Source: a bacterium (GTDB lineage Bacteria; UBA10199; 2-02-FULL-50-16; JAJFLM01). From it: a DNA stretch of 64,000 nt. How positions within the stretch are numbered: position 1 is the stretch's first letter; each line of letters opens with the position of its first letter. The translations under genes were made by a program, and so were the position numbers. The stretch lies in NCBI GenBank assembly GCA_965216315.1, contig CBDCFN010000016.1, positions 392,378-456,377 of the forward strand. The letters run 5' to 3'. The notes under the pieces are model-generated. The model saw only the letters and a list, made by a program, of their open reading frames with translations. It did not search any database and was not told where the DNA came from. Shown here piece after piece: positions 1 to 64,000 of this stretch.

Positions 1-114
1 TAGCGGGCCCCTGGAGCGGGTCCTAATCGTGAATGGTTTGCCCCGGGTTGATGGGTTTTTTGAAAAAACCAGTTTATTTGCCCGAGAATATCCGGGGAAA
101 AAATAACAAAAGCT

Positions 115-2043
115 ATGGCACCTCCTAAGGTTCCCGTTGATAAACCTTATCAAAAGATGACAGCGGCGGAACTTGAGGACGCGGTACGCTATCACAATTA
201 TCTTTATTTCACGGAAAATAATCCCGTTATCTCCGACTACGATTTTGATCGGATGGTGCGTCGCCTTGAGAAGTTGCAGCCGGAGGCAGGCGTACTACAA
301 GAAATTCCTTCCGAAGGAGAAACACGTTCCAAGGTAAAGCATCTGCAACCCATGCTGTCGTTGGAAAAGGCATATTCCGCAGCTGAGGTGCAAAAGTGGG
401 CGGGTAAGTTTGAGGGATCCCTGATGGTATCGCCGAAGATTGACGGGTTGGCACTGGAGATTCGCTATGACAAGGATGGACAATTGATTTTGGCCGCGAC
501 TAGGGGGAATGGCATTCAAGGTGAGCTGATTACGGATAATGTCCGCATGATCGCAGATATTCCGCAACAAGTCCCCCAAGGCCCGGTAGAAGTGCGCGGT
601 GAGATTTACATGAAACTTTCTATCTTTAGGCGGCATTATGCCGATCAATTTGCCAACCCGAGAAATTTGGCCGCTGGCGCCTTGAAACAAAAAGATCCCA
701 GTAAAACCAAGGAATATCGTTTGTCATTTTTTGCTTACGGGTTGAAGGGGACGGCACATCAGTCGGAGTGGGAAAAGTTTCAGGAGCTAAAAAAATGGGA
801 GTTCCCCATCGTCGAATTAAAAAAAATTGACCGCGACATAATCGAGGAGACCTATCAGTATTTTCTGTCGCGGAGGGAAGAGTATGATTATGAGACGGAT
901 GGTGTCGTTTTCATGGCCGACGATGTAGCGGTTCAAGAAGAGCTGGGCTCTACGGCGCATCATCCACGCTGGAGCATTGCTTATAAATATCAAGGCGACT
1001 CCGGCGTGACGACGCTTCACGACGTTGAATGGAGTGTCGCGCGGAGTGGAGCCATAACGCCCATCGGCATTGTTGAACCGGTGGCCCTTTCCGGAGCCAT
1101 GGTTTCACGGGTTTCGCTGCATAATTACGGCCAGATGATGGAGAAAAAGCTGAAGCGAGGGGCTCAGGTCGTCATGGTAAGGCGTGGTGGAGTGATCCCC
1201 TATCTTGAGGCCGTTGAAAAGGCCGGCAGGGGAAAATTATTTAAGGCGCCGGAGCGATGTCCTTCCTGTGGTTCGCCGACGGAAGTCAGGGACGAATTTC
1301 TTTATTGTACGAATGCCAAGGGGTGCAGTCAGACCAAGATCGCCGAGTTAGAGCATTTTATTAAGACGGTTGAGATAGATGGCTTTGGTCCAAAATTAGT
1401 GACTAAACTATATGATAACGAACTGGTAACGGAGCCAGCCGATTTTTATGATCTCACTAAGGAAGCCCTTCTTGATCTAGAGCGGATGGGGGATAAACTC
1501 GCGACAAAATTGATCCGCAATATTCAAGACAAGCGCTTTTTAGACCTGGAAACATTTCTGGCGTGTCTCGGTATTAGAGAAGTCGGTCGTCAAGTGGCAC
1601 GTGTGCTGAGTGAGAGATTCGGGACGTTTGAGGCGGTGCGCACGGCTTCAGCGGAAGATCTGACTTCTGTCGATATGGTAGGGCCTGTCATTGCCGAGGA
1701 ATTAAGCGGCGGTCTTAAGGCGCGGGAAGAGAGTATTGCGAGGTTACTAGCACACGTTTCAATTAAGAAAACTGAAGTTACGGAAATGACAGGGAAGCTG
1801 GCCGGAAAAAAAATCTGCTTTACCGGCTCGCTGGCGGGTATGTCGCGCAGCGACGGGCAGAAAAAAGTCAAGGCGCTGGGAGGTATTGCAACGAGTTCCG
1901 TAACGAAAGATCTGGATTATCTTGTCGTCGGCAGTGAAGGCAAGGCGGGGAGCAAGTTGACCAAGGCGGAGAAATTAGTACAATCAGGCGCCGATTTAAA
2001 GATTATTCAGGAAGACGATTTCTTAAAATTGATTGGCGCTTAA
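115..2043 (+). CDS. ligA: NAD-dependent DNA ligase LigA
   Basis: 642 aa. Adenylation motif KIDGLA (KxDG) is present. A four-Cys zinc finger reads [25 protein letters not shown]-terminal BRCT-like segment reads KICFTGSL...DYLVVG. A purine-rich stretch sits upstream of the ATG. Confidence 0.9.
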
Positions 2044-2996
2044 CTCCAGTCCAGCATTTTCTGTAACGGTCGGAGCGCTGATTTTCTCAGTTTTTCATCC
2101 ATGGTGATTTCCGGTTCAAGATCGCGTAAGCAGAGGTAGAGCTTTTCGAGCGTATTTAGTCTCATGTGAGGGCATTCGTTACAGGCGCAACTTTGATCTT
2201 CCGGGGGTCCCGCTAGCAGCGTTTTGTGCGGAACCTTTTTTTGCATCTGGTGGAGAATGCCGGATTCCGTGACGACAATGAATTCCTCTGCCGGGTCTTC
2301 TTCAGCAAATTTCAAGAGTTTTGAGGTTGAACCAATGAACGAGGCGTGTCTCAGGATTTTCTCCTCGCATTCCGGGTGGGCGATAACCTTGGCGTGGGGA
2401 TGGCGCATCTTGAGCTGGATGATACGCTTTTCCGAAAAGATATCGTGAACCATGCAACTCCCATTCCAGAGAACCATATCGCGACCCGTTTCTTTCATTA
2501 AGTAACGGCCGAGATTGCGGTCAGGGGCGAATACGATCGGTCGATTGGCTGGGATATGACTGAGAATTTTAGCCGCGTTGGATGAGGTGCAGATGACGTC
2601 ACTCATCGCCTTTATTTCGGCCGTGCAGTTGATGTAGCTCACGACAAAATGTGCCGGATGGGACATTTTGAATTCAGCAAATTTCTCGGGTGGGCAGCTG
2701 TCAGCTAAAGAGCAGCCGGCATTTAAGTCGGGAACAACAACCGTTTTATTGGGATTAAGTATTTTAGCCGTTTCAGCCATGAAATGAACGCCGGCAAAGG
2801 CAATGACCTTGGCGTCAGTTTCTTGTGCCCGCCGAGCGAGGCCGAGACTGTCTTCGACGTAATCGGCAAGGTCTTGAATTTCCGATTCTTGATAGAAGTG
2901 CGCCAGGATGACAGCACTGCGCTCTTCCTTGAGACGGATGATCTCGGAGGCGAGATCAGGCGCAGGTTTAGTTACTGTGTTCTCTAGAAATGGCAT
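2040..2996 (-). CDS. nadA: quinolinate synthase NadA
   Basis: 318 aa. Typical NadA blocks are present: [27 protein letters not shown] and [11 protein letters not shown]. Its stop overlaps the ligA stop, so the two genes are convergent. Confidence 0.85.
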
Positions 2997-3124
2997 GATA
3001 AGTTCCCTAAGAGTGCACTGACATCTACTAAGATAAGAGGTCCTTGCCGTGATGTCAATCCTGCTAAAAAGCCTTATGTTTTTAGGGTTTACATTTATTT
3101 GCCCTCCGATTACATCGCAGGGCC

Positions 3125-4138
3125 ATGACTGAGCAAAGAGGGATGAAAGTATCTCATGTATTGAAGCGTGCCTCGGTCGGCTTGGGAATGATATTCATTG
3201 CGAGTTCATTGCTCTACTGGTGTCTTCGCCAAATTGATTTTGGTGCGCTTTGGCAGGATATCTATAAGGCGGATTTCTTGAGTCTTATTGCAGCGATGGT
3301 CTGCATCTATACGATTCTCCTCATTAATACGTGGCAGTGGCAACTTTTTTTGCCAAAATCGCGTCCTTTGTCATTTGAGCGGATGTTTCGAGTGATCCGT
3401 GTGATGGGGCTGATGGATAACGTGATTCCGTGGGGCAAGGCTTTTATTATTTATCACTTGGGTCAAATTGAGAAAGTGGGTAAGGCCGTTGCGGTATCTG
3501 TATTGACTTTAGATCAAGTTGCAGAGGGGGCTTCGAAACTTATCATTTTTTTGATAGTCGCCTATGTTGCGCCTCTCCCTTTATGGATGACGCAAGGGAT
3601 TTCCATTGCCGTTGTGACTATCGTGATCAGCTACTTCACTTTATTATATCTAGCTTACCGACATAAAGAATATGAAGAAGCCGATCCGGAAGATTTGCAT
3701 CAATGGCACCAAAAAATTTTCCATTTTATCTCGAAATGGGCCCATCATTTGCACGCGATGCGGGATTATAAGATAACCCTGCTCACCATATTTCATGCGA
3801 TTCTGATGAAGGCCTGCGAAGTGGGGGCTGTTTATTTCGTGCAGTTATCGTTCGGTGTCGACTTGCCGCTCTGGTCATCCTTTTTTCTGGTGGCCGCTTA
3901 CAATCTATCCACGATCATTCCCGTGACACCTGGTAATGTCGGAATATTTGAGGCGACGGTTTTTTACGCCTACAAGTCGATGGGAGTTGATCCGACGCAG
4001 GCCATGTCATTGGCCTTGCTCAACCATTTTGTTTATTTGGTTCCGATGGTGGTGCCCGGCTACTGGGTATCCGTGCGAATGGGCATAAACCTCAGTCAGA
4101 CGTTATTTGATCGCGATTCCAGGCTTGTCACCGACTGA
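3125..4138 (+). CDS. polytopic membrane protein, flippase-like / lysylphosphatidylglycerol-synthase TM-region (UPF0104) family
   Basis: 337 aa with about 8 hydrophobic segments. The layout resembles the TIGR00374/LPG_synthase_TM flippase-like family that often sits next to lipid-linked glycan genes. Family assignment rests on pattern memory only. Confidence 0.45.
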
Positions 4139-4160
4139 TGATTGCTATAGCTTGCCGCAA

Positions 4161-5816
4161 ATGTGTCGCTTAAGTGCCATAATTGTTGCCGTAGTTCTAT
4201 GCGCGAGTTCGAGTCTGTGGGCCTACAGCTCGCCCAATGTTCCCATTGATCGGCGAGTCTATAAGGATATCGATAAACTCGTCGCTTCAAAACTCGTCAG
4301 TAACGTCATTTATGGGCAACGGCCCTGGAGTCGCAATGAGATTGCCCGGATTATTGCCGTTGCGCTGCGAAATCGTGAGGCTGCCGATCAAAGCATTGCA
4401 CCCAACGGACGGGAATCATTGCGATGGATGTATATGGACAGTGTTCTGGAGTATCTAAAGAAAGAATATCGGGAGGAATTGATTGAGCAGGGGGTTATTG
4501 AAGGGGAAAAGAAGACAACTTCTTTTCGTCCATTAGAGTATGTTCAGGCAGAATACACTTTTCTCGATAATGATTTAAGAAATATTCACGACAATGGGCA
4601 AGGTCGTATCAATGCTGTCGTTTCACCATTGACTGCCTATGAAGAAGGTCGACGATATCCGGACGGTCATCAATTAGCTGTCGAAACTGAGAGTTGGTTA
4701 AGGGCCTCTCGATTTTTTTCAATGTATCTTCGGCCCCGCTTTCAGTTAAGTGTGACTCATGGAGGAGATGCTAGTCTGAGACCTTATGTGCAGCAACTCT
4801 ATGCCAAATTTGCGGTCCCCCATTTTGAATTGGAAGTAGGGCGTGATTCAATAGAATGGGGCCAAGGTGAGTTTGGCGGGGTTCTCCTTTCTAATAACGC
4901 ACGGCCTCTTGATCTCATAAAAATTTCTAATCCTTCGCCGTCACAACTACCATGGGTATTTAAGCATCTCGGACACTGGCGGTACACGTTTTTTGTCGCC
5001 AATATGGGACCAGAGCGAGAATTTCCCTATGCCTATCTTACGGGGATTAAGATAAGTCTTAAACCGGCGTCATTTTTTGAAATCGGTTTTTCCCAGCTTA
5101 TGTTGCTTGGTGGTGATGGTTCTCCAGGCTCATACAGTGCAGGCGGGGTAATTCGGGAATTTTTTGGTGGGAGAAGCAGCGGAAGAAACCGCACGAATCG
5201 ACAGGCCGGCTTTGATATGCGCTTCTTTTTGCCTTTCCTGCGAAACACACAAATTTATCTAGATATTCAATTTGAGGATGACTATTACACTTCTCTGGAG
5301 AAGCTGAAGTTTCAGTTTGGGCATCTGGCAAGCTATCATACAGGCATCTATTTTCCACGACTTGATTATGATGGGCGTATGTCTCTTAGGCTTGAGTATC
5401 TTCATGGCTCTCCTTATTTTTATCGGCATGCCCCATATGTGACGGGGATGGCCCTGAATGGGAAAATTTTGGGGAATGAGGTTGGGCCAGACAGTGATGC
5501 TGCCTATGTAACTTTTTCATATGACTATTCACGGGATTTATGGTTCTCTTTTTTGCTTAAATATGAATTGAGAGATGGGGACGATATCCAGGAGTTTTTC
5601 GCTCCTAACAGGCAAATAATTACTGTTCTAGATCGGCCTGATGAAAGCCGGTTTGGCATTAGTGCCAATGTGAACTGCAGAATCAAGAAATCATGGGAGT
5701 TATTGTTGGAGGCAGGATACGAACATGTCAACTCATATAACTTCATTGCCGGTGAGATCCGCGAGAATTTCTTGCTACGTGCCGGTTTACGTTATCATGC
5801 TCAAATGGGGAGATAA
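4161..5816 (+). CDS. secreted protein, probable outer-membrane beta-barrel (possibly capsule-assembly Wzi-like)
   Basis: The ORF track starts at 4107; an internal Met at 4161 gives a classic signal peptide (MCRLSAIIVAVVLCASSSLWAYSS). The C-terminal half is rich in alternating aromatic/hydrophobic residues, as in beta strands. Its position beside export genes prompts the Wzi guess, which is unverified. Confidence 0.4.
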   Translation: MCRLSAIIVAVVLCASSSLWAYSSPNVPIDRRVYKDIDKLVASKLVSNVIYGQRPWSRNEIARIIAVALRNREAADQSIAPNGRESLRWMYMDSVLEYLKKEYREELIEQGVIEGEKKTTSFRPLEYVQAEYTFLDNDLRNIHDNGQGRINAVVSPLTAYEEGRRYPDGHQLAVETESWLRASRFFSMYLRPRFQLSVTHGGDASLRPYVQQLYAKFAVPHFELEVGRDSIEWGQGEFGGVLLSNNARPLDLIKISNPSPSQLPWVFKHLGHWRYTFFVANMGPEREFPYAYLTGIKISLKPASFFEIGFSQLMLLGGDGSPGSYSAGGVIREFFGGRSSGRNRTNRQAGFDMRFFLPFLRNTQIYLDIQFEDDYYTSLEKLKFQFGHLASYHTGIYFPRLDYDGRMSLRLEYLHGSPYFYRHAPYVTGMALNGKILGNEVGPDSDAAYVTFSYDYSRDLWFSFLLKYELRDGDDIQEFFAPNRQIITVLDRPDESRFGISANVNCRIKKSWELLLEAGYEHVNSYNFIAGEIRENFLLRAGLRYHAQMGR

Positions 5817-6737
5817 ATGAGGAAAACGGTTTTCATATTGCCGAGCTGTTCTAAGGCACCTAACTCTTTAATAGCGGGTGTGTCTTGTCGTGAGAGACTT
5901 AGTCGTTCTCTCGAAGCTAATGAGTATGATGTTGTAGGTAGGGCAAGCGACGCTGATCTCAAAATACAAGCATGCTATATGTTGATCGATGGTGAAAAAG
6001 TTCACCTCTGTGAGAAAGGTGTCAATGCTATAGAAGATCGGCTATTGAACTCGCTTCGCAAGCCAGCAGATGGGCTGATAGCACGATTAATTAATCGCCG
6101 TATTTCCTTGGCGATTACTAAGCGCCTTATGAATACTTCAGTAATGCCAAATCACATCACGATTTTGACGCTTGTTCTGGGTTTAGCCTGTGGTTTTGTT
6201 GTGGCTTTAGGCGGTTATTGGGCAGGAATTTGGGGGGCGCTTTTATTTCAAATGCAATCGACTCTTGATGGGGTTGACGGCGAGTTAGCACGATTGCGCT
6301 TTCAAGGTTCACTCTTGGGACAGTGGCTTGATACCATAAGTGATGATCTGTCAGAGCTGTCATTTGTCATAGGATTGACAGTTATTACCCAGTTTCAAGC
6401 GCTGCGCATGATTGGGATTGTAGGAATCGCGGTTTTTGTCCTTACTCAAGGAATCTTATATTACAGATTGGCGACGGTCTATCGGTCTGGCGATCTTCAG
6501 GTGATAAAGTGGGATTCAGGATCGTCCACTGGGATTGTAGCTCAACTTAGGTTCATGTTTAGACATGATTTTTTCTGTTTTATTAGTGTTGTCCTGGCTG
6601 TTCTGAATAGCCTGGATGTGCTGCTCGTGATGGCGACAGTCGGACGAATCGCCGTTTTCACTGTGCTCGTGAAGTATCTCGTTCAAGGTGAAGCACCGCG
6701 GAGAACGGCGCTAAAGGATCACCGTGCTGAATATTAG
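5817..6737 (+). CDS. CDP-alcohol phosphatidyltransferase family protein with N-terminal degenerate nucleotidyltransferase-like region
   Basis: Carries the diagnostic motif DGVDGELARLRFQGSLLGQWLDTISDDLSE, i.e. D-G-x2-A-R...G...G...D...D. Several TM segments follow. The roughly 100 aa N-terminal extension precedes them. Confidence 0.7.
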   Translation: MRKTVFILPSCSKAPNSLIAGVSCRERLSRSLEANEYDVVGRASDADLKIQACYMLIDGEKVHLCEKGVNAIEDRLLNSLRKPADGLIARLINRRISLAITKRLMNTSVMPNHITILTLVLGLACGFVVALGGYWAGIWGALLFQMQSTLDGVDGELARLRFQGSLLGQWLDTISDDLSELSFVIGLTVITQFQALRMIGIVGIAVFVLTQGILYYRLATVYRSGDLQVIKWDSGSSTGIVAQLRFMFRHDFFCFISVVLAVLNSLDVLLVMATVGRIAVFTVLVKYLVQGEAPRRTALKDHRAEY

Positions 6738-6754
6738 AGCGAGTCGTTTTTGTC

Positions 6755-7843
6755 TTAGCCTTCTTTTATAACAGCTGAGCCTTTTTGATGCTTTAAGTAT
6801 TCCAAAAAGAACGCCAAGAATATCGCCATAAATGAAGACATAGCGAACGTGCCGATGACAATCAGAGTCCTCCTCGGTCTATGCCTTTTTACTGGAACTC
6901 TCGCAGGGTCAATAATTTGAAAGCTTATATCTTCTCGGGCTTCCTCGATTTTGGCCATTTCATATTGCTGAGTAAGCAATGCATTAATGCTTCCTAATAA
7001 TTTGTAGTAACCAGTGAGGTATTCCAGGTAGACCTGTTGAGGGACGTTTTCTACAAGGCGACTTTTGTTGAGTTGTTTTTCTATTTCTTCTCGTTTTTTC
7101 TCTAGTGAAGAAAGGATCTGCGGTGTTGGTGTTTCATTGTCAACTTCGATGTCTATTCTTGGGTCACGATCCGATACATTACGATTTTTATAAAAATGTG
7201 AGAGCTCTTTCCCTGTCTCAAGTAAGCGCATTTTATTTTTTTCTAACTGACCGCTTATGAATATGCGATTTCTTTTAGCCGACGTCAGGTTGTTTGTTGC
7301 TAGGAAAGCGGCCAATTCCTCGATGTAGGCAGTGACTATTTTTTCTGAAAGTCGTGGGTCTCTGGTTTCCGCGGTTATCGTAATTAACATTGTCTTCTTA
7401 TTCTCTTTCGCTAATGCAATTCTCTTTAGTTTCATTACAGCAAGTTCCATGCTTGGGACTTCGTCTTTGGGAACTTTCCATGCCTTTTTCTTGGTGTCCC
7501 AGAGATCACTGAAAAGGGTCTGCTTAAGCTCAAGTTTATTGATCACGTTCTCCGCTAGTGTCCGGCTCTTGAGCACGACCATCAGAGGAGCGCCGGATGT
7601 ATTGATGCCGAAGCCGCCTAAGAGGCCGCCAAGTCCGCTTTGGGCGATTAGGGCTGATACGCCAGACCCCTCTTTGCCTCCACCTCCGATGGGCAGAATA
7701 CCTGCTTCGGCCTGATAGGTCTTTGGAAGCAAAAGTGCCACTACGATTGAAATGACAGTCGTGACAAATATAATGCCGATTATGGAATTGCGCCTACGCC
7801 ATAATATGTTCCAGTAATCTAGCAGACTGAGTTCGTTTTCCAT
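6755..7843 (-). CDS. wzz: polysaccharide chain-length determinant (Wzz/PCP family, no kinase domain)
   Basis: N-terminal Wzz signature LLDYWNILWRRRNSIIGIIFVTTVISIVVALLLPKTYQAEAG. A long coiled periplasmic region follows and a C-terminal TM segment ends the protein. The track start at 7882 is a TTG; the ATG at 7843 lies 1 nt after the wza stop and is preferred here. Confidence 0.7.
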   Translation of the reverse strand: MENELSLLDYWNILWRRRNSIIGIIFVTTVISIVVALLLPKTYQAEAGILPIGGGGKEGSGVSALIAQSGLGGLLGGFGINTSGAPLMVVLKSRTLAENVINKLELKQTLFSDLWDTKKKAWKVPKDEVPSMELAVMKLKRIALAKENKKTMLITITAETRDPRLSEKIVTAYIEELAAFLATNNLTSAKRNRIFISGQLEKNKMRLLETGKELSHFYKNRNVSDRDPRIDIEVDNETPTPQILSSLEKKREEIEKQLNKSRLVENVPQQVYLEYLTGYYKLLGSINALLTQQYEMAKIEEAREDISFQIIDPARVPVKRHRPRRTLIVIGTFAMSSFMAIFLAFFLEYLKHQKGSAVIKEG

Positions 7844-7844
7844 A

Positions 7845-9008
7845 TTATTTTGCAATTGCGAGTACAGTAGCGGTGATACCAACAGCCGTACTTGTGATGG
7901 TAAGAATAAGCGTTAACAAGGTTTCCGGCGCCATATACCTTTCCGGGACTATAATCGTGTCGCCAGGATTTATTTGAGTGCCATTTTCAGCTTTAATTTT
8001 TTTTCCTAGCGCTGACATTATGTAAATCTTTTTTTCACTTTTTGCCAATCGTGTTAGGCCGCCAGCCTGCGTCAGATATTCTCGAACTTTATAATAAGGG
8101 CTGAAGGCGTAGGGGCCCGGTTGGAAAACCGCACCAAGAACGAAAACACGCTCTTCAAAGGAAGGAAAGAATACTTCGCTATCCCCTGGCAGGTTTGGCA
8201 CATTGTAGTCAAATCTTGTGCCTTCCGTTAATAGATGTGGAATGACAACGATATCGGCGCCGTGGACTCTAAACTGAGACATTGAACTCTTGTCCAAATC
8301 GACATCAATAAGCTCTTTATGACCATTGACGTAGCGAATCACTTTCGCGGGTGCTTGTTTCGCAACGCCCGGCGCAAAACCGCCGGCCAATTTTAATAGG
8401 CGATAGAGCGTCGCTTTCCCCGTCATTTCATAACTGTCAGGCCGTTTGACGGCACCAGCAATTTGAATCACATTTTTCTTGAGCGGAACGAAGACGACAT
8501 CATTATCAAGCAGATAGGGGTTTGCGTCCAGATTCCCCATCATTTTAAACGAAAGCAGGTCGATCCAACGTGTTTTCGATCCCTTACGACGCAATTGAAT
8601 CCCTCTCATGGCCCCACGTTCCAGAAGGCCACCGGCCAATTGGACCGCTTCTGAGAGCCTCGTTGAGGCTGGCACTCTGAAGGTACCCGGGTTTTCAACT
8701 TCGCCCAGAATATGGACTTGGTAGGTAGGTCCCTGCAGGAGGTCGGCAGCACTAGGTCGCTGTATTTGCGGGATCTGCGATTGGAACGGGTTCGCCTTAT
8801 CTTTCCTTGATTTTGATCCAAAACTGGTTCCCCCAAGCCTATCATCCCTGGAATCAGGCGAGAAAAATTGACTCGGCATACCGACTGCCGGCGCTTGTCT
8901 TCGCTGCGCGAATAGCGAGGCGCTGGGTAGTAGAAATAAAATGACTAAGAATACACTTATGGGTCGCAATATTTGGACTGGAAGAAATCGCATCTTATAT
9001 ATGGACAA
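7845..9008 (-). CDS. wza: polysaccharide export protein (Wza/KpsD-like Poly_export + SLBB domains)
   Basis: 387 aa with a signal peptide (LPSASLFA-QRR). A Poly_export-like block reads YQVHILGEVENPGTFRVP. SLBB-like repeats follow with GGL motifs. It lies upstream of wzz on the same strand. Confidence 0.7.
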   Translation of the reverse strand: MSIYKMRFLPVQILRPISVFLVILFLLPSASLFAQRRQAPAVGMPSQFFSPDSRDDRLGGTSFGSKSRKDKANPFQSQIPQIQRPSAADLLQGPTYQVHILGEVENPGTFRVPASTRLSEAVQLAGGLLERGAMRGIQLRRKGSKTRWIDLLSFKMMGNLDANPYLLDNDVVFVPLKKNVIQIAGAVKRPDSYEMTGKATLYRLLKLAGGFAPGVAKQAPAKVIRYVNGHKELIDVDLDKSSMSQFRVHGADIVVIPHLLTEGTRFDYNVPNLPGDSEVFFPSFEERVFVLGAVFQPGPYAFSPYYKVREYLTQAGGLTRLAKSEKKIYIMSALGKKIKAENGTQINPGDTIIVPERYMAPETLLTLILTITSTAVGITATVLAIAK

Positions 9009-9155
9009 TAATCTAGTATTTACGTCTAAGAAGAGGCGTTTACGTACTTTTCTTAGGGGTTGTTGTCAATGGCCCCATCTGCCCTTTTTCTCTTGCCTAT
9101 TCGGACATATTCATCCTATAGGTTCATGCTTCGAACGTTCAATTATTAAACATAT

Positions 9156-9677
9156 ATGGATAAGCTCAGCGACAAGGAATTGCAGGTGTTGGATCGGGTT
9201 GGTCGCAACTCGTCAATATCTCAACGGGAATTGGCCCGAGATACGGGAATTTCACTGGGGTTGATTAACGTCATTCTCAAGAAGTTCTTGCAGGTTGGGT
9301 ATTTACAGGTCTCTCGGCTTAATAAGAGAAAGTTGGAATATGTCCTCACGCCGGCCGGCTTTTTAGCGATGGCCCGACGAACCTACAATTATGCAACGAG
9401 GACTATTCGGAATTATCAATCGCTGCATTCTCAAATTGCAGCGCTCCTGAGTGAGCTGTGCAAATCTGGTTATGATTATTTTTCCATTCACGGCGATGGG
9501 GAACTTCGTGAGATGATCGAAGTCATTGCCCCTGGAATTCTTTCCGAGGGTCTCGCCAGTTTAGGTTCCGAGCACCGCGACGGACCGAATGCAGTCGTAT
9601 TAAATATTACAGCTGAACCCATAGTGCCCGAGTTCAACGGATCTGTGGTCAGTGTTTTGGAGCGCATCGAGCAATGA
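9156..9677 (+). CDS. winged helix-turn-helix transcriptional regulator
   Basis: 173 aa. The HTH reads SISQRELARDTGISLGLINVILKKF. It is the first gene of the long plus-strand block and diverges from wza. Its stop overlaps the next start by 4 nt. Confidence 0.5.
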   Translation: MDKLSDKELQVLDRVGRNSSISQRELARDTGISLGLINVILKKFLQVGYLQVSRLNKRKLEYVLTPAGFLAMARRTYNYATRTIRNYQSLHSQIAALLSELCKSGYDYFSIHGDGELREMIEVIAPGILSEGLASLGSEHRDGPNAVVLNITAEPIVPEFNGSVVSVLERIEQ

Positions 9678-10150
9678 CTTATTGGTACGTCATAAAAACA
9701 AAGCCGAAGCAGGAGAAGGCGGTGTTTGGCCAATTATCAAAGGCCGGTTACGAGATTTTTTTGCCCCAGATTGAAGGAGTTCATGCGCCTAAACCTCTGT
9801 TCCCGTCGTATTTATTTATCTCTGCAAGGCTCGAGAACGCTGAAGAGTATAGATTGGTAAAATATACCCGTGGTGTGAACTGTGTGTTGGGAGATTCAGA
9901 GGGTCCATCTCCTATTTCAACTTTAGTTGTTGATGAGCTGAAATGCAGAACACGCGATGGTCAGATAGTATCACCGGAATTGCTTTTTCAAGCAGGTGAC
10001 ACGGTTAGAGTCAGGCGCGGTTTGCTCAAAGATCTCATTGGGATGATAGAGCGACATTATCCGGAAGAGAAGCGTGTACAGATTTTATTTAAATGGTGGT
10101 CGACCAGCATGAGAGCCAAGCTGAGATATTCGGATCTCGAGGCTGCTTGA
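9674..10150 (+). CDS. NusG/RfaH-family transcription antiterminator paralog (UpxY/LoaP-like)
   Basis: 158 aa. The NGN-like N-terminus reads YWYVIKTKPKQEKAV...GYEIFLPQ. A KOW-like C-terminus reads GDTVRVRRGLLKDLIGMI. It sits directly upstream of an ops-like element and a roughly 42 kb operon. Confidence 0.65.
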   Translation: MTYWYVIKTKPKQEKAVFGQLSKAGYEIFLPQIEGVHAPKPLFPSYLFISARLENAEEYRLVKYTRGVNCVLGDSEGPSPISTLVVDELKCRTRDGQIVSPELLFQAGDTVRVRRGLLKDLIGMIERHYPEEKRVQILFKWWSTSMRAKLRYSDLEAA

Positions 10151-10224
10151 GTCATCAGAAATAGTTTATGAGCCCCATTGGGGATAACAGTATAGAATTA
10201 TTGAAGAATCTGTATCGATTCAAT

Positions 10225-10236
10225 GGCGGTAGCCTG
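10225..10236 (+). promoter_or_regulatory. ops (operon polarity suppressor) element GGCGGTAGCcTG in the 5' leader of the polysaccharide operon
   Basis: The sequence caatGGCGGTAGCCTGccc matches 11 of 12 positions of the E. coli ops/JUMPstart core GGCGGTAGCGTG. It lies on the non-template strand, about 75 nt upstream of the first biosynthetic gene. Hand-counted coordinates may be off by 1-2 nt. Confidence 0.6.
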
Positions 10237-10308
10237 CCCTCTTGCCATTAGCTCGGAGATGATATTGATGTACGAGAAAACGCTAAAAGATATACGAGTG
10301 GAGGAGAA

Positions 10309-11613
10309 ATGATGAAGACGGCCGTTGAAAAGTTGCACAGTCGGGAAGCGAAGGTAGCTGTTATTGGTATGGGCTATGTCGGGTTGCCCTTAGCAGTAGA
10401 AATTGCAAGTGCTGGGTTTGTGACTACGGGAATTGACCTGGTGACAGATAAAATTAAGTCAATCAATGCTGGGGTTAACTATATTAAGGACGTCGACGAT
10501 GTCACTTTGAGAAATTTAGTGGCTGACGGAAAGCTACGAGCGTCTAGCGATTTTTCATTATTAAGTGATTTTGATTATATTGCGATTGCCGTTCCAACTC
10601 CTCTAGGGAAAGGGAAAATACCGGATATTTCATTTGTCGCCTCAGCCGTTGGAGAAGTGAGTCAGCATCTTAGGAAGGGACAAGTCATTATCTTGGAGTC
10701 GACAACATATCCGGGCACAACGGAGGAAGTTGTATTGCCTTTATTGGAGGAATCCGGTCTCAAGGTAGGCGAGGATTTTCATTTAGCTTATTCTCCAGAG
10801 CGGGTCGATCCTGGCAATAAGTCTTACGGTCTTAAGAATACGCCTAAAGTTATTGGGGGAGTCACTCCTAATTGCACCGAAGCGGCGCAGTCACTTTATG
10901 CAACATTTGTTGATCACCTTGTACCTGTGAGTTCGACGAGAGCAGCAGAGATGGTAAAAATATTAGAGAACACCTTTAGGGCGATCAATATCGGTCTTGC
11001 TAATGAAGTAGCTATTATTTGCAATCACCTTGATATTGATACATGGGAAGTTATTGATGCAGCGGCTTCAAAGCCTTTTGGCTTCATGCCTTTTTACCCC
11101 GGCCCGGGGCTAGGGGGACACTGTATTCCTGTTGATCCACATTACCTCGTTTGGAAGCTTAAATCGTTAGATTATAATCCACGATTTATTCAGTTGGCAG
11201 ATGAAGTTAACTCTTCAATGCCCAAATTGGTTGTCGATAAGATCTCGCATGCCTTAAATTTTGCAGGTAAGCCGCTTAAGGATTCAAAAATTCTCGTATT
11301 AGGAGTCGCGTATAAACCAGATGTAGACGACTACAGAGAATCACCATCATTAGACGTCATACAATTGCTTCAAAAATCTGGAGCTATTGTATCGTATCAT
11401 GATCCTCATGTGCCAAGCTTGAAGGTAAGTGGGATTAATCTTGAGTCATGTCCGATTAACGGAACTTTGTCGGATTATGATTGTGTCGTGCTGCTCACGC
11501 AGCATTCCGTGTTTAAAATGGAGGAGATAGTTATGAAGTCCCAGTTATTAGTGGATACGCGCAATGCGACGAGAGATATTAGAGGGCATTCTTCCAAGAT
11601 TGTTAAATTATAA
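10309..11613 (+). CDS. wbpA: UDP-N-acetyl-D-glucosamine 6-dehydrogenase (WbpA/TviB-like nucleotide-sugar dehydrogenase)
   Basis: 434 aa. The N-terminal Rossmann motif reads [14 protein letters not shown]. It has the UDP-Glc/GDP-Man dehydrogenase family layout. The strong RBS GGAGGAG lies upstream. Confidence 0.8.
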
Positions 11614-11639
11614 TATTTAGGAATGGAGAGGCTAAAAAA

Positions 11640-13271
11640 GTGCCAGATAATAAATCAGTAAAAAAGAACATTGCTGTCGTGGGCGCGGGGTACTGGGGTA
11701 AGAACTTGATTCGTAACTTCAGTGTATTATCGGCTTTAGGGGCTATATGTGATTCCAATAGAGAAAGCTTGGCGGAGTGGAAAAAAAAATATCCGAATTG
11801 TGAATTCTTCAGTTCGTTTGATGAAGTGCTAGAGCAAAAAAATATTGAAGGGGTTGTCATTGCAACACCCGCTGAAACCCATGCAGGCCTTGTTGAAAAA
11901 GCTCTAAATGCAAACAAAGATGTCCTGGTGGAAAAGCCGCTCTGTCTTGATGTTTCTGAAGGAGAGCGCCTTATCGCGCTGGCACGACAGAAAAATCGTA
12001 TTCTTATGGTTGGACACTTGCTTTGGTATCACCCTGCTGTGTTGAAGTTGAAAGAACTGTTGAAGTCCGGAGAGCTAGGACGCATCCAGTATATTTATTC
12101 AAATCGATTAAACTTGGGAAAAATTCGTCGAGAAGAGAATATTCTTTGGTCGTTTGCGCCACATGATCTTTCGGTTATTCTAGGTCTTTTAAATGAGATG
12201 CCTGACTCTGTACAGGCACAAGGAGGGAACTATCTGCATCAACAAATTGCAGATGTAACAGTGAGTATGCTTTCTTTTCCCAGTGGCGTCAAGGCTCACA
12301 TATTCGTTTCTTGGCTTCATCCCTTCAAGGAGCAGAAGCTAGTTGTCGTTGGGGACCGCCAAATGGCTGTTTTTAATGATGTGGAGAAGGAGAATAAGCT
12401 CTTGCTGTTCCCTCACACGATAGATTGGAAAAATCAAATACCTGTGGCTAAGAAAGAAGAAGCGCGGCCAATTCAGATCGACGATTATGAACCATTGCGT
12501 GCCGAATGCTCCCATTTTCTCGATTGCGTCGCAACTCGTCAGGCCCCGCGGACGGACGGCGAAGAGGGGATACGCGTTCTAAAAGTTCTTCATCAGTGTC
12601 AACAAGCGCTTGAGCTTGTGCAGAGGAGTGGGGATGCACAGTCTTCTTCTCCCGATTATTTTGTTCACGAATCAGCTTGGATTGATGAAGGTGTCGAAAT
12701 TGGAGCGGGTAGTAAAATATGGCATACGAGTCATATCTTAACGGGATCAAAGCTGGGGAAAAAATGTAATGTGGGTCAAAATGTTGTCATTGGGCCCCGC
12801 GTTTCGATCGGGGATGGCGTAAAGATACAGAATAATGTCTCAGTTTATCAGGGCGTGACTCTAGAAGATGGAGTTTTCTGTGGTCCGTCAATGGTCTTTA
12901 CGAACATTATGAACCCAAGAAGTGAAATACCCCGAATGGATCAGGTGAAACCAACTTTAGTGAAGCGCGGAGCAACACTGGGGGCTAATTCAACGATTGT
13001 GTGCGGCGTGACAATTGGTCGATATGCTTTTGTTGGAGCCGGAGCTGTCGTTACTAAAGATATTCCGGACAATGCCTTGGTTATGGGTAACCCGGCGCGT
13101 ATTACAGGTTGGATGTGTGCGTGCGGTGTTAAGCTTGATAAAGGCTCAGATGACATTTTTTCTTGTCCAGATTGCAAAGACACATATCAAATAAATAGCG
13201 ATGGCTTTTTAATGCATTCAGGGCCCGATGATGTGAGCCTGAGTGAAGATAAAGTCGCAATATCTAACTAA
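11640..13271 (+). CDS. bifunctional Gfo/Idh/MocA oxidoreductase (WbpB-like) fused to hexapeptide-repeat N-acetyltransferase (WbpD-like)
   Basis: The N-terminal domain carries [12 protein letters not shown] and EKPL motifs typical of GFO_IDH_MocA enzymes. The C-terminal roughly 200 aa is a left-handed beta-helix of hexapeptide repeats ([22 protein letters not shown]...). The start codon is GTG. Confidence 0.75.
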
Positions 13272-13293
13272 CTTAACAGAAAACAGGAATAAA

Positions 13294-14433
13294 ATGAAAG
13301 TCCCACTTCTTGATTTGAAGGCTCAGCACGATCCTATCCGTAGTGAGATAAGTGCAGCCATTGAAAAGGTATTAGATAGCAACATTTATATCTTAGGCCC
13401 AGAAGTTAAAAGGCTGGAACAGCGGGTAGCTGATTATAGTGGAGCTCAACACGGTATCGGGGTTTCTTCCGGAACAGATGCCTTGCTAGTAGCATTGATG
13501 GCACTAGACTTAGAGCCCGGAGATGAAGTTATCACGACAGACTACTCTTTTTTTGCAACTGCGGGTGCCATTGCGCGCGTGGGTGCTAAGCCCGTTTTTG
13601 TTGATATTGATCCAGCTACATATAATTTGGACCCCAATAAAATTGAAGCGGCGATTACAAGTAAAACCAGAGCGATTATAGTTGTTCATTTGTTCGGCCA
13701 GTGTGCGGATATGGCTCCAATCATAGAAATTGGTAGGCGCCATAATTTAAAGATTATTGAAGATGCGGCTCAGGCAATTGGTGTTGATTATAGTGATGGG
13801 CGTCGCGCGGGGAGTATAGGTGATATAGGTTGTTTTTCATTTTTCCCTAGTAAGAACCTAGGTGCGTTGGGCGATGGCGGAATGGTTGTAACGAGCGATG
13901 ATGCGTTAGCTGAAAAAATGACTATTTTAAGGGCTCATGGGGGCAAGCCAAAGTATCATCACAAAATTATTGGGGGCAATTTCCGATTAGACGCCATTCA
14001 AGCGGCAGTGTTGAATGTTAAGCTAGGTGAATTAGACAAGTGGACAAAGCAACGACAGGAAAATGCAGATGCTTATGTGGAGTTATTTAAACAGAGCGAT
14101 TTATTGGAAAAGACAGAATTACGTCTTCCAGCTGCAGTGTATGAGCGGTCAGGCCATCAACATCACCATATTTATAATCAGTTCATAATTCGTATTAAAG
14201 AGAGAGATGCGCTTAGAGATTTTTTGAAATCGCATGAAATTGGGTCAGAAGTTTATTACCCGATTCCATTTCATTTGCAGGAATGTTTTCAAGGCCTTGG
14301 TTATCATACTGAAGATTTCCCTTTGTCCCGACAGGCTGCACAGGAGAGTTTAGCCTTGCCTGTGTACCCAGGGCTTACTCGTGACATGCAACAGTATGTC
14401 ATCGAAGTAATTCACGAATTTTACAGAAAATGA
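13294..14433 (+). CDS. DegT/DnrJ/EryC1-family PLP aminotransferase (WbpE-like, UDP-3-oxo-GlcNAcA transaminase)
   Basis: The N-terminus reads MKVPLLDLKAQHDPIRSEI. The family has a SxxxK active-site region. The internal ATG at 13294 with RBS AGGAA is preferred over the track start at 13243, which would overlap the previous gene. Confidence 0.8.
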   Translation: MKVPLLDLKAQHDPIRSEISAAIEKVLDSNIYILGPEVKRLEQRVADYSGAQHGIGVSSGTDALLVALMALDLEPGDEVITTDYSFFATAGAIARVGAKPVFVDIDPATYNLDPNKIEAAITSKTRAIIVVHLFGQCADMAPIIEIGRRHNLKIIEDAAQAIGVDYSDGRRAGSIGDIGCFSFFPSKNLGALGDGGMVVTSDDALAEKMTILRAHGGKPKYHHKIIGGNFRLDAIQAAVLNVKLGELDKWTKQRQENADAYVELFKQSDLLEKTELRLPAAVYERSGHQHHHIYNQFIIRIKERDALRDFLKSHEIGSEVYYPIPFHLQECFQGLGYHTEDFPLSRQAAQESLALPVYPGLTRDMQQYVIEVIHEFYRK

Positions 14434-15575
14434 AGTTAGCTACGATAGTTGGTGCTCGTCCTCAATTTGTAAAAGCGGCGATGGTCTCGCGCGCAATTCG
14501 TGAGTATAATGACAACTGTGAGGCAAGTCTTCGGCTGGAGGAGCTACTGATCCATACAGGTCAGCATTACGACTTTGAAATGAGCCAGGTATTTTTTGAT
14601 CAACTTGATTTGCCAAGTCCGTATATTCACCTCGGTATTGGCTCGGGAACGCACGGAGAGCAGACTGCAAGTATGCTTTCGTCTCTGGAACAGGCACTGA
14701 TTGAGGCAAGTCCTGATGCTGTCTTGGTTTACGGGGATACAAACTCGACACTTGCAGGGGCATTGGCGGCCGCAAAGCTTAATATCCCCATAGGGCATGT
14801 TGAGGGCGGAATGCGTTCTTTTAACCGCAAAATGCCTGAGGAAATCAATCGCGTTTTAACGGACCATGTAGCCAATTGGCATTTTTGTGCGACGCAAACA
14901 GCCATTAATAATCTCCTTGCTGAAGGCGTTAATGAAAATGTTCTGTTGGTTGGTGACGTTATGCTTGAGGCCGTGAATTTGTATCAAACTATAGCCGAAA
15001 AGAAATCTAATATACTATCAAGGCTAGCGCTTTATGATTCGCGAACAGAAAAAGTGAAACCGTTTGGCCTTGTGACGCTTCATAGGGCGGAGAATGTTGA
15101 TGATGATAAACGTATTGGAAGCATTCTAGACGCACTTATAAAAGTTTCGAAAGATATCGAACTAGTATTCACGATTCACCCCAGGACGAGAAAAGCTATG
15201 GAAACTCATCGACTAAAAGACAACTTAGATGTTGCTGCATCAAGTGGGCGTATTAAGCTGATAGATCCTCTTCCCTATCTGGATATGATCCGTCTAGAGG
15301 AAGCCGCGGAGTTGATATTTACTGATTCAGGCGGTGTTCAAAAAGAGGCCTATTGGCTTGGTACGCCGTGTGTAACCCTGCGTGACGAGACAGAATGGGT
15401 TGAAACTGTTGAGAGGGGTTGGAACGCAGTTGTTGGAGCGGATTCGGAGAAAATTCTTCTGGCAGCTAGGGTGCGAAAAGGAAGTATGGATCAACCGAAG
15501 CATGTTTTAGGTAATGAGCAAGCATCTCAGAAAATTATCTTAGCACTCGTATCTCAATTTAGGGAGGCAAAGTGA
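14430..15575 (+). CDS. UDP-N-acetylglucosamine 2-epimerase, non-hydrolysing (WecB/WbpI-like)
   Basis: Motifs GARPQFVKAAMV and HVEGGMRSF are present. The protein is 381 aa. Its start is an ATGA overlap with the previous gene. Confidence 0.8.
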   Translation: MKLATIVGARPQFVKAAMVSRAIREYNDNCEASLRLEELLIHTGQHYDFEMSQVFFDQLDLPSPYIHLGIGSGTHGEQTASMLSSLEQALIEASPDAVLVYGDTNSTLAGALAAAKLNIPIGHVEGGMRSFNRKMPEEINRVLTDHVANWHFCATQTAINNLLAEGVNENVLLVGDVMLEAVNLYQTIAEKKSNILSRLALYDSRTEKVKPFGLVTLHRAENVDDDKRIGSILDALIKVSKDIELVFTIHPRTRKAMETHRLKDNLDVAASSGRIKLIDPLPYLDMIRLEEAAELIFTDSGGVQKEAYWLGTPCVTLRDETEWVETVERGWNAVVGADSEKILLAARVRKGSMDQPKHVLGNEQASQKIILALVSQFREAK

Positions 15576-16888
15576 GGATTGCAATCATAGGTTCTGGTTA
15601 TGTGGGGCTTGTCAGTGGAGCGTGCCTGGCTGAGCTAGGCCATCGAGTGATGTGTGTCGATGTTGATAAGAGTAAAATAGATCTTCTAAATACTGGTGCT
15701 TGTCCTATTTATGAGCCCCGGCTCGAAGATTTACTGAAGGATAATATTGGCAGAGAGCAGATTTCTTTTACGACAGACATGAAAAAGGCCATTGCCGAGG
15801 CAGAAGTCGTATTTATCGCGGTTGGTACGCCCAGCTGTCGTCGGGGAAGCGGTTATGCTGACATGAGATATGTATATGAAGCGGCTCGATCTGTGGCCCC
15901 TCATCTTAACGATTACAAGGTGATCGTTAATAAGTCGACAGTTCCCGTGGGTTCGGCGCGACAAGTGGAACGGATAATCCGTGAAGTGAATCCAAACGCG
16001 ACATTTGACGTCGCTTCAAATCCAGAATTTCTAAGAGAAGGTGCAGCCGTCCATGATTTTATGCATCCAGACCGAGTTGTTATTGGAGTCGAGTCCCAAC
16101 GAGCACGGGACGTGCTTAAGAGAGTCTATGAACCACTCTATTTATTGGGGACTCCATGTGTTGTAACTGATCTGGAGACGGCTGAATTGACGAAGTACGC
16201 TTCCAACGCTTTCTTGGCGACGAAGATTAGTTTTATTAACGAAATGGCAAATCTTTGTGAGGCAGTCGGTGCTAATGTTCAGGATGTGGCCAAAGGAATG
16301 GGTTTGGATGGAAGAATTGGGCAGAAGTTTTTGCATGCAGGACCGGGATATGGCGGATCTTGTTTTCCTAAGGACACAATGGCCTTATTAAGGATTGCTC
16401 AAGAGAAGAGTGTGCCCTGTAGAATTGCTGAAGCGGTCGTAGAAGTTAATAATGCTCAAAAGGCTCGAATGGTAGGCAAAATTCTTCATGCGATGGGCAA
16501 TAAAACTTCTGGAAAGACGTTAGCGATATTGGGGCTGACATATAAACCGGAAACGGATGACATGCGTGAGGCTCCCTCATTGACTATTATTCCCGCCCTT
16601 ATTGATAAGGGTGTAAAGATTAAAGCACATGATCCTGAAGGAATGAATGAAGCAAAACAGCTGATGCCCGAGGTAGCATACTGCAATGATCCTTATAGTG
16701 CTTGTGACAGCGCTGATGCGGTCTGTCTCTTAACAGAGTGGAATCCGTACCGTGCATTAGATCTGAAGCGCATTAAGGAGTCGATGAAGCAGCCAATTTT
16801 TATCGATTTGCGAAATGTCTATAACCCTCAATTGATGCGTGAGATGGGCTTTTACTATGAAAGTGTCGGGCGAAATAGCGTTGACTGA
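15572..16888 (+). CDS. ugd: UDP-glucose 6-dehydrogenase
   Basis: Motifs IIGSGYVGLVSGACLAELGH, NPEFLREGAAVHDF and GGSCFPKD are present. The protein is 438 aa. Confidence 0.8.
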   Translation: MRIAIIGSGYVGLVSGACLAELGHRVMCVDVDKSKIDLLNTGACPIYEPRLEDLLKDNIGREQISFTTDMKKAIAEAEVVFIAVGTPSCRRGSGYADMRYVYEAARSVAPHLNDYKVIVNKSTVPVGSARQVERIIREVNPNATFDVASNPEFLREGAAVHDFMHPDRVVIGVESQRARDVLKRVYEPLYLLGTPCVVTDLETAELTKYASNAFLATKISFINEMANLCEAVGANVQDVAKGMGLDGRIGQKFLHAGPGYGGSCFPKDTMALLRIAQEKSVPCRIAEAVVEVNNAQKARMVGKILHAMGNKTSGKTLAILGLTYKPETDDMREAPSLTIIPALIDKGVKIKAHDPEGMNEAKQLMPEVAYCNDPYSACDSADAVCLLTEWNPYRALDLKRIKESMKQPIFIDLRNVYNPQLMREMGFYYESVGRNSVD

Positions 16889-17864
16889 CCAGACAATACT
16901 CGTCACAGGTGCCGCAGGATTCATCGGGTTTCATGTCTCCAATGAGTTATTGAAGCAGGGTGTGCGTGTTGTTGGAGTAGATAATTTAAACGATTATTAT
17001 GATGTGACTTTAAAGGAGGCCAGGCTCGCTAGATTAAAAGGCTCAGTAGGTTTTGAATTTAATAAATTAGATATTGCTAATTCTGATGATGTTACCGAGC
17101 TTTTCTCGAATCATTCATTCACGGCGGTAGTTCATTTAGCTGCCCAAGCAGGTGTTCGCTATTCTCTCAAGAATCCTCAAGCATACATCGACAGCAATCT
17201 AGGCGGGTTTGCAAATATATTAGAGGCGTGTCGAAACAGTGAAGTGAAGCACCTCGTATTCGCTTCTTCGAGTTCTGTGTATGGTGCGAATGAACGTATG
17301 CCGTTTTCGGAGCGTGATAGAACTGATTGGCCGATCAGTTTATACGGAGCGACAAAAAAAGCAAATGAAGTAATGGCGCATTCTTATGCCTATCTTTATG
17401 GGCTTCCTTGTACAGGGTTGCGATTTTTTACGGTCTACGGTCCCTGGGGACGTCCCGATATGGCTTATTTTAAGTTTACAAAGGCGATTTTGGAAAGGCA
17501 GCAGATAGACTTATACAATCATGGCAAGATGAAGCGAGATTTTACTTATGTAGATGATGTAACGGAAGGAGTCGTGCGAGCCCTTAAAAAGGTTCCTCAA
17601 AGAGATCACGTCACTAGTGCCCCCTGTGCAATTTATAATGTAGGAAGCAGTAAGCCCGTTGCGTTGCTTGATTTTGTAAAGTCATTAGAAAAGTTGATTG
17701 GTAAGGAGGCTGTAGTGAGAATGCAGGATAGGCAAGTCGGTGATATGTTGGAGACATATTGTGATGGGGAAGATTTCTTGGCTGCGACGGGTTGGAAGCC
17801 GTCAACGTCAATAGATAAAGGTCTCCAGTACTTCGTGAACTGGTATCGAGAGTATTATAAATAG
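16857..17864 (+). CDS. UDP-glucuronate 4-epimerase (Cap1J/WbnF-like SDR)
   Basis: Motifs VTGAAGFIGFHV, GVDNLNDYYDVTLKEARL and a YxxxK catalytic pair are present. The start is uncertain: candidates are 16839, the ATG at 16857, or a TTG a few codons further downstream. Confidence 0.7.
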   Translation: MKVSGEIALTDQTILVTGAAGFIGFHVSNELLKQGVRVVGVDNLNDYYDVTLKEARLARLKGSVGFEFNKLDIANSDDVTELFSNHSFTAVVHLAAQAGVRYSLKNPQAYIDSNLGGFANILEACRNSEVKHLVFASSSSVYGANERMPFSERDRTDWPISLYGATKKANEVMAHSYAYLYGLPCTGLRFFTVYGPWGRPDMAYFKFTKAILERQQIDLYNHGKMKRDFTYVDDVTEGVVRALKKVPQRDHVTSAPCAIYNVGSSKPVALLDFVKSLEKLIGKEAVVRMQDRQVGDMLETYCDGEDFLAATGWKPSTSIDKGLQYFVNWYREYYK

Positions 17865-17875
17865 GGTATGGAGTC

Positions 17876-19561
17876 ATGGTAAGATCACTAAAGAGCCTAA
17901 TAGTAGTTATAATGATTTGCGGTTGTAGTAAGGGGGTACAACTAGAATACAATCCTGCGCTTACGTTCGATCAAGATGTATATCAGCGCTCTGAACCTCC
18001 AGAGTCTGAAGAGATCATTTCTGATAGGTTGGTCATGCCTCCAGTTGATTGGAAAAACAATCATTCTGCAACTCTTGTGGATGAAGAGGGTATACAGGAA
18101 CAAATTGAAGGCGTCGTTTATGTAACGGAGACTCAAGCGGGAAAAACAAAATTTTCAGGCTGGAGTGTTTACCCCGTTTTATCCGTTATTAACACGGCGT
18201 ATCTGGTTACTGGGAGTTCAAGCTATTTGGAGCGATTCGTTGAACTATTCCAATATTTTCTTAGTGTTCGAATGGATAAACAGGGAAGAGTTAGTTTTGC
18301 CGGTGATATCAAGGCGCAATGGGAGCGTCAGGATAACTATAATATATTTTCAGTAAGTCCTTACAAAGACTACAGCGCTGTTGATCAAGATACGCTGATG
18401 AACGAGAGAGGATGGTATAGTCTGTATTTTTCTGATGTGAACTATAGTGGTCTCTTTGTAGATCAGATGCTGCGTTTCGTGCAAATTGTGAAAGAGAATA
18501 ATCTTGATCAATATATGGATGTTGCAGAGCAGATGATTTTAGAGTCTGTCAAGGTTATTGAGTCTCACAAAGCTGATTGGGTACCGATAAGTTCTGATGA
18601 GGGATATTATATTTTTCCAAAGGGGTGTCCTTTTTTTCTCGATGGGGTTGAGATGCCTATCAATGAGGCGGCTATTTTTGGCTCGGCTCTTGTGCGTCTG
18701 TATTTGATTACAAATAACGATAAGTGGTTGGACCGAGCAAAAGCAATGTGGACACATTGGAAGAAGGCCTTTGCTCTCGATGAGTATGGCTATATTACCT
18801 ATCCTTATGTGTTGGGTGATTGGTATGAAGGCTGGACTGAACAGGATACTGTGAGCGTAAACTCTCCTAGTGCACCGCCAAATACACAGCATGAAACTTT
18901 CCATAAAGCCGCCTTAACTATTAATTTCATGATTCTTCTAGAGCGTGCTTTGCCGGGTAGTACATTTGATTATTTAGTTGAATTTAAGAAACTTATTCTA
19001 GCAGCTCAGTCGATGGGGGGAACTGTCATATCTCAGTACCCTTCTATGCTAGGCTTCGGGTGGCCATTAAATACTTTCCATGCACTGCCTCCCTATTACG
19101 CGGAAGGTTGGGTTGCACTAATGCACGACAATGAATTTTTTCAAGAGGGTATCCATCGCTACTGGTGGGTACAGCAGCGGAATAATGAAATCAGGACAAA
19201 TCTAAACTATGGGAAATTGCTAGGAGCTGGTCCTCAAACTATAGAAACGAATAATGCGACTATATATCCGGACTTATTTGAGGATGAGGTGGGGGATTGC
19301 CAGATTTTTGAACTGCGGTCCTCTGTGGCTAAGATGACATTCGCTCATTCAACCCCAAAACATAGGACGCTCTACCTGTATGTGAATAAATCATTAAGTG
19401 AGCGAGTGCGCCTCGACATAAATGTTGATGAAGGCACGTTTTCATCTATTATATATGTTCCCGCAGAAAGATGTATTTTATTGAGCTGGTTGCCAGAAGA
19501 TGAGCATGGATACCCATTAACGGAGGAAGAGAACGTATTACAGTTGATGCATGCTTATTAG
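17876..19561 (+). CDS. lipoprotein of unknown function (Trp-rich, possible alpha/alpha-toroid carbohydrate-active enzyme)
   Basis: 561 aa. The lipobox reads LIVVIMICGC-SKG. No recognisable catalytic motif was found. It is embedded between nucleotide-sugar genes. Confidence 0.45.
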   Translation: MVRSLKSLIVVIMICGCSKGVQLEYNPALTFDQDVYQRSEPPESEEIISDRLVMPPVDWKNNHSATLVDEEGIQEQIEGVVYVTETQAGKTKFSGWSVYPVLSVINTAYLVTGSSSYLERFVELFQYFLSVRMDKQGRVSFAGDIKAQWERQDNYNIFSVSPYKDYSAVDQDTLMNERGWYSLYFSDVNYSGLFVDQMLRFVQIVKENNLDQYMDVAEQMILESVKVIESHKADWVPISSDEGYYIFPKGCPFFLDGVEMPINEAAIFGSALVRLYLITNNDKWLDRAKAMWTHWKKAFALDEYGYITYPYVLGDWYEGWTEQDTVSVNSPSAPPNTQHETFHKAALTINFMILLERALPGSTFDYLVEFKKLILAAQSMGGTVISQYPSMLGFGWPLNTFHALPPYYAEGWVALMHDNEFFQEGIHRYWWVQQRNNEIRTNLNYGKLLGAGPQTIETNNATIYPDLFEDEVGDCQIFELRSSVAKMTFAHSTPKHRTLYLYVNKSLSERVRLDINVDEGTFSSIIYVPAERCILLSWLPEDEHGYPLTEEENVLQLMHAY

Positions 19562-19564
19562 ATT

Positions 19565-20548
19565 ATGAAACTTAAAGGAAAAAAAATACTTGTCATTGGC
19601 GGGGCCGGTTTTATTGGAAGTCACGTAGTGGACCAGCTGGTTCAAACAGATGTCGCTGAAATCATTATTTATGATGATTTTTCCAGGGGGTCGATGAGTA
19701 ATTTAGAACAGGCACTGCAAGATCCACGCGTTAAGATATTCCCTCACGGCGGGAACATACTGCATGCAGATATCCTCGATAAAGCGATGGAGGGGGTCGA
19801 CGGAGTTTTTCATCTAGCAGCTTTGTGGATTTTGCACTGTTACGATTATCCGAGGTCGGCCTTTGAAGTGAACATACGGGGTACATTCAATGTGATCGAG
19901 GCCTGCGTCAAGCATAACGTCGAACGTGTTGTGTATTCCTCATCAGCTTCGGTCTATGGCGACGCACTCGAAATTCCAATGACGGAGGAACACGTTTATA
20001 ATAACGAAACGTTTTACGGTGCGACGAAGATTGCCGGTGAGCATATGTTTAAGTCTCTGGGTAAACGTTATGGGCTGAATTGGGTCGGTCTCAGGTATAT
20101 GAATGTCTATGGGCCACGACAAGACTACAAGGGTGCCTATACGGCAGTAATGATGAAGATATTAGATAGGCTTGATAGAGGCGAAGCGCCCATTGTGTAT
20201 GGGGATGGTTCTCAGCAGTATGATTTTGTCAGTGTCGAAGATACAGCAAGAGCGAACATTGCTGCGCTGAAAGCGTCAACTAGTGGTGAGTGTTATAATG
20301 TTGGTCGGGGCATTGGAACATCTATCAAGGAGCTATCTGAATTGCTTGTTGAGCTTCATGGTGAAACTAAGGAAATTCAATATGAAGATGCGGGGCTTAC
20401 GTTTGTTACCAATAGGATTGGATCAATTGAAAAGGCACAGAAAGACTTAGATTTTCTATGGAAAGATGACTTGAGAGACGGCCTGGATCGACTTATGAGT
20501 TGGCGTAAAGCTACAATAGTAAATGAGCAGTGCGATCGCGCTGAGTGA
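19565..20548 (+). CDS. NAD-dependent epimerase/dehydratase (GalE/WbpP-like UDP-hexose or UDP-HexNAc 4-epimerase)
   Basis: Motifs ILVIGGAGFIGSHVV, YSSSASVYG and YGATKIAGEH are present. Confidence 0.65.
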   Translation: MKLKGKKILVIGGAGFIGSHVVDQLVQTDVAEIIIYDDFSRGSMSNLEQALQDPRVKIFPHGGNILHADILDKAMEGVDGVFHLAALWILHCYDYPRSAFEVNIRGTFNVIEACVKHNVERVVYSSSASVYGDALEIPMTEEHVYNNETFYGATKIAGEHMFKSLGKRYGLNWVGLRYMNVYGPRQDYKGAYTAVMMKILDRLDRGEAPIVYGDGSQQYDFVSVEDTARANIAALKASTSGECYNVGRGIGTSIKELSELLVELHGETKEIQYEDAGLTFVTNRIGSIEKAQKDLDFLWKDDLRDGLDRLMSWRKATIVNEQCDRAE

Positions 20549-20606
20549 AAAAAACATCCCATTTAAATTTTTCAGCTCCTTTTTTGTTTAAAAGAATAAG
20601 AATATC

Positions 20607-22499
20607 ATGTGCGGAATAGCAGGAATTTTTCATCCTTTCAATAGTCCTGTTGAGCAGAAACTAATCAATCACATGACAGCTGCTCTAGAGCATCGTGGTC
20701 CAGATGGGTCGGGGCAATATTGTCACGGATCTATTGGTTTAGGTCATCGACGCCTTGCAATCATTGATTTGTCAGATAAGGCAAGTCAGCCTATGCCTAA
20801 TGAAGATAAAAGTATCTGGATGGTATGCAATGGAGAAATTTATAATTTTAAGGAATTACGTTGTGAATTAGAGCAACGAGGTCACGTATTTAGATCAGGC
20901 ACGGATAGCGAAGTTATAATTCACGGTTATGAAGAGGAAGGGATAGGGTTTGTTCGGAAACTTAATGGGATGTTCGCTTTTGCGCTTTGGGATTCTAATA
21001 AAGAACAATTGTACTTAGCTCGAGATCGTTATGGCATTAAGCCATTATATTATTACTTTAATGGTAAAATACTTATTTTTGCTTCTGAAATAAAAGCTAT
21101 TTTAAGGCACCCCAAAGTTTCAGCTGAACTTAATTGCAATGCTTTGAATGAATATTTTACTTTTCAGAATCTTTTTCAATACCACACTCTCTTTAAGGGT
21201 GTAAGCATCGTCCCTCAAGCGAATTACTTTCTCTTTAGGCAAGGGCAAGATGATTTTGAGCGGCACTGCTACTGGGACTACAATTTTACCGACCGCGATG
21301 AAGAGATGAGTGAAGAAGAGGCTAGTGCTGAGACGTTGCGTCTCATGAAACAGGCCACAGAGAGGCAATTAGTGGCAGATGTGTCGGTTGGGGCCTACCT
21401 TTCAGGGGGAATGGATTCGGGTTCTATCGTTGCGATTGCGTCCCAGCAGGTTCCACGCATTGCGACGTTCACATGTGGTTTTGATATGTCAGAGGTAACA
21501 GGCCGGGAGGCAAATTTTGATGAACGCCGAGAGGCAGAATTTATAGCAAGTCATTTTGGTACAGAACATTATGAGCAAGTTCTTGGCGTGAATGATATCG
21601 AGTGGGCGCTTCCCAAGGTTGTTTGGCATCTCGAGGATTTGCGTCTAGGAATGTGCTATCCCAATTACTATATTTCGCGGCTCGCATCAAAATTTGTCAA
21701 AGTGTGCTTGTCGGGTGCCGGAGGTGACGAGCTATACGGTGGGTATCCATGGCGCTACTATCGATCATTTAGGTCGATTGATAGAGAGGCGTTCTTTGAA
21801 AAATACTATTTTGAATGGCAGAGGCTGGTTTCAGAGGAGGAAAAGCAATCATTTTTCACAAATGAGACTTGGAATCAAATAACGGATAGAGACGTTAGGC
21901 AAGCACTAAGTCGAGTTTTTACCTTTAATGAAGAATTAAGATACGACAATCCGGAAGATCATATTGCCAATTCATTGTATTTCGAAATTAAAACCTTCCT
22001 TCACGGTTTATTCCTTGTTCAGGATAAGCTCTCAATGGCAAATGGTTTAGAAGAACGCGTACCATTTTTGGACAATGACCTTGTTGATTTTTCACAACGC
22101 GTTCCAATTAGACATAAGCTAAAAAATCTAACGCATATGAAGAGGCTTGATGAAGACGACTTTCATAAGCATGCGCGTTACTTCAGTGAGACAGATGATG
22201 GGAAAAATTGCCTCAGGAGCGCAATGAATTCATTATTGCCAAACTCTATTGTCAATCGTCCTAAGCAAGGATTTAGTTCTCCCGATGAGTCATGGTATCG
22301 CGGTGAAGGGATTATGTATGTCAAGAAGATACTATTGGATAAAAAGTCGGTTTATAGGGACTTTATCAATCCCGATGAAGTAAGTCGCATCATAAATGAA
22401 CACTGTGAACTAAACATTAATCATCGCCTACTTATCTGGTCTTTGCTTTGCTTTGAATGGTGGTGTCGAATATTTCTGCGGGGAGATCGGTGGATATAA
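20607..22499 (+). CDS. asparagine synthetase-like glutamine amidotransferase (WbpS-like, uronic acid amidation)
   Basis: The N-terminal nucleophile MCGIAGIF, the Ntn-amidotransferase fold and the PP-loop SGGMDSGSIV are all present. The protein is 630 aa. Confidence 0.8.
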   Translation: MCGIAGIFHPFNSPVEQKLINHMTAALEHRGPDGSGQYCHGSIGLGHRRLAIIDLSDKASQPMPNEDKSIWMVCNGEIYNFKELRCELEQRGHVFRSGTDSEVIIHGYEEEGIGFVRKLNGMFAFALWDSNKEQLYLARDRYGIKPLYYYFNGKILIFASEIKAILRHPKVSAELNCNALNEYFTFQNLFQYHTLFKGVSIVPQANYFLFRQGQDDFERHCYWDYNFTDRDEEMSEEEASAETLRLMKQATERQLVADVSVGAYLSGGMDSGSIVAIASQQVPRIATFTCGFDMSEVTGREANFDERREAEFIASHFGTEHYEQVLGVNDIEWALPKVVWHLEDLRLGMCYPNYYISRLASKFVKVCLSGAGGDELYGGYPWRYYRSFRSIDREAFFEKYYFEWQRLVSEEEKQSFFTNETWNQITDRDVRQALSRVFTFNEELRYDNPEDHIANSLYFEIKTFLHGLFLVQDKLSMANGLEERVPFLDNDLVDFSQRVPIRHKLKNLTHMKRLDEDDFHKHARYFSETDDGKNCLRSAMNSLLPNSIVNRPKQGFSSPDESWYRGEGIMYVKKILLDKKSVYRDFINPDEVSRIINEHCELNINHRLLIWSLLCFEWWCRIFLRGDRWI

Positions 22500-23353
22500 T
22501 CGTAACAGGCTCTACAGGCTTTCTTGGCCAGAATCTTGTAGAATTTCTTTCAGGAATAAATGAATGTAATGTTATTCCGGTTGCACCTGCAACAGGTTTT
22601 GATTTTCGGACAGATGATTGGTGCGATAATTTACCGTCGGCAGACATCGTTGTACATTTAGCGCAATCAAAAAAGTATAAAGATTTTCCAGCGTCGGCGG
22701 AAGACATTTATGCTGTCAATGTATCATCAACGACAAAGCTTCTGGAGTGGGGACGCAAACAACAAATTAAGTCATTCATTTTTGCTTCAACCGGCAGTGT
22801 GTATAAAACGGATGGGAGCAGGAGCTATAAAGAAAGCGATATATGCGATCCGCAAAACTATTATGAGGCGTCTAAGCTGTGTGCAGAGCATCTAGTGAGC
22901 CAATATGGGCCTTTTTTCCCTGTCACGATACTTCGGATATTTAGTTTATATGGGCCACGGCAAGAAGGGAAGATGGTGCCAATGATTGTTAATAAAATTA
23001 TGAATAATGAGAGCTTAGCACTTGCCCAGGGTGTAGGCCATAATTTCACGCCATTGTATATCGATGATGCTGTTAAGATGATTCAGTTGATAATTAGTAA
23101 AGGTCACCAAATAAATCTAACAAGTCCTCAAGTTCTAAATATAGCAGGTAAAGAAATAATAAGCCTGAGAGAAGTCGCACATATAATTGCACGTGAATTA
23201 GGAGAGAAAGTGACTATTGAAGATATCAATGAGGAAGTTCGCTATCTGTGCGGTGATATATCAAAATTTAGGGATCTATTTGATTTTATACCGAAGTTTG
23301 ATTTCCAGAGCGGGATTAAAGAGACCTTGGCGAGTCGGTTGGCTGATAATTAG
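22457..23353 (+). CDS. NAD(P)-dependent epimerase/reductase, SDR family
   Basis: Motifs IIVTGSTGFLGQNL and YEASKLCAEH are present. The track start overlaps the previous gene by 43 nt, so the real start may be the GTG near 22490. Confidence 0.55.
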   Translation: MVVSNISAGRSVDIIVTGSTGFLGQNLVEFLSGINECNVIPVAPATGFDFRTDDWCDNLPSADIVVHLAQSKKYKDFPASAEDIYAVNVSSTTKLLEWGRKQQIKSFIFASTGSVYKTDGSRSYKESDICDPQNYYEASKLCAEHLVSQYGPFFPVTILRIFSLYGPRQEGKMVPMIVNKIMNNESLALAQGVGHNFTPLYIDDAVKMIQLIISKGHQINLTSPQVLNIAGKEIISLREVAHIIARELGEKVTIEDINEEVRYLCGDISKFRDLFDFIPKFDFQSGIKETLASRLADN

Positions 23354-23365
23354 CTTCATAAACAA

Positions 23366-24091
23366 TTGTCGAAAAATAAGATATACATAACCTTTGATAT
23401 TGAGTGGTCACACGATGAAGTTCTATCTGAGTGCATAGATCTGTGTGAAGAATATCGAGTGAGGGCAACTTTTTTTGCTACTCACGATACTCCCTTGCTT
23501 GATAGAATCCGGGCGAATCCTAATTTTGAATTAGGCATTCATCCCAACTTCAATCCGCTGTTGGAGAAAAGCGACTCGGCTACGGATGCGGTCACATCAA
23601 TCGATGGATTAAAGAAGATTGTGCCTGAGGCGAAGGCGATTCGTAGTCATTCACTCGTGCAAAGCTCACGATTGCTCGACTTATTTCATGAATACGGTTT
23701 TACCCATGATGTTAATACATTCATCCCCTTTCAATCCAATATTGAATTGAAGCCTTGGACTGATTGGAATCATACGATTCGTGTTCCTTTTTATTGGGAA
23801 GACGATCTAAATTGCCATTTCCAGGAAGATTGGCAGGTTAAAAAGGTTCTGAAAAGGCCAGGACTTCGGGTTTTTAATTTTCATCCGATACATATTTTTT
23901 TGAATTCTACGGATATGACAAATTATGAATCATCTCGTCGCTATCATAACACGCCCGAAAAATTGCGGGAATACGTATCATCTGTGGAATGCGGTGGTAC
24001 CAGAAGGTTCCTTCTCGATTTATTTCATCAGGCAAGTGAAGTAGGTTTAGATTACGGCTTAATTAATGAGATATCGTTGTTGAGTTATTGA
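23366..24091 (+). CDS. hypothetical protein, weak polysaccharide-deacetylase/CE4-like features
   Basis: 241 aa with a TTG start. The stretch YITFDIEWSHDE...RATFFATH...GIHPNFNP loosely recalls NodB motifs. The call is low confidence. Confidence 0.3.
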   Translation: MSKNKIYITFDIEWSHDEVLSECIDLCEEYRVRATFFATHDTPLLDRIRANPNFELGIHPNFNPLLEKSDSATDAVTSIDGLKKIVPEAKAIRSHSLVQSSRLLDLFHEYGFTHDVNTFIPFQSNIELKPWTDWNHTIRVPFYWEDDLNCHFQEDWQVKKVLKRPGLRVFNFHPIHIFLNSTDMTNYESSRRYHNTPEKLREYVSSVECGGTRRFLLDLFHQASEVGLDYGLINEISLLSY

Positions 24092-25713
24092 TGAGTGAGC
24101 ACGCATCAAAACTATTCAGAGGATTTGGGGAAAAAATTCGGTCCTCATTTGTTCTTCAGTTAATTATCATAATCTTTCTAGAGAAGTTATTCCTCTTGGT
24201 ATGCGTTCGTATGAGGTTGCCCGAGAGTTCCTATCATTCAGCCGTGCTGTTTATCGAAATTTTCAAAGATCCAATGATGGCAATAGCATTAATTGTGTCA
24301 TTTTTTTGCCTTGTCCCCACACTTAAAGAGAATCAGTGGAAAAAATTCGATTATCATGTGCAGCTGAGATTGCTGATTTTCCTCATTGCGGCGATCATTG
24401 CATGGAAGTATTCGACCTATACGTATAACTACTATTACGATCAATCACACTATATCGATCGATTTATCTTAATATTTCTAGCATTAGGCCTACTATATCA
24501 TCCACTATTTTTGGCGCCATTTCTGTTTTTTGCAGGTGTAGTCATTAACCAATTCCATTACCCATTATTGACATATTCATGGACTGAGAAGTTACTGCTA
24601 TTCGATATTCTTTTTATTATAAATGCATGCTTGATTTTAAGGGCCTTTGTAAAAAAAATTAATACTCGTCATTTAATATTCTTAGGATTGTGTGTAATTG
24701 GCGCCAATTATTTTAGTGCAGGGATAAAAAAGTTAGAGATTAGCCCCCATTTATATGAATGGGTGATAGAAAACCGTATGCACTACATTACAGCTGTTAT
24801 GAACTATCGGGGATGGCTGGACACTTTAGATCAGGGTTTGGTCCAGGGATTAATCAAATTTATAAAACTTACTGATATTCCACTGCAGTTGCTTGCAGTT
24901 ATCCTGGAATTAGGTGCCATTCTGATTCTCGTTAAGAGGAGACTGACAATACTAGCGCTCATCTGTTTGCCTTGCCTCAATTTTATGATTTTTTTAGTCT
25001 CTGGGCTTTTCTTTTGGGAGTGGATGATTCTCAACATGGCATTCTTAGTATGTATCTTGAGCCTTCCCTATAAGTATTTAAATAAATTATATCAGAAAAA
25101 GTATGTGATAGCCTCAATAGCACTCATAGCATTAGGGCGCCTTGTTTTTTATCCTGTTAAATTGGGTTGGTGGGATACTAATATAGTTACTTCGTTTAAA
25201 GTCGAACAAATTGATGATCAAGGAAGAAAGTATTTCGTTAATCCTCATGATATTTCAGGTTACGATTATACATTTGGTAATGGAATATTTTGTTATTTGA
25301 TTAAGCAAAAAGCGCTGACGTGCAGTGGTGCAGCTGATTATGAGATAACAAAGGCTCTTTATGATGCAGATGCCTCGGATATTTCTCAGTTGAAAGAGGC
25401 GCACGGCCAAATCCTGTATGATCCCAAAAAAGAACGGGTCTTTAAGGAATTCATAATGAGATATTTTTCGAATGCAAATGATTTGAAGGGCGATAAGAAG
25501 TTAATGATATCTAAATTTAAGGCACCAGCTCATATATGGGGCTCAATGAAAATTTATTCAAAGCCAGCATATGGCACGCAAATACGTCAAATTAATGTCA
25601 AATATGAAGAGCTTATTTTTGATGATGAAAAAGAAGAGTTTGTACAATTAGCAGATCTTATTGTGGCGGAGGTCGATTTGCCGCCTCGGAAACGACTTCA
25701 TGGTGTAAGGTAG
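24091..25713 (+). CDS. polytopic membrane protein with roughly 200 aa soluble C-terminal domain, function unknown
   Basis: 541 aa. At least 10 hydrophobic segments fill the first 340 aa, followed by a hydrophilic C-terminal domain. No motif was recognised. Confidence 0.45.
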   Translation: MSEHASKLFRGFGEKIRSSFVLQLIIIIFLEKLFLLVCVRMRLPESSYHSAVLFIEIFKDPMMAIALIVSFFCLVPTLKENQWKKFDYHVQLRLLIFLIAAIIAWKYSTYTYNYYYDQSHYIDRFILIFLALGLLYHPLFLAPFLFFAGVVINQFHYPLLTYSWTEKLLLFDILFIINACLILRAFVKKINTRHLIFLGLCVIGANYFSAGIKKLEISPHLYEWVIENRMHYITAVMNYRGWLDTLDQGLVQGLIKFIKLTDIPLQLLAVILELGAILILVKRRLTILALICLPCLNFMIFLVSGLFFWEWMILNMAFLVCILSLPYKYLNKLYQKKYVIASIALIALGRLVFYPVKLGWWDTNIVTSFKVEQIDDQGRKYFVNPHDISGYDYTFGNGIFCYLIKQKALTCSGAADYEITKALYDADASDISQLKEAHGQILYDPKKERVFKEFIMRYFSNANDLKGDKKLMISKFKAPAHIWGSMKIYSKPAYGTQIRQINVKYEELIFDDEKEEFVQLADLIVAEVDLPPRKRLHGVR

Positions 25714-26696
25714 TGTCCGATATTCATATAAAGAGATGTTCGTCTGAATATTATCCGGTTTGGAACCAGTTTATTGAAAACTCTAACAATGGATCTATTT
25801 TTCATAGGACTGATTTTCTCCAATATCATGGAAGCAGGTTTGATGACAATGAACATCACCTCATGTGGTATAAGGGAGAAAGCCCATATGCCTTGTTGCC
25901 GCTTGGAATTTTTATAGAAGATGGCAGAAAAGTGGCGCGATCACCTTATGGGGCAAGTTGGGGGGGGTTTGTTGCAGGGGGTAAGCTAAAGCTGAAATAT
26001 GCGTTAAATCTCGTCGATTCGCTAATGGAGTATCTAGTGCAGCTGGGGATAGAAGAGTGCTACATTACCATGCCTCCACCATGTTATTATAACGAGTACA
26101 CCAATTTTTTTGAGTTTGCGTTAACGACTCATGGTTTTTCCCCTGAGAATCGGGAAATTACACATGTTGTATCATTGCCGATGAAAGAGGCTGATGTCTG
26201 GACCTGCTTAGATAGTAAGTCAAGAAATCAAGCTAGAAAGGGGCTCAAACTATTTGAGATACAGCAAAACGTAGAGGCAGAAAAGTTTTATCCGATACTT
26301 TTAGAAGATAAAATGCGTCATGGAGAAGCGCTTCCGACACATTCTTTAAATGATTTAAAGTATCTTCAGGGACATGAATCTAAGTTCATATCATTTGATA
26401 TTGGGATAGATGAGAAGGGCGCAAAAGCAGGAATTTGTTATTTCCATGCTAATGGTAGCTGTTTGACTGTTTTCTACATGGCCCAGGAGAATAAAGCACT
26501 TGGTTTGAATGGCATGAACGCTCTTGTTCTCCATGGTATGCAACGTGCAGTTAGAGAAGGTTACCGATATTTTGATTTTGGGTGTTCATCGTATCATACG
26601 AGAATCCAAAATATCGGTCTTGCTGAATTTAAAGAAGGGTTTGGCGCAAGTGGAATGTTTAGAGATACATACTGTTGTTCGCTTAACTCTGATTGA
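25713..26696 (+). CDS. FemAB-family / GNAT-fold acyl- or aminoacyl-transferase-like protein
   Basis: 327 aa with a GTG start overlapping the previous stop. The size and layout match the Acetyltransf_6/FemAB-like proteins common in EPS loci. Assignment is by resemblance only. Confidence 0.4.
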   Translation: MSDIHIKRCSSEYYPVWNQFIENSNNGSIFHRTDFLQYHGSRFDDNEHHLMWYKGESPYALLPLGIFIEDGRKVARSPYGASWGGFVAGGKLKLKYALNLVDSLMEYLVQLGIEECYITMPPPCYYNEYTNFFEFALTTHGFSPENREITHVVSLPMKEADVWTCLDSKSRNQARKGLKLFEIQQNVEAEKFYPILLEDKMRHGEALPTHSLNDLKYLQGHESKFISFDIGIDEKGAKAGICYFHANGSCLTVFYMAQENKALGLNGMNALVLHGMQRAVREGYRYFDFGCSSYHTRIQNIGLAEFKEGFGASGMFRDTYCCSLNSD

Positions 26697-26722
26697 AAAT
26701 TTCTTTATGATGGAGGGGTATC

Positions 26723-27355
26723 ATGAAAACTGTTGAAGAGTGGGCTCAATATTATGATGCTAAAGATGAATCTATAATTAACCCTATAGAATTGGTTGAG
26801 CATTGTGCCGGCGGCGTGCCATTTGCGGAGGATGTGCATCGTAAGGCAATTTTAGAGCCTGTTATTGAAAAGCTTGAATTGGAGCCGCATCATGAGTTTT
26901 TGGAGATTGGCTGCGGTTCAGGTTTATTTTTGAAAGCAATTGAAAAGAAAGTAAAAAAAAGTATTGGCGTTGATATTAGCAAGAGAATGCTTAACAGCTT
27001 TACATGTAAGTCGGAAAAATTCTTATGTGCAGCGCATAACTTGCCATTCGAAAAAGAATCGTTTGATCGTGTCTTAATGTATAGTGTGGCTGTGCAGTTT
27101 GAGTCATTTGAGTATTTAGTATCGGTCATTAATCATGTGATGCCGCTTCTTAGGAAGAACGGAATCTTTTTAGTGGGTGATCTACTTCTAGGTGAGCAAA
27201 ATAAAAAGAGCCAATATATCTTTTATGACAAGCATAGGCTAATAGATTATTTGGATACTCTTGGGTATCCATACAGTATCGTGTGTCCGCCACGCCTGAA
27301 ACGCACGATCAATAATCGTCAGGATGTTATTATTTACAAAGATGATAATAACTGA
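26723..27355 (+). CDS. class I SAM-dependent methyltransferase
   Basis: Motif I reads LEIGCGSGLFLKA. An acidic post-I motif reads VGVDIS. The protein is 210 aa. Confidence 0.6.
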   Translation: MKTVEEWAQYYDAKDESIINPIELVEHCAGGVPFAEDVHRKAILEPVIEKLELEPHHEFLEIGCGSGLFLKAIEKKVKKSIGVDISKRMLNSFTCKSEKFLCAAHNLPFEKESFDRVLMYSVAVQFESFEYLVSVINHVMPLLRKNGIFLVGDLLLGEQNKKSQYIFYDKHRLIDYLDTLGYPYSIVCPPRLKRTINNRQDVIIYKDDNN

Positions 27356-27388
27356 TTTCTCATTTTTTAATCAACTCAGACATACGTA

Positions 27389-28984
27389 ATGATTTCAACA
27401 AAATATATGATTGAGCTCGGACTTATACTGGTTTTGGGTGGATCTCTTCGCTTTTTGTTTATCCTTAGTAGTACGACAGACCATGGCTACCATCTACGCA
27501 ATATAAAGTGGGTAAAGGAAAACGGATTTAAATTTCCACTCGTAAGTGATTCCATTGTGTGTGGAAGGAATATCTATCCGCCTTTACCCCATTGGATTAT
27601 TTCTCTTTTCCCAAGGAGTAGATGGAATGCTGTCGGCAGGATTCTGAATATAGTCTATGATCTATTTTCAATCATTATTATTTATATATTTTCGACTATC
27701 TTGTTTGAAAAGGGTAGCTGGTTCCATCAATTAAGGGCCGATTGGATGATATTATCTCCTGGAGGCTGGGTAACGCTTCTTTATTCAACATCTCCTCTTC
27801 TATTTCCAATTACAGCGAGATTAAAGACGATCGGCGGTAGAACGCTAGGTCATATGCTGACAAATTTGTATCTTGCTATAATGGGTTACGCTATTATTTT
27901 TGGAAATCATTGGTTGTTGATAGCATGTATACCCGTCGGTATTGCTGCTATACTTGCATCAATTTTTGCAATGCAGACACTGATTTTATATTCATTATTT
28001 TTATCGGTATTCTTATTTGATTTTTATCCAGTCTTGACAATATTCTGTGTGATAGCTGTTGGAATTATATTGCCAGGTCTTCATATTAGAACGCTTTTTC
28101 TTCAAAACTTTTACCATTACAAGTGGTATCTGCGCAGTATTAAGAGAGGTTCTCCAATAGAAAACCGTAATACTGCAAAAACACTTATGTCGTTACCAAG
28201 GGATCTTATCCACAATAAGATGCGATTCGTAAGAAATTTGTTTGAAAATAACTCATTCTTTATAGCAATCTATTCTCTTCCGGCGCTTATTCCGGTTTTA
28301 TATTGGACCATAGCTTCTAATAGCGTCTCTACAGAAGGACACGCTTATCCGATATTTTTCATTGCCATGCTATTTTCCTCCATAGCAATATTTCTTCTCA
28401 CATCATTTTGGCCCCTGATAATACTTGGGCAAGCGGAGCGCTATCTGGAGAGTGTTTCTCCGTATATTATGGTGCTATTGCTTGTCCATGTGGTTGAAAG
28501 AAATCTCTTTTTTTTATTATCGCTATTTTTTCTCATAAACTTTGTGTTTATTATTGCCAATTTTATTTTGATAATGGGGAAAGAATATTTATCGCAATTG
28601 GTAACTAAACCAGATGATAAATTAAAGCCGGTGCTAGAAATGCTTGGTAATATGAGAGAGCCAAGAATCATGACAATCCCTACGCGATTAGCTTATATTG
28701 TCTCTACTTATCTCGATCATAACAATGCATCATATTGCTATGATTGGATAACACAGGACGGCAGTGGATATCAGTACATGATAAAAGAGCGCGAACGCTA
28801 TCAGTATCCGATGACAAATTTAAGGTACTATACTGAAAAGTACAAAGTGAATACTTTTATTGTGTCAAAAAAGTCGCTGGCTAAGGCACGGGACCAAAAT
28901 ATTCAATATGACTTTTCTAAGAGCCTTCTCTTGATGGAAAACGACTTATATATGGTGTACGGTTCGTGTGATAACGCTGTATAG
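27389..28984 (+). CDS. polytopic membrane protein (candidate GT-C glycosyltransferase or polymerase)
   Basis: 531 aa, hydrophobic throughout with about 12 or more TM segments. The first loop carries TDHGYH. Confidence 0.4.
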   Translation: MISTKYMIELGLILVLGGSLRFLFILSSTTDHGYHLRNIKWVKENGFKFPLVSDSIVCGRNIYPPLPHWIISLFPRSRWNAVGRILNIVYDLFSIIIIYIFSTILFEKGSWFHQLRADWMILSPGGWVTLLYSTSPLLFPITARLKTIGGRTLGHMLTNLYLAIMGYAIIFGNHWLLIACIPVGIAAILASIFAMQTLILYSLFLSVFLFDFYPVLTIFCVIAVGIILPGLHIRTLFLQNFYHYKWYLRSIKRGSPIENRNTAKTLMSLPRDLIHNKMRFVRNLFENNSFFIAIYSLPALIPVLYWTIASNSVSTEGHAYPIFFIAMLFSSIAIFLLTSFWPLIILGQAERYLESVSPYIMVLLLVHVVERNLFFLLSLFFLINFVFIIANFILIMGKEYLSQLVTKPDDKLKPVLEMLGNMREPRIMTIPTRLAYIVSTYLDHNNASYCYDWITQDGSGYQYMIKERERYQYPMTNLRYYTEKYKVNTFIVSKKSLAKARDQNIQYDFSKSLLLMENDLYMVYGSCDNAV

Positions 28985-29010
28985 TAAGTTAAAATTATAT
29001 CCTTCTAATA

Positions 29011-30468
29011 GTGTCTAATCGAGTTCATTACAAAGCAGTTCTCAGAGATATGATGCTCTATGGCGTGCTTGGGGTCAGTACGCAGCTTGCAAATATCCTG
29101 TTATTACCTTTTTTAACGCGTCTTTTTACTATAAAAGAATATGGGGTAATCGAGCTCGTAACAGTAGCCGGGAATTTTGCAAATATTGTTATGACTCTCT
29201 GTATTTCATCAGGATTGCTGAGATTCTATTACGAAGAAGCTGGGGAAAATCGTAAAAAATTAATTTCTACCTTGTTTTGGTTTGTTGTTGTCCTTTCTAT
29301 ATGCGTTTGCATTATTCTAATGACTATTACACCATCAATTGTAGGGGTTACGGTAAGAAATAAGTTGTACGGTCCTTATTTTTGCTTGGGTTGGATTTGG
29401 GCTGCTATCATGGCGCCTGCGTCGATTTTAAATACATTATTAAGGGCCGAACGAAGGATTGTGGGTTATGGGCTTTTGAATATTTTGCTACTCGTTACTA
29501 ATATTGGGTTCGCTATTTTACTTGTGGGTTATTACAATACAGGTATCGAAGGTGTCTTTGTAGCGATGGTTTTAAGTTCTCTGGTGGCACTAATTGTCGG
29601 CCTTGTCTTGACGAGAAATTCGCTGGAATTTTCGTTTTCTTGGAATATATGTAGAGGCGTATTGAGCTATAGTTTGCCTCAGGTCCCAGCTGTATTAACT
29701 GGTTGGGTTAACCAAAGAGGTACTCGGTATATAATAACTTTTTATATGACGTTGAGCGCTGTTGGTATTTATGGAGTAGGAGTTCATTTAGCGGCTATAA
29801 TTTCTTTCATTGTATCAGCATTTCAAAAAACGTGGAGCCCATATGTTATGAAAATTATGGCCCACGAATCATTTGAAAGTGTTAATAGGAAAATTCTGTC
29901 TCTTTATGTGGGTGGCTGTGTTGTAATCAGTTTACTATTTCTAACTATTTCAAGAGAAGTATGCGTCATTTTCTTGGATGAAAAATATCTAACAGCACTT
30001 CCACTTCTTCCATGGCTCATGGGAGGTGTAATAATCAGAGGCTCAGGAAATATTACGTCAATAGGTATAAGCATACGCAAGAAAACTAGCAAGCAAAGTG
30101 TTGCTGCATGGATTGGGGTAGTATGCAATATTATTGTTACTTTTATGTTGATTCCAATAATTGGAATGATTGGTGCTGCAATATCTTTCTTTTGTGCTGA
30201 ATTAATAACTACGATCATTCTTGCGCGATATACATATACCTACAACCTCATTAGGTTTGAGCACAAAACGCTAGCATTTTTATTTATTTCTTATTTAGCT
30301 TGGAGCCAAGGAATTACGTTGATGTCTATTTATGTAGATTCAATTGTATTGCGATATTGTACCGGGCTGATAGGAGCTGCTTTAATTATTTATTACCTAA
30401 ATATTTTCAGTGTAATAATCCAGTCGGTGAAAAAAAGACTCACTGTCGACGCAGTTGCAGATATATAA
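29011..30468 (+). CDS. Wzx-type oligosaccharide flippase (MOP/PST family) copy 1
   Basis: 485 aa with roughly 12-14 TM segments. The N-terminus ANILLLPFLTRLFTIKEYGV is typical of the polysaccharide biosynthesis protein (PST) family. Confidence 0.6.
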   Translation: MSNRVHYKAVLRDMMLYGVLGVSTQLANILLLPFLTRLFTIKEYGVIELVTVAGNFANIVMTLCISSGLLRFYYEEAGENRKKLISTLFWFVVVLSICVCIILMTITPSIVGVTVRNKLYGPYFCLGWIWAAIMAPASILNTLLRAERRIVGYGLLNILLLVTNIGFAILLVGYYNTGIEGVFVAMVLSSLVALIVGLVLTRNSLEFSFSWNICRGVLSYSLPQVPAVLTGWVNQRGTRYIITFYMTLSAVGIYGVGVHLAAIISFIVSAFQKTWSPYVMKIMAHESFESVNRKILSLYVGGCVVISLLFLTISREVCVIFLDEKYLTALPLLPWLMGGVIIRGSGNITSIGISIRKKTSKQSVAAWIGVVCNIIVTFMLIPIIGMIGAAISFFCAELITTIILARYTYTYNLIRFEHKTLAFLFISYLAWSQGITLMSIYVDSIVLRYCTGLIGAALIIYYLNIFSVIIQSVKKRLTVDAVADI

Positions 30469-31231
30469 ACTAAGTCGACAAAAATTCCAAAAAAATAGTT
30501 ATATGCTGATTGAATTTACAGGATGCACGGGAGCGGGCAAGACCACTCTTTCTGGCTATGTTATTGATGCATTAAGGAAGAGTGGAAAGAGTACGGTTAG
30601 TGTGCATTCAGCTGTTTCGAAAGCACCTAATGAGTCACTGAGAAATATTTATTGGGAATTGCGCTCACTAGGAGTGCTAATCACTAGTTTGAAAAGAAAT
30701 CATAAATTTTTTAAATTTGCTATTAAAACTCTCTGGAAAAAAGCCGATTCGAAATGGACAGCTCTAAATCTATTCAGGAGCATTATGAGGAAGATTGGAA
30801 TTTCTGAATATCACCGTATGAAATATACGGATTCAGAAATGGTGATTATGGATGAGGGTCCTTTTCACGCCGCCCATCAATTATTTGTACACTTAAATTC
30901 AGAGCCATCCGATCAAGATTTACAAGAATTTCTTCGGCTTGTGCCTTGTCCTGACTACATTGTCAATGTCACAGCACCGAAAGAAATTATAATGAATAGG
31001 ACGCTTATGAGAAATGACCCCCCTCGCAGAAGAGGTCTCGTCGAATCGTTACCGCAATATGTTAATCAAGCTTATAAGGTATACGGGCGTGTATTTTCTC
31101 AAGAAAACATGCCCATTAACGTTGCCATTGTAGATTTTTCTAGAGATAGCGTAGATGAATCCAAGGCTATCGCTTCTCAGGTTGCATCGCAAATAATCAA
31201 AATGCAGGCCAATGCTAACGCTAGTAAGTGA
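30455..31231 (+). CDS. P-loop kinase-like protein (dTMP kinase/deoxynucleoside kinase-like fold), specificity unknown
   Basis: The Walker A motif is EFTGCTGAGKTT. About 100 aa later comes a hhhDEGP block. The real start is possibly the Met at 30503. Confidence 0.45.
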   Translation: MQIYKLSRQKFQKNSYMLIEFTGCTGAGKTTLSGYVIDALRKSGKSTVSVHSAVSKAPNESLRNIYWELRSLGVLITSLKRNHKFFKFAIKTLWKKADSKWTALNLFRSIMRKIGISEYHRMKYTDSEMVIMDEGPFHAAHQLFVHLNSEPSDQDLQEFLRLVPCPDYIVNVTAPKEIIMNRTLMRNDPPRRRGLVESLPQYVNQAYKVYGRVFSQENMPINVAIVDFSRDSVDESKAIASQVASQIIKMQANANASK

Positions 31232-32678
31232 ATTGTTCAGCAGAGTTGAGACAGAGGGTCTTAAGTGCTGCCACTGGAAAAGTAATACTACGCTAGAAGA
31301 GGCACTTGAGGGGAAGGGCGACCTGGATCTTCTTGTGCCCAATATCAGACGAGAGGAATTTGAAGCTCTTGTGATGAAGTTAGGGTTTAAGGAAACTAGG
31401 CGGCAATCATGGGAGTCTCAGGCGGACATTGTCCACTATTATGGTTTAGATGCGAGCAGCAATAAATTTGTTCACCTGCATATCTATTATAAGCTAATTT
31501 CAGGCGGAAGTTTGTTAAAGAAATATCATTTTACATGTGAAGATAGACTGTTTGAAAGCACTTCCAAGTTGCATAATGTAAATATTCCACAGCCTGAACT
31601 AGAACTTGTATTACTCGTAATTAGGAAAATCTTAGAGCACGCTTATTGGCCTGAATATTTTCTCTTGAAAAGAGAATATGGTGGGATGCTTGAGGAACTC
31701 AGAGACCTTTCCGAAAAAAGTGATAGCGCGAAAATAAGAGATATTATTGCAAAGGCGTTTCCTGAGATATCTTGGGATGAGTTCTCAAAGTATCAAGAGG
31801 TTCTTTTGGGTGGTGCGCCTCGGGAACGCCGCAAGCTTTCAAGGCAGTTAAAAAATAAACTATCTCATCTAATGATTATTTCAGAGCGAAGAGGGTTCTT
31901 CCAGGTATACTATCGGTTCTTGCGGAAAATATTCCAGAAATTCATTTTGAAGAGAAAATCTCAAACTCTCGTGTCGGGAGGAGCGGTGATTGCCTTTGTT
32001 GGCCCGGATGCTTCTGGAAAGTCGACAATTGCGAGTCAAATTAGTGGCTGGCTAAAAGAAAATTTTTGGGTATGCAACTTCCACGTAGGTAAGCCAAAGG
32101 CATCCTTGCTGACAGTTGTTCCAAGACTGACTCTACCTTTGATTAGGAAACTATTTCCACAATCTAGGTCTTCCTATATTGAAAATGAAGCACCTGCATC
32201 AGAGAGGGAAATGAAAAAGTCCCTTCTGTATTTTATTCGTAGATTAATGGTTGCTTATGACAGGCTGAGAGCAGCCAGAAAAGCAGTAAAGCTGGCAGGA
32301 AAGGGAAGTATTGTTATTTGTGATAGATACCCATCGAGTAGCGTTGGTGCTATGGATGGTCCACAGTTGGAATGTTTTGTGAAAAATTTAGGTAATAATT
32401 CAATTCGTAAATTTATTGCTAGAAAGGAAAAGGAAATCTACGGGCAGATTTCATCTCCTGATGTGCTGATACAGCTGATTACATCGTATGAAACGGCTGT
32501 TGAGAGAAATAAAGGACGCAAAGATAAAACGGCTGATCCGGATGAATATCTTCGACGTAGGCACCAGCAAAAAATTAACCCTATTGATGCCAGTAAACAT
32601 TATTCTAAGCTCGAAACACTTGGAACTCTAAGCGAGTCGTTTTCAATTGCTCAAGAGAGAATCTGGGCAGCTTTGTAA
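31212..32678 (+). CDS. two-domain protein: N-terminal domain with GKGDLDLLV (polymerase-beta-like NTase motif?) + C-terminal thymidylate-kinase-like P-loop domain
   Basis: The C-terminal Walker A motif is AFVGPDASGKST. A DRY-type motif ICDRYPSS follows, as in dTMP kinase. The N-terminal roughly 240 aa carries LEGKGDLDLLV. Confidence 0.45.
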   Translation: MLTLVSELFSRVETEGLKCCHWKSNTTLEEALEGKGDLDLLVPNIRREEFEALVMKLGFKETRRQSWESQADIVHYYGLDASSNKFVHLHIYYKLISGGSLLKKYHFTCEDRLFESTSKLHNVNIPQPELELVLLVIRKILEHAYWPEYFLLKREYGGMLEELRDLSEKSDSAKIRDIIAKAFPEISWDEFSKYQEVLLGGAPRERRKLSRQLKNKLSHLMIISERRGFFQVYYRFLRKIFQKFILKRKSQTLVSGGAVIAFVGPDASGKSTIASQISGWLKENFWVCNFHVGKPKASLLTVVPRLTLPLIRKLFPQSRSSYIENEAPASEREMKKSLLYFIRRLMVAYDRLRAARKAVKLAGKGSIVICDRYPSSSVGAMDGPQLECFVKNLGNNSIRKFIARKEKEIYGQISSPDVLIQLITSYETAVERNKGRKDKTADPDEYLRRRHQQKINPIDASKHYSKLETLGTLSESFSIAQERIWAAL

Positions 32679-32682
32679 TGCT

Positions 32683-33906
32683 ATGAAAATTATTATTGTT
32701 ATCAACGATGCATTTTCAGCCTGGATATTTAGAAGGGGTCTGATCAAATCTCTCGTCGCAACGACGGGAAATCAGGTTCTGGTGCTAGCACCTAAGAGTG
32801 AGAAATATTCTCAATTGATTAAAAGTATCGGTGCCAAACATATACCTATACCAATAAAACGTTTCATTCATCCAATAAGCGATCTTGTATTGTGTTTAAG
32901 GATATATAAAATTTTCAAAAAAGAAAAACCAGATGTCATTCATTCATTCACAATTAAGCCCAACATATATGCGGCACTTATTGGGAAATTTCTAGGTGTT
33001 CAATCAATATTTTGCTCTGTCACTGGTTTAGGTGCCGTCTATGCAAGAGATGCGCATGCCTCATTAAAGGTAATGAGGATTTTAATTACACCACTTTATT
33101 ATTTGGCGTGTAAATATTGTACTCGATTCTCATTTCAGAATGCTGATGATATGGAATACTTTATATCGAAAAAAATTCTGAGTGAAAGGAAGGCAGTGTT
33201 GATTAGAAGCTCCGGAGTTAATCTTGATGAATATTCTATGGAAGCTGCAGATACTCAAAGTGCGAAAAAAGAAATGGTACTAAGTGGTAATGAGAAAATT
33301 ATTTTAATGGTTGCGAGAGCTATTTGGAGTAAGGGAGTACGTGAATTTATCGAATCATCTAGGGAAGTAAATCGATTAAATACACCTGCTAGATATATAT
33401 TAATTGGCAGCGTAGAGTCTGGTCCCGACGCAGTACCGTTGAATTATTTACAGTCAAATGCTTCGCATAACTTCCAATGGCTTGGCTTTAAAGATCAAAT
33501 CAGAGACTATATTGCTGCATCTGATATTGTTGTTTTACCATCATTTTATCCAGAGGGTGTGCCACGTTGCTTGCTAGAGGCGATGGCGCTTGGGAAGCCT
33601 ATTATTACGACGGACAATGTTGGTTGCAAAGAAGTAATCGAACACGAAAAAAATGGCTACATGATTCCAGTGAAGAATTCACAGGCTTTAGCTGACGCAG
33701 TGGAAAAGCTATTAAGTAATCCGTCGATAATGCAGGAATATGGACGATATTCTCGCGTTAAAATCGAAAGAGAATTTAGCGAAGGTCTAGTAATAGCCGA
33801 AACTTTGAGTAAATTATATAAGTTTGATTCTGTGAGTGATTCTGAGACTAGTTGTATGGACAGTAGTTCATTAGATTTGAGTCGATCCGACGAGTTAAGT
33901 GGATAA
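32683..33906 (+). CDS. glycosyltransferase family 4
   Basis: The E-x7-E region EGVPRCLLEAMALGKPIITTDNVGCKEVIEHEKNGY is present. The internal ATG at 32683 (MKIIIV) is preferred over the overlapping track start. Confidence 0.75.
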   Translation: MKIIIVINDAFSAWIFRRGLIKSLVATTGNQVLVLAPKSEKYSQLIKSIGAKHIPIPIKRFIHPISDLVLCLRIYKIFKKEKPDVIHSFTIKPNIYAALIGKFLGVQSIFCSVTGLGAVYARDAHASLKVMRILITPLYYLACKYCTRFSFQNADDMEYFISKKILSERKAVLIRSSGVNLDEYSMEAADTQSAKKEMVLSGNEKIILMVARAIWSKGVREFIESSREVNRLNTPARYILIGSVESGPDAVPLNYLQSNASHNFQWLGFKDQIRDYIAASDIVVLPSFYPEGVPRCLLEAMALGKPIITTDNVGCKEVIEHEKNGYMIPVKNSQALADAVEKLLSNPSIMQEYGRYSRVKIEREFSEGLVIAETLSKLYKFDSVSDSETSCMDSSSLDLSRSDELSG

Positions 33907-35239
33907 CATATTATTTACATTTATATATTTACTGATTCCCGTTGCATCTTATCAAGTGCTGAAGGCGGCGCGTGTTGATCCATTTCGGGTAACAGTCCCT
34001 TCTATATTTTTTTGGTACTATCTGATGATTGCATATATAGGGATTTTACCAATTTGGTTTGATTGGACTTGGTATGACTATATAGACACAAGTAATAAAG
34101 AGCTTATTCTTGCCATGTACTTTTATAGCGCTTCCTGTCTCTTGCTTGTCATGGTTGGGTTTTTCTTTATGTCGCGTATGCGAGGATCGCAGGTCGCTGC
34201 GGATTGGACTCCACCTAAGGCGATGAAGAAAATTGTTAATATTCCGATATTGATACTTGTTTTGATTTGTGCCGCTGTTACCGCGCTTTACTTAAGAAAT
34301 TTTTCTTCATCAGTAATGAGTCTGGTAGTCTCAGGTGAAGTAGGTCAGGTGAAAGAGATGAGAAGTCAGATGGGGAATGATTTTGCTGGTCAGGGCCGCT
34401 ATCATTATTATAGCATTTTTTTTAAAACCCTGCTCCCATTTTGTGTGTATCTTCTGTTGGCTCAAGCAATCATCGTTAAAAGGACATTTGCTAGAGTTTT
34501 CGCATTTCTGACCTTAGGTGGAGCTGTTTATGCAACTCTAATGGCAGGAGAGAAGGCACCAATTATCTGGCTTCTGTGTGGATGCTTCTTAGTTTATATC
34601 CATGCTCGCAAAGGGAACATTAGGCCCCGTACGGTTGTTGCAATGATAGCGTGCACGGCAATGATCATTGTGGGGCTGATCACAATGTTTGTTGGGGGGG
34701 AAGGCCGTACTGTAGCTGATTTGTCTGGATGGATTGTTAGCAGAATATTTGTTGGTGGCATCGTTCCAGCTTATTTTTATTTGCAGATGTTTCCTGGCCA
34801 CCACGAATATTTATGGGGCGCTTCTTTGCCGAATCCAAGGAACATATTTCCCTGGGAACATTATCGTTTGACGGTTGAAGTGTCAGAATTTATGAAGGGT
34901 GGGGTGGCAACTTCCGATACGGTTGGTTCGGCACCAACTGCGTTTTGGGCGGAAGCATTTGTTAATTTTGGTCCTACTGGTCCTTTAATCGTGGCGCCGA
35001 TTATCGGCATTATAATCTACATTATTCATATCTTGTTAGGGCGATTGAAAGATAGCCCAATTAAAACAGCGTTGATTGTGTGGGTCGCCGTTCATTTTAT
35101 GAAATTGGCAGAATCTGGGATTACCGGTTATCTTTTGGATCTCGATTTGCTGCTAATTCTATTTATCAGTGGTTTGTTGTTGGTTGTTGATGGGCAGGTA
35201 CGGCTTTTACCTAAGCGGATAGTAACTAATGCGGTTTAA
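33899..35239 (+). CDS. polytopic membrane protein, candidate O-antigen polymerase (Wzy-like)
   Basis: 446 aa with about 10-12 TM segments and one larger loop. It sits immediately upstream of a Wzx gene, as in wzy-wzx pairs. Confidence 0.4.
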   Translation: MDNILFTFIYLLIPVASYQVLKAARVDPFRVTVPSIFFWYYLMIAYIGILPIWFDWTWYDYIDTSNKELILAMYFYSASCLLLVMVGFFFMSRMRGSQVAADWTPPKAMKKIVNIPILILVLICAAVTALYLRNFSSSVMSLVVSGEVGQVKEMRSQMGNDFAGQGRYHYYSIFFKTLLPFCVYLLLAQAIIVKRTFARVFAFLTLGGAVYATLMAGEKAPIIWLLCGCFLVYIHARKGNIRPRTVVAMIACTAMIIVGLITMFVGGEGRTVADLSGWIVSRIFVGGIVPAYFYLQMFPGHHEYLWGASLPNPRNIFPWEHYRLTVEVSEFMKGGVATSDTVGSAPTAFWAEAFVNFGPTGPLIVAPIIGIIIYIIHILLGRLKDSPIKTALIVWVAVHFMKLAESGITGYLLDLDLLLILFISGLLLVVDGQVRLLPKRIVTNAV

Positions 35240-36518
35240 CTTACATAAATCGGAATTTGTCCGACATGCATTTACATTGTCTGCTGGGACGACATTAGCG
35301 CAGGTTATTCCAATTATTGCCGCACCATTTCTGACGAGACTTTATGCTCCAGCTGATTTCGGTGTCTTTGCAACAATTCTAGCATTTTCATCAGCTGCTG
35401 TTATATTGGCAACGGGGCGTTATGAGCATTCGATTGTTATCCCGAAGCTCAATGCAGATGCCGCAAGTATTGTGCTCGGTATTATAGGCATAGCGATCAT
35501 TGTTAGCAGCGGGTTAGCTGTAGTCTTTGTACTTGCTCAGGGTGTGATAGTAGAACTTTTTAAGATTACGATTTCCGAGGTATGGATTAGTATTGTTCCC
35601 GCGATTGTATTGTTGTTAGCAGTCCAGAGTTCATTAAGTTACTGGGCAACGCGAAATAAGAAATTCAGACGTTTAGCACTAAGTCGTATAGTCACCTCAG
35701 GATTTACAGCTGTTTCAAGTTTGCTATTGGGAATATCAGGATATGGTGCCGAGGGACTGATTATAGGAATGATTGTTGGTCTCGTGGCCTGCAACTGCTT
35801 GTTGGCAATTCAGCTGCTGCGGGAGGATATGGAAATTTTTAGAAAGACGAATTTGTCATCGATTTTTCTACAGTTGAAGACGTATTCGAAATTTCCTAAG
35901 TACTCGGTGGCGGCTGATTTTTCAAATGTGCTGACGAATCAACTTCCTGTTCTCCTCTTATCATCGTTATTTGGGGTTGCAGCTTCTGGATTCTATTCTC
36001 TTACGAATCGAGTGCTTGGAAAGCCTGTATCAATCATTTCAGGAGCGGTATCAGATGTGTTTAAGCAGAAGGCCGGGCAGGACTTTGCCGAATATGGCAC
36101 TTGCCGCCCTTTATTTATAAAGACGGCGCGATCACTTACACTGATGTCTATATTGCCTTTCCTTGTTCTCATTTTATTTGCACCAAATCTTTTTGTTCTG
36201 GTTTTTGGAAGTTCGTGGAAAGAAGCAGGAGAGTTTGCGAGAATTCTCGCCATACTCTTTGCAGTCCGTTTTACGGTAAGTCCGTTAAGTTATGTCATTT
36301 ATATCGTGCAGAAGCAGGAATATGATTTGATTTGGCAATTAGCTCTTCTAGCAATGTCTGTTATGAGTATTTATCTTGGTTTCTGGGCTGGAAATGTTCT
36401 CTACAGCATTGGGTTCTATTCAATTGCGTATTCAGCGATGTACATAGTGTATGCATTGCTGTCATATAATTTGTCTAAAGGAGATGGGGAACTTAAATTA
36501 GGAGTCTCGGAGACATGA
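35229..36518 (+). CDS. wzx: Wzx-type oligosaccharide flippase (PST family) copy 2
   Basis: The N-terminus FTLSAGTTLAQVIPIIAAPFLTRLYAPADFGVFA is a hallmark of the PST family. The protein is 429 aa with about 12 TM segments. Confidence 0.7.
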   Translation: MRFNLHKSEFVRHAFTLSAGTTLAQVIPIIAAPFLTRLYAPADFGVFATILAFSSAAVILATGRYEHSIVIPKLNADAASIVLGIIGIAIIVSSGLAVVFVLAQGVIVELFKITISEVWISIVPAIVLLLAVQSSLSYWATRNKKFRRLALSRIVTSGFTAVSSLLLGISGYGAEGLIIGMIVGLVACNCLLAIQLLREDMEIFRKTNLSSIFLQLKTYSKFPKYSVAADFSNVLTNQLPVLLLSSLFGVAASGFYSLTNRVLGKPVSIISGAVSDVFKQKAGQDFAEYGTCRPLFIKTARSLTLMSILPFLVLILFAPNLFVLVFGSSWKEAGEFARILAILFAVRFTVSPLSYVIYIVQKQEYDLIWQLALLAMSVMSIYLGFWAGNVLYSIGFYSIAYSAMYIVYALLSYNLSKGDGELKLGVSET

Positions 36519-37141
36519 TTACGATAGTCGACTATGGAATGGGTAATTTGGCTTCAATAAAGAATATGCTGCGTAAACTTGGAGAGGATTCAATTATATC
36601 AAATGATCCAAAGGATATAGAGGCTGCGTCTTCGCTGATCTTACCAGGCGTTGGAGCTTTCGACTATGGAATGAAAAATATGAAACGACTGAATCTTATT
36701 CAAGTACTTGAATCAAAGGTTTTAGGTGAAAGAGTACCTATGCTAGGGATATGTCTTGGCATGCAGCTCTTGACTAAAAAAAGTGAAGAAGGATCTGAAG
36801 ACGGACTCGGCTGGGTCAATGCGGTTACCGTGAAGTTTGAACAAGATAGTATAGGTAAGAGTTTGAAAGTTCCTCATATGGGATGGAACGCAATAAAAAT
36901 GAAGAACTCACCCTTATTTGCTGATCTCGAAGATAAGAGCCGTTTCTATTTTGTTCATTCATATTATGTGAAGACTACGCATGAAGAAAATATTGCTGCA
37001 ACGACGACTTATGGTCAAGAATTCACTTCAGCTATCAACGACGATAATATATATGGTGTACAATTTCATCCAGAAAAGAGCCACCGTTATGGAATGCAGC
37101 TACTACGCAACTTTATAGGAATATCTACTAGTGCTTCTTAA
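36515..37141 (+). CDS. HisH-like glutamine amidotransferase (WbuY-like)
   Basis: The protein reads MITIVDYGMGNLASIKNMLRKLG...GICLGMQLL with a class I GATase Cys. The RBS is GGAG. The gene order hisH-hisF-wbpG matches the P. aeruginosa wbp cluster. Confidence 0.85.
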   Translation: MITIVDYGMGNLASIKNMLRKLGEDSIISNDPKDIEAASSLILPGVGAFDYGMKNMKRLNLIQVLESKVLGERVPMLGICLGMQLLTKKSEEGSEDGLGWVNAVTVKFEQDSIGKSLKVPHMGWNAIKMKNSPLFADLEDKSRFYFVHSYYVKTTHEENIAATTTYGQEFTSAINDDNIYGVQFHPEKSHRYGMQLLRNFIGISTSAS

Positions 37142-37916
37142 TAGATTGATTCCCGTCCTTTTGCTTAAGGATGGCGGGCTTGTAAAGACAAGGAAATTTG
37201 CAGATCCTGTCTATCTTGGCGATCCCGTCAACGCAGTGAAAATATTTAATGAGAAATGTGTTGATGAACTGATAATCCTAGATATTACGGCAAGTCTTTC
37301 GAAGTCAAAGCCTCAATTGCAGCTCATTGAAGAGGTAGCAGGAGAATGTTTTATGCCTATTGCTTACGGAGGAGGCATTAGAGATTTGGAAGATATTAGA
37401 GCTATTTTGAGCCTAGGTGTTGAAAAAGTAGTTCTAAATACCATTTTTTCAGAGTGCCCTGGATTAGTGAGAGAGGCAGCAGATATGTTTGGAAGTCAGA
37501 GTATCGTTGTATCCTTTGATGTGAAGAGGAATTTATTTGGTAAGACTGCTGTATACGCGGTGGGTGGAAGGCGCCGTGTGAGTATGTCGCCTGTGGATTA
37601 TGCACAATTTGCTGAAGACCAGGGAGCGGGAGAGCTATTTGTTAACTCCATCGATAGAGATGGATCAATGGCCGGATTCGATCTAGAGTTAATCAATGAA
37701 GTAACTCATTCAGTAAAGATTCCTACAATTGTATGTGGTGGTGCCGGGAGTTTAGCGGATTGTAAGCTAGCATTAAATTCGGGCGCGTCAGCTGTGGCCG
37801 CAGGAAGCTACTTTGTATTTCAGGGGAAGCACAGGGCTGTCCTGATATCATATCCATCCGAAGAAGAAATAAATAAAGTGATTAACGTCAGTGGAGAAAA
37901 AAATGCAAATAAATGA
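37131..37916 (+). CDS. HisF-like cyclase subunit homolog (WbuZ-like)
   Basis: The N-terminus LIPVLLLKDGGLVKTRKF and the block DELIILDITAS indicate a HisA/HisF TIM-barrel family protein. Confidence 0.85.
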   Translation: MLLNRLIPVLLLKDGGLVKTRKFADPVYLGDPVNAVKIFNEKCVDELIILDITASLSKSKPQLQLIEEVAGECFMPIAYGGGIRDLEDIRAILSLGVEKVVLNTIFSECPGLVREAADMFGSQSIVVSFDVKRNLFGKTAVYAVGGRRRVSMSPVDYAQFAEDQGAGELFVNSIDRDGSMAGFDLELINEVTHSVKIPTIVCGGAGSLADCKLALNSGASAVAAGSYFVFQGKHRAVLISYPSEEEINKVINVSGEKNANK

Positions 37917-39087
37917 GTATAGAATTTGTAATTGGTGTGTAATGGATACGACGGATCCTCAAATATCTTTTGATGAGAACGGGATTTGCAATCATTGTAA
38001 AGAATCTCAAGTAATGCTGGAGAAAATAAGTAGTTCTACATATGCTGCTAGGCAGTTAGAGCTAGGCCAAATTGTAGAGGAAATAAAAAAGGTAGGTGAA
38101 AAAAATGAATATGATTGCATCATCGGTTTGAGCGGTGGGGTTGATAGTTCATATCTAGCGTATTTGGCAAAAAAACTTGGACTAAGAGTGCTAGCAATTC
38201 ATGTTGATACCGGTTGGAACTCAGAGCTCGCGGTGAAAAATATTGAGCTCCTAGTGAGAAGGCTAGGCATTGATCTTTATACATTTGTTGTCGATTGGCC
38301 GGAAATGAGAGATCTCCAATTATCATTTCTGAAGGCTGCGGTTGCTAATCAGGATACACCTCAAGACCATGTGATACATGCCGCTCTTCATAGAGTCGCC
38401 GTAGAAAAAAAGATCAGTTATATTTTATCGGGTAGTAATTATTCTACTGAATGCATTCTTCCCAAGGCATGGGGGCACAGTGCAATGGATCTTCGGCAGA
38501 TAAAGGCGATACAAAAGAAGTATGGTACTGTAAAGTTAAAGAAATTTCCGCAATTAGGACTCTTTAAATATTATATTTATTACCCTTATATAAGACGGCT
38601 CAAGACAATTAAGCTACTGAACTATTATAACTACGTGAAATCAGAAGCGATGCAGGTTTTGGAGCAGGATCTTGGATGGAGATATTATGGTGGAAAGCAC
38701 TATGAGTCAGTGTTTACGAAATTTTTTCAGTCTTATTATCTTCCCGAAAAATTTGGTTTTGACAAACGAAAAGCCCACCTTGCAAGTTTAATTGCCTCAG
38801 GGCAAATGACAAGGGATGATGCATTGGTGGAGTTACAGCAACCTCTATATAATGAAAAAGAGTTGGTGGAGGATAAAGGGTATATTTGTAAGAAGCTTGG
38901 GCTTACAGTGGAAAAATTCGATGAATTATTGAGCGCCCCTAATAAGCACTATTTGCAGTATCCATCAGGACAAATGTTTTTTAAAATAAAAGGTAAGCTT
39001 GGGAGCGTGAAGAGGTATTTAAAAAGAATAATCTCTCAGAATCGCCCAATTACCTCTCCGAGAGAAGAAGTGAAATCCAAGAGCTAA
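37891..39087 (+). CDS. N-acetyl sugar amidotransferase (WbpG/WbuX/LfnA family; acetamidino-group synthesis)
   Basis: An N-terminal Cys4 ribbon reads CNWCVMDT...CNHC. The PP-loop reads IIGLSGGVDSSYLAYL. The start may be the second Met at 37903. Confidence 0.8.
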   Translation: MEKKMQINEYRICNWCVMDTTDPQISFDENGICNHCKESQVMLEKISSSTYAARQLELGQIVEEIKKVGEKNEYDCIIGLSGGVDSSYLAYLAKKLGLRVLAIHVDTGWNSELAVKNIELLVRRLGIDLYTFVVDWPEMRDLQLSFLKAAVANQDTPQDHVIHAALHRVAVEKKISYILSGSNYSTECILPKAWGHSAMDLRQIKAIQKKYGTVKLKKFPQLGLFKYYIYYPYIRRLKTIKLLNYYNYVKSEAMQVLEQDLGWRYYGGKHYESVFTKFFQSYYLPEKFGFDKRKAHLASLIASGQMTRDDALVELQQPLYNEKELVEDKGYICKKLGLTVEKFDELLSAPNKHYLQYPSGQMFFKIKGKLGSVKRYLKRIISQNRPITSPREEVKSKS

Positions 39088-39101
39088 GTCGTAAAGAAAT
39101 C

Positions 39102-40229
39102 ATGAAATTATGTGTGCATCTGACGCTTAAGTCTAAGCTTATGACATCTCGTATTCTTAGAGAGTGTAGGACAGGTGTGTCTCAGGGAGTATTCGATCAT
39201 GTTGAGGTCGTCGGCCTTAAAGAAGATGGGTTCCCAACGGTGGATACAGTGGAAGAAGGCATTACGGTTAGTAGAATTGATCTCAAGTCTAAACGTTTTT
39301 CTAAGATACTCATGATGCAACTCTTTAAGTATTGTGAATGGGTATATCGATTATTGAAACAATATAAGAATAGAAAAGTTTCCGTTATTCATTGTCATGG
39401 ATTAGGGACTTTGCCTGCCTCATTGGTTTTGAAGTGGCGATATGGATGTAAGCTTGTCTATGACGCGCATGAATTAGAGACCGAAAGTTCAGGCCTTAGT
39501 GGGATGCGAAAGGCATTAAGTAAGATAGTTGAAAGAATATGTATAAAACACGTAGATAGTGTTCTCGTAGTTAGTGATTCCATTGCAGCATGGTATGAAA
39601 AGAAGTACCCGATGCAAGAGCCATTTGTTGTTAGGAATGTTCCATACGCCCTTAAATCTATCGATAAAAATGGGGCCCTCAGAGATGAGTTTGGGCTAAG
39701 CTCTCTCGATTTAATTTTCTTATATCAAGGTGGGTTCGAAGCAGGACGGGGAATTGAAACCATGCTGGATGTATTTACTGATGGAAATGATAATAGGCAT
39801 CTAGTTTTCATGGGGTATGGCTCTTTATCTGGGAAGATAAAGTCTTATGCTGAAAAATACCCTAATATTCATTATCGAGATGCAGTTAGTTCTGATGATT
39901 TGCTTAAGTATACAGCAAGTGCAGATGTTGGGATGAGCTTAATTGAGAATTCATGTTTAAGCTATTTCTATTCATTACCTAATAAACTATTTGAATACAT
40001 GATGGCTGGCTTGCCAATCATTGGAAGTGATTTTCCTGAAATTAAGAAGGTAATCAAACGCAATGATTGCGGGTGGGTGGTTGATGCAGAGCCTCATTAT
40101 CTCAAGAGCATGATTAGGGATATTAAAAGAGCTGACATCCAAGATAAAGCTGAGGGCGCAAAAAAAGCGCGGCATGATTACACTTGGGAAAAAGAACAGA
40201 CTGTGCTTCTAGCGGCATATAACGCATAG
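39102..40229 (+). CDS. glycosyltransferase family 4
   Basis: The C-terminal GT4 motif NKLFEYMMAGLPIIGSDFPEIKKVI is present. It is a paralog of the next gene. Confidence 0.7.
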   Translation: MKLCVHLTLKSKLMTSRILRECRTGVSQGVFDHVEVVGLKEDGFPTVDTVEEGITVSRIDLKSKRFSKILMMQLFKYCEWVYRLLKQYKNRKVSVIHCHGLGTLPASLVLKWRYGCKLVYDAHELETESSGLSGMRKALSKIVERICIKHVDSVLVVSDSIAAWYEKKYPMQEPFVVRNVPYALKSIDKNGALRDEFGLSSLDLIFLYQGGFEAGRGIETMLDVFTDGNDNRHLVFMGYGSLSGKIKSYAEKYPNIHYRDAVSSDDLLKYTASADVGMSLIENSCLSYFYSLPNKLFEYMMAGLPIIGSDFPEIKKVIKRNDCGWVVDAEPHYLKSMIRDIKRADIQDKAEGAKKARHDYTWEKEQTVLLAAYNA

Positions 40230-40230
40230 A

Positions 40231-41358
40231 TTGGTAGCTATGACTCGAATCGTCCATATGACTTCTGTTCATCCGTATGATGATATTCGCATATTCCAAA
40301 AAATGTGTACTTCCTTGGCGAATGCCGGCTACGATGCTCATATTGTCGCTCCGATTGATAGAGAAGAAGATATACAATCCATGACGAGGGTTAAAGTCCA
40401 TCGCGTTCCAAAGCCAAAATCACGATGGGAGCGATTTCGGCGTACGCGGAAACAGGTTATGCAAGAGGCATTGAACTTGAAAGCGGACATATATCACTTT
40501 CATGATCCAGAATTGTTGCCTATAGGGCTAAAGATTCAAAAAATATTAAAAGTTCCTGTCATCTATGATGTTCATGAGGATGTAAGATTGCAAGTATTGA
40601 ACAAAGAATGGATCAAGCCGTGGGCACGAAAGATCGTTGGAAAATTATTCGGACGGTATGAGGATAATATTGCTATGCAGCTCGCTGGTATTGTCTCTGC
40701 AACACCTTCAATTTCTCAAAGGTTTTCGGGACATAGGAACTCTATCATTGTCCAGAATTTTGCTCTACTCAATGAATTTATACGAGACGAAACTGGAAAT
40801 AATAGCAAACGAAATATTTGTGTTTATGCAGGCACGATATCAAAGGAAAGGGGTGTCGTTCAGATAATTGAGGCAGTATCTCGAGCGGAGCCCGAAACTA
40901 AGTTATTGCTTGCGGGTAATATGGCATCCAATGAGCTCTATCATGAGCTAAAAAAAATGAATGAATGGAAACATGTGGATTACAAGGGGTTAGTGACAAG
41001 AAATGATATTGCAAAATATTATTCTCAAGCGTTGGTTGGTATGATTATGTTCCATCCTTTGCCGAACCATATGAATGCTCAGCCGAATAAATTGTTCGAG
41101 TATATGGGCGCCGGGTTGCCGGTTATCGTGTCTGACTTCCCGAGTTGGAGAGAAATTGTTTCACGGCTAAAGTGTGGAATATTAGTAGACCCATTAGATA
41201 CACGCTCCATTACACAGGCTGTAGAATATTTGCTTACTCATCCGGAAGAAGCCGAGGAAATGGGACAGAGAGGGAAGAGGGCAGTTGAGGAGCAATATAA
41301 TTGGTCACGTGAGGAGAAGAAATTATTTTCTTTTTACGAATCAATATCGATTAATTAG
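40231..41358 (+). CDS. glycosyltransferase family 4
   Basis: The N-terminus reads IVHMTSVHPYDDIRIF. The motif NKLFEYMGAGLPVIVSDFPSWREIV is present. Confidence 0.75.
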   Translation: MVAMTRIVHMTSVHPYDDIRIFQKMCTSLANAGYDAHIVAPIDREEDIQSMTRVKVHRVPKPKSRWERFRRTRKQVMQEALNLKADIYHFHDPELLPIGLKIQKILKVPVIYDVHEDVRLQVLNKEWIKPWARKIVGKLFGRYEDNIAMQLAGIVSATPSISQRFSGHRNSIIVQNFALLNEFIRDETGNNSKRNICVYAGTISKERGVVQIIEAVSRAEPETKLLLAGNMASNELYHELKKMNEWKHVDYKGLVTRNDIAKYYSQALVGMIMFHPLPNHMNAQPNKLFEYMGAGLPVIVSDFPSWREIVSRLKCGILVDPLDTRSITQAVEYLLTHPEEAEEMGQRGKRAVEEQYNWSREEKKLFSFYESISIN

Positions 41359-41446
41359 AAGGTTTTAAGTAGATGAGAGAGGATACGTTTTATTTTGATC
41401 TGATGAATCAAGACTGGAATTTTTTCTCGGGAAAGGTGGTAATGAA

Positions 41447-42511
41447 ATGTCTGCGATACGCTTCGCCTTGATTGGCTGCAGTAATATAACAAAGAAACAT
41501 GCTGTCTCACTGGGACGGATTGAACATGCAAAACTAGCAGCTGTCTGCGATATTAATGAGGAAAGGGCAATGGCTTTCGGTAACGAATATGATGTCCCAT
41601 ACTATCGAGATTATCATGAAATGTTTGATAAAGAAGAGATTGATGTCGTTACGGTTCTAACACCGTCTGGAGACCATGCCAAACGGGTGCTGGACCTGGT
41701 GCAATATAAGAAGCACATTGTTGTTGAAAAGCCTATGGCACTGCGTCTCGACGACGCCGATGCCATTATTCGTGCTTGTGATGAGGCTGGAATTAAGCTC
41801 TTTGTCGTAAAGCAAAATCGCTACAATCGTCCTATCCAGGCATTGCGTAGAGCAATTGATGCCGGCAGATTCGGCAAACTAGTCCTCGGAACCGTCAGAG
41901 TGCGTTGGTGCCGACCTCAAGAGTACTATGATGCAGCGTCTTGGCGAGGGACCTGGGCATATGATGGAGGTGTTCTGACTAATCAGGCAAGCCATCATAT
42001 TGATATGCTGGAGTGGATGATGGGAGGTGTTGAAAGTGTAACAGCTATGACAACGACAAGGCTAGCCAATATAGAGGTTGAAGATACTGGAGTCGCTGTT
42101 TTGCGGTTTCAAAGTGGAGCCTTGGGTATTATCGAAGCGACGACAGCCACGCGGCCGAAAGATCTCGAGGGGTCGATTTCCATTCTTGGCGAAAAAGGGA
42201 GTGCTGTTGTCTCTGGATTTTCCATGAACAAACTAACGACTTGGGAATTTTCAGAGGCTGAAGAGCTAGATAAAAATATGCCTGGGCCAGATTGGGATAA
42301 TCCTGATGAATTCGCCTGGAATCACACCGCGTATCTGCGGGACGTAGTTGAATGCATTCGCAATAATAAAAAAGCTCTTGTAGATGGATTGGAAGGTCGA
42401 AAATCTCTTGAATTAATCAACGCTATCTATGAGTCTTCGGAAACAGGGAAGGAAGTATTCCTAAGGTTTCGCCCAAAACAGTGTAGGCTCGGGATGCAAA
42501 AAAATGACTGA
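41447..42511 (+). CDS. Gfo/Idh/MocA-family NAD(P) oxidoreductase (WbpB/WlbA-like sugar-nucleotide dehydrogenase)
   Basis: Motifs [13 protein letters not shown] and EKPMAL are present. This is an unfused second copy of the oxidoreductase module. The RBS is AAGGTGG. Confidence 0.75.
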
Positions 42512-43127
42512 GAGTAGAATATACGCCAATGTTAAAATCGGCAATGCTTCCGAAATAGGGCCCTTCGCGCTCATTGGCGTGCCAGCACGCGGACAGCAAG
42601 AAGGAGAAATAGCTACTTCAATCGGTTCAGATGCGATTGTACGTAGTCATACTGTTATATATGCGGGAAACCAAATCGGTGATCGTTTTCATGTCGGGCA
42701 CGGAGCGATGATCCGTGAACATAATCATATTGGAGACGATGTGAGTATTGGCACGTCTTCAGTCATTGAACACCATATTGTCATCGAAAATGGCGTTCGT
42801 ATTCACTCATGTGTCTTTATACCCGAATATTCTAAACTAGAAGAACATTGCTGGATTGGCCCTAATGTAGTGATGACAAACGCCAAATATCCTCGTTCTG
42901 TAACGGTCAAAGACAACCTTAAAGGAGTGACTGTCAGAAAGGGTGCCAAGATAGGGGCTAATAGTACTTTGTTGCCCGGAATTGAGATTGGAGAAAATGC
43001 TCTGGTTGGGGCAGGTAGTGTTGTAGTAAGAGATGTGCCGGCAGGTGCTGTTGTTGCAGGAAACCCTGCACGTATGATTAATGATATATCAGAGCTGCCA
43101 TATAACGTTGAAAGGAAAGTATTGTGA
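42504..43127 (+). CDS. hexapeptide-repeat acetyltransferase (WbpD/WlbB/PglD-like)
   Basis: 207 aa of left-handed beta-helix repeats ([27 protein letters not shown]...). Confidence 0.75.
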
Positions 43128-44224
43128 CAATACCATTGGTTGATCTAAAGGCCCAGTATGCAGCTATTAAAGAGGAGGTGGATGCTGCTCTTCATGAGGT
43201 GATTCAGGCGACGGCTTTCGTGGGCGGGCCGTTTCTTAAGAGGTTTGAGGAGGAATTCGCGGCTTATTGCGGGACACAGCATGCAGCTGGAACCAGTAAT
43301 GGAACTGACGCCATTCGCCTTGCTTTATTGGCATGCGATGTAAAGCCTGGGGACGAAGTGATTACTGTTCCTAATACTTTCATCGCCACTACAGAGGCTA
43401 TCAGCATGATTGGGGCGAAAGTACGCTTCGTAGATGTAGAGTCTAGCAGCTCCAATATGGATCCCAATCTGCTGGAGGCAGCTATTACGCCACGAACGAG
43501 CGCGATTATTCCGGTGCATCTATATGGTCGGCCTGCGGATATGGATCCCATCCTCGAAATCGCTAAATTGCATAATATTAAAGTTATTGGAGACGCCGCC
43601 CAGGCGCACGGTGCTGCGTACAAAGGTCGCAAGATCGGCACGCTTGGCGATGCTGCTACTTTCAGTTTCTATCCGGGTAAAAATCTGGGTGCATATGGTG
43701 ACGCAGGTGCGGTTGTCACGGATAATCCTGATATTGCTGAAAAGGTTGCTGCGTTGCGGGATCACGGTCGAACTAAGAAGTACGAACATGACATTGAAGG
43801 ATTTAATTGTAGGATGGATGGAATTCAAGCTGCCGTTTTATCGGTCAAGTTGAAGTACCTCGAACAATGGACATTACAAAGAATAAGAAATGCCGAATTG
43901 TATAATGAGTTACTTGTTGGCACGCCCGATGTGACTTTACCCGTGAATTCGAGTGAAGATTTCTACTCTGTATACCATTTATATGCTATTCGCACTCCAC
44001 ATCGAAATAGATTGCAAAAACACTTAGATCAACAGGGCATCAAGACCGGTATTCATTATCCGATACCGCTGCATCTCCAGAAGGCTTATGCGTATTTGGA
44101 CCTTACAGTAGGAAGTTATCCTGTTGCTGAAGAGTTGGCAGGTCAAATTTTGTCGTTACCGATGTTTCCGGAATTAAATGCTGAATCTATAAAATTTATC
44201 GCCGAGCAAATCAGGAAATTATAA
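43124..44224 (+). CDS. DegT/DnrJ/EryC1-family PLP aminotransferase
   Basis: The N-terminus reads [19 protein letters not shown]. It has the DegT family layout and a GTG start with an upstream RBS. Confidence 0.8.
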
Positions 44225-45270
44225 TGTCCAGCCTTCCATTAGTTTCGATTGTTGTTCCCTGCCGTAATGAGAAGACATATATCAAGGAGTGTGTTGAATC
44301 CATTGCAAGTAGTGATTATCCAAAAGGCAGATTGGAAATTCTAGTTGTAGATGGAATGAGTGATGATGGTACGCGTGAAATTTTACAGTCTCTCAGTGAG
44401 AGTCACCCTTATGTGCAGATGCTCGACAATCCCCAGAAAGTCACTCCTGCTGCGTTTAATATAGGTGTTCAGCACGCGCGCGGCGAGTTTGTTATGATCA
44501 TGAGCGCTCACGCTACGTATGCGGACGATGCGATATCAAAATGTATTAAATACTCTCAAGAATACGATGCCGATAATGTTGGCGGCATTTGGCGGATTCA
44601 TCCCCGACGCCACTCATTTATTGATAGTTGTACGATCCATGCTCTCTCTCACCCATTTGGGGTTGGGGATGCGCACTATCGGACGATGGCAAAGCAGGAA
44701 CCCACATGGGTTGATACTGCAGCCTACGGTTGTTATAGGCGAAAGGTATTTGAAGATATTGGTCTTTTCAATGAGATGTTGGTGCGTGGGCAGGACATGG
44801 AGTTTAATCTCCGTCTCAAGAGGGCGGGCGGTAAAACTCTGCTCGCACCGGATGTTGTCATTAATTATTATGCACGCTCAGACTTAGTTACCTTTTGCAA
44901 ACACAGTTTTAGGAATGGCTTATGGGCGGTGTTGCCCTTCCTTTATAGTAACGTCGTGCCTGTTTCATTGCGCCATCTTGTTCCTGGTTTTTTTGTGATC
45001 TTTCTTATTGTGGGTTCACTAGGTGCGATAATATGGCCAGCATTCAAATGGGCTTTTTTGACAATTCTTTCGATCTATTTCATTTTGAATATTTGTTCTT
45101 CTGTTTATATTGCTCTGCGCAAGAGAGATTGGCGATTTCTTTTTACTATGCCAATCATTTTTTTATCCCTTCATTTGAGTTACGGTTTGGGAAGTCTGTG
45201 GGGTGTTGCCCGATCAATTAAAGAGCTTTTTAAACGGAAAGTAAGCCGGTTTGTAAGGTCTGCCACCTAA
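44224..45270 (+). CDS. glycosyltransferase family 2 with C-terminal TM segments
   Basis: The N-terminus VSIVVPCRNEKTYIKECVESI...LVVDGMSDDGT shows the DxD region. Three or four TM segments lie at the C-terminus. Confidence 0.75.
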   Translation: MSSLPLVSIVVPCRNEKTYIKECVESIASSDYPKGRLEILVVDGMSDDGTREILQSLSESHPYVQMLDNPQKVTPAAFNIGVQHARGEFVMIMSAHATYADDAISKCIKYSQEYDADNVGGIWRIHPRRHSFIDSCTIHALSHPFGVGDAHYRTMAKQEPTWVDTAAYGCYRRKVFEDIGLFNEMLVRGQDMEFNLRLKRAGGKTLLAPDVVINYYARSDLVTFCKHSFRNGLWAVLPFLYSNVVPVSLRHLVPGFFVIFLIVGSLGAIIWPAFKWAFLTILSIYFILNICSSVYIALRKRDWRFLFTMPIIFLSLHLSYGLGSLWGVARSIKELFKRKVSRFVRSAT

Positions 45271-45312
45271 GATTAATGAATGAGGCCCTGATATTATATT
45301 TCCAAGTTTATT

Positions 45313-46116
45313 ATGACAGTAGATTATTCAACAATTACTGAATTGCCAGGTAGTCAAGTATTGCCTGTTCAGGTTGACCGGGCGTATAGCCGATACGCAT
45401 TTGCAGCTTCGTTTTGTGTAGGTAAAGATGTTCTCGAAGTCGCTTGCGGAGGAGGGCAAGGTCTCAGCCTTTTAGGTGAAAATGCGAATTCAGTAGTTGG
45501 TGGGGACTGTGATGCAAATAATTTGAGATATGCAGAAGATACGTACAAAAAGAATAAGAACGTTAAAGTTGTTTACCTTGATGCACAAAATATGCCATTT
45601 GAAGATAATTCTTTTGATGTCATAGTTATTTATGAGGCCATCTATTATTTAAGCGACCTAGAGAAATTTTTGTCAGATTGTCGCAGGATCCTGAAGCCTG
45701 GAGGGACTCTGATAATATGTACAGCGAATAACTGTTGGCCAGATTTCAATCCTTCACCTTTTAGCCATAAATACCATTCAGTATTAGAGCTAAATCAACT
45801 TCTCAGTAAGCATGGTTTCTCTAGCGAATTTTTCGGTGCCTTTCCTGATCAACCGAACTCGTTTCTGTCAAAAATTAAGTCACAGGTGAAACGAGTTGCC
45901 GTTAAGTTGCATTTAATGCCAAGGACGATGAAAGGGAAAGTCATGTTAAAACGTCTCTTTTACGGAAGCTTAGTGCGCTTGCCAAAAGAGCTGCTAACGC
46001 TCCGCGGGCAATCTCCAGTCGTGCCTGTTCCAATTCCTCATGATAGAAATGACACGATTCATACGGCGATATTTGCAGTTGGTACAGTGAGTGCGGTTTC
46101 TCAGAAAAGCCATTGA
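45313..46116 (+). CDS. class I SAM-dependent methyltransferase
   Basis: Motif I reads VLEVACGGGQG. The protein is 267 aa. Confidence 0.6.
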   Translation: MTVDYSTITELPGSQVLPVQVDRAYSRYAFAASFCVGKDVLEVACGGGQGLSLLGENANSVVGGDCDANNLRYAEDTYKKNKNVKVVYLDAQNMPFEDNSFDVIVIYEAIYYLSDLEKFLSDCRRILKPGGTLIICTANNCWPDFNPSPFSHKYHSVLELNQLLSKHGFSSEFFGAFPDQPNSFLSKIKSQVKRVAVKLHLMPRTMKGKVMLKRLFYGSLVRLPKELLTLRGQSPVVPVPIPHDRNDTIHTAIFAVGTVSAVSQKSH

Positions 46117-46207
46117 TTTCTAGCTCTATATGGTTAAAAAATAAACGTCGGTTAATGACAGTTAAGCCCTAACCTTTTGTAATTATTTAATAAATTAAAG
46201 GTAGCCA

Positions 46208-47320
46208 ATGGCGGATTACAGAAAAATTCCTTTTTTCAACTACAGCGGACTATTTGAGCGTCGCAAGTCGGAATATATGCGCGTCATCGAGGATGTTTTG
46301 AGCCGGGGTGCTTTTATTATGCAGCGGGATTGTGAAGAATTTGAGAAAAGCATTCAAGAGTACTTAGGAGTAAAGCATTGTATCGGATTGGCAAACTGTA
46401 CGGATGCGTTGTTGATTGCGTTGCGTGTAGCAGGGGTTGGTGCTGGAGATGAAGTCATACTTCCTTCCCATACTTTCGTTGCGACGGCGGCGGCCATTCA
46501 CTTTGTGGGGGCAATTCCAATAACAGTCGATTGTGGTGAAGATAATTTGATTAGTTCTGATGCTGTCTCTGCGGCTATCACCAGCAAGACCAAGGCAATA
46601 ATGCCTGTGCAGCTGAACGGGCGAACGTGCCAGATGGATAAAGTCGAGTATATAGCAACGAAACATCGATTGATGATCATAGAAGATTCAGCTCAGGCCT
46701 TGGGTTCGAAATATAAGGGTCGATATGCGGGCACCTTTGGGCTGGCAGGGACGTTTAGTTTTTATCCGGCAAAGATTTTAGGTTGCTTTGGTGATGGTGG
46801 TGCTTTGGTGACAAATGATGACTCATTTGCTGAAGAAGTTTGTTTGATGAGAGACCACGGGCGCAACAAGAATGGAAAGGTAGTATCATGGGGTTTGAAC
46901 TCAAGGCTCGATAATCTGCATGCAGCGATCTTGAATTGCGAATTTAAATATTATGAGCAGACGATCGAGCGTCGCAGGGAAATTGCTCATATGTATCAAG
47001 AAGCACTCAAAGATATTGAAGCACTCAAGTTGCCCCCATCGCCTAGCGATAGTGATGACCATTACGATATTTATCAAAATTATGAAATTGAAGCTTCTGG
47101 CCGAGATACATTGAAATCATTTCTTGCAGAGCGTGGAATAGGGACAATGATTCAATGGGGTGGTACGCCCATTCACCAAATGCAAGAACTAGGGTTTAAT
47201 CAGAAACTTTCTGCGACGGATGCATTGTTTGAGAAATGTTTAATGTTGCCAATGAATACTTTGATATCCGATGAAGATGTAGAGCATATTTGTGAGCAAA
47301 TAAAGAGATTTTATTCTTGA
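46208..47320 (+). CDS. DegT/DnrJ/EryC1-family PLP aminotransferase (third copy)
   Basis: 370 aa with the DegT family layout (…GRNKNGKVVSWGLNSRLDNLHAAIL…). Confidence 0.75.
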   Translation: MADYRKIPFFNYSGLFERRKSEYMRVIEDVLSRGAFIMQRDCEEFEKSIQEYLGVKHCIGLANCTDALLIALRVAGVGAGDEVILPSHTFVATAAAIHFVGAIPITVDCGEDNLISSDAVSAAITSKTKAIMPVQLNGRTCQMDKVEYIATKHRLMIIEDSAQALGSKYKGRYAGTFGLAGTFSFYPAKILGCFGDGGALVTNDDSFAEEVCLMRDHGRNKNGKVVSWGLNSRLDNLHAAILNCEFKYYEQTIERRREIAHMYQEALKDIEALKLPPSPSDSDDHYDIYQNYEIEASGRDTLKSFLAERGIGTMIQWGGTPIHQMQELGFNQKLSATDALFEKCLMLPMNTLISDEDVEHICEQIKRFYS

Positions 47321-47321
47321 T

Positions 47322-48131
47322 ATGGATACAACTAGTTTAGCGAAAAAAGTGCGATTGCATGCCGTGCGAATGACCCATTTAGGGAAAAGTTCTCATGTTG
47401 CTTCTGTGTTATCAATGGCTGATCTGCTGGCAGTTCTTTATGGTAAAGTGTTGAATGTAGATCCTTCCCGCCCCGATTGGATAGATAGGGATAGGTTTAT
47501 TCTTAGTAAAGGCCATGGAGGTGCCGGGATTTACGCCGTGCTGGCGGAAACGGGCTTTTTCTCCACAGAAGTGCTTCAAACGCATTATCAAGATGATTCA
47601 ATTTTAAGTGGTCATGTTTCCCATAAAGGAGTTCCGGGTGTGGAATTGTCAACCGGCTCGCTTGGCCATGGGCTTTCTGTTGGTGTAGGAATGGCTTATG
47701 CAGCAAAGTTGGACAAGAGACTGCACAAGACATTTGTTTTGTTGAGTGATGGTGAATGTGATGAAGGATCAAATTGGGAAGCTATTCTATTTGCAGCGCA
47801 CCATAAGTTGGATAATCTAGTGGCTATTATTGATTACAATAAGATTCAAAGCCTTGCTTCTGTTGAAGAGACGCTGGGATTAGAACCCTTTAAGGAGAAA
47901 TGGGAGAGTTTTGGCTGGTCAGTGCAGGAGATTGATGGGCACGATCACTCAAATATCGCGCGAGCGTGTGAACAGATACCATTACATAAGGGAAAACCGA
48001 CCTGCCTTATTGCGCATACGACGAAGGGTAAGGGCGTATCGTTTATGGAAAATAATGTGCTGTGGCATTACAGATCACCTCAGGGGCATGAATATGAAGC
48101 AGCTATTGCTGAATTGGAAGGCGAGAGTTAA
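47322..48131 (+). CDS. transketolase, N-terminal (ThDP-binding) subunit
   Basis: Transketolase_N-like motifs are present: GHGGAGIYAVLAE, and ThDP-binding GDGECDEGSNWEA. Confidence 0.75.
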   Translation: MDTTSLAKKVRLHAVRMTHLGKSSHVASVLSMADLLAVLYGKVLNVDPSRPDWIDRDRFILSKGHGGAGIYAVLAETGFFSTEVLQTHYQDDSILSGHVSHKGVPGVELSTGSLGHGLSVGVGMAYAAKLDKRLHKTFVLLSDGECDEGSNWEAILFAAHHKLDNLVAIIDYNKIQSLASVEETLGLEPFKEKWESFGWSVQEIDGHDHSNIARACEQIPLHKGKPTCLIAHTTKGKGVSFMENNVLWHYRSPQGHEYEAAIAELEGES

Positions 48132-48133
48132 TC

Positions 48134-49096
48134 GTGAGAGATTCTTTTATAAAAAGATTAGCTGAATTAGCCGCGAATGACGAGCGAATCATGCTTGTAA
48201 CAGGTGATCTCGGGTTTGGCGTGCTCGATGATTTTGCGGAGAGGTTCCCCAGTCAGTATATCAATGCCGGTGTTGCTGAACAAAACATGACGGGTTTAGC
48301 GACTGGGCTTGCATTGGAGGGCCGTATCGTTTTCACCTATTCAATTGCGAATTTTCCCATTCTACGCTGTTTAGAACAAATTCGAAATGACGCATGTTAC
48401 CACGATGCGAATGTCAAAATTGTATCCATTGGCGGTGGTTTTAGCTATGGGTCACTCGGCTTTTCCCATCATGCAACAGAAGACATCAGTATTCTCAGGG
48501 CTATTCCCGGAACAACAGTTGTCGTACCAGGTGATGTGTGGGAGGCAGCGGAAGCGACCGAAGCGCTTGTGAAACAACCAGGTACTTGTTATTTGCGTTT
48601 GGATAAATCAGCTGCGAAGTGCTCAAATCAACCGGATGAACAATTTTTTTTGGGTAAGGCGCGCCTCATGCGTAGTGGTACGGATCTTACTCTTATTGCG
48701 GCTGGTGGTATACTTGAAGTCGTTTTGAATGTAGCTGACAAATTACGTTCTCAAGGGATTAGAGCTCGCGTTCTTAATATTCATACAATTAAGCCTATTG
48801 ATCGTGATGCCATTATCCAAGCTGCAGGGGAGACCGGAGGTATAGTCACGGTTGAGGAGCATGTCGTGGATGGTGGGCTTGGAAGCGCTGTCGGTGAAGT
48901 TTGCCTAGAAGATGGCACGATTCCTGGATTCTTTTATAGAGTGGGGCTCAGAGATGGCTTTGCCACTGTCGTTGGCAGCCAGAGCCATTTACGAACCAAA
49001 TATAGAATGGATAAGGAAAGTATCTGTCAGACGGTTCTAGAATTAGTATCTCGAGGTAAAAAGGGACCATTAAGGTCAGCGAGTTCTGCTAAGTGA
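48134..49096 (+). CDS. transketolase, C-terminal (pyrimidine-binding) subunit
   Basis: The Transket_pyr layout is present (…TYSIANFPILRCLEQIRND…), followed by a C-terminal domain. Confidence 0.75.
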   Translation: MRDSFIKRLAELAANDERIMLVTGDLGFGVLDDFAERFPSQYINAGVAEQNMTGLATGLALEGRIVFTYSIANFPILRCLEQIRNDACYHDANVKIVSIGGGFSYGSLGFSHHATEDISILRAIPGTTVVVPGDVWEAAEATEALVKQPGTCYLRLDKSAAKCSNQPDEQFFLGKARLMRSGTDLTLIAAGGILEVVLNVADKLRSQGIRARVLNIHTIKPIDRDAIIQAAGETGGIVTVEEHVVDGGLGSAVGEVCLEDGTIPGFFYRVGLRDGFATVVGSQSHLRTKYRMDKESICQTVLELVSRGKKGPLRSASSAK

Positions 49097-49818
49097 AACG
49101 CTTTTTTGACATGACTATTGCCTTTGTTGGCTTACTATTGATGAGCCCAATCCTCGTGCCCATTCTTCTTGTCGTATGGCTGAGCGATTTCCATTCCCCA
49201 TTTTATATCTCGTCACGTGTCGGTCTTAATGGGCTGAATTTTAAAATGGTTAAAGTGAGGTCAATGATTATTAACGCTGATAAGAGTGGTGTAGATTCGA
49301 CGTCAGCTAGTGATATAAGAATAACGCCAGTTGGGCGATTTATTAGGAAGTTTAAGATAGATGAGATTTCACAACTTTGGAATGTATTGACAGGCGATAT
49401 GTCGCTAGTAGGCCCACGACCTAATGTAGAACGTGACGTTGAGCTTTATACGGATGAAGAGAAAAAACTCTTGTCGGTTAGACCGGGAATAACGGACCTT
49501 TCATCCATAGTTTTCGCTGATGAAGGAAAGATTCTTGAAGGCCATGCTGATCCTGATTTGAGTTATAACCAATTGATACGTCCATGGAAAAGTCGTTTGG
49601 GGCTCTTGTATATAGAGCGAAGCTCATTGCTTCTTGACCTGATTCTTATTTTAATCACAGTAGCAGCAATATTCTCTAGAAAATTGGCATTAGTATGGGT
49701 GCATAGATGCTTGGTTTCGTTGGATGCTGATCAGGAGCTTGTGCAGGTGGCACTCCGCGAACGCGAGCTCTCTCCCTATCCTCCTCCAGGGTCTCTAGAG
49801 GTCGTCCAATCCAGATAA
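49093..49818 (+). CDS. undecaprenyl-phosphate sugar phosphotransferase (small PglC/WbaP-C-terminal type 'bacterial sugar transferase')
   Basis: The N-terminus KRFFDMTIAFVGLLLMSPIL carries a TM segment. The catalytic region DEISQLWNVLTGDMSLVGPRP is present. Confidence 0.8.
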   Translation: MKRFFDMTIAFVGLLLMSPILVPILLVVWLSDFHSPFYISSRVGLNGLNFKMVKVRSMIINADKSGVDSTSASDIRITPVGRFIRKFKIDEISQLWNVLTGDMSLVGPRPNVERDVELYTDEEKKLLSVRPGITDLSSIVFADEGKILEGHADPDLSYNQLIRPWKSRLGLLYIERSSLLLDLILILITVAAIFSRKLALVWVHRCLVSLDADQELVQVALRERELSPYPPPGSLEVVQSR

Positions 49819-49964
49819 GAGCCTTTTAAATAATCATTTGCAAATAGTGAAAAATTATCATATTTTCTCAGCTCCCCCTAAGTTAAGAAAAACAATCTCC
49901 AGCCTTGATATTGCGAATCATAATTTTGTTGTCATTAGATGACTAATGCTGTGGGGTTCTAAGT

Positions 49965-51785
49965 ATGAAAACAAGAGCTATCCTCGTAACGACTGATATT
50001 CTGATCTTATCGTGCTCTTTTTTGCTCTCGCATTATTGGTTTGCTGCGCAAATAGATGATCCATTAATTTTATGTATATTGTTCTTAGCCGTTAAGCTGA
50101 TTTTCTTCGTAAAATTTGGTCTTTATAACGCGATATTGAAATTCGCAGGAATGCCGTTGGCAGCAACTATGATTAAAGCCATAACGGCGGCACAAGTGTT
50201 GCTTATAGCGGCAAGTCACATCCTGTCTAGTCAGTCGATACCGATTGGATTCTTTATTGCAGATTTTTTAATAACGGCTTTCCTCGTCGGTCTCGTGCGG
50301 TTTGCTCCACGATATTTTTCGGAAGCGGGTAAGTCTGTCGGTTCAAAACGTGTATTAATTTATGGTGCGGGAGAACTAGGAGTCAGTGTAGCTGAAAAAT
50401 TAATTAGAAGTTCAAATGAATATAGGTTGTTGGGTTTTTTAGATGACCGTGATTCAAAAATTGGAAAGAGAATTCACAATCTTCCCGTCTATGGGTCACG
50501 ACAGGACGTTTCTGCAATTGTCGCTAAGTTAAAGGTGTCCGAGGTGATCGTGGCTATAGCGAGTATCACAGGTCAGAATCTAAGGCAAATAGCCCGAGAA
50601 TGTCATAGAAATGGTGTGATTTGCCGCATCGTTCCTTCGTTCCCTGATATGATGAAAAAAGATGTAAGCGTCAAGAATATCGATATTAAAGATCTCTTGA
50701 AGAGAAAACCCAATGATTTAGATGAAGTGATGATCAAGAAGTTTATTAAAGATAGAGCCATGTTGATTACAGGTGCGGGGGGGTCAATAGGTGCGGAAAT
50801 GGCAAGGCAATGTATTAAGTACGGTGCCAGAAAATTGGTATTAGTCGATCAATCAGAATATAATTTATATTCACTTCAAGAAGAGCTAGAATCATCAAAC
50901 ATCTCAATTAGATATTGCTTGAGTGATGTTCTTTGTAAGGAGAGTCTTGAAAAAATATTTTCAGAAGAGCGGCCTTCGATCGTATTTCATGCAGCGGCGT
51001 ATAAGCATGTACCTATAGTCGAGGACAATGTTTTTACGGGAGTTAAAAATAATGTTCAAGGTACGATTAATGTGGCGGAATTAGCACAAAAATACGACGT
51101 TGAAAAGTTCGTTCTGATCTCTACAGACAAGGCTGTAAGGCCGAGTAGCGTTATGGGGGCGAGTAAGAGAGTTGCAGAGCTCTATGTGCAGAATATGGAT
51201 CCTCGAGGCTCAACGGAATTTATCGCAGTGCGATTCGGAAATGTTCTGGCCAGCTCAGGTAGCGTTATTCCAAAATTTATTGAGCAAATCAATGAAGGGG
51301 GACCGGTTACGGTTACGCACCCCGACGTGACTCGCTATTTCATGCTGATCAATGAAGCTGTGCAGCTCGTCTTGCAAGCTGCCAGTATTGGGCATGGGGG
51401 AGAAATATTTATTCTGAATATGGGGAGTCCGATTCGAATTTCCGAAATGGCTGAGGACCTGATCTTTTTGGCGGGCAGGCAGCCGCATAAAGATATAAAG
51501 ATACTATATACTGGCTTGCGACCAGGTGAGAAGTTATATGAGGAATTATTAATTGATGAGACGGAGAAGAAGACTCAATACGAAAATATCACAATAGGGC
51601 GCGCTATCTATTTGGACTGGGGTTCGTTGAAAAAAAATATTCAGCTTCTTAGTGAGGCCATCGAGACGCATAATAGAGGGAGATTATTGAACACATTGAG
51701 GGTGCTTGTTCCGGAATTTGCTCATGAATCGTTCGAGGGGCCTCTTAAGGGTGCCAAGGTCGTTGCGTTGCCTCTGCCATCTTAA
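49965..51785 (+). CDS. membrane-anchored UDP-GlcNAc 4,6-dehydratase (WbpM/PglF/CapD family)
   Basis: 606 aa with N-terminal TM segments. The catalytic domain carries LITGAGGSIGAEMARQ and a YxxxK motif. Confidence 0.85.
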   Translation: MKTRAILVTTDILILSCSFLLSHYWFAAQIDDPLILCILFLAVKLIFFVKFGLYNAILKFAGMPLAATMIKAITAAQVLLIAASHILSSQSIPIGFFIADFLITAFLVGLVRFAPRYFSEAGKSVGSKRVLIYGAGELGVSVAEKLIRSSNEYRLLGFLDDRDSKIGKRIHNLPVYGSRQDVSAIVAKLKVSEVIVAIASITGQNLRQIARECHRNGVICRIVPSFPDMMKKDVSVKNIDIKDLLKRKPNDLDEVMIKKFIKDRAMLITGAGGSIGAEMARQCIKYGARKLVLVDQSEYNLYSLQEELESSNISIRYCLSDVLCKESLEKIFSEERPSIVFHAAAYKHVPIVEDNVFTGVKNNVQGTINVAELAQKYDVEKFVLISTDKAVRPSSVMGASKRVAELYVQNMDPRGSTEFIAVRFGNVLASSGSVIPKFIEQINEGGPVTVTHPDVTRYFMLINEAVQLVLQAASIGHGGEIFILNMGSPIRISEMAEDLIFLAGRQPHKDIKILYTGLRPGEKLYEELLIDETEKKTQYENITIGRAIYLDWGSLKKNIQLLSEAIETHNRGRLLNTLRVLVPEFAHESFEGPLKGAKVVALPLPS

Positions 51786-51792
51786 GTAATTA

Positions 51793-53085
51793 TTATTGAC
51801 AGTTTTGAGGGAGTGGCATTGTGCCCGCGAGAACTTCGCGGGCACAATTATTATTAATGATTTCTTCCGAAGTCAGTGAGCGGTTATAGACAGCAACATC
51901 ATCCAGTAACCCATGAAAATTATACTGCGTAGCTGTTGGCGCACCACTGAGATCAACAGAGCCACCTATCCGGTTGTCAATTGAACTCAAAGTTGTCCCA
52001 TTTAGATTGTCATAAACTGGAATTGAAGCTAATTCGGCACCACCTAAGAAGAACTTAGCACCAGAAGCTAAAGTGCTGCCATCGTAAGTTACGGCGACAC
52101 TTTGCATAGTGCCTGGAGCAGCGAAAGTCATCATTGAGTCAATTCTAAGGCGGTTGTCTGCTGAATTATCGCTGGTGTAAACAAAGTTTAGGTGATCGGA
52201 AGCATCGTAACCGAACCAGAAACCCCTTGAAAGAGATGGATTTGTATAGTCAGCATTGCTGAGTATCGTATGATCAGAGCCGGCTGAATCGCGTCTTGTC
52301 CATGCCTCAATGCTGAAAGCATCTGTCGAGTCAAAATTAAAGACATTGCCGATAGTGATGAAATCATTTACGCCGTCAAAGTTTACAGCGCCTCCTACAT
52401 GACCTTGTGTCCATGCGACAGCAAGATTAAAATTAGTCAAGGTTCCGCTATTCCCTACGCTGCTTGAGTCAATAGCAGTACCTCCTGCCCCATCATCCAT
52501 TCGCCACCAGCCTATCAATGAATTATCGGTCGAGAAGCCCGCGATATCACTGTAATTGGAAAAGGAAGCATCACTATAAACCGTTCTAACTTTCCAGTAG
52601 TACTGTGACGAAACAGCGAGCGAATCAATAACATCGTATTGAGTCGTAACCTGTATAGCGTTTGGGCAAAGATCAGGTCCGTCTATCGATGGCAGTCCTT
52701 GAGATGATTGGCATACTTGATATCCGCTAATGCTTTTTTCATTTACAGGTGGGAGCTCGCCATCCTGCCAAAATAAGAAGGCCCGTGTTGGAGTCAATTG
52801 GGCTCCATTTATTGGGCGAAGAATTGCGGGCGTTCCATCAAATGGGGTTCCTGCATCTACACTGCCAGCATCTGTCCCCGTATCCGTTGTGTCTCCATCT
52901 GTTGAGCCATCTGTTCCGCCATCAGTGCTGGAGCCAGCAATGAAGGGATCGCTAAAACACCCGACTGTCATCATTGATAAGGCGATTGGTACCAAGAGTA
53001 GCGAGTTGTGTGCTGTGTGAGCTGAAGCCATTACTGTGCTTGAGCCATGTAATGACGAATTTATCGAGGTGGTGCAGGCTAACAT
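51793..53085 (-). CDS. LamG/Fn3-like lipoprotein, paralog A (most divergent copy)
   Basis: Lipobox LSMMTVGC. A Thr/Gly/Asp-rich linker follows. The Fn3-like module ends in YYWKVRTVY. The LamG module carries FDGVNDF…FSIEAW…VAVTYDG…LDDVAVYNRSLT. The tail reads NNCAREVLAG…NCQ. An AGGAG RBS lies upstream. Confidence 0.6.
   Translation of the reverse strand: MLACTTSINSSLHGSSTVMASAHTAHNSLLLVPIALSMMTVGCFSDPFIAGSSTDGGTDGSTDGDTTDTGTDAGSVDAGTPFDGTPAILRPINGAQLTPTRAFLFWQDGELPPVNEKSISGYQVCQSSQGLPSIDGPDLCPNAIQVTTQYDVIDSLAVSSQYYWKVRTVYSDASFSNYSDIAGFSTDNSLIGWWRMDDGAGGTAIDSSSVGNSGTLTNFNLAVAWTQGHVGGAVNFDGVNDFITIGNVFNFDSTDAFSIEAWTRRDSAGSDHTILSNADYTNPSLSRGFWFGYDASDHLNFVYTSDNSADNRLRIDSMMTFAAPGTMQSVAVTYDGSTLASGAKFFLGGAELASIPVYDNLNGTTLSSIDNRIGGSVDLSGAPTATQYNFHGLLDDVAVYNRSLTSEEIINNNCAREVLAGTMPLPQNCQ
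51818..51848. terminator. perfect 11-bp-stem hairpin (tgtgcccgcga-gaac-tcgcgggcaca) between convergent transcription units
   Basis: The hairpin lies about 35 nt past the wbpM-like stop. On the other strand it sits inside the last roughly 18 codons (CAREVLAGT) of the first LamG gene. Hand-counted coordinates may be off by 1-2 nt. Confidence 0.4.
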
Positions 53086-53106
53086 CTGAAACTCCTCAAG
53101 GATTAT

Positions 53107-54570
53107 TTACTGACAAATTAATGGCAACGGGCTAGATCCGGCTAAGGCCTCACGAGAACAAGTTTCATTGATGACTTCAGGAAGAGTCAGTACTCGGGAA
53201 TATACAGCTACATCATCGAGGACACCATCAAAGTTGTAGAGGGAAGCGAGTGGCATTCCAGATGTATCAACAGAGCCACCAAGCCGCGTCGGAGCTGAGT
53301 TGAGGGTTGTGCCGGACAGATTATCATTGGTTAGAGTCGTAGCATCTTCAACGCCATCAACGTACATTTTAACGCCTGAGGCTGAAAGCGAGCCATCGTA
53401 GCTTAAGGCCACATGATGGGGTGTCCCAGCGCCAAATAGAGTTGTTGAATCAACCCTGATTTGATCCCCCGTACTATTATCACTATTAAGAGTGAAATTA
53501 AGATTGCCTGAGGCAATAAAGCCGAACCAGTAGCCACGCTGCAATGTAGAATCAGTATAATCGGTTCTACTGATAATCGTATCATCAGTACCAGTGGATT
53601 GGCGGTTAGTCCATGCCGAGATCGTATAGGGGGTTGTTGAATCAAAATTTAAAATATTCCCTAGTTCAACAAAGTCGTCAGTACCATCGAAGCTTAGGGC
53701 ACCACCAATAAGGCCAGGTGTCCAGGCGGTTGAAGTATCAAAATTAGTCAGGGTGCCGTTATTGCCCGCACTGCTGGAATCACTGGCTGTGCTGCCGGAA
53801 CCTTCATTGAAGCGCCACCAGCCGAGCAGAGAGTTATCGGTAGAAAAGGATCTAACTGGACTATAGTCGGTGCAATCGGCTTCTATGGCGTCGTAACAGG
53901 TTTGGACCTTCCAAAAATAACTTTGCGAGGGGGTTAAAGGATCGATGACACGGAAGCGATTGGTGTCGATGGTTTCATTGGGGCACTCGTCGGCATCATC
54001 GATATCGGCCAGCCCGACCGCGGTGTAGCAGGAACGATACCAGGTGGAGTTGCCTCCCGGAATGACGCCGTCTTGCCAGGACATAAAGGCGCGTGCGGGT
54101 GGCAATGTCTGTCCATCGGTGGGGAGCGATTGAGTTGGGATGTGGTCGGAGGGATATTCCATTCCACCATCCGTCGTGCCACTGTCGTCACCGCTATCAC
54201 TACCAGCATCGACTGGAGGTGTTCCACTATCGTCGGGACCTCCGTCACCCGTAGTCCCGCCATCCGATGTGCCGAGTCCACTCGGATCAAATGTACACGC
54301 TCCCAATAAGCAAACGACAGCTCCTAGCAGAGCTACAGGCACTAAACGTAAGGCAGATTTAAATAGCTTGGCTCCTTCATCAGGACGCTGAACTGAAGGG
54401 CTTTGTTTAGTAAGGATGGAGCTGTTTGGCGCAACCGAGCCCGTGAGTGAACTACTAGCAGAAACGCTTGGAGCACCTGCTTGTGCCATGTTTTGCGTAG
54501 GAATGCCCACACTGCTAAGCAGCAGCTGGGACGTCGCCATAGCTGTCGAATTTACACCAGCAAGATACAT
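53107..54570 (-). CDS. LamG/Fn3-like lipoprotein, paralog B
   Basis: Lipobox LLGAC. Fn3-like and LamG modules are present and the tail reads ETCSREALAGSSPLPLICQ. A long N-terminal region precedes the lipobox. Confidence 0.6.
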   Translation of the reverse strand: MYLAGVNSTAMATSQLLLSSVGIPTQNMAQAGAPSVSASSSLTGSVAPNSSILTKQSPSVQRPDEGAKLFKSALRLVPVALLGAVVCLLGACTFDPSGLGTSDGGTTGDGGPDDSGTPPVDAGSDSGDDSGTTDGGMEYPSDHIPTQSLPTDGQTLPPARAFMSWQDGVIPGGNSTWYRSCYTAVGLADIDDADECPNETIDTNRFRVIDPLTPSQSYFWKVQTCYDAIEADCTDYSPVRSFSTDNSLLGWWRFNEGSGSTASDSSSAGNNGTLTNFDTSTAWTPGLIGGALSFDGTDDFVELGNILNFDSTTPYTISAWTNRQSTGTDDTIISRTDYTDSTLQRGYWFGFIASGNLNFTLNSDNSTGDQIRVDSTTLFGAGTPHHVALSYDGSLSASGVKMYVDGVEDATTLTNDNLSGTTLNSAPTRLGGSVDTSGMPLASLYNFDGVLDDVAVYSRVLTLPEVINETCSREALAGSSPLPLICQ

Positions 54571-54671
54571 TTTCGCACCTAGCTCACTGTTCGGCTACGC
54601 TTATAAAAAGTTGCTCCAAATTAGAAAAAGTGAAAAGTTTTCTATATTCTCTATAATTTCAACATGTTATT

Positions 54672-56111
54672 TTAGTTGCATATTAATAGAAAAGGACCAG
54701 CTCCAGTGAGGGCCTCACGCGCACAAGTCTCATTGACGATTTCCTGAGCAGTCAGGGCACGATTGTAGACCGTGACATCATCTATGATTCCATCGAAATT
54801 ATAGAGAGAAGCTGAAGGCATCCCAGTTGTATCGATGGAGCCACCAATCCGCGTCGGGGCGGGATTGAGAGTCGTGCCCGCCAACGCATCGGATACAACC
54901 ATAACCGTCTCTTCAGTTCCATCGACAAAAAGTTTAGCTCCACTAGCCATCGTGGATCCATCATAGGTGACGGCCACATGATGGGGAGTCCCCGGGGAAT
55001 TAAAGAGAGTCGTCGAATCAATGCGGAGTCGGTTGCCCGTACTGCTGTCACTCACCAAGAAGAGATCGAGGGTGTCAGTAGAACTAAAGCCAAACCAATA
55101 ACCTCGTTGCAAGACGGGATCGGTATAGTCGGCCCGTGCAAAGATAGTATGGTCGGAGCCAACAGCCTGGCGGTTGGTCCAGGCGGAGATAGTAAAGGGG
55201 CTCGAAGCATCGAAATTCAAGATGTCACCGAGTTCAACGAAATCGTCAGTGCCATCGAAGGTCAAGGCTCCCCCGATAAAGCCCGGGACCCAGGCAGATG
55301 CGAGATCGAAATTAGTCAGGACTCCATTGTTGCCTGCACTGCTGGAATCAGTAGCGGAACTGCCAGCGCCGTTGTCCATACGCCACCAGCCGAGTAAGGA
55401 ATTGTCGGTGGAGAAGGAGCGCACGGGACTGTAGTCCGTACAGTCGGTTCCGCCCGCATCGTAACAGGTCTGGACCTTCCAAAAATAACTTTGCGATGGG
55501 GTTAAAGGATCGATGACACGGAAGCGATTGGTGTCGATGGTTTCATTGGGGCACTCGTCGGCATCATCGATATCGGCCAGCCCGACCGCGGTGTAGCAGG
55601 AACGATACCAGGTGGAGTTGCCTCCCGGAATGACGCCGTCTTGCCAGGACATAAAGGCGCGTGCGGGTGGCAATGTCTGTCCATCGGTGGGGAGCGATTG
55701 AGTTGGGATGTGGTCGGAGGGATAACCGGCTCCACTATCATCATTGGCATCGGAGCTGGCGTCGACGATTGGGCCACCATCAGGGCCCCCGTCGCCAGGA
55801 CCAATAGTGCCATCACGTGCACCGACATATGAGTCATTAAATGAACATCCAGCCAAAAGACATAAGATCGTGCTAAGAATAAGACTCTCTAATAGCGATG
55901 AAGAGGCGCTTTCTTTAATTGTTGTAGGATCATGAATAGCTGGCTTTTTAATATGCCTCTGTGGCCGAATATTTGCTGTGGATCCAATTAATTTGGATTC
56001 TTGTATTGAGAGCGATGTAAAGGTTTTCTGCGTTTGCAGAGGAGTACTGCAAAGAACAGTTTGTGATAACAACGATGATGATATACCGCTAATAATGTTC
56101 ATAAGGCGCAA
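54672..56111 (-). CDS. LamG/Fn3-like lipoprotein, paralog C
   Basis: Lipobox LLAGC. Its Fn3 segment is identical to those of B and F. The tail reads ETCAREALTGAGPFLLICN. Confidence 0.6.
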   Translation of the reverse strand: MRLMNIISGISSSLLSQTVLCSTPLQTQKTFTSLSIQESKLIGSTANIRPQRHIKKPAIHDPTTIKESASSSLLESLILSTILCLLAGCSFNDSYVGARDGTIGPGDGGPDGGPIVDASSDANDDSGAGYPSDHIPTQSLPTDGQTLPPARAFMSWQDGVIPGGNSTWYRSCYTAVGLADIDDADECPNETIDTNRFRVIDPLTPSQSYFWKVQTCYDAGGTDCTDYSPVRSFSTDNSLLGWWRMDNGAGSSATDSSSAGNNGVLTNFDLASAWVPGFIGGALTFDGTDDFVELGDILNFDASSPFTISAWTNRQAVGSDHTIFARADYTDPVLQRGYWFGFSSTDTLDLFLVSDSSTGNRLRIDSTTLFNSPGTPHHVAVTYDGSTMASGAKLFVDGTEETVMVVSDALAGTTLNPAPTRIGGSIDTTGMPSASLYNFDGIIDDVTVYNRALTAQEIVNETCAREALTGAGPFLLICN

Positions 56112-56287
56112 CCGCTAACATTAAAGATAGTCAGGCTATCCAGCAGTATCGCACCTGAATCTAGCATCGTATTTCATTACAAAAAGTTGTGCAAAACTTC
56201 ATGAGCTGCTGCGATAGGGCTATAACTTACTGTTATTATTTCTTTTATAGGAGTACTTTTTTATGGCTGGTAGGCGGTTAGGGCAGG

Positions 56288-57511
56288 CTAATTGCAAATA
56301 GGACTCAATGCTGACATATCATTGGTTTCTTGTCGATTGAGAGCCTCGCGGGCGCAGGTTTCATTGACGATTTCCTGAGCAGTCAGGGAACGATTATAAA
56401 CCGTGACATCATCAATAATTCCCTCAAAATTATAGAGAGATGCCAGCGGCATCCCAGCTATATCGATAGAACCTCCAATTCGTGCCGGAGCCGGATTGAG
56501 AGTTGTGCCCGCCAACGCATCGGATACAAACGTTACGGCGTCTTCAACTCCATCGACAAAAAGTTTAGCGCCAGCGGCCATCGTGGACCCATTATAAGTG
56601 ACGGCCACATGATGGGCAGTATTCGGGGCATTAAAGAGAGTCGTCGAATCGATGCGGAGCCGATCACCGGTGCTGCTGTCACTAACTAAGAAGAAGTTGA
56701 GGGTGTCAGTAGAGCTAAAGCCAAACCAATAACCCCGTTGAAGGGTTGGGTCGGTATAATCAGCCCGTGCAAAGATAGTATGATCGGCGCCCACGGACTG
56801 GCGGTTTGCCCAAGCCGAGATGGTAAAAGAGTTTGTGGCGTCAAAATTCAAAATATCACCGAGTTCAACGAAGTCATTAGTGCCATCGAAGCTGAGGGCG
56901 CCTCCGACAAGGCCCGGGACCCAGGCGGTTGAGGTATCAAAATTAGTCAGGATTCCATTATTTCCGGCACTGCTGGAATCTGTGGCTGTGCTGCCGGTGC
57001 CATCGTCCATGCGCCACCAGCCAAGAAGTGAATCGTCAGTAGAATAAAAACGAATGGCACTATATTCGGAGACTGTATCGTCATTGTATCTTGTGCGAAC
57101 CTTCCAGTGATAAGTTGTATTTGGAGTAAGTAGGGGAGTGACATCATAAGCTGTTGCGACCAATTTGCTTCCAGGGCAAGCAGCGCCTTGAATGGAGGTA
57201 AGTCCTTCCGTCGTTTGGCATATTTCGAAGCTGCTAATGATCTTGTCCGCCGGAACATTAACTGCTTGCCAAGATTGGAAGGAACGCGTCGGAGGAAGCA
57301 GCGAACCGTCGGGTGGGAATGTGAGCGATGGAATACCACTCCCAACGGCGATGCCACCGACTCCTCCTGAGCCGGTCATTCCACCGAGCTGCCCGTCAGA
57401 ATACTCATCTAGGCCGAGAATCTCACTACAGCTGGTTGCGCTTAGCCCTAAGCCGAATACGAGGAGTGCTCGACCAGCTGTTGAATTAATACTTGTACCA
57501 ATTAGAGTCAT
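56288..57511 (-). CDS. LamG/Fn3-like lipoprotein, paralog D
   Basis: A short lipoprotein signal ends in LSATSC. The Fn3 module is of the second type (…EICQTTEG…CPGS…YHWKVRTRY). The tail NRQETNDMSALSPICN is shared with paralog E. Confidence 0.6.
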   Translation of the reverse strand: MTLIGTSINSTAGRALLVFGLGLSATSCSEILGLDEYSDGQLGGMTGSGGVGGIAVGSGIPSLTFPPDGSLLPPTRSFQSWQAVNVPADKIISSFEICQTTEGLTSIQGAACPGSKLVATAYDVTPLLTPNTTYHWKVRTRYNDDTVSEYSAIRFYSTDDSLLGWWRMDDGTGSTATDSSSAGNNGILTNFDTSTAWVPGLVGGALSFDGTNDFVELGDILNFDATNSFTISAWANRQSVGADHTIFARADYTDPTLQRGYWFGFSSTDTLNFFLVSDSSTGDRLRIDSTTLFNAPNTAHHVAVTYNGSTMAAGAKLFVDGVEDAVTFVSDALAGTTLNPAPARIGGSIDIAGMPLASLYNFEGIIDDVTVYNRSLTAQEIVNETCAREALNRQETNDMSALSPICN

Positions 57512-57513
57512 AC

Positions 57514-58788
57514 CTAATTACAAATTGAAGGCAAGGCAGACATGTCATTAGTTTCCTGTCGATTAACGGCCTCGCGCGCACAGGTCTCATTGACGATCTC
57601 TTGAGCAGTCAGGGCACGGTTGTAAACCGTGACATCATCTATGATTCCATCGAAATTATAGAGGGAGGCTGAAGGCATGCCAGTGACATCAACCGATCCA
57701 CCAATCCGCGCCGGAGCGGGATTGAGAGTCGTGCCCGCCAACGCATCGGATACAACCGTAACCGTCTCTTCAGTCCCATCCACGAAAAGTTTGGCTCCAC
57801 TAGCCATCGTGGAGCCGTCATAGGTCACGGCCACATGATGGGGAGTATTCGGGGTATTAAAGAGAGTCGTCGAATCGATGCGGAGTCGGTTGCCCGTACT
57901 GCTGTCACTAACCAAGAAGAGGTCGAGGGTGTCAGTAGAACTAAAGCCAAACCAATAACCTCGTTGCAGGACGGGATCCGTATAATCAGCCCGTGCAAAG
58001 ATGGTGTGGTCGGAGCCCGCAGCCTGGCGGTTGGTCCACGCGGAAATAGTAAAAGGGCTCGAAGCATCAAAGTTCAAGATGTCACCGAGCTCAACGAAGT
58101 CGTCAGTGCCATCGAAGGTCAAGGCCCCGCTGACCAAGCCCGGGACCCAGGCGGTTGAGGTATCAAAATTAGTCAGGGTGCCGTTATTGCCCGCACTGCT
58201 GGAATCACTGGCTGTGCTGCCGGAACCTTCATTGAAGCGCCACCAGCCGAGTAAGGAATTGTCGGTGGAGAAGGAGTGCACGGGGCTGTAGTCCGTACAG
58301 TCGGTTCCGCCCGCATCGTAACAGGTCTGGACCTTCCAAAAATAACTTTGCGATGGGGTTAAAGGATCGATAATACGAAAAAGGTTGGTATCGATCAATT
58401 CATTCGGACAGTTCGCGGCGTTTGAGATAGCGGCTATATTAGCCGCATGGCAGGAACGATACCAGGTGGAATTGCCCTCAGGAACGACACCATCTTGCCA
58501 GGATATAAACGCACGCGCAGGCGGCAATGATTGTTTGTCAGCCGGTTGTGATTGAAGTGGGATGTGATCGGCAGGATAACTGTTGTCGATGGTTCCGCCA
58601 CTGCCGCCCATTCCGGCTGTTCCGCCCGTCGTTATCATGCCACCGGTTCCACCGGTAGAGCTCCCTGGAGGATCGCCAATTTTGTCCCGGTCGACTTCAG
58701 TTAGGAATGAGCAGCTTGCGACGCCCATACTGAATCCCAGCGCGAGTGCAAGTCGAGAGCTGGTTGCAGATGCCATGAATCCGTTCAT
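57514..58788 (-). CDS. LamG/Fn3-like lipoprotein, paralog E
   Basis: The lipoprotein signal ends in GVASC. Roughly 0.8 kb is about 99% identical to paralog F. The tail reads NRQETNDMSALPSICN. It starts 2 nt after the stop of paralog D. Confidence 0.6.
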   Translation of the reverse strand: MNGFMASATSSRLALALGFSMGVASCSFLTEVDRDKIGDPPGSSTGGTGGMITTGGTAGMGGSGGTIDNSYPADHIPLQSQPADKQSLPPARAFISWQDGVVPEGNSTWYRSCHAANIAAISNAANCPNELIDTNLFRIIDPLTPSQSYFWKVQTCYDAGGTDCTDYSPVHSFSTDNSLLGWWRFNEGSGSTASDSSSAGNNGTLTNFDTSTAWVPGLVSGALTFDGTDDFVELGDILNFDASSPFTISAWTNRQAAGSDHTIFARADYTDPVLQRGYWFGFSSTDTLDLFLVSDSSTGNRLRIDSTTLFNTPNTPHHVAVTYDGSTMASGAKLFVDGTEETVTVVSDALAGTTLNPAPARIGGSVDVTGMPSASLYNFDGIIDDVTVYNRALTAQEIVNETCAREAVNRQETNDMSALPSICN

Positions 58789-58894
58789 ATAATATATCTC
58801 CTTCTCCAGTGTGTGGTGTCGACTAGAGGCAAGAATTGTTGTGGAACCGAAATAAAATTCGTTTACTGGAGTAAACAGCTAAAAGGTGCTTATG

Positions 58895-60754
58895 CTATTG
58901 ACAGGGACTTGGGAGCGGATCCGAACTCGCAAGAGCCTCGCGCGCACAGGTCTCATTGACGATCTCTTGAGCAGTCAGGGCACGGTTGTAAACCGTGACA
59001 TCATCTATGATTCCATCGAAATTATAGAGGGAGGCTGAAGGCATGCCAGTGACATCAACCGATCCACCAATCCGCGCTGGGGCGGGATTGAGAGTCGTGC
59101 CCGCCAACGCATCGGATACAACCGTAACCGTCTCTTCAGTCCCATCCACAAAAAGTTTAGCTCCACTAGCCATCGTGGAGCCGTCATAGGTCACGGCCAC
59201 ATGATGGGGAGTATTCGGGGTATTAAAGAGAGTCGTCGAATCGATGCGGAGTCGGTTGCCCGTACTGCTGTCACTAACCAAGAAGAGGTCGAGGGTGTCA
59301 GTAGAACTAAAGCCAAACCAATAACCTCGTTGCAGGACGGGATCCGTATAATCAGCCCGTGCAAAGATGGTGTGGTCGGAGCCCGCAGCCTGGCGGTTGG
59401 TCCACGCGGAAATAGTAAAAGGGCTCGAAGCATCAAAGTTCAAGATGTCACCGAGCTCAACGAAGTCGTCAGTGCCATCGAAGGTCAAGGCCCCGCTGAC
59501 CAAGCCCGGGACCCAGGCGGTTGAGGTATCAAAATTAGTCAGGGTGCCGTTATTGCCCGCACTGCTGGAATCACTGGCTGTGCTGCCGGAACCTTCATTG
59601 AAGCGCCACCAGCCGAGTAAGGAATTGTCGGTGGAGAAGGAGTGCACGGGGCTGTAGTCCGTACAGTCGGTTCCGCCCGCATCGTAACAGGTCTGGACCT
59701 TCCAAAAATAACTTTGCGATGGGGTTAAAGGATCGATGACACGGAAGCGATTGGTGTCGATGGTTTCATTGGGGCACTCGTCGGCATCATCGATATCGGC
59801 CAGCCCGACCGCGGTGTAACAGGAACGATACCAGGTGGAGTTGCCTCCTGGAATGACGCCGTCCTGCCAGGACGTAAAGGCGCGCGCGGGTGGCAATGTC
59901 TGTCCATCGGTGGGGAGCGATTGAGTTGGGATGTGGTCGGACGGATAAACAGTTCCAGCATCAGTCATGTCGGCCACATCGTCCGGTCCGTCATCTGTAT
60001 CAGTATCAAGGACAGCGTCGGGAGAGGTATCAATTGTTCCATCAGAACTGTCTGTATCAGCCAGGCTGTCACTCGTATTTATGTCAGAAATATCCGCAGA
60101 TGTATCGGTGATTACATCTGCATCGTTTTCATTTATGTCAGGTATGTCAAATTCTACATCTACATCTTGAGGGACGTCTATTAAAGCTATGTCTGTGTCG
60201 GCATCTTCGACGCGAGAATCTTGGATATCTCTTTCCACATCATTAATCGTGTCATCCTCTGCATCTGGAATGAAAAGGTCAGGTAGGGGGGCGTCACCGC
60301 CAATCCCGCTATCGAGGAGATCAGGGTCCAAAGATTCTCCGTCAATTTGGTCAAACCGGCTCAAGTCACCATCAAATTGGCAGCCTGCACTGAAGATTAG
60401 GAGTCCTGCGGTAATGCCAAGTAAACGCTTTGCGAGACTATAGGACCTCTTCGGAGTTTCGACAGTTGATGCAGGGAATCCCGTTCTTTCAGTGAACTGA
60501 AAAGTCTGATTACTCTCTGTCGTAATTGGAATAAAACGAGTCTCATTTGCCTGTTGATGAGTGGGTAGTGTTGCTAAGGTACCAGTTTGTAATGAATTGC
60601 TGAGTGCAAGTGACGTTAATGTAGATGATGTGTTAGATAAGGATATGAAACTCATTTTTTTCTCCGCAATACGTATATAGTAATACCGTTCATATTGCGC
60701 GAAAGAATCGTATTGTTGGATGGAAAGTTGCGGAAAAACAAGGTTAGGTGTCAA
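58895..60754 (-). CDS. LamG/Fn3-like lipoprotein, paralog F (with roughly 110 aa Asp-rich acidic linker)
   Basis: Lipobox IFSAGC. A D-rich low-complexity linker (DVDVEFDIPDINENDADVITDTSADISD…) follows. The Fn3 and LamG modules are present. The tail reads LASSDPLPSPCQ. Confidence 0.6.
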   Translation of the reverse strand: MTPNLVFPQLSIQQYDSFAQYERYYYIRIAEKKMSFISLSNTSSTLTSLALSNSLQTGTLATLPTHQQANETRFIPITTESNQTFQFTERTGFPASTVETPKRSYSLAKRLLGITAGLLIFSAGCQFDGDLSRFDQIDGESLDPDLLDSGIGGDAPLPDLFIPDAEDDTINDVERDIQDSRVEDADTDIALIDVPQDVDVEFDIPDINENDADVITDTSADISDINTSDSLADTDSSDGTIDTSPDAVLDTDTDDGPDDVADMTDAGTVYPSDHIPTQSLPTDGQTLPPARAFTSWQDGVIPGGNSTWYRSCYTAVGLADIDDADECPNETIDTNRFRVIDPLTPSQSYFWKVQTCYDAGGTDCTDYSPVHSFSTDNSLLGWWRFNEGSGSTASDSSSAGNNGTLTNFDTSTAWVPGLVSGALTFDGTDDFVELGDILNFDASSPFTISAWTNRQAAGSDHTIFARADYTDPVLQRGYWFGFSSTDTLDLFLVSDSSTGNRLRIDSTTLFNTPNTPHHVAVTYDGSTMASGAKLFVDGTEETVTVVSDALAGTTLNPAPARIGGSVDVTGMPSASLYNFDGIIDDVTVYNRALTAQEIVNETCAREALASSDPLPSPCQ

Positions 60755-60820
60755 ATAAACTTAACACTTGAATACAAAAGATAGCGATATCTTTAAAGAG
60801 AGTGCTACATCACTCAAATA

Positions 60821-62266
60821 TCAATTGCATATTGACGGTAAGGGATCAGAGCCAGCGAGAGCTTCGCGCGCGCAAGTCTCATTGACGATTTCCCGAGCAG
60901 TGAGGGCTCGATTATAGATCACGAGATCATCAAGAACTCCATCAAAGCTATAGAGAGAAGCTAAGGGCATTCCACTTGGATCAATAGAGCCACCAATCCG
61001 TGCCGAAGCGGAATTGAGGGTCGTGCCTGTTAATGCATCGGTGACTACAGTGGAGGTTTCTTCAGTTCCGTCGACAAAGAGCCTTGCCCCTGCAGCCATA
61101 GTTGAGCCGTCATAGGTGACGGCAACATGATGAGGAGCGCTGGGGGTATCGAAGACAGTTGTTGAATCAATACGAATCCGGTTTCCGGTACTGCTATCGC
61201 TGACGAAGAAGAGATCAAGCGTATCAGAAGAGCTGAATCCAAACCAATAACCACGTTGTAGGGCTGGATCCGTATAATCCGCCCTGGCAAAAATAGTATG
61301 ATCAGACCCAACGGATTGACGGTTAGTCCAGGCGGAGATTGTATAGGGGGTCGTTGAATCGAAATTTAAAGTATCACCGAGCTCTACAAAGTCATTCGTA
61401 CCATCAAAGTTTAAGGCCCCACCAATAAAACCCGGAACCCAGGCGGAAGCGATATCAAAATTAGTCAGGGTGCCGTTATTGTCAGCACCGCTGGAATCAC
61501 TAGCCGTCATTCCGGAACCTTCATTGAAGGTATAGCGTGCAAGCAAGGAGCTATCTGTGTTGACCATGCGCAGGGCACTGCCCATGGAGCGCGAACCATC
61601 ATCGTATAAAGCTCTTACCTTGACATGATAGGTAGAGCTTGGATTTGTAATATTAATTGCACCGAATGGAGACGTTACAGTGTTGCTCTGTGGGCATTCA
61701 GTAGAATCATCGATAGATGTAGTCCCAGTTGTTGTATAGCAAATCTCGTATCCTGCAATAGATCTGCCCGGAGGGAGTGTAGCCGCTGGATCCCAGCGGA
61801 TAAAAATACGGTTGTTGGGCAAAGAGATATCTGTTGCAGGAATCGTAATCGTCGAATTGTCGTCAATGACTGGACCACTGTCACCGGCATCATTGGTGCT
61901 TCCATCTATATCGGCATCCGGGCTTGCATCGGGAATGGGTCCTCCATCGGGGCCCCCGTCACCTCCACCATCGATAGTGACACCACGGCCTCTTCCATCT
62001 AATAAGCAACCACTGCCAAATAAACTGAGCACGCCTCCGATAATGAAAGTCGGTAACACTAAAGCGGCATGGCGAAGTCTGCGCTGGTTTGTTTCGTTGA
62101 GTAAGCGCGTCAGTGTCGAATTTTGCGTCACGGATTCGAGTAGAGGTTGAGCCAAATGGTTCGTGTTCGTTGTACTCGGAAGGCTTGGGGGCAGCTGCTG
62201 TAAAGAACTCGCCAGGACGGGCCGAGCCGACAGTAGGAATGGTGTCATCGGATTGATTAGACGCAT
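60821..62266 (-). CDS. LamG/Fn3-like lipoprotein, paralog G
   Basis: The ATG is preceded by GGAGAAACC. A roughly 60 aa N-terminal region precedes lipobox LFGSGC. The Fn3 module is divergent (…EICYTTTG…YHVKVRALY). The tail reads SDPLPSICN. Confidence 0.6.
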   Translation of the reverse strand: MRLINPMTPFLLSARPVLASSLQQLPPSLPSTTNTNHLAQPLLESVTQNSTLTRLLNETNQRRLRHAALVLPTFIIGGVLSLFGSGCLLDGRGRGVTIDGGGDGGPDGGPIPDASPDADIDGSTNDAGDSGPVIDDNSTITIPATDISLPNNRIFIRWDPAATLPPGRSIAGYEICYTTTGTTSIDDSTECPQSNTVTSPFGAINITNPSSTYHVKVRALYDDGSRSMGSALRMVNTDSSLLARYTFNEGSGMTASDSSGADNNGTLTNFDIASAWVPGFIGGALNFDGTNDFVELGDTLNFDSTTPYTISAWTNRQSVGSDHTIFARADYTDPALQRGYWFGFSSSDTLDLFFVSDSSTGNRIRIDSTTVFDTPSAPHHVAVTYDGSTMAAGARLFVDGTEETSTVVTDALTGTTLNSASARIGGSIDPSGMPLASLYSFDGVLDDLVIYNRALTAREIVNETCAREALAGSDPLPSICN

Positions 62267-62289
62267 GGTTTCTCCAAATTACTCAAGCA

Positions 62290-63747
62290 TCAGTTGCATA
62301 TAGATGGTAGAGAGCCGGATCCAGCAAGAGCCTCACGCGCACAAGTCTCATTAGAGATTTCCTGAACAGTCAGGGCCCGATTATAAACAGCGATATCATC
62401 AATGATCCCCTCAAAATTATAGAGAGATGCCAGTGGCATCCCCGCTGTATCGATAGAACCTCCAATCCGTGCCGGGGCGGGATTGAGAGTCGTGCCCGCC
62501 AACGCATCGGATACAACCGTAACCGTCTCTTCAGTTCCATCCACAAAAAGTTTAGCTCCACTAGCCATCGTGGAGCCGTCATAGGTCACGGCCACATGAT
62601 GGGGAGTACTAGGTGTGTTAAAGACAGTTGTAGAATCGATGCGGAGTCGGTTACCCGTACTGCTGTCACTCACCAAAAAGAGGTTGAGGGTGTCAGTAGA
62701 GCTAAAGCCAAACCAATAACCTCGTTGCAGGACGGGATCCGTATAATCGGCCCGTGCAAAGATAGTATGGTCAGCGCCGACCGACTGGCGGTTGGTCCAA
62801 GCCGAGATGGTAAAGGGGGTGGCTGAGTCAAAATTTAAGATATCACCGAGTTCCACAAAGTCATTGGCACCGTCAAAACTTAGGCCTCCGCCGACAAGGC
62901 CTGGATTCCAGGCGGTTGAGGTATCAAAATTAGTCAGGGTGCCGTTATTGCCCGCACTGCTGGAATCACTGGCTGTGCTGCCGGAACCTTCATTGAAGCG
63001 CCACCAACCGAGCAGAGAATTATCAGTCGAGAAGGAACGCACGGGGCTGTAGTCCGTACAGTCGGTTCCGCCCGCATCGTAACAGGTCTGGACCTTCCAG
63101 AAATGACTCTGAGCCGGGCTTAAGGGGTCAATCACGCGGAAACGATTGGTGTCGATGGTCTCATTGGGGCACTCGGTAGTGTCATCGACATCGGTCATGG
63201 CCGTGGCATGACAGGAGCGATACCAGGTAGAGGCGCCACCTGGGATGACGCCGTCTTGCCATGACATGAAGGCGCGCGTGGGCGCGAGGAGTTGTCCGTC
63301 AGCCGGCAACGATTGCGTCGGGATGTGATCGGATGGATAACCGGTACCACCGTCTTCGGCATCGCCGGCGTCACCCGGACCGCCATCCATATCGGCATCC
63401 GGACTTGCATCGAGGATGGGGCCTCCATCGGGGCCGCCATCACCACCATCAGGTCGCGGCGGAGCGGTGCCGCTTCGGTCTAAGAAGCAGCCACTACCGA
63501 ACAGGGCGAGCAGGCCCCCAATCACAAAAGCGGGTATGGCTAAGGCAGAGCGGCGGAGCCGCTGCCGGCTTGGCTCACTGAATAAACGCGTCAGCCCAGA
63601 ATCCGGAGAAACGGGCTCTAGAGATATTTGGGTTGGCGCCGAAATGTCAGCTTGAGTCTGGAGGCCAGTTGGCGCTGGTGATACAGAACTCGCTAAGATG
63701 GGCTGAGCCGATAGCAGAAAAGACGTTGTCTGACTTATTAGGTGCAT
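62290..63747 (-). CDS. LamG/Fn3-like lipoprotein, paralog H
   Basis: The ATG is preceded by GGAGAACCC. The N-terminal pre-region is homologous to that of G. Lipobox LFGSGC. The tail reads SGSLPSICN. Confidence 0.6.
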   Translation of the reverse strand: MHLISQTTSFLLSAQPILASSVSPAPTGLQTQADISAPTQISLEPVSPDSGLTRLFSEPSRQRLRRSALAIPAFVIGGLLALFGSGCFLDRSGTAPPRPDGGDGGPDGGPILDASPDADMDGGPGDAGDAEDGGTGYPSDHIPTQSLPADGQLLAPTRAFMSWQDGVIPGGASTWYRSCHATAMTDVDDTTECPNETIDTNRFRVIDPLSPAQSHFWKVQTCYDAGGTDCTDYSPVRSFSTDNSLLGWWRFNEGSGSTASDSSSAGNNGTLTNFDTSTAWNPGLVGGGLSFDGANDFVELGDILNFDSATPFTISAWTNRQSVGADHTIFARADYTDPVLQRGYWFGFSSTDTLNLFLVSDSSTGNRLRIDSTTVFNTPSTPHHVAVTYDGSTMASGAKLFVDGTEETVTVVSDALAGTTLNPAPARIGGSIDTAGMPLASLYNFEGIIDDIAVYNRALTVQEISNETCAREALAGSGSLPSICN

Positions 63748-63845
63748 GGGTTCTCCAATTCACTCAATTAGTCGCACCTAATTAAGTCTACCCATTCATC
63801 GCTCATCCCGGTAAAAAGTTGTGCCTTTTTGGATTGGCGCCTAAC

Positions 63846-64000
63846 TCATTGAAAATATTTGATATTTGAGCTTTTAAAAGTGAAGTAAAAGACGAGGGCA
63901 AAGCCCCAACCGGCGAGGACGTCGATGAAGTAATGGTGATTCAAGTAGACGGCCGCAAATGCGGCCAAGGCGGCATAGAAATGGAAACACCAACGAAAAT
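63846..64000 (-). CDS. PAP2-family phosphatase, C-terminal fragment (gene continues beyond window end)
   Basis: The minus-strand frame reads …AALAAFAAVYLNHHYFIDVLAGWGFALVFYFTFKSSNIKYFQ*. The block HHYFIDVLAG matches PAP2 motif 3 (HxxxDVxxG). No start codon falls inside the window, so it is absent from the ORF track. Confidence 0.5.
   Translation of the reverse strand, partial: FRWCFHFYAALAAFAAVYLNHHYFIDVLAGWGFALVFYFTFKSSNIKYFQ

Follow-up and report, generated by a model that had tools for sequence, protein, structure and literature searches.

What a run of neighbouring lipoprotein genes with patchwork similarity means for the cell that carries it was the question raised by the region at 51793-63747 (minus strand) of the window, by which we mean the entire 64,000-nucleotide stretch analysed. 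The first-pass annotation had read these genes as a candidate surface family varying in antigenicity or function. We recovered the same eight minus-strand ORFs of one shared architecture that it had reported, and found eight family members on the 2.4-Mb contig, all of them inside the array. Every copy was an intact, full-length ORF with a start codon, most with Shine-Dalgarno-like sequences. The genes are numbered G1-G8 in order of decreasing coordinate (the earlier A to H being G8 to G1), with the starts of G3 and G6 shortened to the ATG of the public gene calls, and are given here with the genes on either side:

63846-64000, minus strand: PAP2-like gene, 3′ end, upstream of the array and cut by the window end
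62290-63747, minus strand: G1 (earlier H), 485 aa; lipobox Cys87 behind a polar N-terminal extension of 60 aa, then a G/D/P linker, an Fn3-like module of B type, and LamG
60821-62266, minus strand: G2 (G), 481 aa; lipobox Cys87 behind an N-terminal extension, then a divergent Fn3-like module and LamG
58895-60655, minus strand: G3 (F), 586 aa counted from the ATG at 60655; lipobox Cys92 behind an N-terminal extension, then an Asp-rich linker of ~180 aa, an Fn3-like module of B type, and LamG
57514-58788, minus strand: G4 (E), 424 aa; lipoprotein signal short and ordinary (Cys26), Fn3-like module of B type, LamG, tail in the long variant (NRQETNDMSAL)
56288-57511, minus strand: G5 (D), 407 aa; lipoprotein signal short (Cys28), Fn3-like module divergent, LamG, tail in the long variant
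54672-56102, minus strand: G6 (C), 476 aa counted from the ATG at 56102; lipobox Cys86 behind an N-terminal extension, then an Fn3-like module of B type and LamG
53107-54570, minus strand: G7 (B), 487 aa; lipobox Cys92 behind an N-terminal extension, then an Fn3-like module of B type and the second most divergent LamG of the array
51793-53085, minus strand: G8 (A), 430 aa; lipobox Cys43, divergent Fn3-like module, most divergent LamG of the array
49965-51785, plus strand: PglF/CapD-like membrane dehydratase, last gene of a ~40-kb glycan operon, convergent on G8

From the lipoprotein signal onward, the modules were an acidic linker rich in Gly and Asp, an Fn3-like sandwich, a jelly roll of the Laminin_G_3 type, and a tail containing Cys. 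The LamG call proved firm, since Pfam Laminin_G_3 matched all eight copies across the entire model (E 1e-19 to 5e-24) and AF2 models (pLDDT 81 and 72) contained a beta-sandwich followed by a jelly roll. Foldseek searches against the PDB matched lectin-like ConA/LamG modules (AbnA domain 4, PilC lectin module, trans-sialidase lectin domain, neurotoxin Hc-N, and PAPP-A LamG), and the family profile matched an S-layer-protein LamG (4qvs, E 3e-16) and the RPTP-delta Fn3 (E 2.5e-4). The Fn3-like call was backed by profile and model but stayed below Pfam's own threshold. The proposed lipoprotein architecture agreed with an L-[AST]-[GA] lipobox and subsequent invariant Cys in 16 of 16 family members, as well as in additional homologues. 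Across these 16, little or no variation was seen at the lipobox Cys, at the Cys and Cys-Pro of Fn3, in the WKV strand, or at the Cys of the tail. Export, and lipid anchoring at the invariant Cys, are predicted. The LamG head is most likely a carbohydrate binder, as judged from fold and neighbourhood; proteins and steroids are also among the ligands of LamG domains.

Generic LamG-like jellyroll proteins (PF13385) are abundant in Planctomycetota and others and are mostly large, multidomain, and secreted. The LamG hallmarks GWWRFDEGSG, FDGxDD, and IDDVxVYNRALT, the last two of which the first-pass annotation had singled out, are the generic PF13385 signature, and a search pattern from one of them returned unrelated LamG proteins by the hundred. 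What proved specific to a small family was the compact layout of a lipobox and linker, a single Fn3-like module (Cys...Cys-Pro), LamG, and a Cys tail. Additionally, five of the eight proteins (G1, G2, G3, G6, G7) had a translated polar extension of 60-70 aa ahead of the lipoprotein signal, which had previously gone unmentioned. This extension and a promoter motif described below are two unexplained or new features, and the former is not explained by a tandem-lipoprotein-family model.

The copies were true nucleotide mosaics. The patchy similarity reported between them held at this level, in that the nearest neighbour differed from segment to segment and identical tracts ended sharply. The main tracts were as follows:

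58935-59737, minus strand: conversion tract in G3, 803 nt, four mismatches to G4, covering the final third of Fn3 and almost the whole of LamG
57569-58371, minus strand: G4 partner of the G3/G4 tract
55471-55724, minus strand: conversion tract in G6 (Fn3), 254 nt, one mismatch to G7
53903-54156, minus strand: G7 partner of the G6/G7 tract
62908-63006, minus strand: 99-nt block at the Fn3/LamG junction of G1, identical in G3 (59513-59611) and G4 (58147-58245)
62474-62608, minus strand: G1 tract in distal LamG, 135 nt, one mismatch to G3 (59079-59213)

The E and F LamG segments (G4 and G3) were near-identical, with pN 0 and pS 0.024 in the LamG part of the tract. G6 and G7, which share the Fn3 tract, were only 53-72% identical in LamG, and an overlapping 197-nt tract with one mismatch connected G6 (55429-55625) to G3 (59652-59848). 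Of the junction block, 86-92 nt were also present in G7 (53735-53826), and tract ends clustered near it. PHI and GENECONV-style permutation tests, re-implemented for this analysis, were significant (PHI, p≤0.0005; longest run, p≤0.0002 for most pairs) and, alongside the sharp tract ends and discordant neighbours, uphold the earlier proposal of segmental gene conversion.

Merging of reads from strain variants or from the copies themselves could also generate falsely identical blocks, given that tandem repeats of 1.2-1.9 kb are classically misassembled and that relatives of the lineage are all metagenome-derived. We consider such an assembly artefact very improbable, in that the contig extends over 2,397,981 bp, which implies that the repeats were spanned, the reading frame is intact in every copy, the tracts vary in length and partner, and the mismatches left in the G3/G4 LamG part are synonymous. 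Moreover, a pair of foreign homologues on contig L082, an independent assembly from another lineage, had the same kind of mosaic.

The age of the shared segments varied. The Fn3 modules of G1, G3, G4, G6, and G7 formed a homogeneous B-type class. Those of G2, G5, and G8 (G, D, and A) had been taken for a second, unrelated-looking version, but were neither one class nor unrelated: they were as distant from each other (mutual pN 0.38-0.49) as from the B-type class, and aligned with the remaining copies, with which they have the conserved W, C, CP, and WKV in common. Likewise, the common tail of D and E (G5 and G4) stood at the protein level only (pN 0.08); because its synonymous sites are saturated (pS 0.77) and P0009, a foreign homologue, has a tail of similar type, the shared tail is an old allele and not a recent conversion. 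Synonymous divergence between copies was mostly saturated overall, with only a handful of recent tracts on that background, and most of the protein similarity between copies therefore reflects constraint rather than recent exchange. Both structured domains are under strong purifying selection (dN/dS 0.07-0.20 in LamG and B-type Fn3), and none of the 15-codon windows had a pN/pS above 0.55.

These data bear on the reading of the array as a programmed, recombination-driven variable surface-protein system, in which new Fn3/LamG combinations would alter antigenicity or binding specificity within a population. Its attractions are the real, sharp-ended tracts of very low divergence (as in G3/G4 LamG), breakpoints at a conserved junction block that might be a recombination substrate, predicted surface-type lipoproteins with a lectin-like head, and the mosaic pair in a second lineage (L082). 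Nevertheless, we regard it as unlikely, and the variable-family claim was not sustained. We found no silent cassettes or expression-site layout, but eight complete ORFs in which five units have their own promoter-like motif. No inverted repeats were found at the array, nor were simple-sequence repeats or long homopolymers detected, and Pfam scans of all ORFs of at least 150 aa yielded no reverse transcriptase, invertase, or cas gene in the window, as had been stated. Furthermore, recent tracts are few, selection is purifying with no window of raised pN/pS, and the common tail and Fn3 types are ancient and present in other organisms.

Borrelia vlsE/vls, Neisseria pilE/pilS, and Anaplasma msp2 resemble the array in segmental, non-reciprocal-looking transfer between surface-protein paralogs, but combine one expression site with promoterless, truncated donor cassettes and have hypervariable regions under diversifying selection (see also the review PMC4534519), whereas the array copies are all complete and apparently expressed, and their exchanged domains are under purifying selection. 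In the case of S. aureus lpl, tandem lipoprotein paralogs of the nuSa-alpha island are shuffled by homologous recombination (Tsuru & Kobayashi 2008, PMC2568036), and the likeness extends to the same-strand tandem arrangement, a highly conserved internal block as the site of homologous recombination, incongruent histories of the 5′ and 3′ parts of single ORFs, and modules moved between copies by recombination. The folds are unrelated (Lpl versus Fn3-like plus LamG), making lpl an analogue and not a homologue. Moreover, lpl lies on a genomic island and its diversity was shown across many strains, whereas the array lies beside a glycan locus in an uncultured, Gram-negative-type host and is known from one genome, no near-identical strain having been found for comparison.

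For the function of one copy, the best working model comes from the SusE/F-like surface glycan-binding lipoproteins of Bacteroidota, in particular Bacteroides BT3986 (DUF1735 plus Laminin_G_3), which is reported to be surface-bound and sugar-binding (PMC11216935). The array proteins share with it the lipoprotein signal, Ig-like beta-sandwich spacer, and C-terminal Laminin_G_3, but have no DUF1735 or BACON match, and Pfam scans of the window gave no SusC/SusD or TonB-dependent transporter. The phylum differs as well, the neighbourhood is one of glycan synthesis and not utilisation, and the eight-fold tandem expansion, long acidic linker, and N-terminal extension set the array apart. Lipoproteins with an Ig-like spacer and LamG3 (PMC11216935) and recombining tandem lipoprotein clusters (PMC2568036) are each already described.

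The reported inter-copy gaps of 23, 2, and 21 nt (G1-G2, G4-G5, and G7-G8, respectively) were real, and G1 and G2 are probably co-transcribed given the 23 nt between them. A motif with the look of an ECF-sigma promoter, CAACTT-N14-CGA (conserved core AAC-N16-CGA), was present in each of the array's five long intergenic regions:

63799-63821, minus strand: motif upstream of G1
60708-60730, minus strand: motif upstream of G3
58819-58841, minus strand: motif, CAACAA variant, upstream of G4
56167-56189, minus strand: motif upstream of G6
54591-54613, minus strand: motif upstream of G7

The array appears to comprise five transcription units (G1-G2, G3, G4-G5, G6, and G7-G8), each of which would start at AAC-N16-CGA. 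The window held 9 matches against 2.3 expected, for a motif defined post hoc within that same window, and the motif was re-found unprompted upstream of the first gene of the LamG units on four other contigs (L001, L083, L084, L088). We infer a promoter for, and control by, an ECF-type alternative sigma factor. The −10 element is CGA, the textbook ECF consensus being CGT, and no ECF sigma gene was found near the array.

Finally, the array adjoins a glycan locus, as first noted, with the operon ending at 51785. Its PglF/CapD-like dehydratase shared 51% identity with the protein that occupies the same convergent position in L083, and the PAP2-like gene matched, at 63% identity across 40 aa, the PAP2_3 gene lying upstream of LamG in L086. 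L001, L082, and L083 each had one or two full LamG genes convergent on glycan genes, such that a position beside glycan-synthesis genes or a PAP2-like gene recurs on four other metagenomic contigs. The L082 contig edge held an additional short, uncharacterised 51-aa fragment. In the P0012 branch (L084, L085, L088), the LamG gene follows a nuclease-like gene and not a glycan locus, and the glycan link is therefore not universal. Because the position between a PAP2-like gene and a polysaccharide operon recurs in relatives, a functional tie to surface glycan is likely, whether the proteins bind the polymer made by the cell itself or, at its surface, glycans of foreign origin.

The proteins might accordingly be accessory to the neighbouring polysaccharide pathway, for instance as lectin-like proteins that anchor or organise the capsule or exopolysaccharide made by the cell itself, and not as receptors for foreign glycans; the paralogs would then track chemical variants of that polymer. 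Alongside the recurrent position, the window encodes Wzi, Wzz, and a Wza-like protein, and the variability of glycan loci themselves would account for the diversity of the paralogs. This reading carries some weight but seems doubtful, as the array is convergent to the operon and has its own, different promoters, some relatives are without the glycan neighbourhood, and eight copies stand against a single glycan operon in the window, as annotated by Pfam scans. Moreover, we know of no capsule or O-antigen pathway that needs a LamG lipoprotein.

The reading that we favour, and hold to be fairly probable, is that these predicted glycan-binding lipoproteins form a lineage-specific family, here expanded in tandem to eight copies, that evolves under purifying selection with sporadic gene conversion. 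Each protein would be exported and lipid-anchored, with the disordered acidic linker and Fn3-like sandwich holding LamG off the membrane. The copies are old paralogs, constrained in both domains, between which homologous recombination of neighbours has repeatedly pasted segments of ~90 to 800 nt, and with breakpoints clustered at the Fn3/LamG junction, different Fn3, LamG, and tail versions are recombined. The outcome would be ordinary concerted evolution with domain shuffling, and not a programmed switching device.

Eight consecutive ORFs, 407-619 aa as listed by ORF calling, occupied the minus strand between 51793 and 63747 and are numbered here G1 to G8 from high to low coordinate, the letters A to H of the first reading corresponding to G8 to G1. 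The starts of G3 and G6 (ATG at 60655 and 56102) were taken from the public gene calls on the 2,397,981-bp contig.

62290-63747, minus strand, G1, the first ORF of the array
51793-53085, minus strand, G8, the last ORF of the array

All eight proteins matched Laminin_G_3 (PF13385, gathering score 27.6 bits) across the full Pfam model (positions 1-150/151), at 71-87 bits and E-values of 1e-19 to 5e-24. In an alignment of 16 members, comprising the eight array copies and eight foreign homologues, the invariant or near-invariant positions were the lipobox Cys, the Trp, Cys and Cys-Pro of the module upstream of LamG, a WKV strand, and two Cys in the tail. G4 (pLDDT 81) and G1 (pLDDT 72) had the same layout in their AlphaFold models, namely a disordered N-terminal part with signal and linker, a sandwich of 7-8 strands (residues 78-175 in G4), a jelly roll, and a C-terminal helix. 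The LamG domain was modeled at pLDDT >90 over most of its length as a two-sheet jelly-roll fold, and Foldseek searches of the PDB returned ConA-like/LamG modules at E-values of 1e-8 to 1e-10, with domain-level alignments of about 215-250 columns at 3-5 A rmsd. The lectin-type matches included AbnA domain 4, the lectin module of Streptococcus sanguinis PilC, a trans-sialidase lectin domain, clostridial neurotoxin Hc-N, and the PAPP-A LamG. The only NCBIfam match, far below threshold, was to TafC, a LamG-containing fimbrial protein.

The upstream module was harder to place. All copies fell below the 25-bit gathering score of Pfam fn3 (PF00041), for which the sole match was in G2 (19.3 bits, E 1.3e-3), and G5 and G8 had weak matches to Ig_Rha78A_N, while the family profile matched the RPTP-delta Fn3 at an E-value of 2.5e-4. 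Hence, the LamG call of the first-pass annotation held in both Pfam and fold comparisons, but its Fn3 call stands only as "Fn3-like", given a profile match and scores under the Pfam threshold. A profile of this module alone matched thousands of large multi-repeat proteins. The proposal of at least two unrelated-looking Fn3 versions also required revision: G1, G3, G4, G6, and G7 formed a homogeneous class, which was also present in the foreign family protein P0007, but the supposed second version was not a single class, as G2, G5, and G8 differed among themselves as much as from the other copies, and every copy could still be aligned. What sets the paralogs apart appears to be chiefly the length of the tether (30 to about 180 aa), the version of Fn3, and 10-30% of the LamG residues. 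The longest linker, in G3 (59850-60380), was about 180 aa, extremely Asp-rich (DxD, DTD, and DIxD patterns), and about four to five times the length of those in other copies; a search for a DNA tandem repeat behind it found none.

Sliding-window identities and exact runs in the codon alignment exposed sharp-edged tracts shared between particular copies:

58935-59737 versus 57569-58371, minus strand, G3/G4 tract of 803 nt with 4 mismatches, in contrast to 64-82% identity in the first two thirds of Fn3
Fn3 module, minus strand, G6/G7 tract of 254 nt with 1 mismatch, in contrast to 53-72% identity in LamG
G3/G6 tract, minus strand, 197 nt with 1 mismatch
Fn3/LamG junction, minus strand, block of 99 nt identical in G1, G3, and G4, with 86-92 nt of it in G7
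Distal LamG, minus strand, G1/G3 tract of 135 nt with 1 mismatch

The nearest neighbor of a copy changed from segment to segment, such that G7 was 100% identical to G6 in the 5′ part of Fn3, 88% identical to G3 and G4 at the junction, and closest to G2 (67-69%) in LamG. Our own implementation of the PHI test gave p≤0.0005, with the observed value 8-14 standard deviations under the permutation mean, and a GENECONV-style permutation of the longest runs gave p≤0.0002 for most pairs. Together, these results confirm the earlier observation that the copies are mosaic and support the proposal of gene conversion among them. Tract ends were concentrated between alignment columns 366 and 440, which is the domain junction, and therefore it is the Fn3, LamG, and tail versions that have been recombined. 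Among relatives, two adjacent LamG paralogs on the foreign contig L082 (283-2999) were 85-96% identical in nucleotides in mid-LamG and 45-60% identical elsewhere, which means that the present genome is not alone in showing gene conversion in arrays of this kind. The paralog pair on contig L001 diverged evenly along its length. Our literature search found no direct precedent for gene conversion among LamG lipoproteins.

For LamG and the homogeneous Fn3 class alike, pairwise Nei-Gojobori dN/dS ratios were 0.07-0.20, demonstrating purifying selection, while dS between most copies ranged from 0.4 to >2.5, that is, from high to saturated. In a 15-codon sliding window over seven copies pN/pS never exceeded 0.55, and by these measures the exchanged segments showed neither diversifying selection nor hypervariable regions. 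Because synonymous divergence is mostly high to saturated and dN/dS is low, most of the protein similarity between copies reflects selective conservation of old paralogs, with only a few tracts representing recent exchanges. The NRQETNDMSAL tail is a case in point. The sharing of this tail by G4 and G5, already noted in the first reading, was evident at the protein level (pN 0.08), but not as a recent transfer, since pS was 0.77 and a similar tail type occurred in the foreign protein P0009; it is thus an old allele.

The array had initially been put forward as a candidate for an antigenically or functionally variable surface family. All eight ORFs were complete and had start codons, preceded by a clear Shine-Dalgarno-like sequence in six of eight (weak in G5 and G6), and the array had five units with a promoter-like motif, with no sign of a single expression site served by silent, promoterless, or truncated donor copies. 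Searches for switching hardware found no inverted repeats, no homopolymers longer than 7 nt, and, as simple-sequence repeats, only two 12-nt x 2 repeats by TRF. As originally reported for reverse transcriptase, invertase, and cas genes, Pfam searches of window ORFs of at least 150 aa found no reverse transcriptase, recombinase, or cas gene. With full-length copies under purifying selection, the tests run on this one genome do not support the variable-surface-antigen interpretation, and on present evidence the locus does not reveal a new mechanism of antigenic variation. Rather, it is a tandem family of LamG lectin-like lipoproteins shuffled by homologous recombination, a kind of process that is already known.

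In each protein a hydrophobic stretch led up to a lipobox of the approximate form [LVI][ASTVI][GAS]-C, the Cys of which was retained in 16 of 16 members, preceded mostly by L/F/S/T/V/G and then G/A/S; non-canonical forms had G at -3 (G1 and G2) or N at -1 (P0007). The signals of G4 (Cys 26) and G5 (Cys 28) were canonically N-terminal. In G1, G2, G3, G6, and G7, the lipobox Cys was at residue 86-92, behind a polar extension of 60-70 aa rich in Ser, Thr, Gln, Pro, and Leu, departing from the usual placement of the signal, about 15-30 aa at the extreme N-terminus.

63567-63747, minus strand, G1 extension, translated N-terminal codons of a segment predicted to be disordered

None of these five genes had a usable internal start by which the extension could be bypassed, and the 91 codons before the Cys in G3 included no ATG, GTG, or TTG at all. 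Moreover, the distal ATGs of G1, G2, and G3 were preceded by a GGAGAA Shine-Dalgarno. A similar extension was present in foreign members (P0007, P0013, P0014, P0287, and P0292). Across the family the extension was conserved in composition only, save for a loose L-[ST]-R-L-E patch, and it was predicted to be disordered. An anti-sigma-like cytoplasmic domain was rejected on the grounds of predicted disorder and the absence of conserved residues and of a Pfam match, as was a Tat signal in G1 (RLRRSAL), which was absent from the other copies. We found no direct precedent in the literature on extended lipoprotein signal peptides. Conserved NET/NGT sites were also inspected by eye as D/E-X-N-X-S/T bacterial N-glycosylation sequons and rejected, the acidic residue being at -3, not -2. 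In E. coli, lipoproteins with a residue other than Asp at +2 are sent to the outer membrane, a rule that is possibly invalid for the present host. Because the residue at +2 was never Asp in the family, this rule suggests an outer-membrane destination for the array proteins.

The intergenic regions that open the five units (G1-G2, G3, G4-G5, G6, and G7-G8) each contained the motif CAAC[TA][TA]-N14-CGA, 21-65 nt ahead of the ATG:

63799-63821, minus strand, (G)CAAC[TA][TA]-N14-CGA before G1
60708-60730, minus strand, the same motif before G3
58819-58841, minus strand, the same motif before G4
56167-56189, minus strand, the same motif before G6
54591-54613, minus strand, the same motif before G7

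The window had nine matches, against 2.3 ± 1.5 expected, and the five in the array were on the correct strand and within about 0.7 kb of spacer. Because the pattern had been derived from the sequences of the array itself, we tested it on foreign loci. The strict motif was located ahead of the gene that opens the LamG unit on four foreign contigs, at -34 on L001 (gene at 1283, spacing about 34 nt) and L083 (gene at 1342, spacing 34 nt) and at -60 on L084 and L088, while L082 had a relaxed version upstream; the motif is thus conserved across loci. ECF sigma-factor promoters have the textbook form AAC-N16-CG(T). A sigma-54 reading of GGCAC-N5-TTT was discarded, as the -24 GG and -12 GC varied among copies; an ECF-type promoter is the better match to the AAC-N16-CGA spacing. 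From the motif we infer that one alternative sigma factor may drive all five units; no ECF sigma gene was present in the window.

The array abuts a glycan locus, as first described, in that the terminal gene of a glycan operon of about 40 kb converges on G8.

About 40 kb, plus strand, glycan operon ending with a Bac_transf gene and a PglF/CapD-like dehydratase
49965-51785, plus strand, PglF/CapD-like dehydratase, convergent on G8
63846-64000, end of a PAP2-like gene, upstream of G1

The remainder of the window encoded LigA, NadA, and three envelope proteins, one homologous to Wzi, one Wzz-like, and one a Wza-like SLBB protein; the LigA of this uncultured organism was 54-57% identical to proteins labelled "Deltaproteobacteria bacterium". 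Heading the plus-strand operon were a MarR_EPS-type regulator and an RfaH/UpxY-like NusG paralog, an antiterminator (9156-10150), and their position suggests operon-specific antitermination of the polysaccharide genes. Six ORFs in the operon, encoding 258-561 aa, had no Pfam match at E≤1e-5 and may be polymerases, ligases, or novel transferases:

17876-19561, ORF without Pfam match
24088-25713, ORF without Pfam match
25713-26696, ORF without Pfam match
27389-28984, ORF without Pfam match
30455-31231, ORF without Pfam match
33899-35239, ORF without Pfam match

Two further gene sets of the operon (36515-39087 and 47322-49096) were unusual, one being an amidotransfer module with a HisH/HisF-like pair and an NAD-synthase-like gene and the other a split transketolase whose N and C halves are encoded separately, which points to a modified sugar of an unusual kind. 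The array had a G+C content of 47-54% versus 37-44% in the central glycan operon, and its genes ran opposite to the prevailing gene direction; GC skew was positive across the window (1-64000; 0.03-0.22), falling to 0.05-0.09 over the array. At 33 nt past the stop of the PglF-like gene was a perfect hairpin with a 14-bp stem (ATTGTGCCCGCGA...TCGCGGGCACAAT; 51818-51848) followed by a T-rich run on the plus strand, which may terminate the convergent glycan operon. On the opposite strand it lay within the final codons of G8, which encode the CAREVLAG tail, and by eye the palindrome was seemingly absent from the other seven copies.

This neighborhood was conserved in relatives. The two LamG genes on L001 were convergent on a glycan locus, the two on L082 on a flippase and an acyltransferase, with a short uncharacterised fragment of 51 aa preceding them at the contig edge, and the single gene on L083 on an epimerase and a PglF-like gene (51% identical). 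Additionally, the LamG gene on L086 was preceded by a PAP2_3 gene, with 63% identity over 40 aa. In a branch typified by the foreign protein P0012 (contigs L084, L085, and L088), the LamG lipoprotein gene was third in its unit, behind an ORF of 104 aa and a gene for a nuclease-like protein (weak SNase) of 369 aa. The units of this branch (1318-4017 on L084, and those on L085 and L088) adjoined an IS481-type transposase, not a glycan locus.

All eight family members on the source contig were inside the array. The eight-fold expansion looks specific to the present genome because relatives carried one or two full copies per contig, counts that are lower bounds given the short contigs. Apart from the eight foreign members recovered by word-indexed search, the best 150 matches of an exhaustive profile search included at least 13 other proteins with a single module, about 350-540 aa long, and 12 of these shared the lipobox, the module, and the Cys tail of the family. 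A scan of JGI metagenomes with a narrow Fn3 alignment returned only two loci, both distant and one already known. The string GWWRFDEGSG proved to be a generic LamG motif; scanning a genome collection with it gave 80 unrelated LamG loci, mostly from Planctomycetota, with neither the source genome nor close relatives among them. As judged from these searches, the family is small.

With respect to function, the array proteins would be exported and lipid-anchored, with the linker and Fn3-like module acting as a spacer and the LamG head predicted to bind glycan. For a single copy, the nearest working model is BT3986, a Bacteroides sugar-binding lipoprotein with DUF1735 and LamG3 domains (PMC11216935), an analogue and not a homologue. 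SusE/F-like proteins have the layout in common, that is, a lipoprotein with an Ig-like spacer and a C-terminal domain that is carbohydrate-binding in SusE/F and predicted to be so here. However, they sit by a SusC/SusD pair in a PUL, whereas the neighbors here are biosynthetic and the window ORFs included no TonB-dependent receptor or SusD family member. For evolution of the array, the closest model is the lpl cluster of Staphylococcus aureus (PMC2568036), again an analogue, which likewise has same-strand tandem lipoprotein paralogs with incongruent 5′ and 3′ histories around a conserved block. Homology to Lpl proteins was absent, Pfam returning only Laminin_G_3 and weak Ig/Fn3 matches, and the resemblance is therefore one of process, not descent.

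A more far-reaching reading is that the array is a combinatorial lectin-lipoprotein repertoire, turned on through an ECF sigma factor of its own and re-sorted at the Fn3/LamG junction by gene conversion, which would let the cell recognise different glycans on the surfaces of prey, host, or partner, with the extension as an undescribed targeting or regulatory pro-segment; we regard this as improbable. Its setting would be an uncultured 'deltaproteobacterial' lineage with a small genome (2.4 Mb).

With its tandem lipoprotein genes reshuffled through homologous recombination, the locus provides a clean, statistically solid case of domain-level gene conversion in a poorly known lineage. It also defines a small uncharacterised family by its lipobox, acidic linker, Cys-Cys-Pro Fn3-like module, LamG, and Cys tail. 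Three testable handles on this family are now available: its conserved position by surface-polysaccharide loci, the odd long extension before the signal, and the cross-species promoter motif, suggestive of a single alternative sigma factor in control. Should the proteins turn out to be surface lectins, they would reveal the way in which organisms of this type read the glycans that surround them.

Follow-up and report, generated by a model that had tools for sequence, protein, structure and literature searches.

The window analysed here is a 64-kb stretch of DNA, the minus strand of which carries a tandem array of eight paralogs (51793-63747) recognized from the open reading frames and their alignment: A (51793-53085), B (53107-54570), C (54672-56111), D (56288-57511), E (57514-58788), F (58895-60754), G (60821-62266) and H (62290-63747), all of them read from the minus strand. 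No further paralog was found past H in the window, and the array is convergent with a capsule/polysaccharide locus of about 48 kb which ends at 51785. All eight copies are full-length open reading frames with their own start codon and candidate lipobox, and the overall nucleotide identity among them ranges from 53 to 91%. Each gene encodes a candidate lipobox Cys and a variable low-complexity linker, followed by an Fn3-like domain, a Laminin_G_3 (LamG) domain and a short Cys-containing tail, and at the protein level conservation within the family is highest in the LamG domain.

The two genes of main concern are built differently around a shared tract. In E (424 amino acids) a short putative lipoprotein signal peptide and a linker rich in Gly precede a diverged 5' part of the Fn3-like domain that is peculiar to this gene; the tract follows, and the tail resembles that of D and carries a 15-nt insertion. 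F (619 amino acids, counted from a TTG start) has an N-terminal extension before its candidate lipobox and, after it, about 130 amino acids of inserted acidic sequence, followed by a 5' part of the Fn3-like domain resembling that of B and C, by the tract, and by a tail of its own. The product of E is present in the databases with 100% identity (P0001, encoded on a contig of 2,397,981 bp), and the public call for F is a protein of 586 amino acids (P0114), starting presumably at the in-frame Met of MSFISLS. Lipoboxes were sought as the pattern [LVI][ASTVI][GAS]C ending a signal peptide, and the candidates recognized by eye were LLAGC in C, LLGAC in B, GVASC in E, FSAGC in F, SATSC in D, MTVGC in A and FGSGC in both G and H. 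Judged by eye in the alignment, each of these is preceded by a hydrophobic stretch, and B, C, F, G and H possess 60-100 amino acids more upstream of the candidate lipobox. A likeness of the conserved N-terminal extension to the N-terminus of flagellin was considered, but no match to Pfam Flagellin_N was obtained even at E<=10, and this assignment was dropped.

The Pfam model Laminin_G_3 (PF13385) recognizes the domain with 86.8 bits in E, 87.1 in F, 71.3 in A and 85.8 in G, at a cut-off of 27.6. Foldseek matched the LamG fold with CBM40 and PilC at E-values between 1e-6 and 6e-10. The LamG domain of the array shares the LamG jelly-roll with the CBM40 sialic-acid-binding modules, with the lectin module of S. 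sanguinis PilC and with TafC, but the identity to these proteins is only 11-18% and the array proteins are without a sialidase or pilin part. Assignment to the TafC family of fimbrial proteins (NCBIfam NF052521) was rejected as well, as the scores of 47-50 bits stand against a cut-off of 410 and the LamG part alone aligns. The products may be regarded as putative surface-exposed glycan-binding lipoproteins. Distant homologs were likewise observed in tandem.

The tract shared by E and F occupies 57569-58371 in E and 58935-59737 in F (both minus strand, offset 1366), and an ungapped comparison at this offset gave 799 identical positions out of 803 (99.5%). The limits given in an earlier note (57570-58370 and 58936-59734), which had reported near-identity of the two neighbours, proved right to within 1-3 nt. 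The segment comprises the codons for residues ~140-407 of E; by the domain limits in the AF2 model these residues make up the final third of the Fn3-like domain, the complete LamG domain and, as far as NETCAREA, the C-terminal helix. The encoded protein is indeed identical in E and F from IDPLTPSQ through NETCAREA, as had been claimed. The sole four differences (E/F) are C/T at E 57712, A/G at 57715, G/A at 57784 and G/A at 57793, corresponding to G/A, T/C, C/T and C/T on the coding strand, and the first two of them make up the cggagcg versus tggggcg example cited previously. All four are synonymous and fall on third codon positions. Of these, two occur in E alone and one in F alone; the fourth is a polymorphism that other paralogs share as well. 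They are clustered in 57712-57793 (F 59078-59159), and the chance that four random sites would fall into so short a span is ~0.004. The cluster may reflect either a patchy event or a second micro-event afterwards; over these positions H is matched more closely by F (1 mismatch in 135 nt) than by E (3 in 132 nt). The rest of the comparison includes an exact run of 578 nt at E 57794-58371. The three pairs of antisense open reading frames, which had been offered as confirmation, are identical as reported, but they all lie inside this run, and since the exact run forces their identity they add no independent evidence. In a GENECONV-like test the longest E/F run contained 353 consecutive matching polymorphic sites, and it was reached in none of 2000 site permutations, therefore the tract is far beyond chance.

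Windowed identity drops abruptly on both sides of the tract, inside coding sequence, and the gradual decay that would have spoken against the claim of sharp boundaries was not seen. The last 100 nt inside either boundary are 100% identical. Beyond the 5' boundary the first 15-30 nt show 60-67% identity; beyond the 3' boundary the value is 40% over the first 15 nt and 20% over the first 30. The flanks had been described as completely different. This is true of the C-terminal tails, which are essentially unalignable between E and F (14/52); the upstream flank, however, is homologous Fn3-like coding sequence with ~64-69% identity, where synonymous sites are saturated. The nearest paralog changes at the boundaries: within the tract E and F are nearest to each other; the tail of E agrees best with that of D (39/52, and the D-specific 15-nt insertion is shared), and the 5' part of the Fn3-like domain of F agrees best with those of B and C (204/210, vs 144/210 with E). 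The 5' boundary itself falls within the Fn3-like domain, off any domain limit.

The synonymous sites behave accordingly. Inside the tract the E-F comparison yielded dS 0.026 and dN 0, immediately upstream, in the 5' part of the Fn3-like domain, dS 1.67 and dN 0.22, and the tract codons in other paralog pairs gave dS of 0.35-2.3. Because dS jumps from 0.026 inside the tract to ~1.7 just outside, selection at the protein level is excluded as the source of the identity; since omega is ~0.1-0.15 for all paralog pairs, protein selection does not account for the synonymous identity of E and F either. The marks of gene conversion, namely bounds on both sides, a collapse of dS, the permutation result and phylogenetic incongruence between tract and flank, are all displayed by the E/F tract.

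It should be emphasized that E/F is no singular exchange: the mosaic array of eight genes contains many tracts, of which this is one. When tracts were mapped as maximal-scoring segments on the codon alignment of the paralogs (coordinates on the minus strand), an older tract of 338 nt with 7 mismatches was found between F (59604-59941) and C (55381-55718), spanning the 5' boundary of the E/F tract, and B shares in it over 248 nt with 6 mismatches (53903-54150). B and C have in common a very recent tract in the 5' part of the Fn3-like domain (B 53903-54156, C 55471-55724; 254 nt, 1 mismatch), although their LamG parts are separated by a dS of ~2.2. At the Fn3-LamG junction H (62908-63006), E (58147-58245) and F (59513-59611) carry an identical patch with a nearly identical counterpart in B (53721-53826), and the four copies agree over ~92-99 nt with 0 mismatches. 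The region 62474-62608 of H is matched by F (59079-59213; 135 nt, 1 mismatch) and by C (54855-54956; 102 nt, 2 mismatches). The GENECONV-like test returned 0/2000 permutations also for the pairs BC, CF, BF, CE, EH, FH, BE and BH. The mismatches of the tracts are graded (1/254, 4/803, 7/338, 13/256), and because these indicate graded ages, conversion appears to be a continuing process.

We consider it highly probable (roughly 0.85) that a copy of the 803-nt segment recently replaced its homologous counterpart in the neighbouring gene, most likely with F as template, and that such copying has been repeated throughout the array. A break or gap in one paralog would have been repaired from a misaligned neighbouring copy, presumably by RecA-type strand invasion, in an ectopic conversion that was probably non-reciprocal and directed from F to E. 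As an outcome E and F now encode identical Fn3-end and LamG modules on different signal peptides, linkers, Fn3 fronts and tails, and by repetition of the process every array gene has become a mosaic of segments that it shares with different neighbours. A recent non-reciprocal transfer in place of whole-gene duplication had been proposed before; the two breakpoints within coding sequence and the grouping of the flanks with different paralogs bear this out, with non-reciprocity itself as the likely interpretation.

F is probably the donor and E the recipient, because the identity of F to C and B continues past the 5' boundary while E diverges there. Among the other paralogs C comes nearest to the tract (dS 0.35), as it does to the flank of F; the similarity of C and F on which this polarity argument relies is itself a conversion tract. 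The same direction is suggested by GC3, as the value of the tract (0.59-0.65) is nearer to that of the F flank (0.69) than to that of the E flank (0.45; ~70 codons). We infer the timing as well as the polarity of the event from the paralog sequences. No orthologous array was detected in 5.8 billion proteins, genome contigs and metagenome contigs; the closest non-self homologs (P0007 and P0008, 45-47% identical) are located on 2-kb contigs, and the scans of genome and metagenome contigs retrieved only LamG relatives of 30-33% identity.

The boundaries were also inspected for signals. Chi-like or short repeat motifs, for which a search had been recommended, do not mark them, and no 7-mer specific to both boundaries was found. 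The E. coli Chi octamer GCTGGTGG occurs in 6/8 paralogs, where it encodes the conserved GWW motif, and the Chi of the host may differ from it; it sits 131 nt inside the E/F tract and appears once in the remaining 52 kb, which is about the chance level. A Chi-stimulated hotspot was rejected on these grounds, the octamer being a matter of GWW codons inside the tract with no enrichment elsewhere. A hairpin at the 3' boundary (CAREA codons) was likewise discarded: a strong stem-loop is formed only in A, and E and F are without it. Of 34 open reading frames scanned, 4 were array genes and 30 came from the 64-kb flank, and none yielded a reverse-transcriptase domain; a diversity-generating retroelement with template and variable repeats (TR/VR) was dismissed for lack of this enzyme and for differences that are not adenine-specific.

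In the Neisseria pilE/pilS, Borrelia vlsE and Treponema tprK systems one expression site is served by silent, promoterless partial cassettes, often with specific cis elements. The array resembles them in that segmental conversion yields mosaic surface-protein genes from a clustered family, but it consists entirely of complete genes, and a search for such elements gave none. A cassette-type antigenic variation locus was rejected accordingly, since all eight copies are full-length and the array has neither silent or truncated cassettes nor a single expression site. A broader version of the idea, in which selected or programmed conversion reshuffles lectin-like lipoprotein modules for antigenic or ligand-specificity variation and E/F is one snapshot, would agree with the mosaic array and its at least six distinct tracts, with predicted lipoproteins of lectin-type fold beside a large surface-polysaccharide locus, and with the tandem arrangement of distant homologs too. 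We regard it as unlikely: besides the absence of cassettes and of an expression site, phase-variation repeats and invertible segments were looked for and not found, the 64 kb yielded no dedicated recombinase or reverse transcriptase, omega indicates purifying and no diversifying selection, the E/F event homogenised the pair and did not diversify it, and passive concerted evolution accounts for all observations.

A whole-gene tandem duplication of E and F, followed by exchange of the leader, linker and Fn3 5' parts and of the tails (from C/B into F, from D into E) that left the 803 nt as a remnant, could appeal to the 1366-nt spacing, which is about one gene unit, and to the likeness of the F Fn3 5' part to B/C (97%) and of the E tail to D (75%). 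It is improbable, since it needs at least 3-4 later replacements where one patch suffices. Furthermore, the Fn3 5' part and leader of E are at most 70% identical to any other paralog and so cannot have been imported recently from within the array, and a tail only 75% like that of D is not recent. Even so this alternative still needs gene conversion, and it differs only in the segments that were overwritten. A single unequal crossover was rejected, for it would leave one breakpoint and identity through the tail and the downstream gene, whereas the tract is bounded at both ends.

An artefact in which reads of one paralog built or corrected the consensus of its neighbour, in a contig derived from a metagenome, is very improbable. 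The source is apparently an uncultured organism, whose named relatives reach 54-57% LigA identity at most, and assemblers are known to have difficulty with paralog arrays; on the other side, a 2.4-Mb contig suggests reads that span repeats 1.4 kb apart, each copy keeps its frame and has clean junctions at the codon level, the four differences persist, the tracts of other pairs show graded divergence (0.4-5%) beyond a single consensus error, and polishing cannot make an exact copy with single-nucleotide boundaries from sequence that is 10-35% diverged. That the LamG module is kept identical by unusually strong purifying selection or by constraint on its codons, for which the conservation of this domain in the family could be invoked, is refuted by the dS of 0.026 against 0.35-2.3 for the same codons in other pairs and by a boundary inside the Fn3-like domain.

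Inter-paralog gene conversion, the preferred reading, has well-described counterparts. Conversion between adjacent surface-protein paralogs is known from the PE_PGRS17/18 '12/40 polymorphism' of M. tuberculosis (PMC1762029), and PE/PPE conversion tracts, including ppe18/ppe57, were described in an outbreak of this species (PMC12046097). In these cases, as in E/F, neighbouring surface paralogs are concerned, a linked block was moved at once and both boundaries lie within coding sequence. Direction and recency were obtained there by comparing strains, whereas E/F is known from one genome; moreover, the LamG/Fn3 lipoproteins are unrelated to PE/PPE and are encoded by a tandem array of eight copies, all of them mosaic. 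In the concerted evolution of bacterial multigene families (rRNA operons, tuf and others; PMC8022953, PMC6053082), paralogs are homogenised by homology-dependent non-reciprocal recombination, just as in the array, but the cases treated there concern whole genes over long periods, while the array displays short patchy tracts (90-800 nt) with paralog divergence still high.

The mechanism is thus well known and ordinary, and it is the Fn3-LamG gene family that is uncharacterised. E/F represents a textbook-clean and very recent conversion tract: its boundaries are defined to the single nucleotide, and dS jumps more than 60-fold. The Fn3-LamG lipoprotein family beside the capsule locus evolves reticulately; trees, orthology calls and selection tests on it should be made per segment, and the array is unreliable for short-read mapping or the polishing of metagenome-assembled genomes. 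A further and rather doubtful idea is that the array serves combinatorial shuffling of modules, where frequent segmental conversion among full-length paralogs would continually re-assort signal/linker, Fn3 and LamG parts of surface lipoproteins in functional connection with the capsule locus. If this were true, it would amount to surface variation without silent cassettes. From the tract as such a new mechanistic question would arise only if population data show that shuffling is ongoing and adaptive. The host is placed by this idea in an uncultured, deltaproteobacteria-like lineage with a small genome (2.4 Mb).

Two neighbouring minus-strand paralogs, E (57514-58788) and F (58895-60754), share a near-identical segment, the E/F tract, which lies at 57569-58371 in E and 58935-59737 in F (803 nt, four mismatches). 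Compared without gaps at an offset of 1366 nt, the two genes are 96-100% identical in each 50-nt window between about 57575 and 58374 and 16-45% identical flanking the tract on both sides. Both boundaries are abrupt: identity inside them is 100% over 100 nt at the 5' (in gene sense) and 53 nt at the 3' boundary, and outside them E and F match at 9/15, 20/30 and 38/60 positions (5') and at 6/15 and 6/30 (3'). Gradual decay of identity, named in the earlier note as the outcome contrary to its claim of a recent non-reciprocal transfer, was absent from both the windowed and the boundary comparisons. The coordinates of that note, its protein end-points (IDPLTPSQ to NETCAREA) and its example of a substitution (cggagcg/tggggcg) proved correct. 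The antisense ORF pairs it cited are indeed identical; they are not independent support, since all of them lie inside a 578-nt exact run (57794-58371 in E). In E the tract begins near residue 140, within the Fn3-like domain where there is no domain border, and ends directly past the conserved C-terminal helix, where family-wide homology stops.

On a codon alignment of all eight paralogs (A-H), neither chance nor protein-level selection accounts for this identity. The run of consecutive family-polymorphic sites at which E equals F is 353 long, a length reached in 0 of 2000 site-order permutations. The Nei-Gojobori estimates between E and F were dS = 0.026 and dN = 0 inside the tract, against dS = 1.67 and dN = 0.22 in the 222 aligned nt directly upstream, and in all other paralog pairs the tract codons had dS of 0.35-2.3; therefore protein-level constraint (omega about 0.1-0.15 throughout the pairs) cannot explain the synonymous identity. 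The four differences (E 57712, 57715, 57784 and 57793) are all synonymous third-position changes; they span 82 nt (P about 0.004 under uniformity) and the other 721 nt hold none. Two are E-only, one is F-only and one is a polymorphism common to other paralogs, and their clustering fits either a heteroduplex repaired in patches or a subsequent micro-event.

The flanks of the tract group with different paralogs. The E tail past NETCAREA, its 15-nt insertion included, matches D (56288-57511) at 39/52 positions and F at 14/52, and the front portion of the Fn3-like coding sequence of F matches B (53107-54570) and C (54672-56111) at 204/210 positions and E at 144/210. A single unequal crossover is expected to leave one breakpoint, with identity running into the downstream gene, but two were found, both in coding sequence. 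Two breakpoints between such flanks therefore mean patch replacement, that is gene conversion, formally a double crossover; abrupt boundaries, collapsed dS and differently grouping flanks thus bear out the reading of the earlier note. A break or gap would have been repaired, in a RecA-type process, from a misaligned neighbouring copy as template. As to direction, the identity of F with C and B continues through the 5' boundary, in the case of C because a C=F tract spans it, and that boundary is precisely where E diverges from the other three. Outside E/F the nearest relative of the tract is C, as it is of the F flank, and GC3 of the tract (0.59-0.65) is closer to the F flank (0.69) than to the E flank (0.45). 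These features make transfer from F to E somewhat the more probable direction, in an outgroup-free comparison where the C=F similarity used is a conversion tract in its own right.

The E/F event is the largest in a mosaic array of eight same-strand ORFs (51793-63747, minus strand), of which the repeat finder placed B-H in register; A (51793-53085) fell below its threshold and is 53-57% identical to the others at the nucleotide level. Mapped as maximal-scoring segments on the codon alignment, the further tracts are B=C (53903-54156 / 55471-55724, minus strand; 254 nt, 1 mismatch, despite dS of about 2.2 between the LamG parts), C=F (55381-55718 / 59604-59941, minus strand; 338 nt, 7 mismatches), a second C=F (256 nt, 13 mismatches), B=F (248 nt, 6 mismatches), F=H (135 nt, 1 mismatch), C=H (102 nt, 2 mismatches) and a patch of 92-100 nt at the Fn3-LamG junction, identical in B, E, F and H (in B nearly so, over its wider match). 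Permutation tests reached their resolution limit (0/2000) for 9 of the 28 pairs. The graded divergence of the tracts, from 0.4% to 5%, points to repeated conversion over time, E/F and B=C probably being among the most recent events. Tract ends array-wide cluster in the most conserved DNA, namely the Fn3-LamG junction and the NETCAREA codons, as homology-dependent resolution predicts. In the motif check proposed in the earlier note, six paralogs had the E. coli Chi octamer GCTGGTGG on their coding strand, but only as codons of a conserved G-W-W; it lies 131 nt within the E/F tract, its single occurrence in the remaining 52 kb is at chance level, and no boundary-specific 7-mer was found across the array tract ends. 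A selected role of the array in shuffling modules is possible; no observation requires it.

Duplication of a whole gene, both flanks being replaced afterwards, is an unlikely alternative: it would require several extra events, and no sequence in the array is near enough to the E 5' part for that part to be a recent import. An assembly or polishing artefact is unlikely: the source is a single 2.4 Mb contig (2,397,981 bp), the junctions are clean and in-frame, differences persist inside the tract and other tracts of graded age exist. Cassette-type antigenic variation is not supported, as all eight copies are complete genes and a search for phase-variation and invertible repeats found none. A DGR was excluded because the ORFs scanned in the window include no reverse transcriptase and adenine bias is absent.

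Conversion between adjacent bacterial surface-protein paralogs is known from M. tuberculosis PE_PGRS17/18 (PMC1762029) and, for PE/PPE genes, within an outbreak (PMC12046097); PMC6053082 and PMC8022953 document concerted evolution of prokaryotic paralogs generally. E/F is a new, very clean example of this well documented process, from an uncharacterised family of putative Fn3-LamG lipoproteins in an uncultured lineage.

The products of A-H are putative lipoproteins, since by eye all eight have a lipobox-like xxxC at the end of a hydrophobic stretch and, after it, a low-complexity D/G/T/S linker. Linkers vary widely in length and composition, and in F alone the segment from the lipobox Cys to the Fn3-like domain holds an acidic, D/T/I-rich low-complexity insertion of about 130 aa (59950-60400). 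The four products scanned (A, E, F, G) matched Pfam Laminin_G_3 at 71-87 bits (cut-off 27.6), with a weak fn3 or Ig signal upstream. The AlphaFold2 model of E (mean pLDDT 63) has a confident beta-sandwich at residues ~70-185 and a jelly-roll with a C-terminal helix at ~240-412; Foldseek against the PDB returned the S. sanguinis PilC lectin module, CBM40 sialic-acid-binding modules, pentraxins and botulinum Hc-N domains (E = 6e-10 to 1e-5, 11-18% identity). The sole NCBIfam match, TafC, scored about 50 bits where the cut-off is 410, which places the paralogs outside that family.

Additionally, B, C, F, G and H (minus strand, from 54570, 56111, 60754/60655, 62266 and 63747 down) carry an extension of 40-100 aa ahead of the signal peptide, which D and E are without. 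Its start is conserved (M-x-L-I ... L-L-S-A-x-P-x-L-A-S-S), and pN/pS between G and H (0.33/0.66) suggests that it is translated. It had no Pfam match, and a resemblance to flagellin-N was unsupported by that search. No orthologous array was found in the protein collection, genome contigs or metagenome contigs searched; host LigA had a top identity of at most 70% (54-57% to named relatives, 'MAG: Deltaproteobacteria bacterium'). On short Logan contigs, each of two distant homologs (45-47% identity) has a further paralog after it, of the same N-terminal architecture, the extension included (L005:1816-2217, L006:1498-1914), so a tandem arrangement seems usual in this family.

In convergent orientation to the array lies a surface-polysaccharide/capsule locus of about 48 kb (3000-51785), whose genes, apart from the minus-strand Wzz and SLBB genes, run on the plus strand. 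The locus encodes Wzi, Wzz, an SLBB/Wza-like protein, a NusG-like regulator (paired with an HTH protein at 9156-10150), UDP-sugar dehydrogenases and epimerases, several DegT aminotransferases, glycosyltransferases, two flippase-like genes, Bac_transf and Polysacc_synt_2. Eight ORFs of 258-561 aa had no Pfam match (among them 17876-19561, 24088-25713, 25713-26696, 27389-28984, 30455-31231, 31212-32678 and 33899-35239; 36515-41358 lay outside the scan), and GC is 37-40% in 24-40 kb versus 47-54% in the array. A perfect hairpin with a 14-bp stem (ATTGTGCCCGCGAGAACTTCGCGGGCACAAT, 51818-51848), 33 nt past the stop of the convergent Polysacc_synt_2 gene, encodes NCAREVLAGTM inside the 3' end of gene A and looks like a candidate bidirectional terminator within a CDS; none of B-H has a comparable stem at the homologous CAREA codons. 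The array ends at H, no paralogous sequence lying in 63748-64000, where, upstream of H, the 3' end of a minus-strand gene (...YLNHHYFIDVLAGWGFALVFYFTF...*) encodes a hydrophobic, probably membrane, protein.

Intergenic gaps are about 21-23 nt at A/B and G/H and 66-176 nt elsewhere, except that 2 nt separate the E stop (57514-57516) from the D start codon (57509-57511), which suggests co-transcription or translational coupling of the two. Opposite the LamG-coding part of four genes (C, D, E, F) the plus strand has antisense ORFs of 107-139 aa (54978-55397, 56330-56689, 57835-58158, 59201-59524); they are conserved only because the sense strand is, substitutions there track the minus-strand codon phase (omega about 0.1), and they were treated as non-coding by-products.
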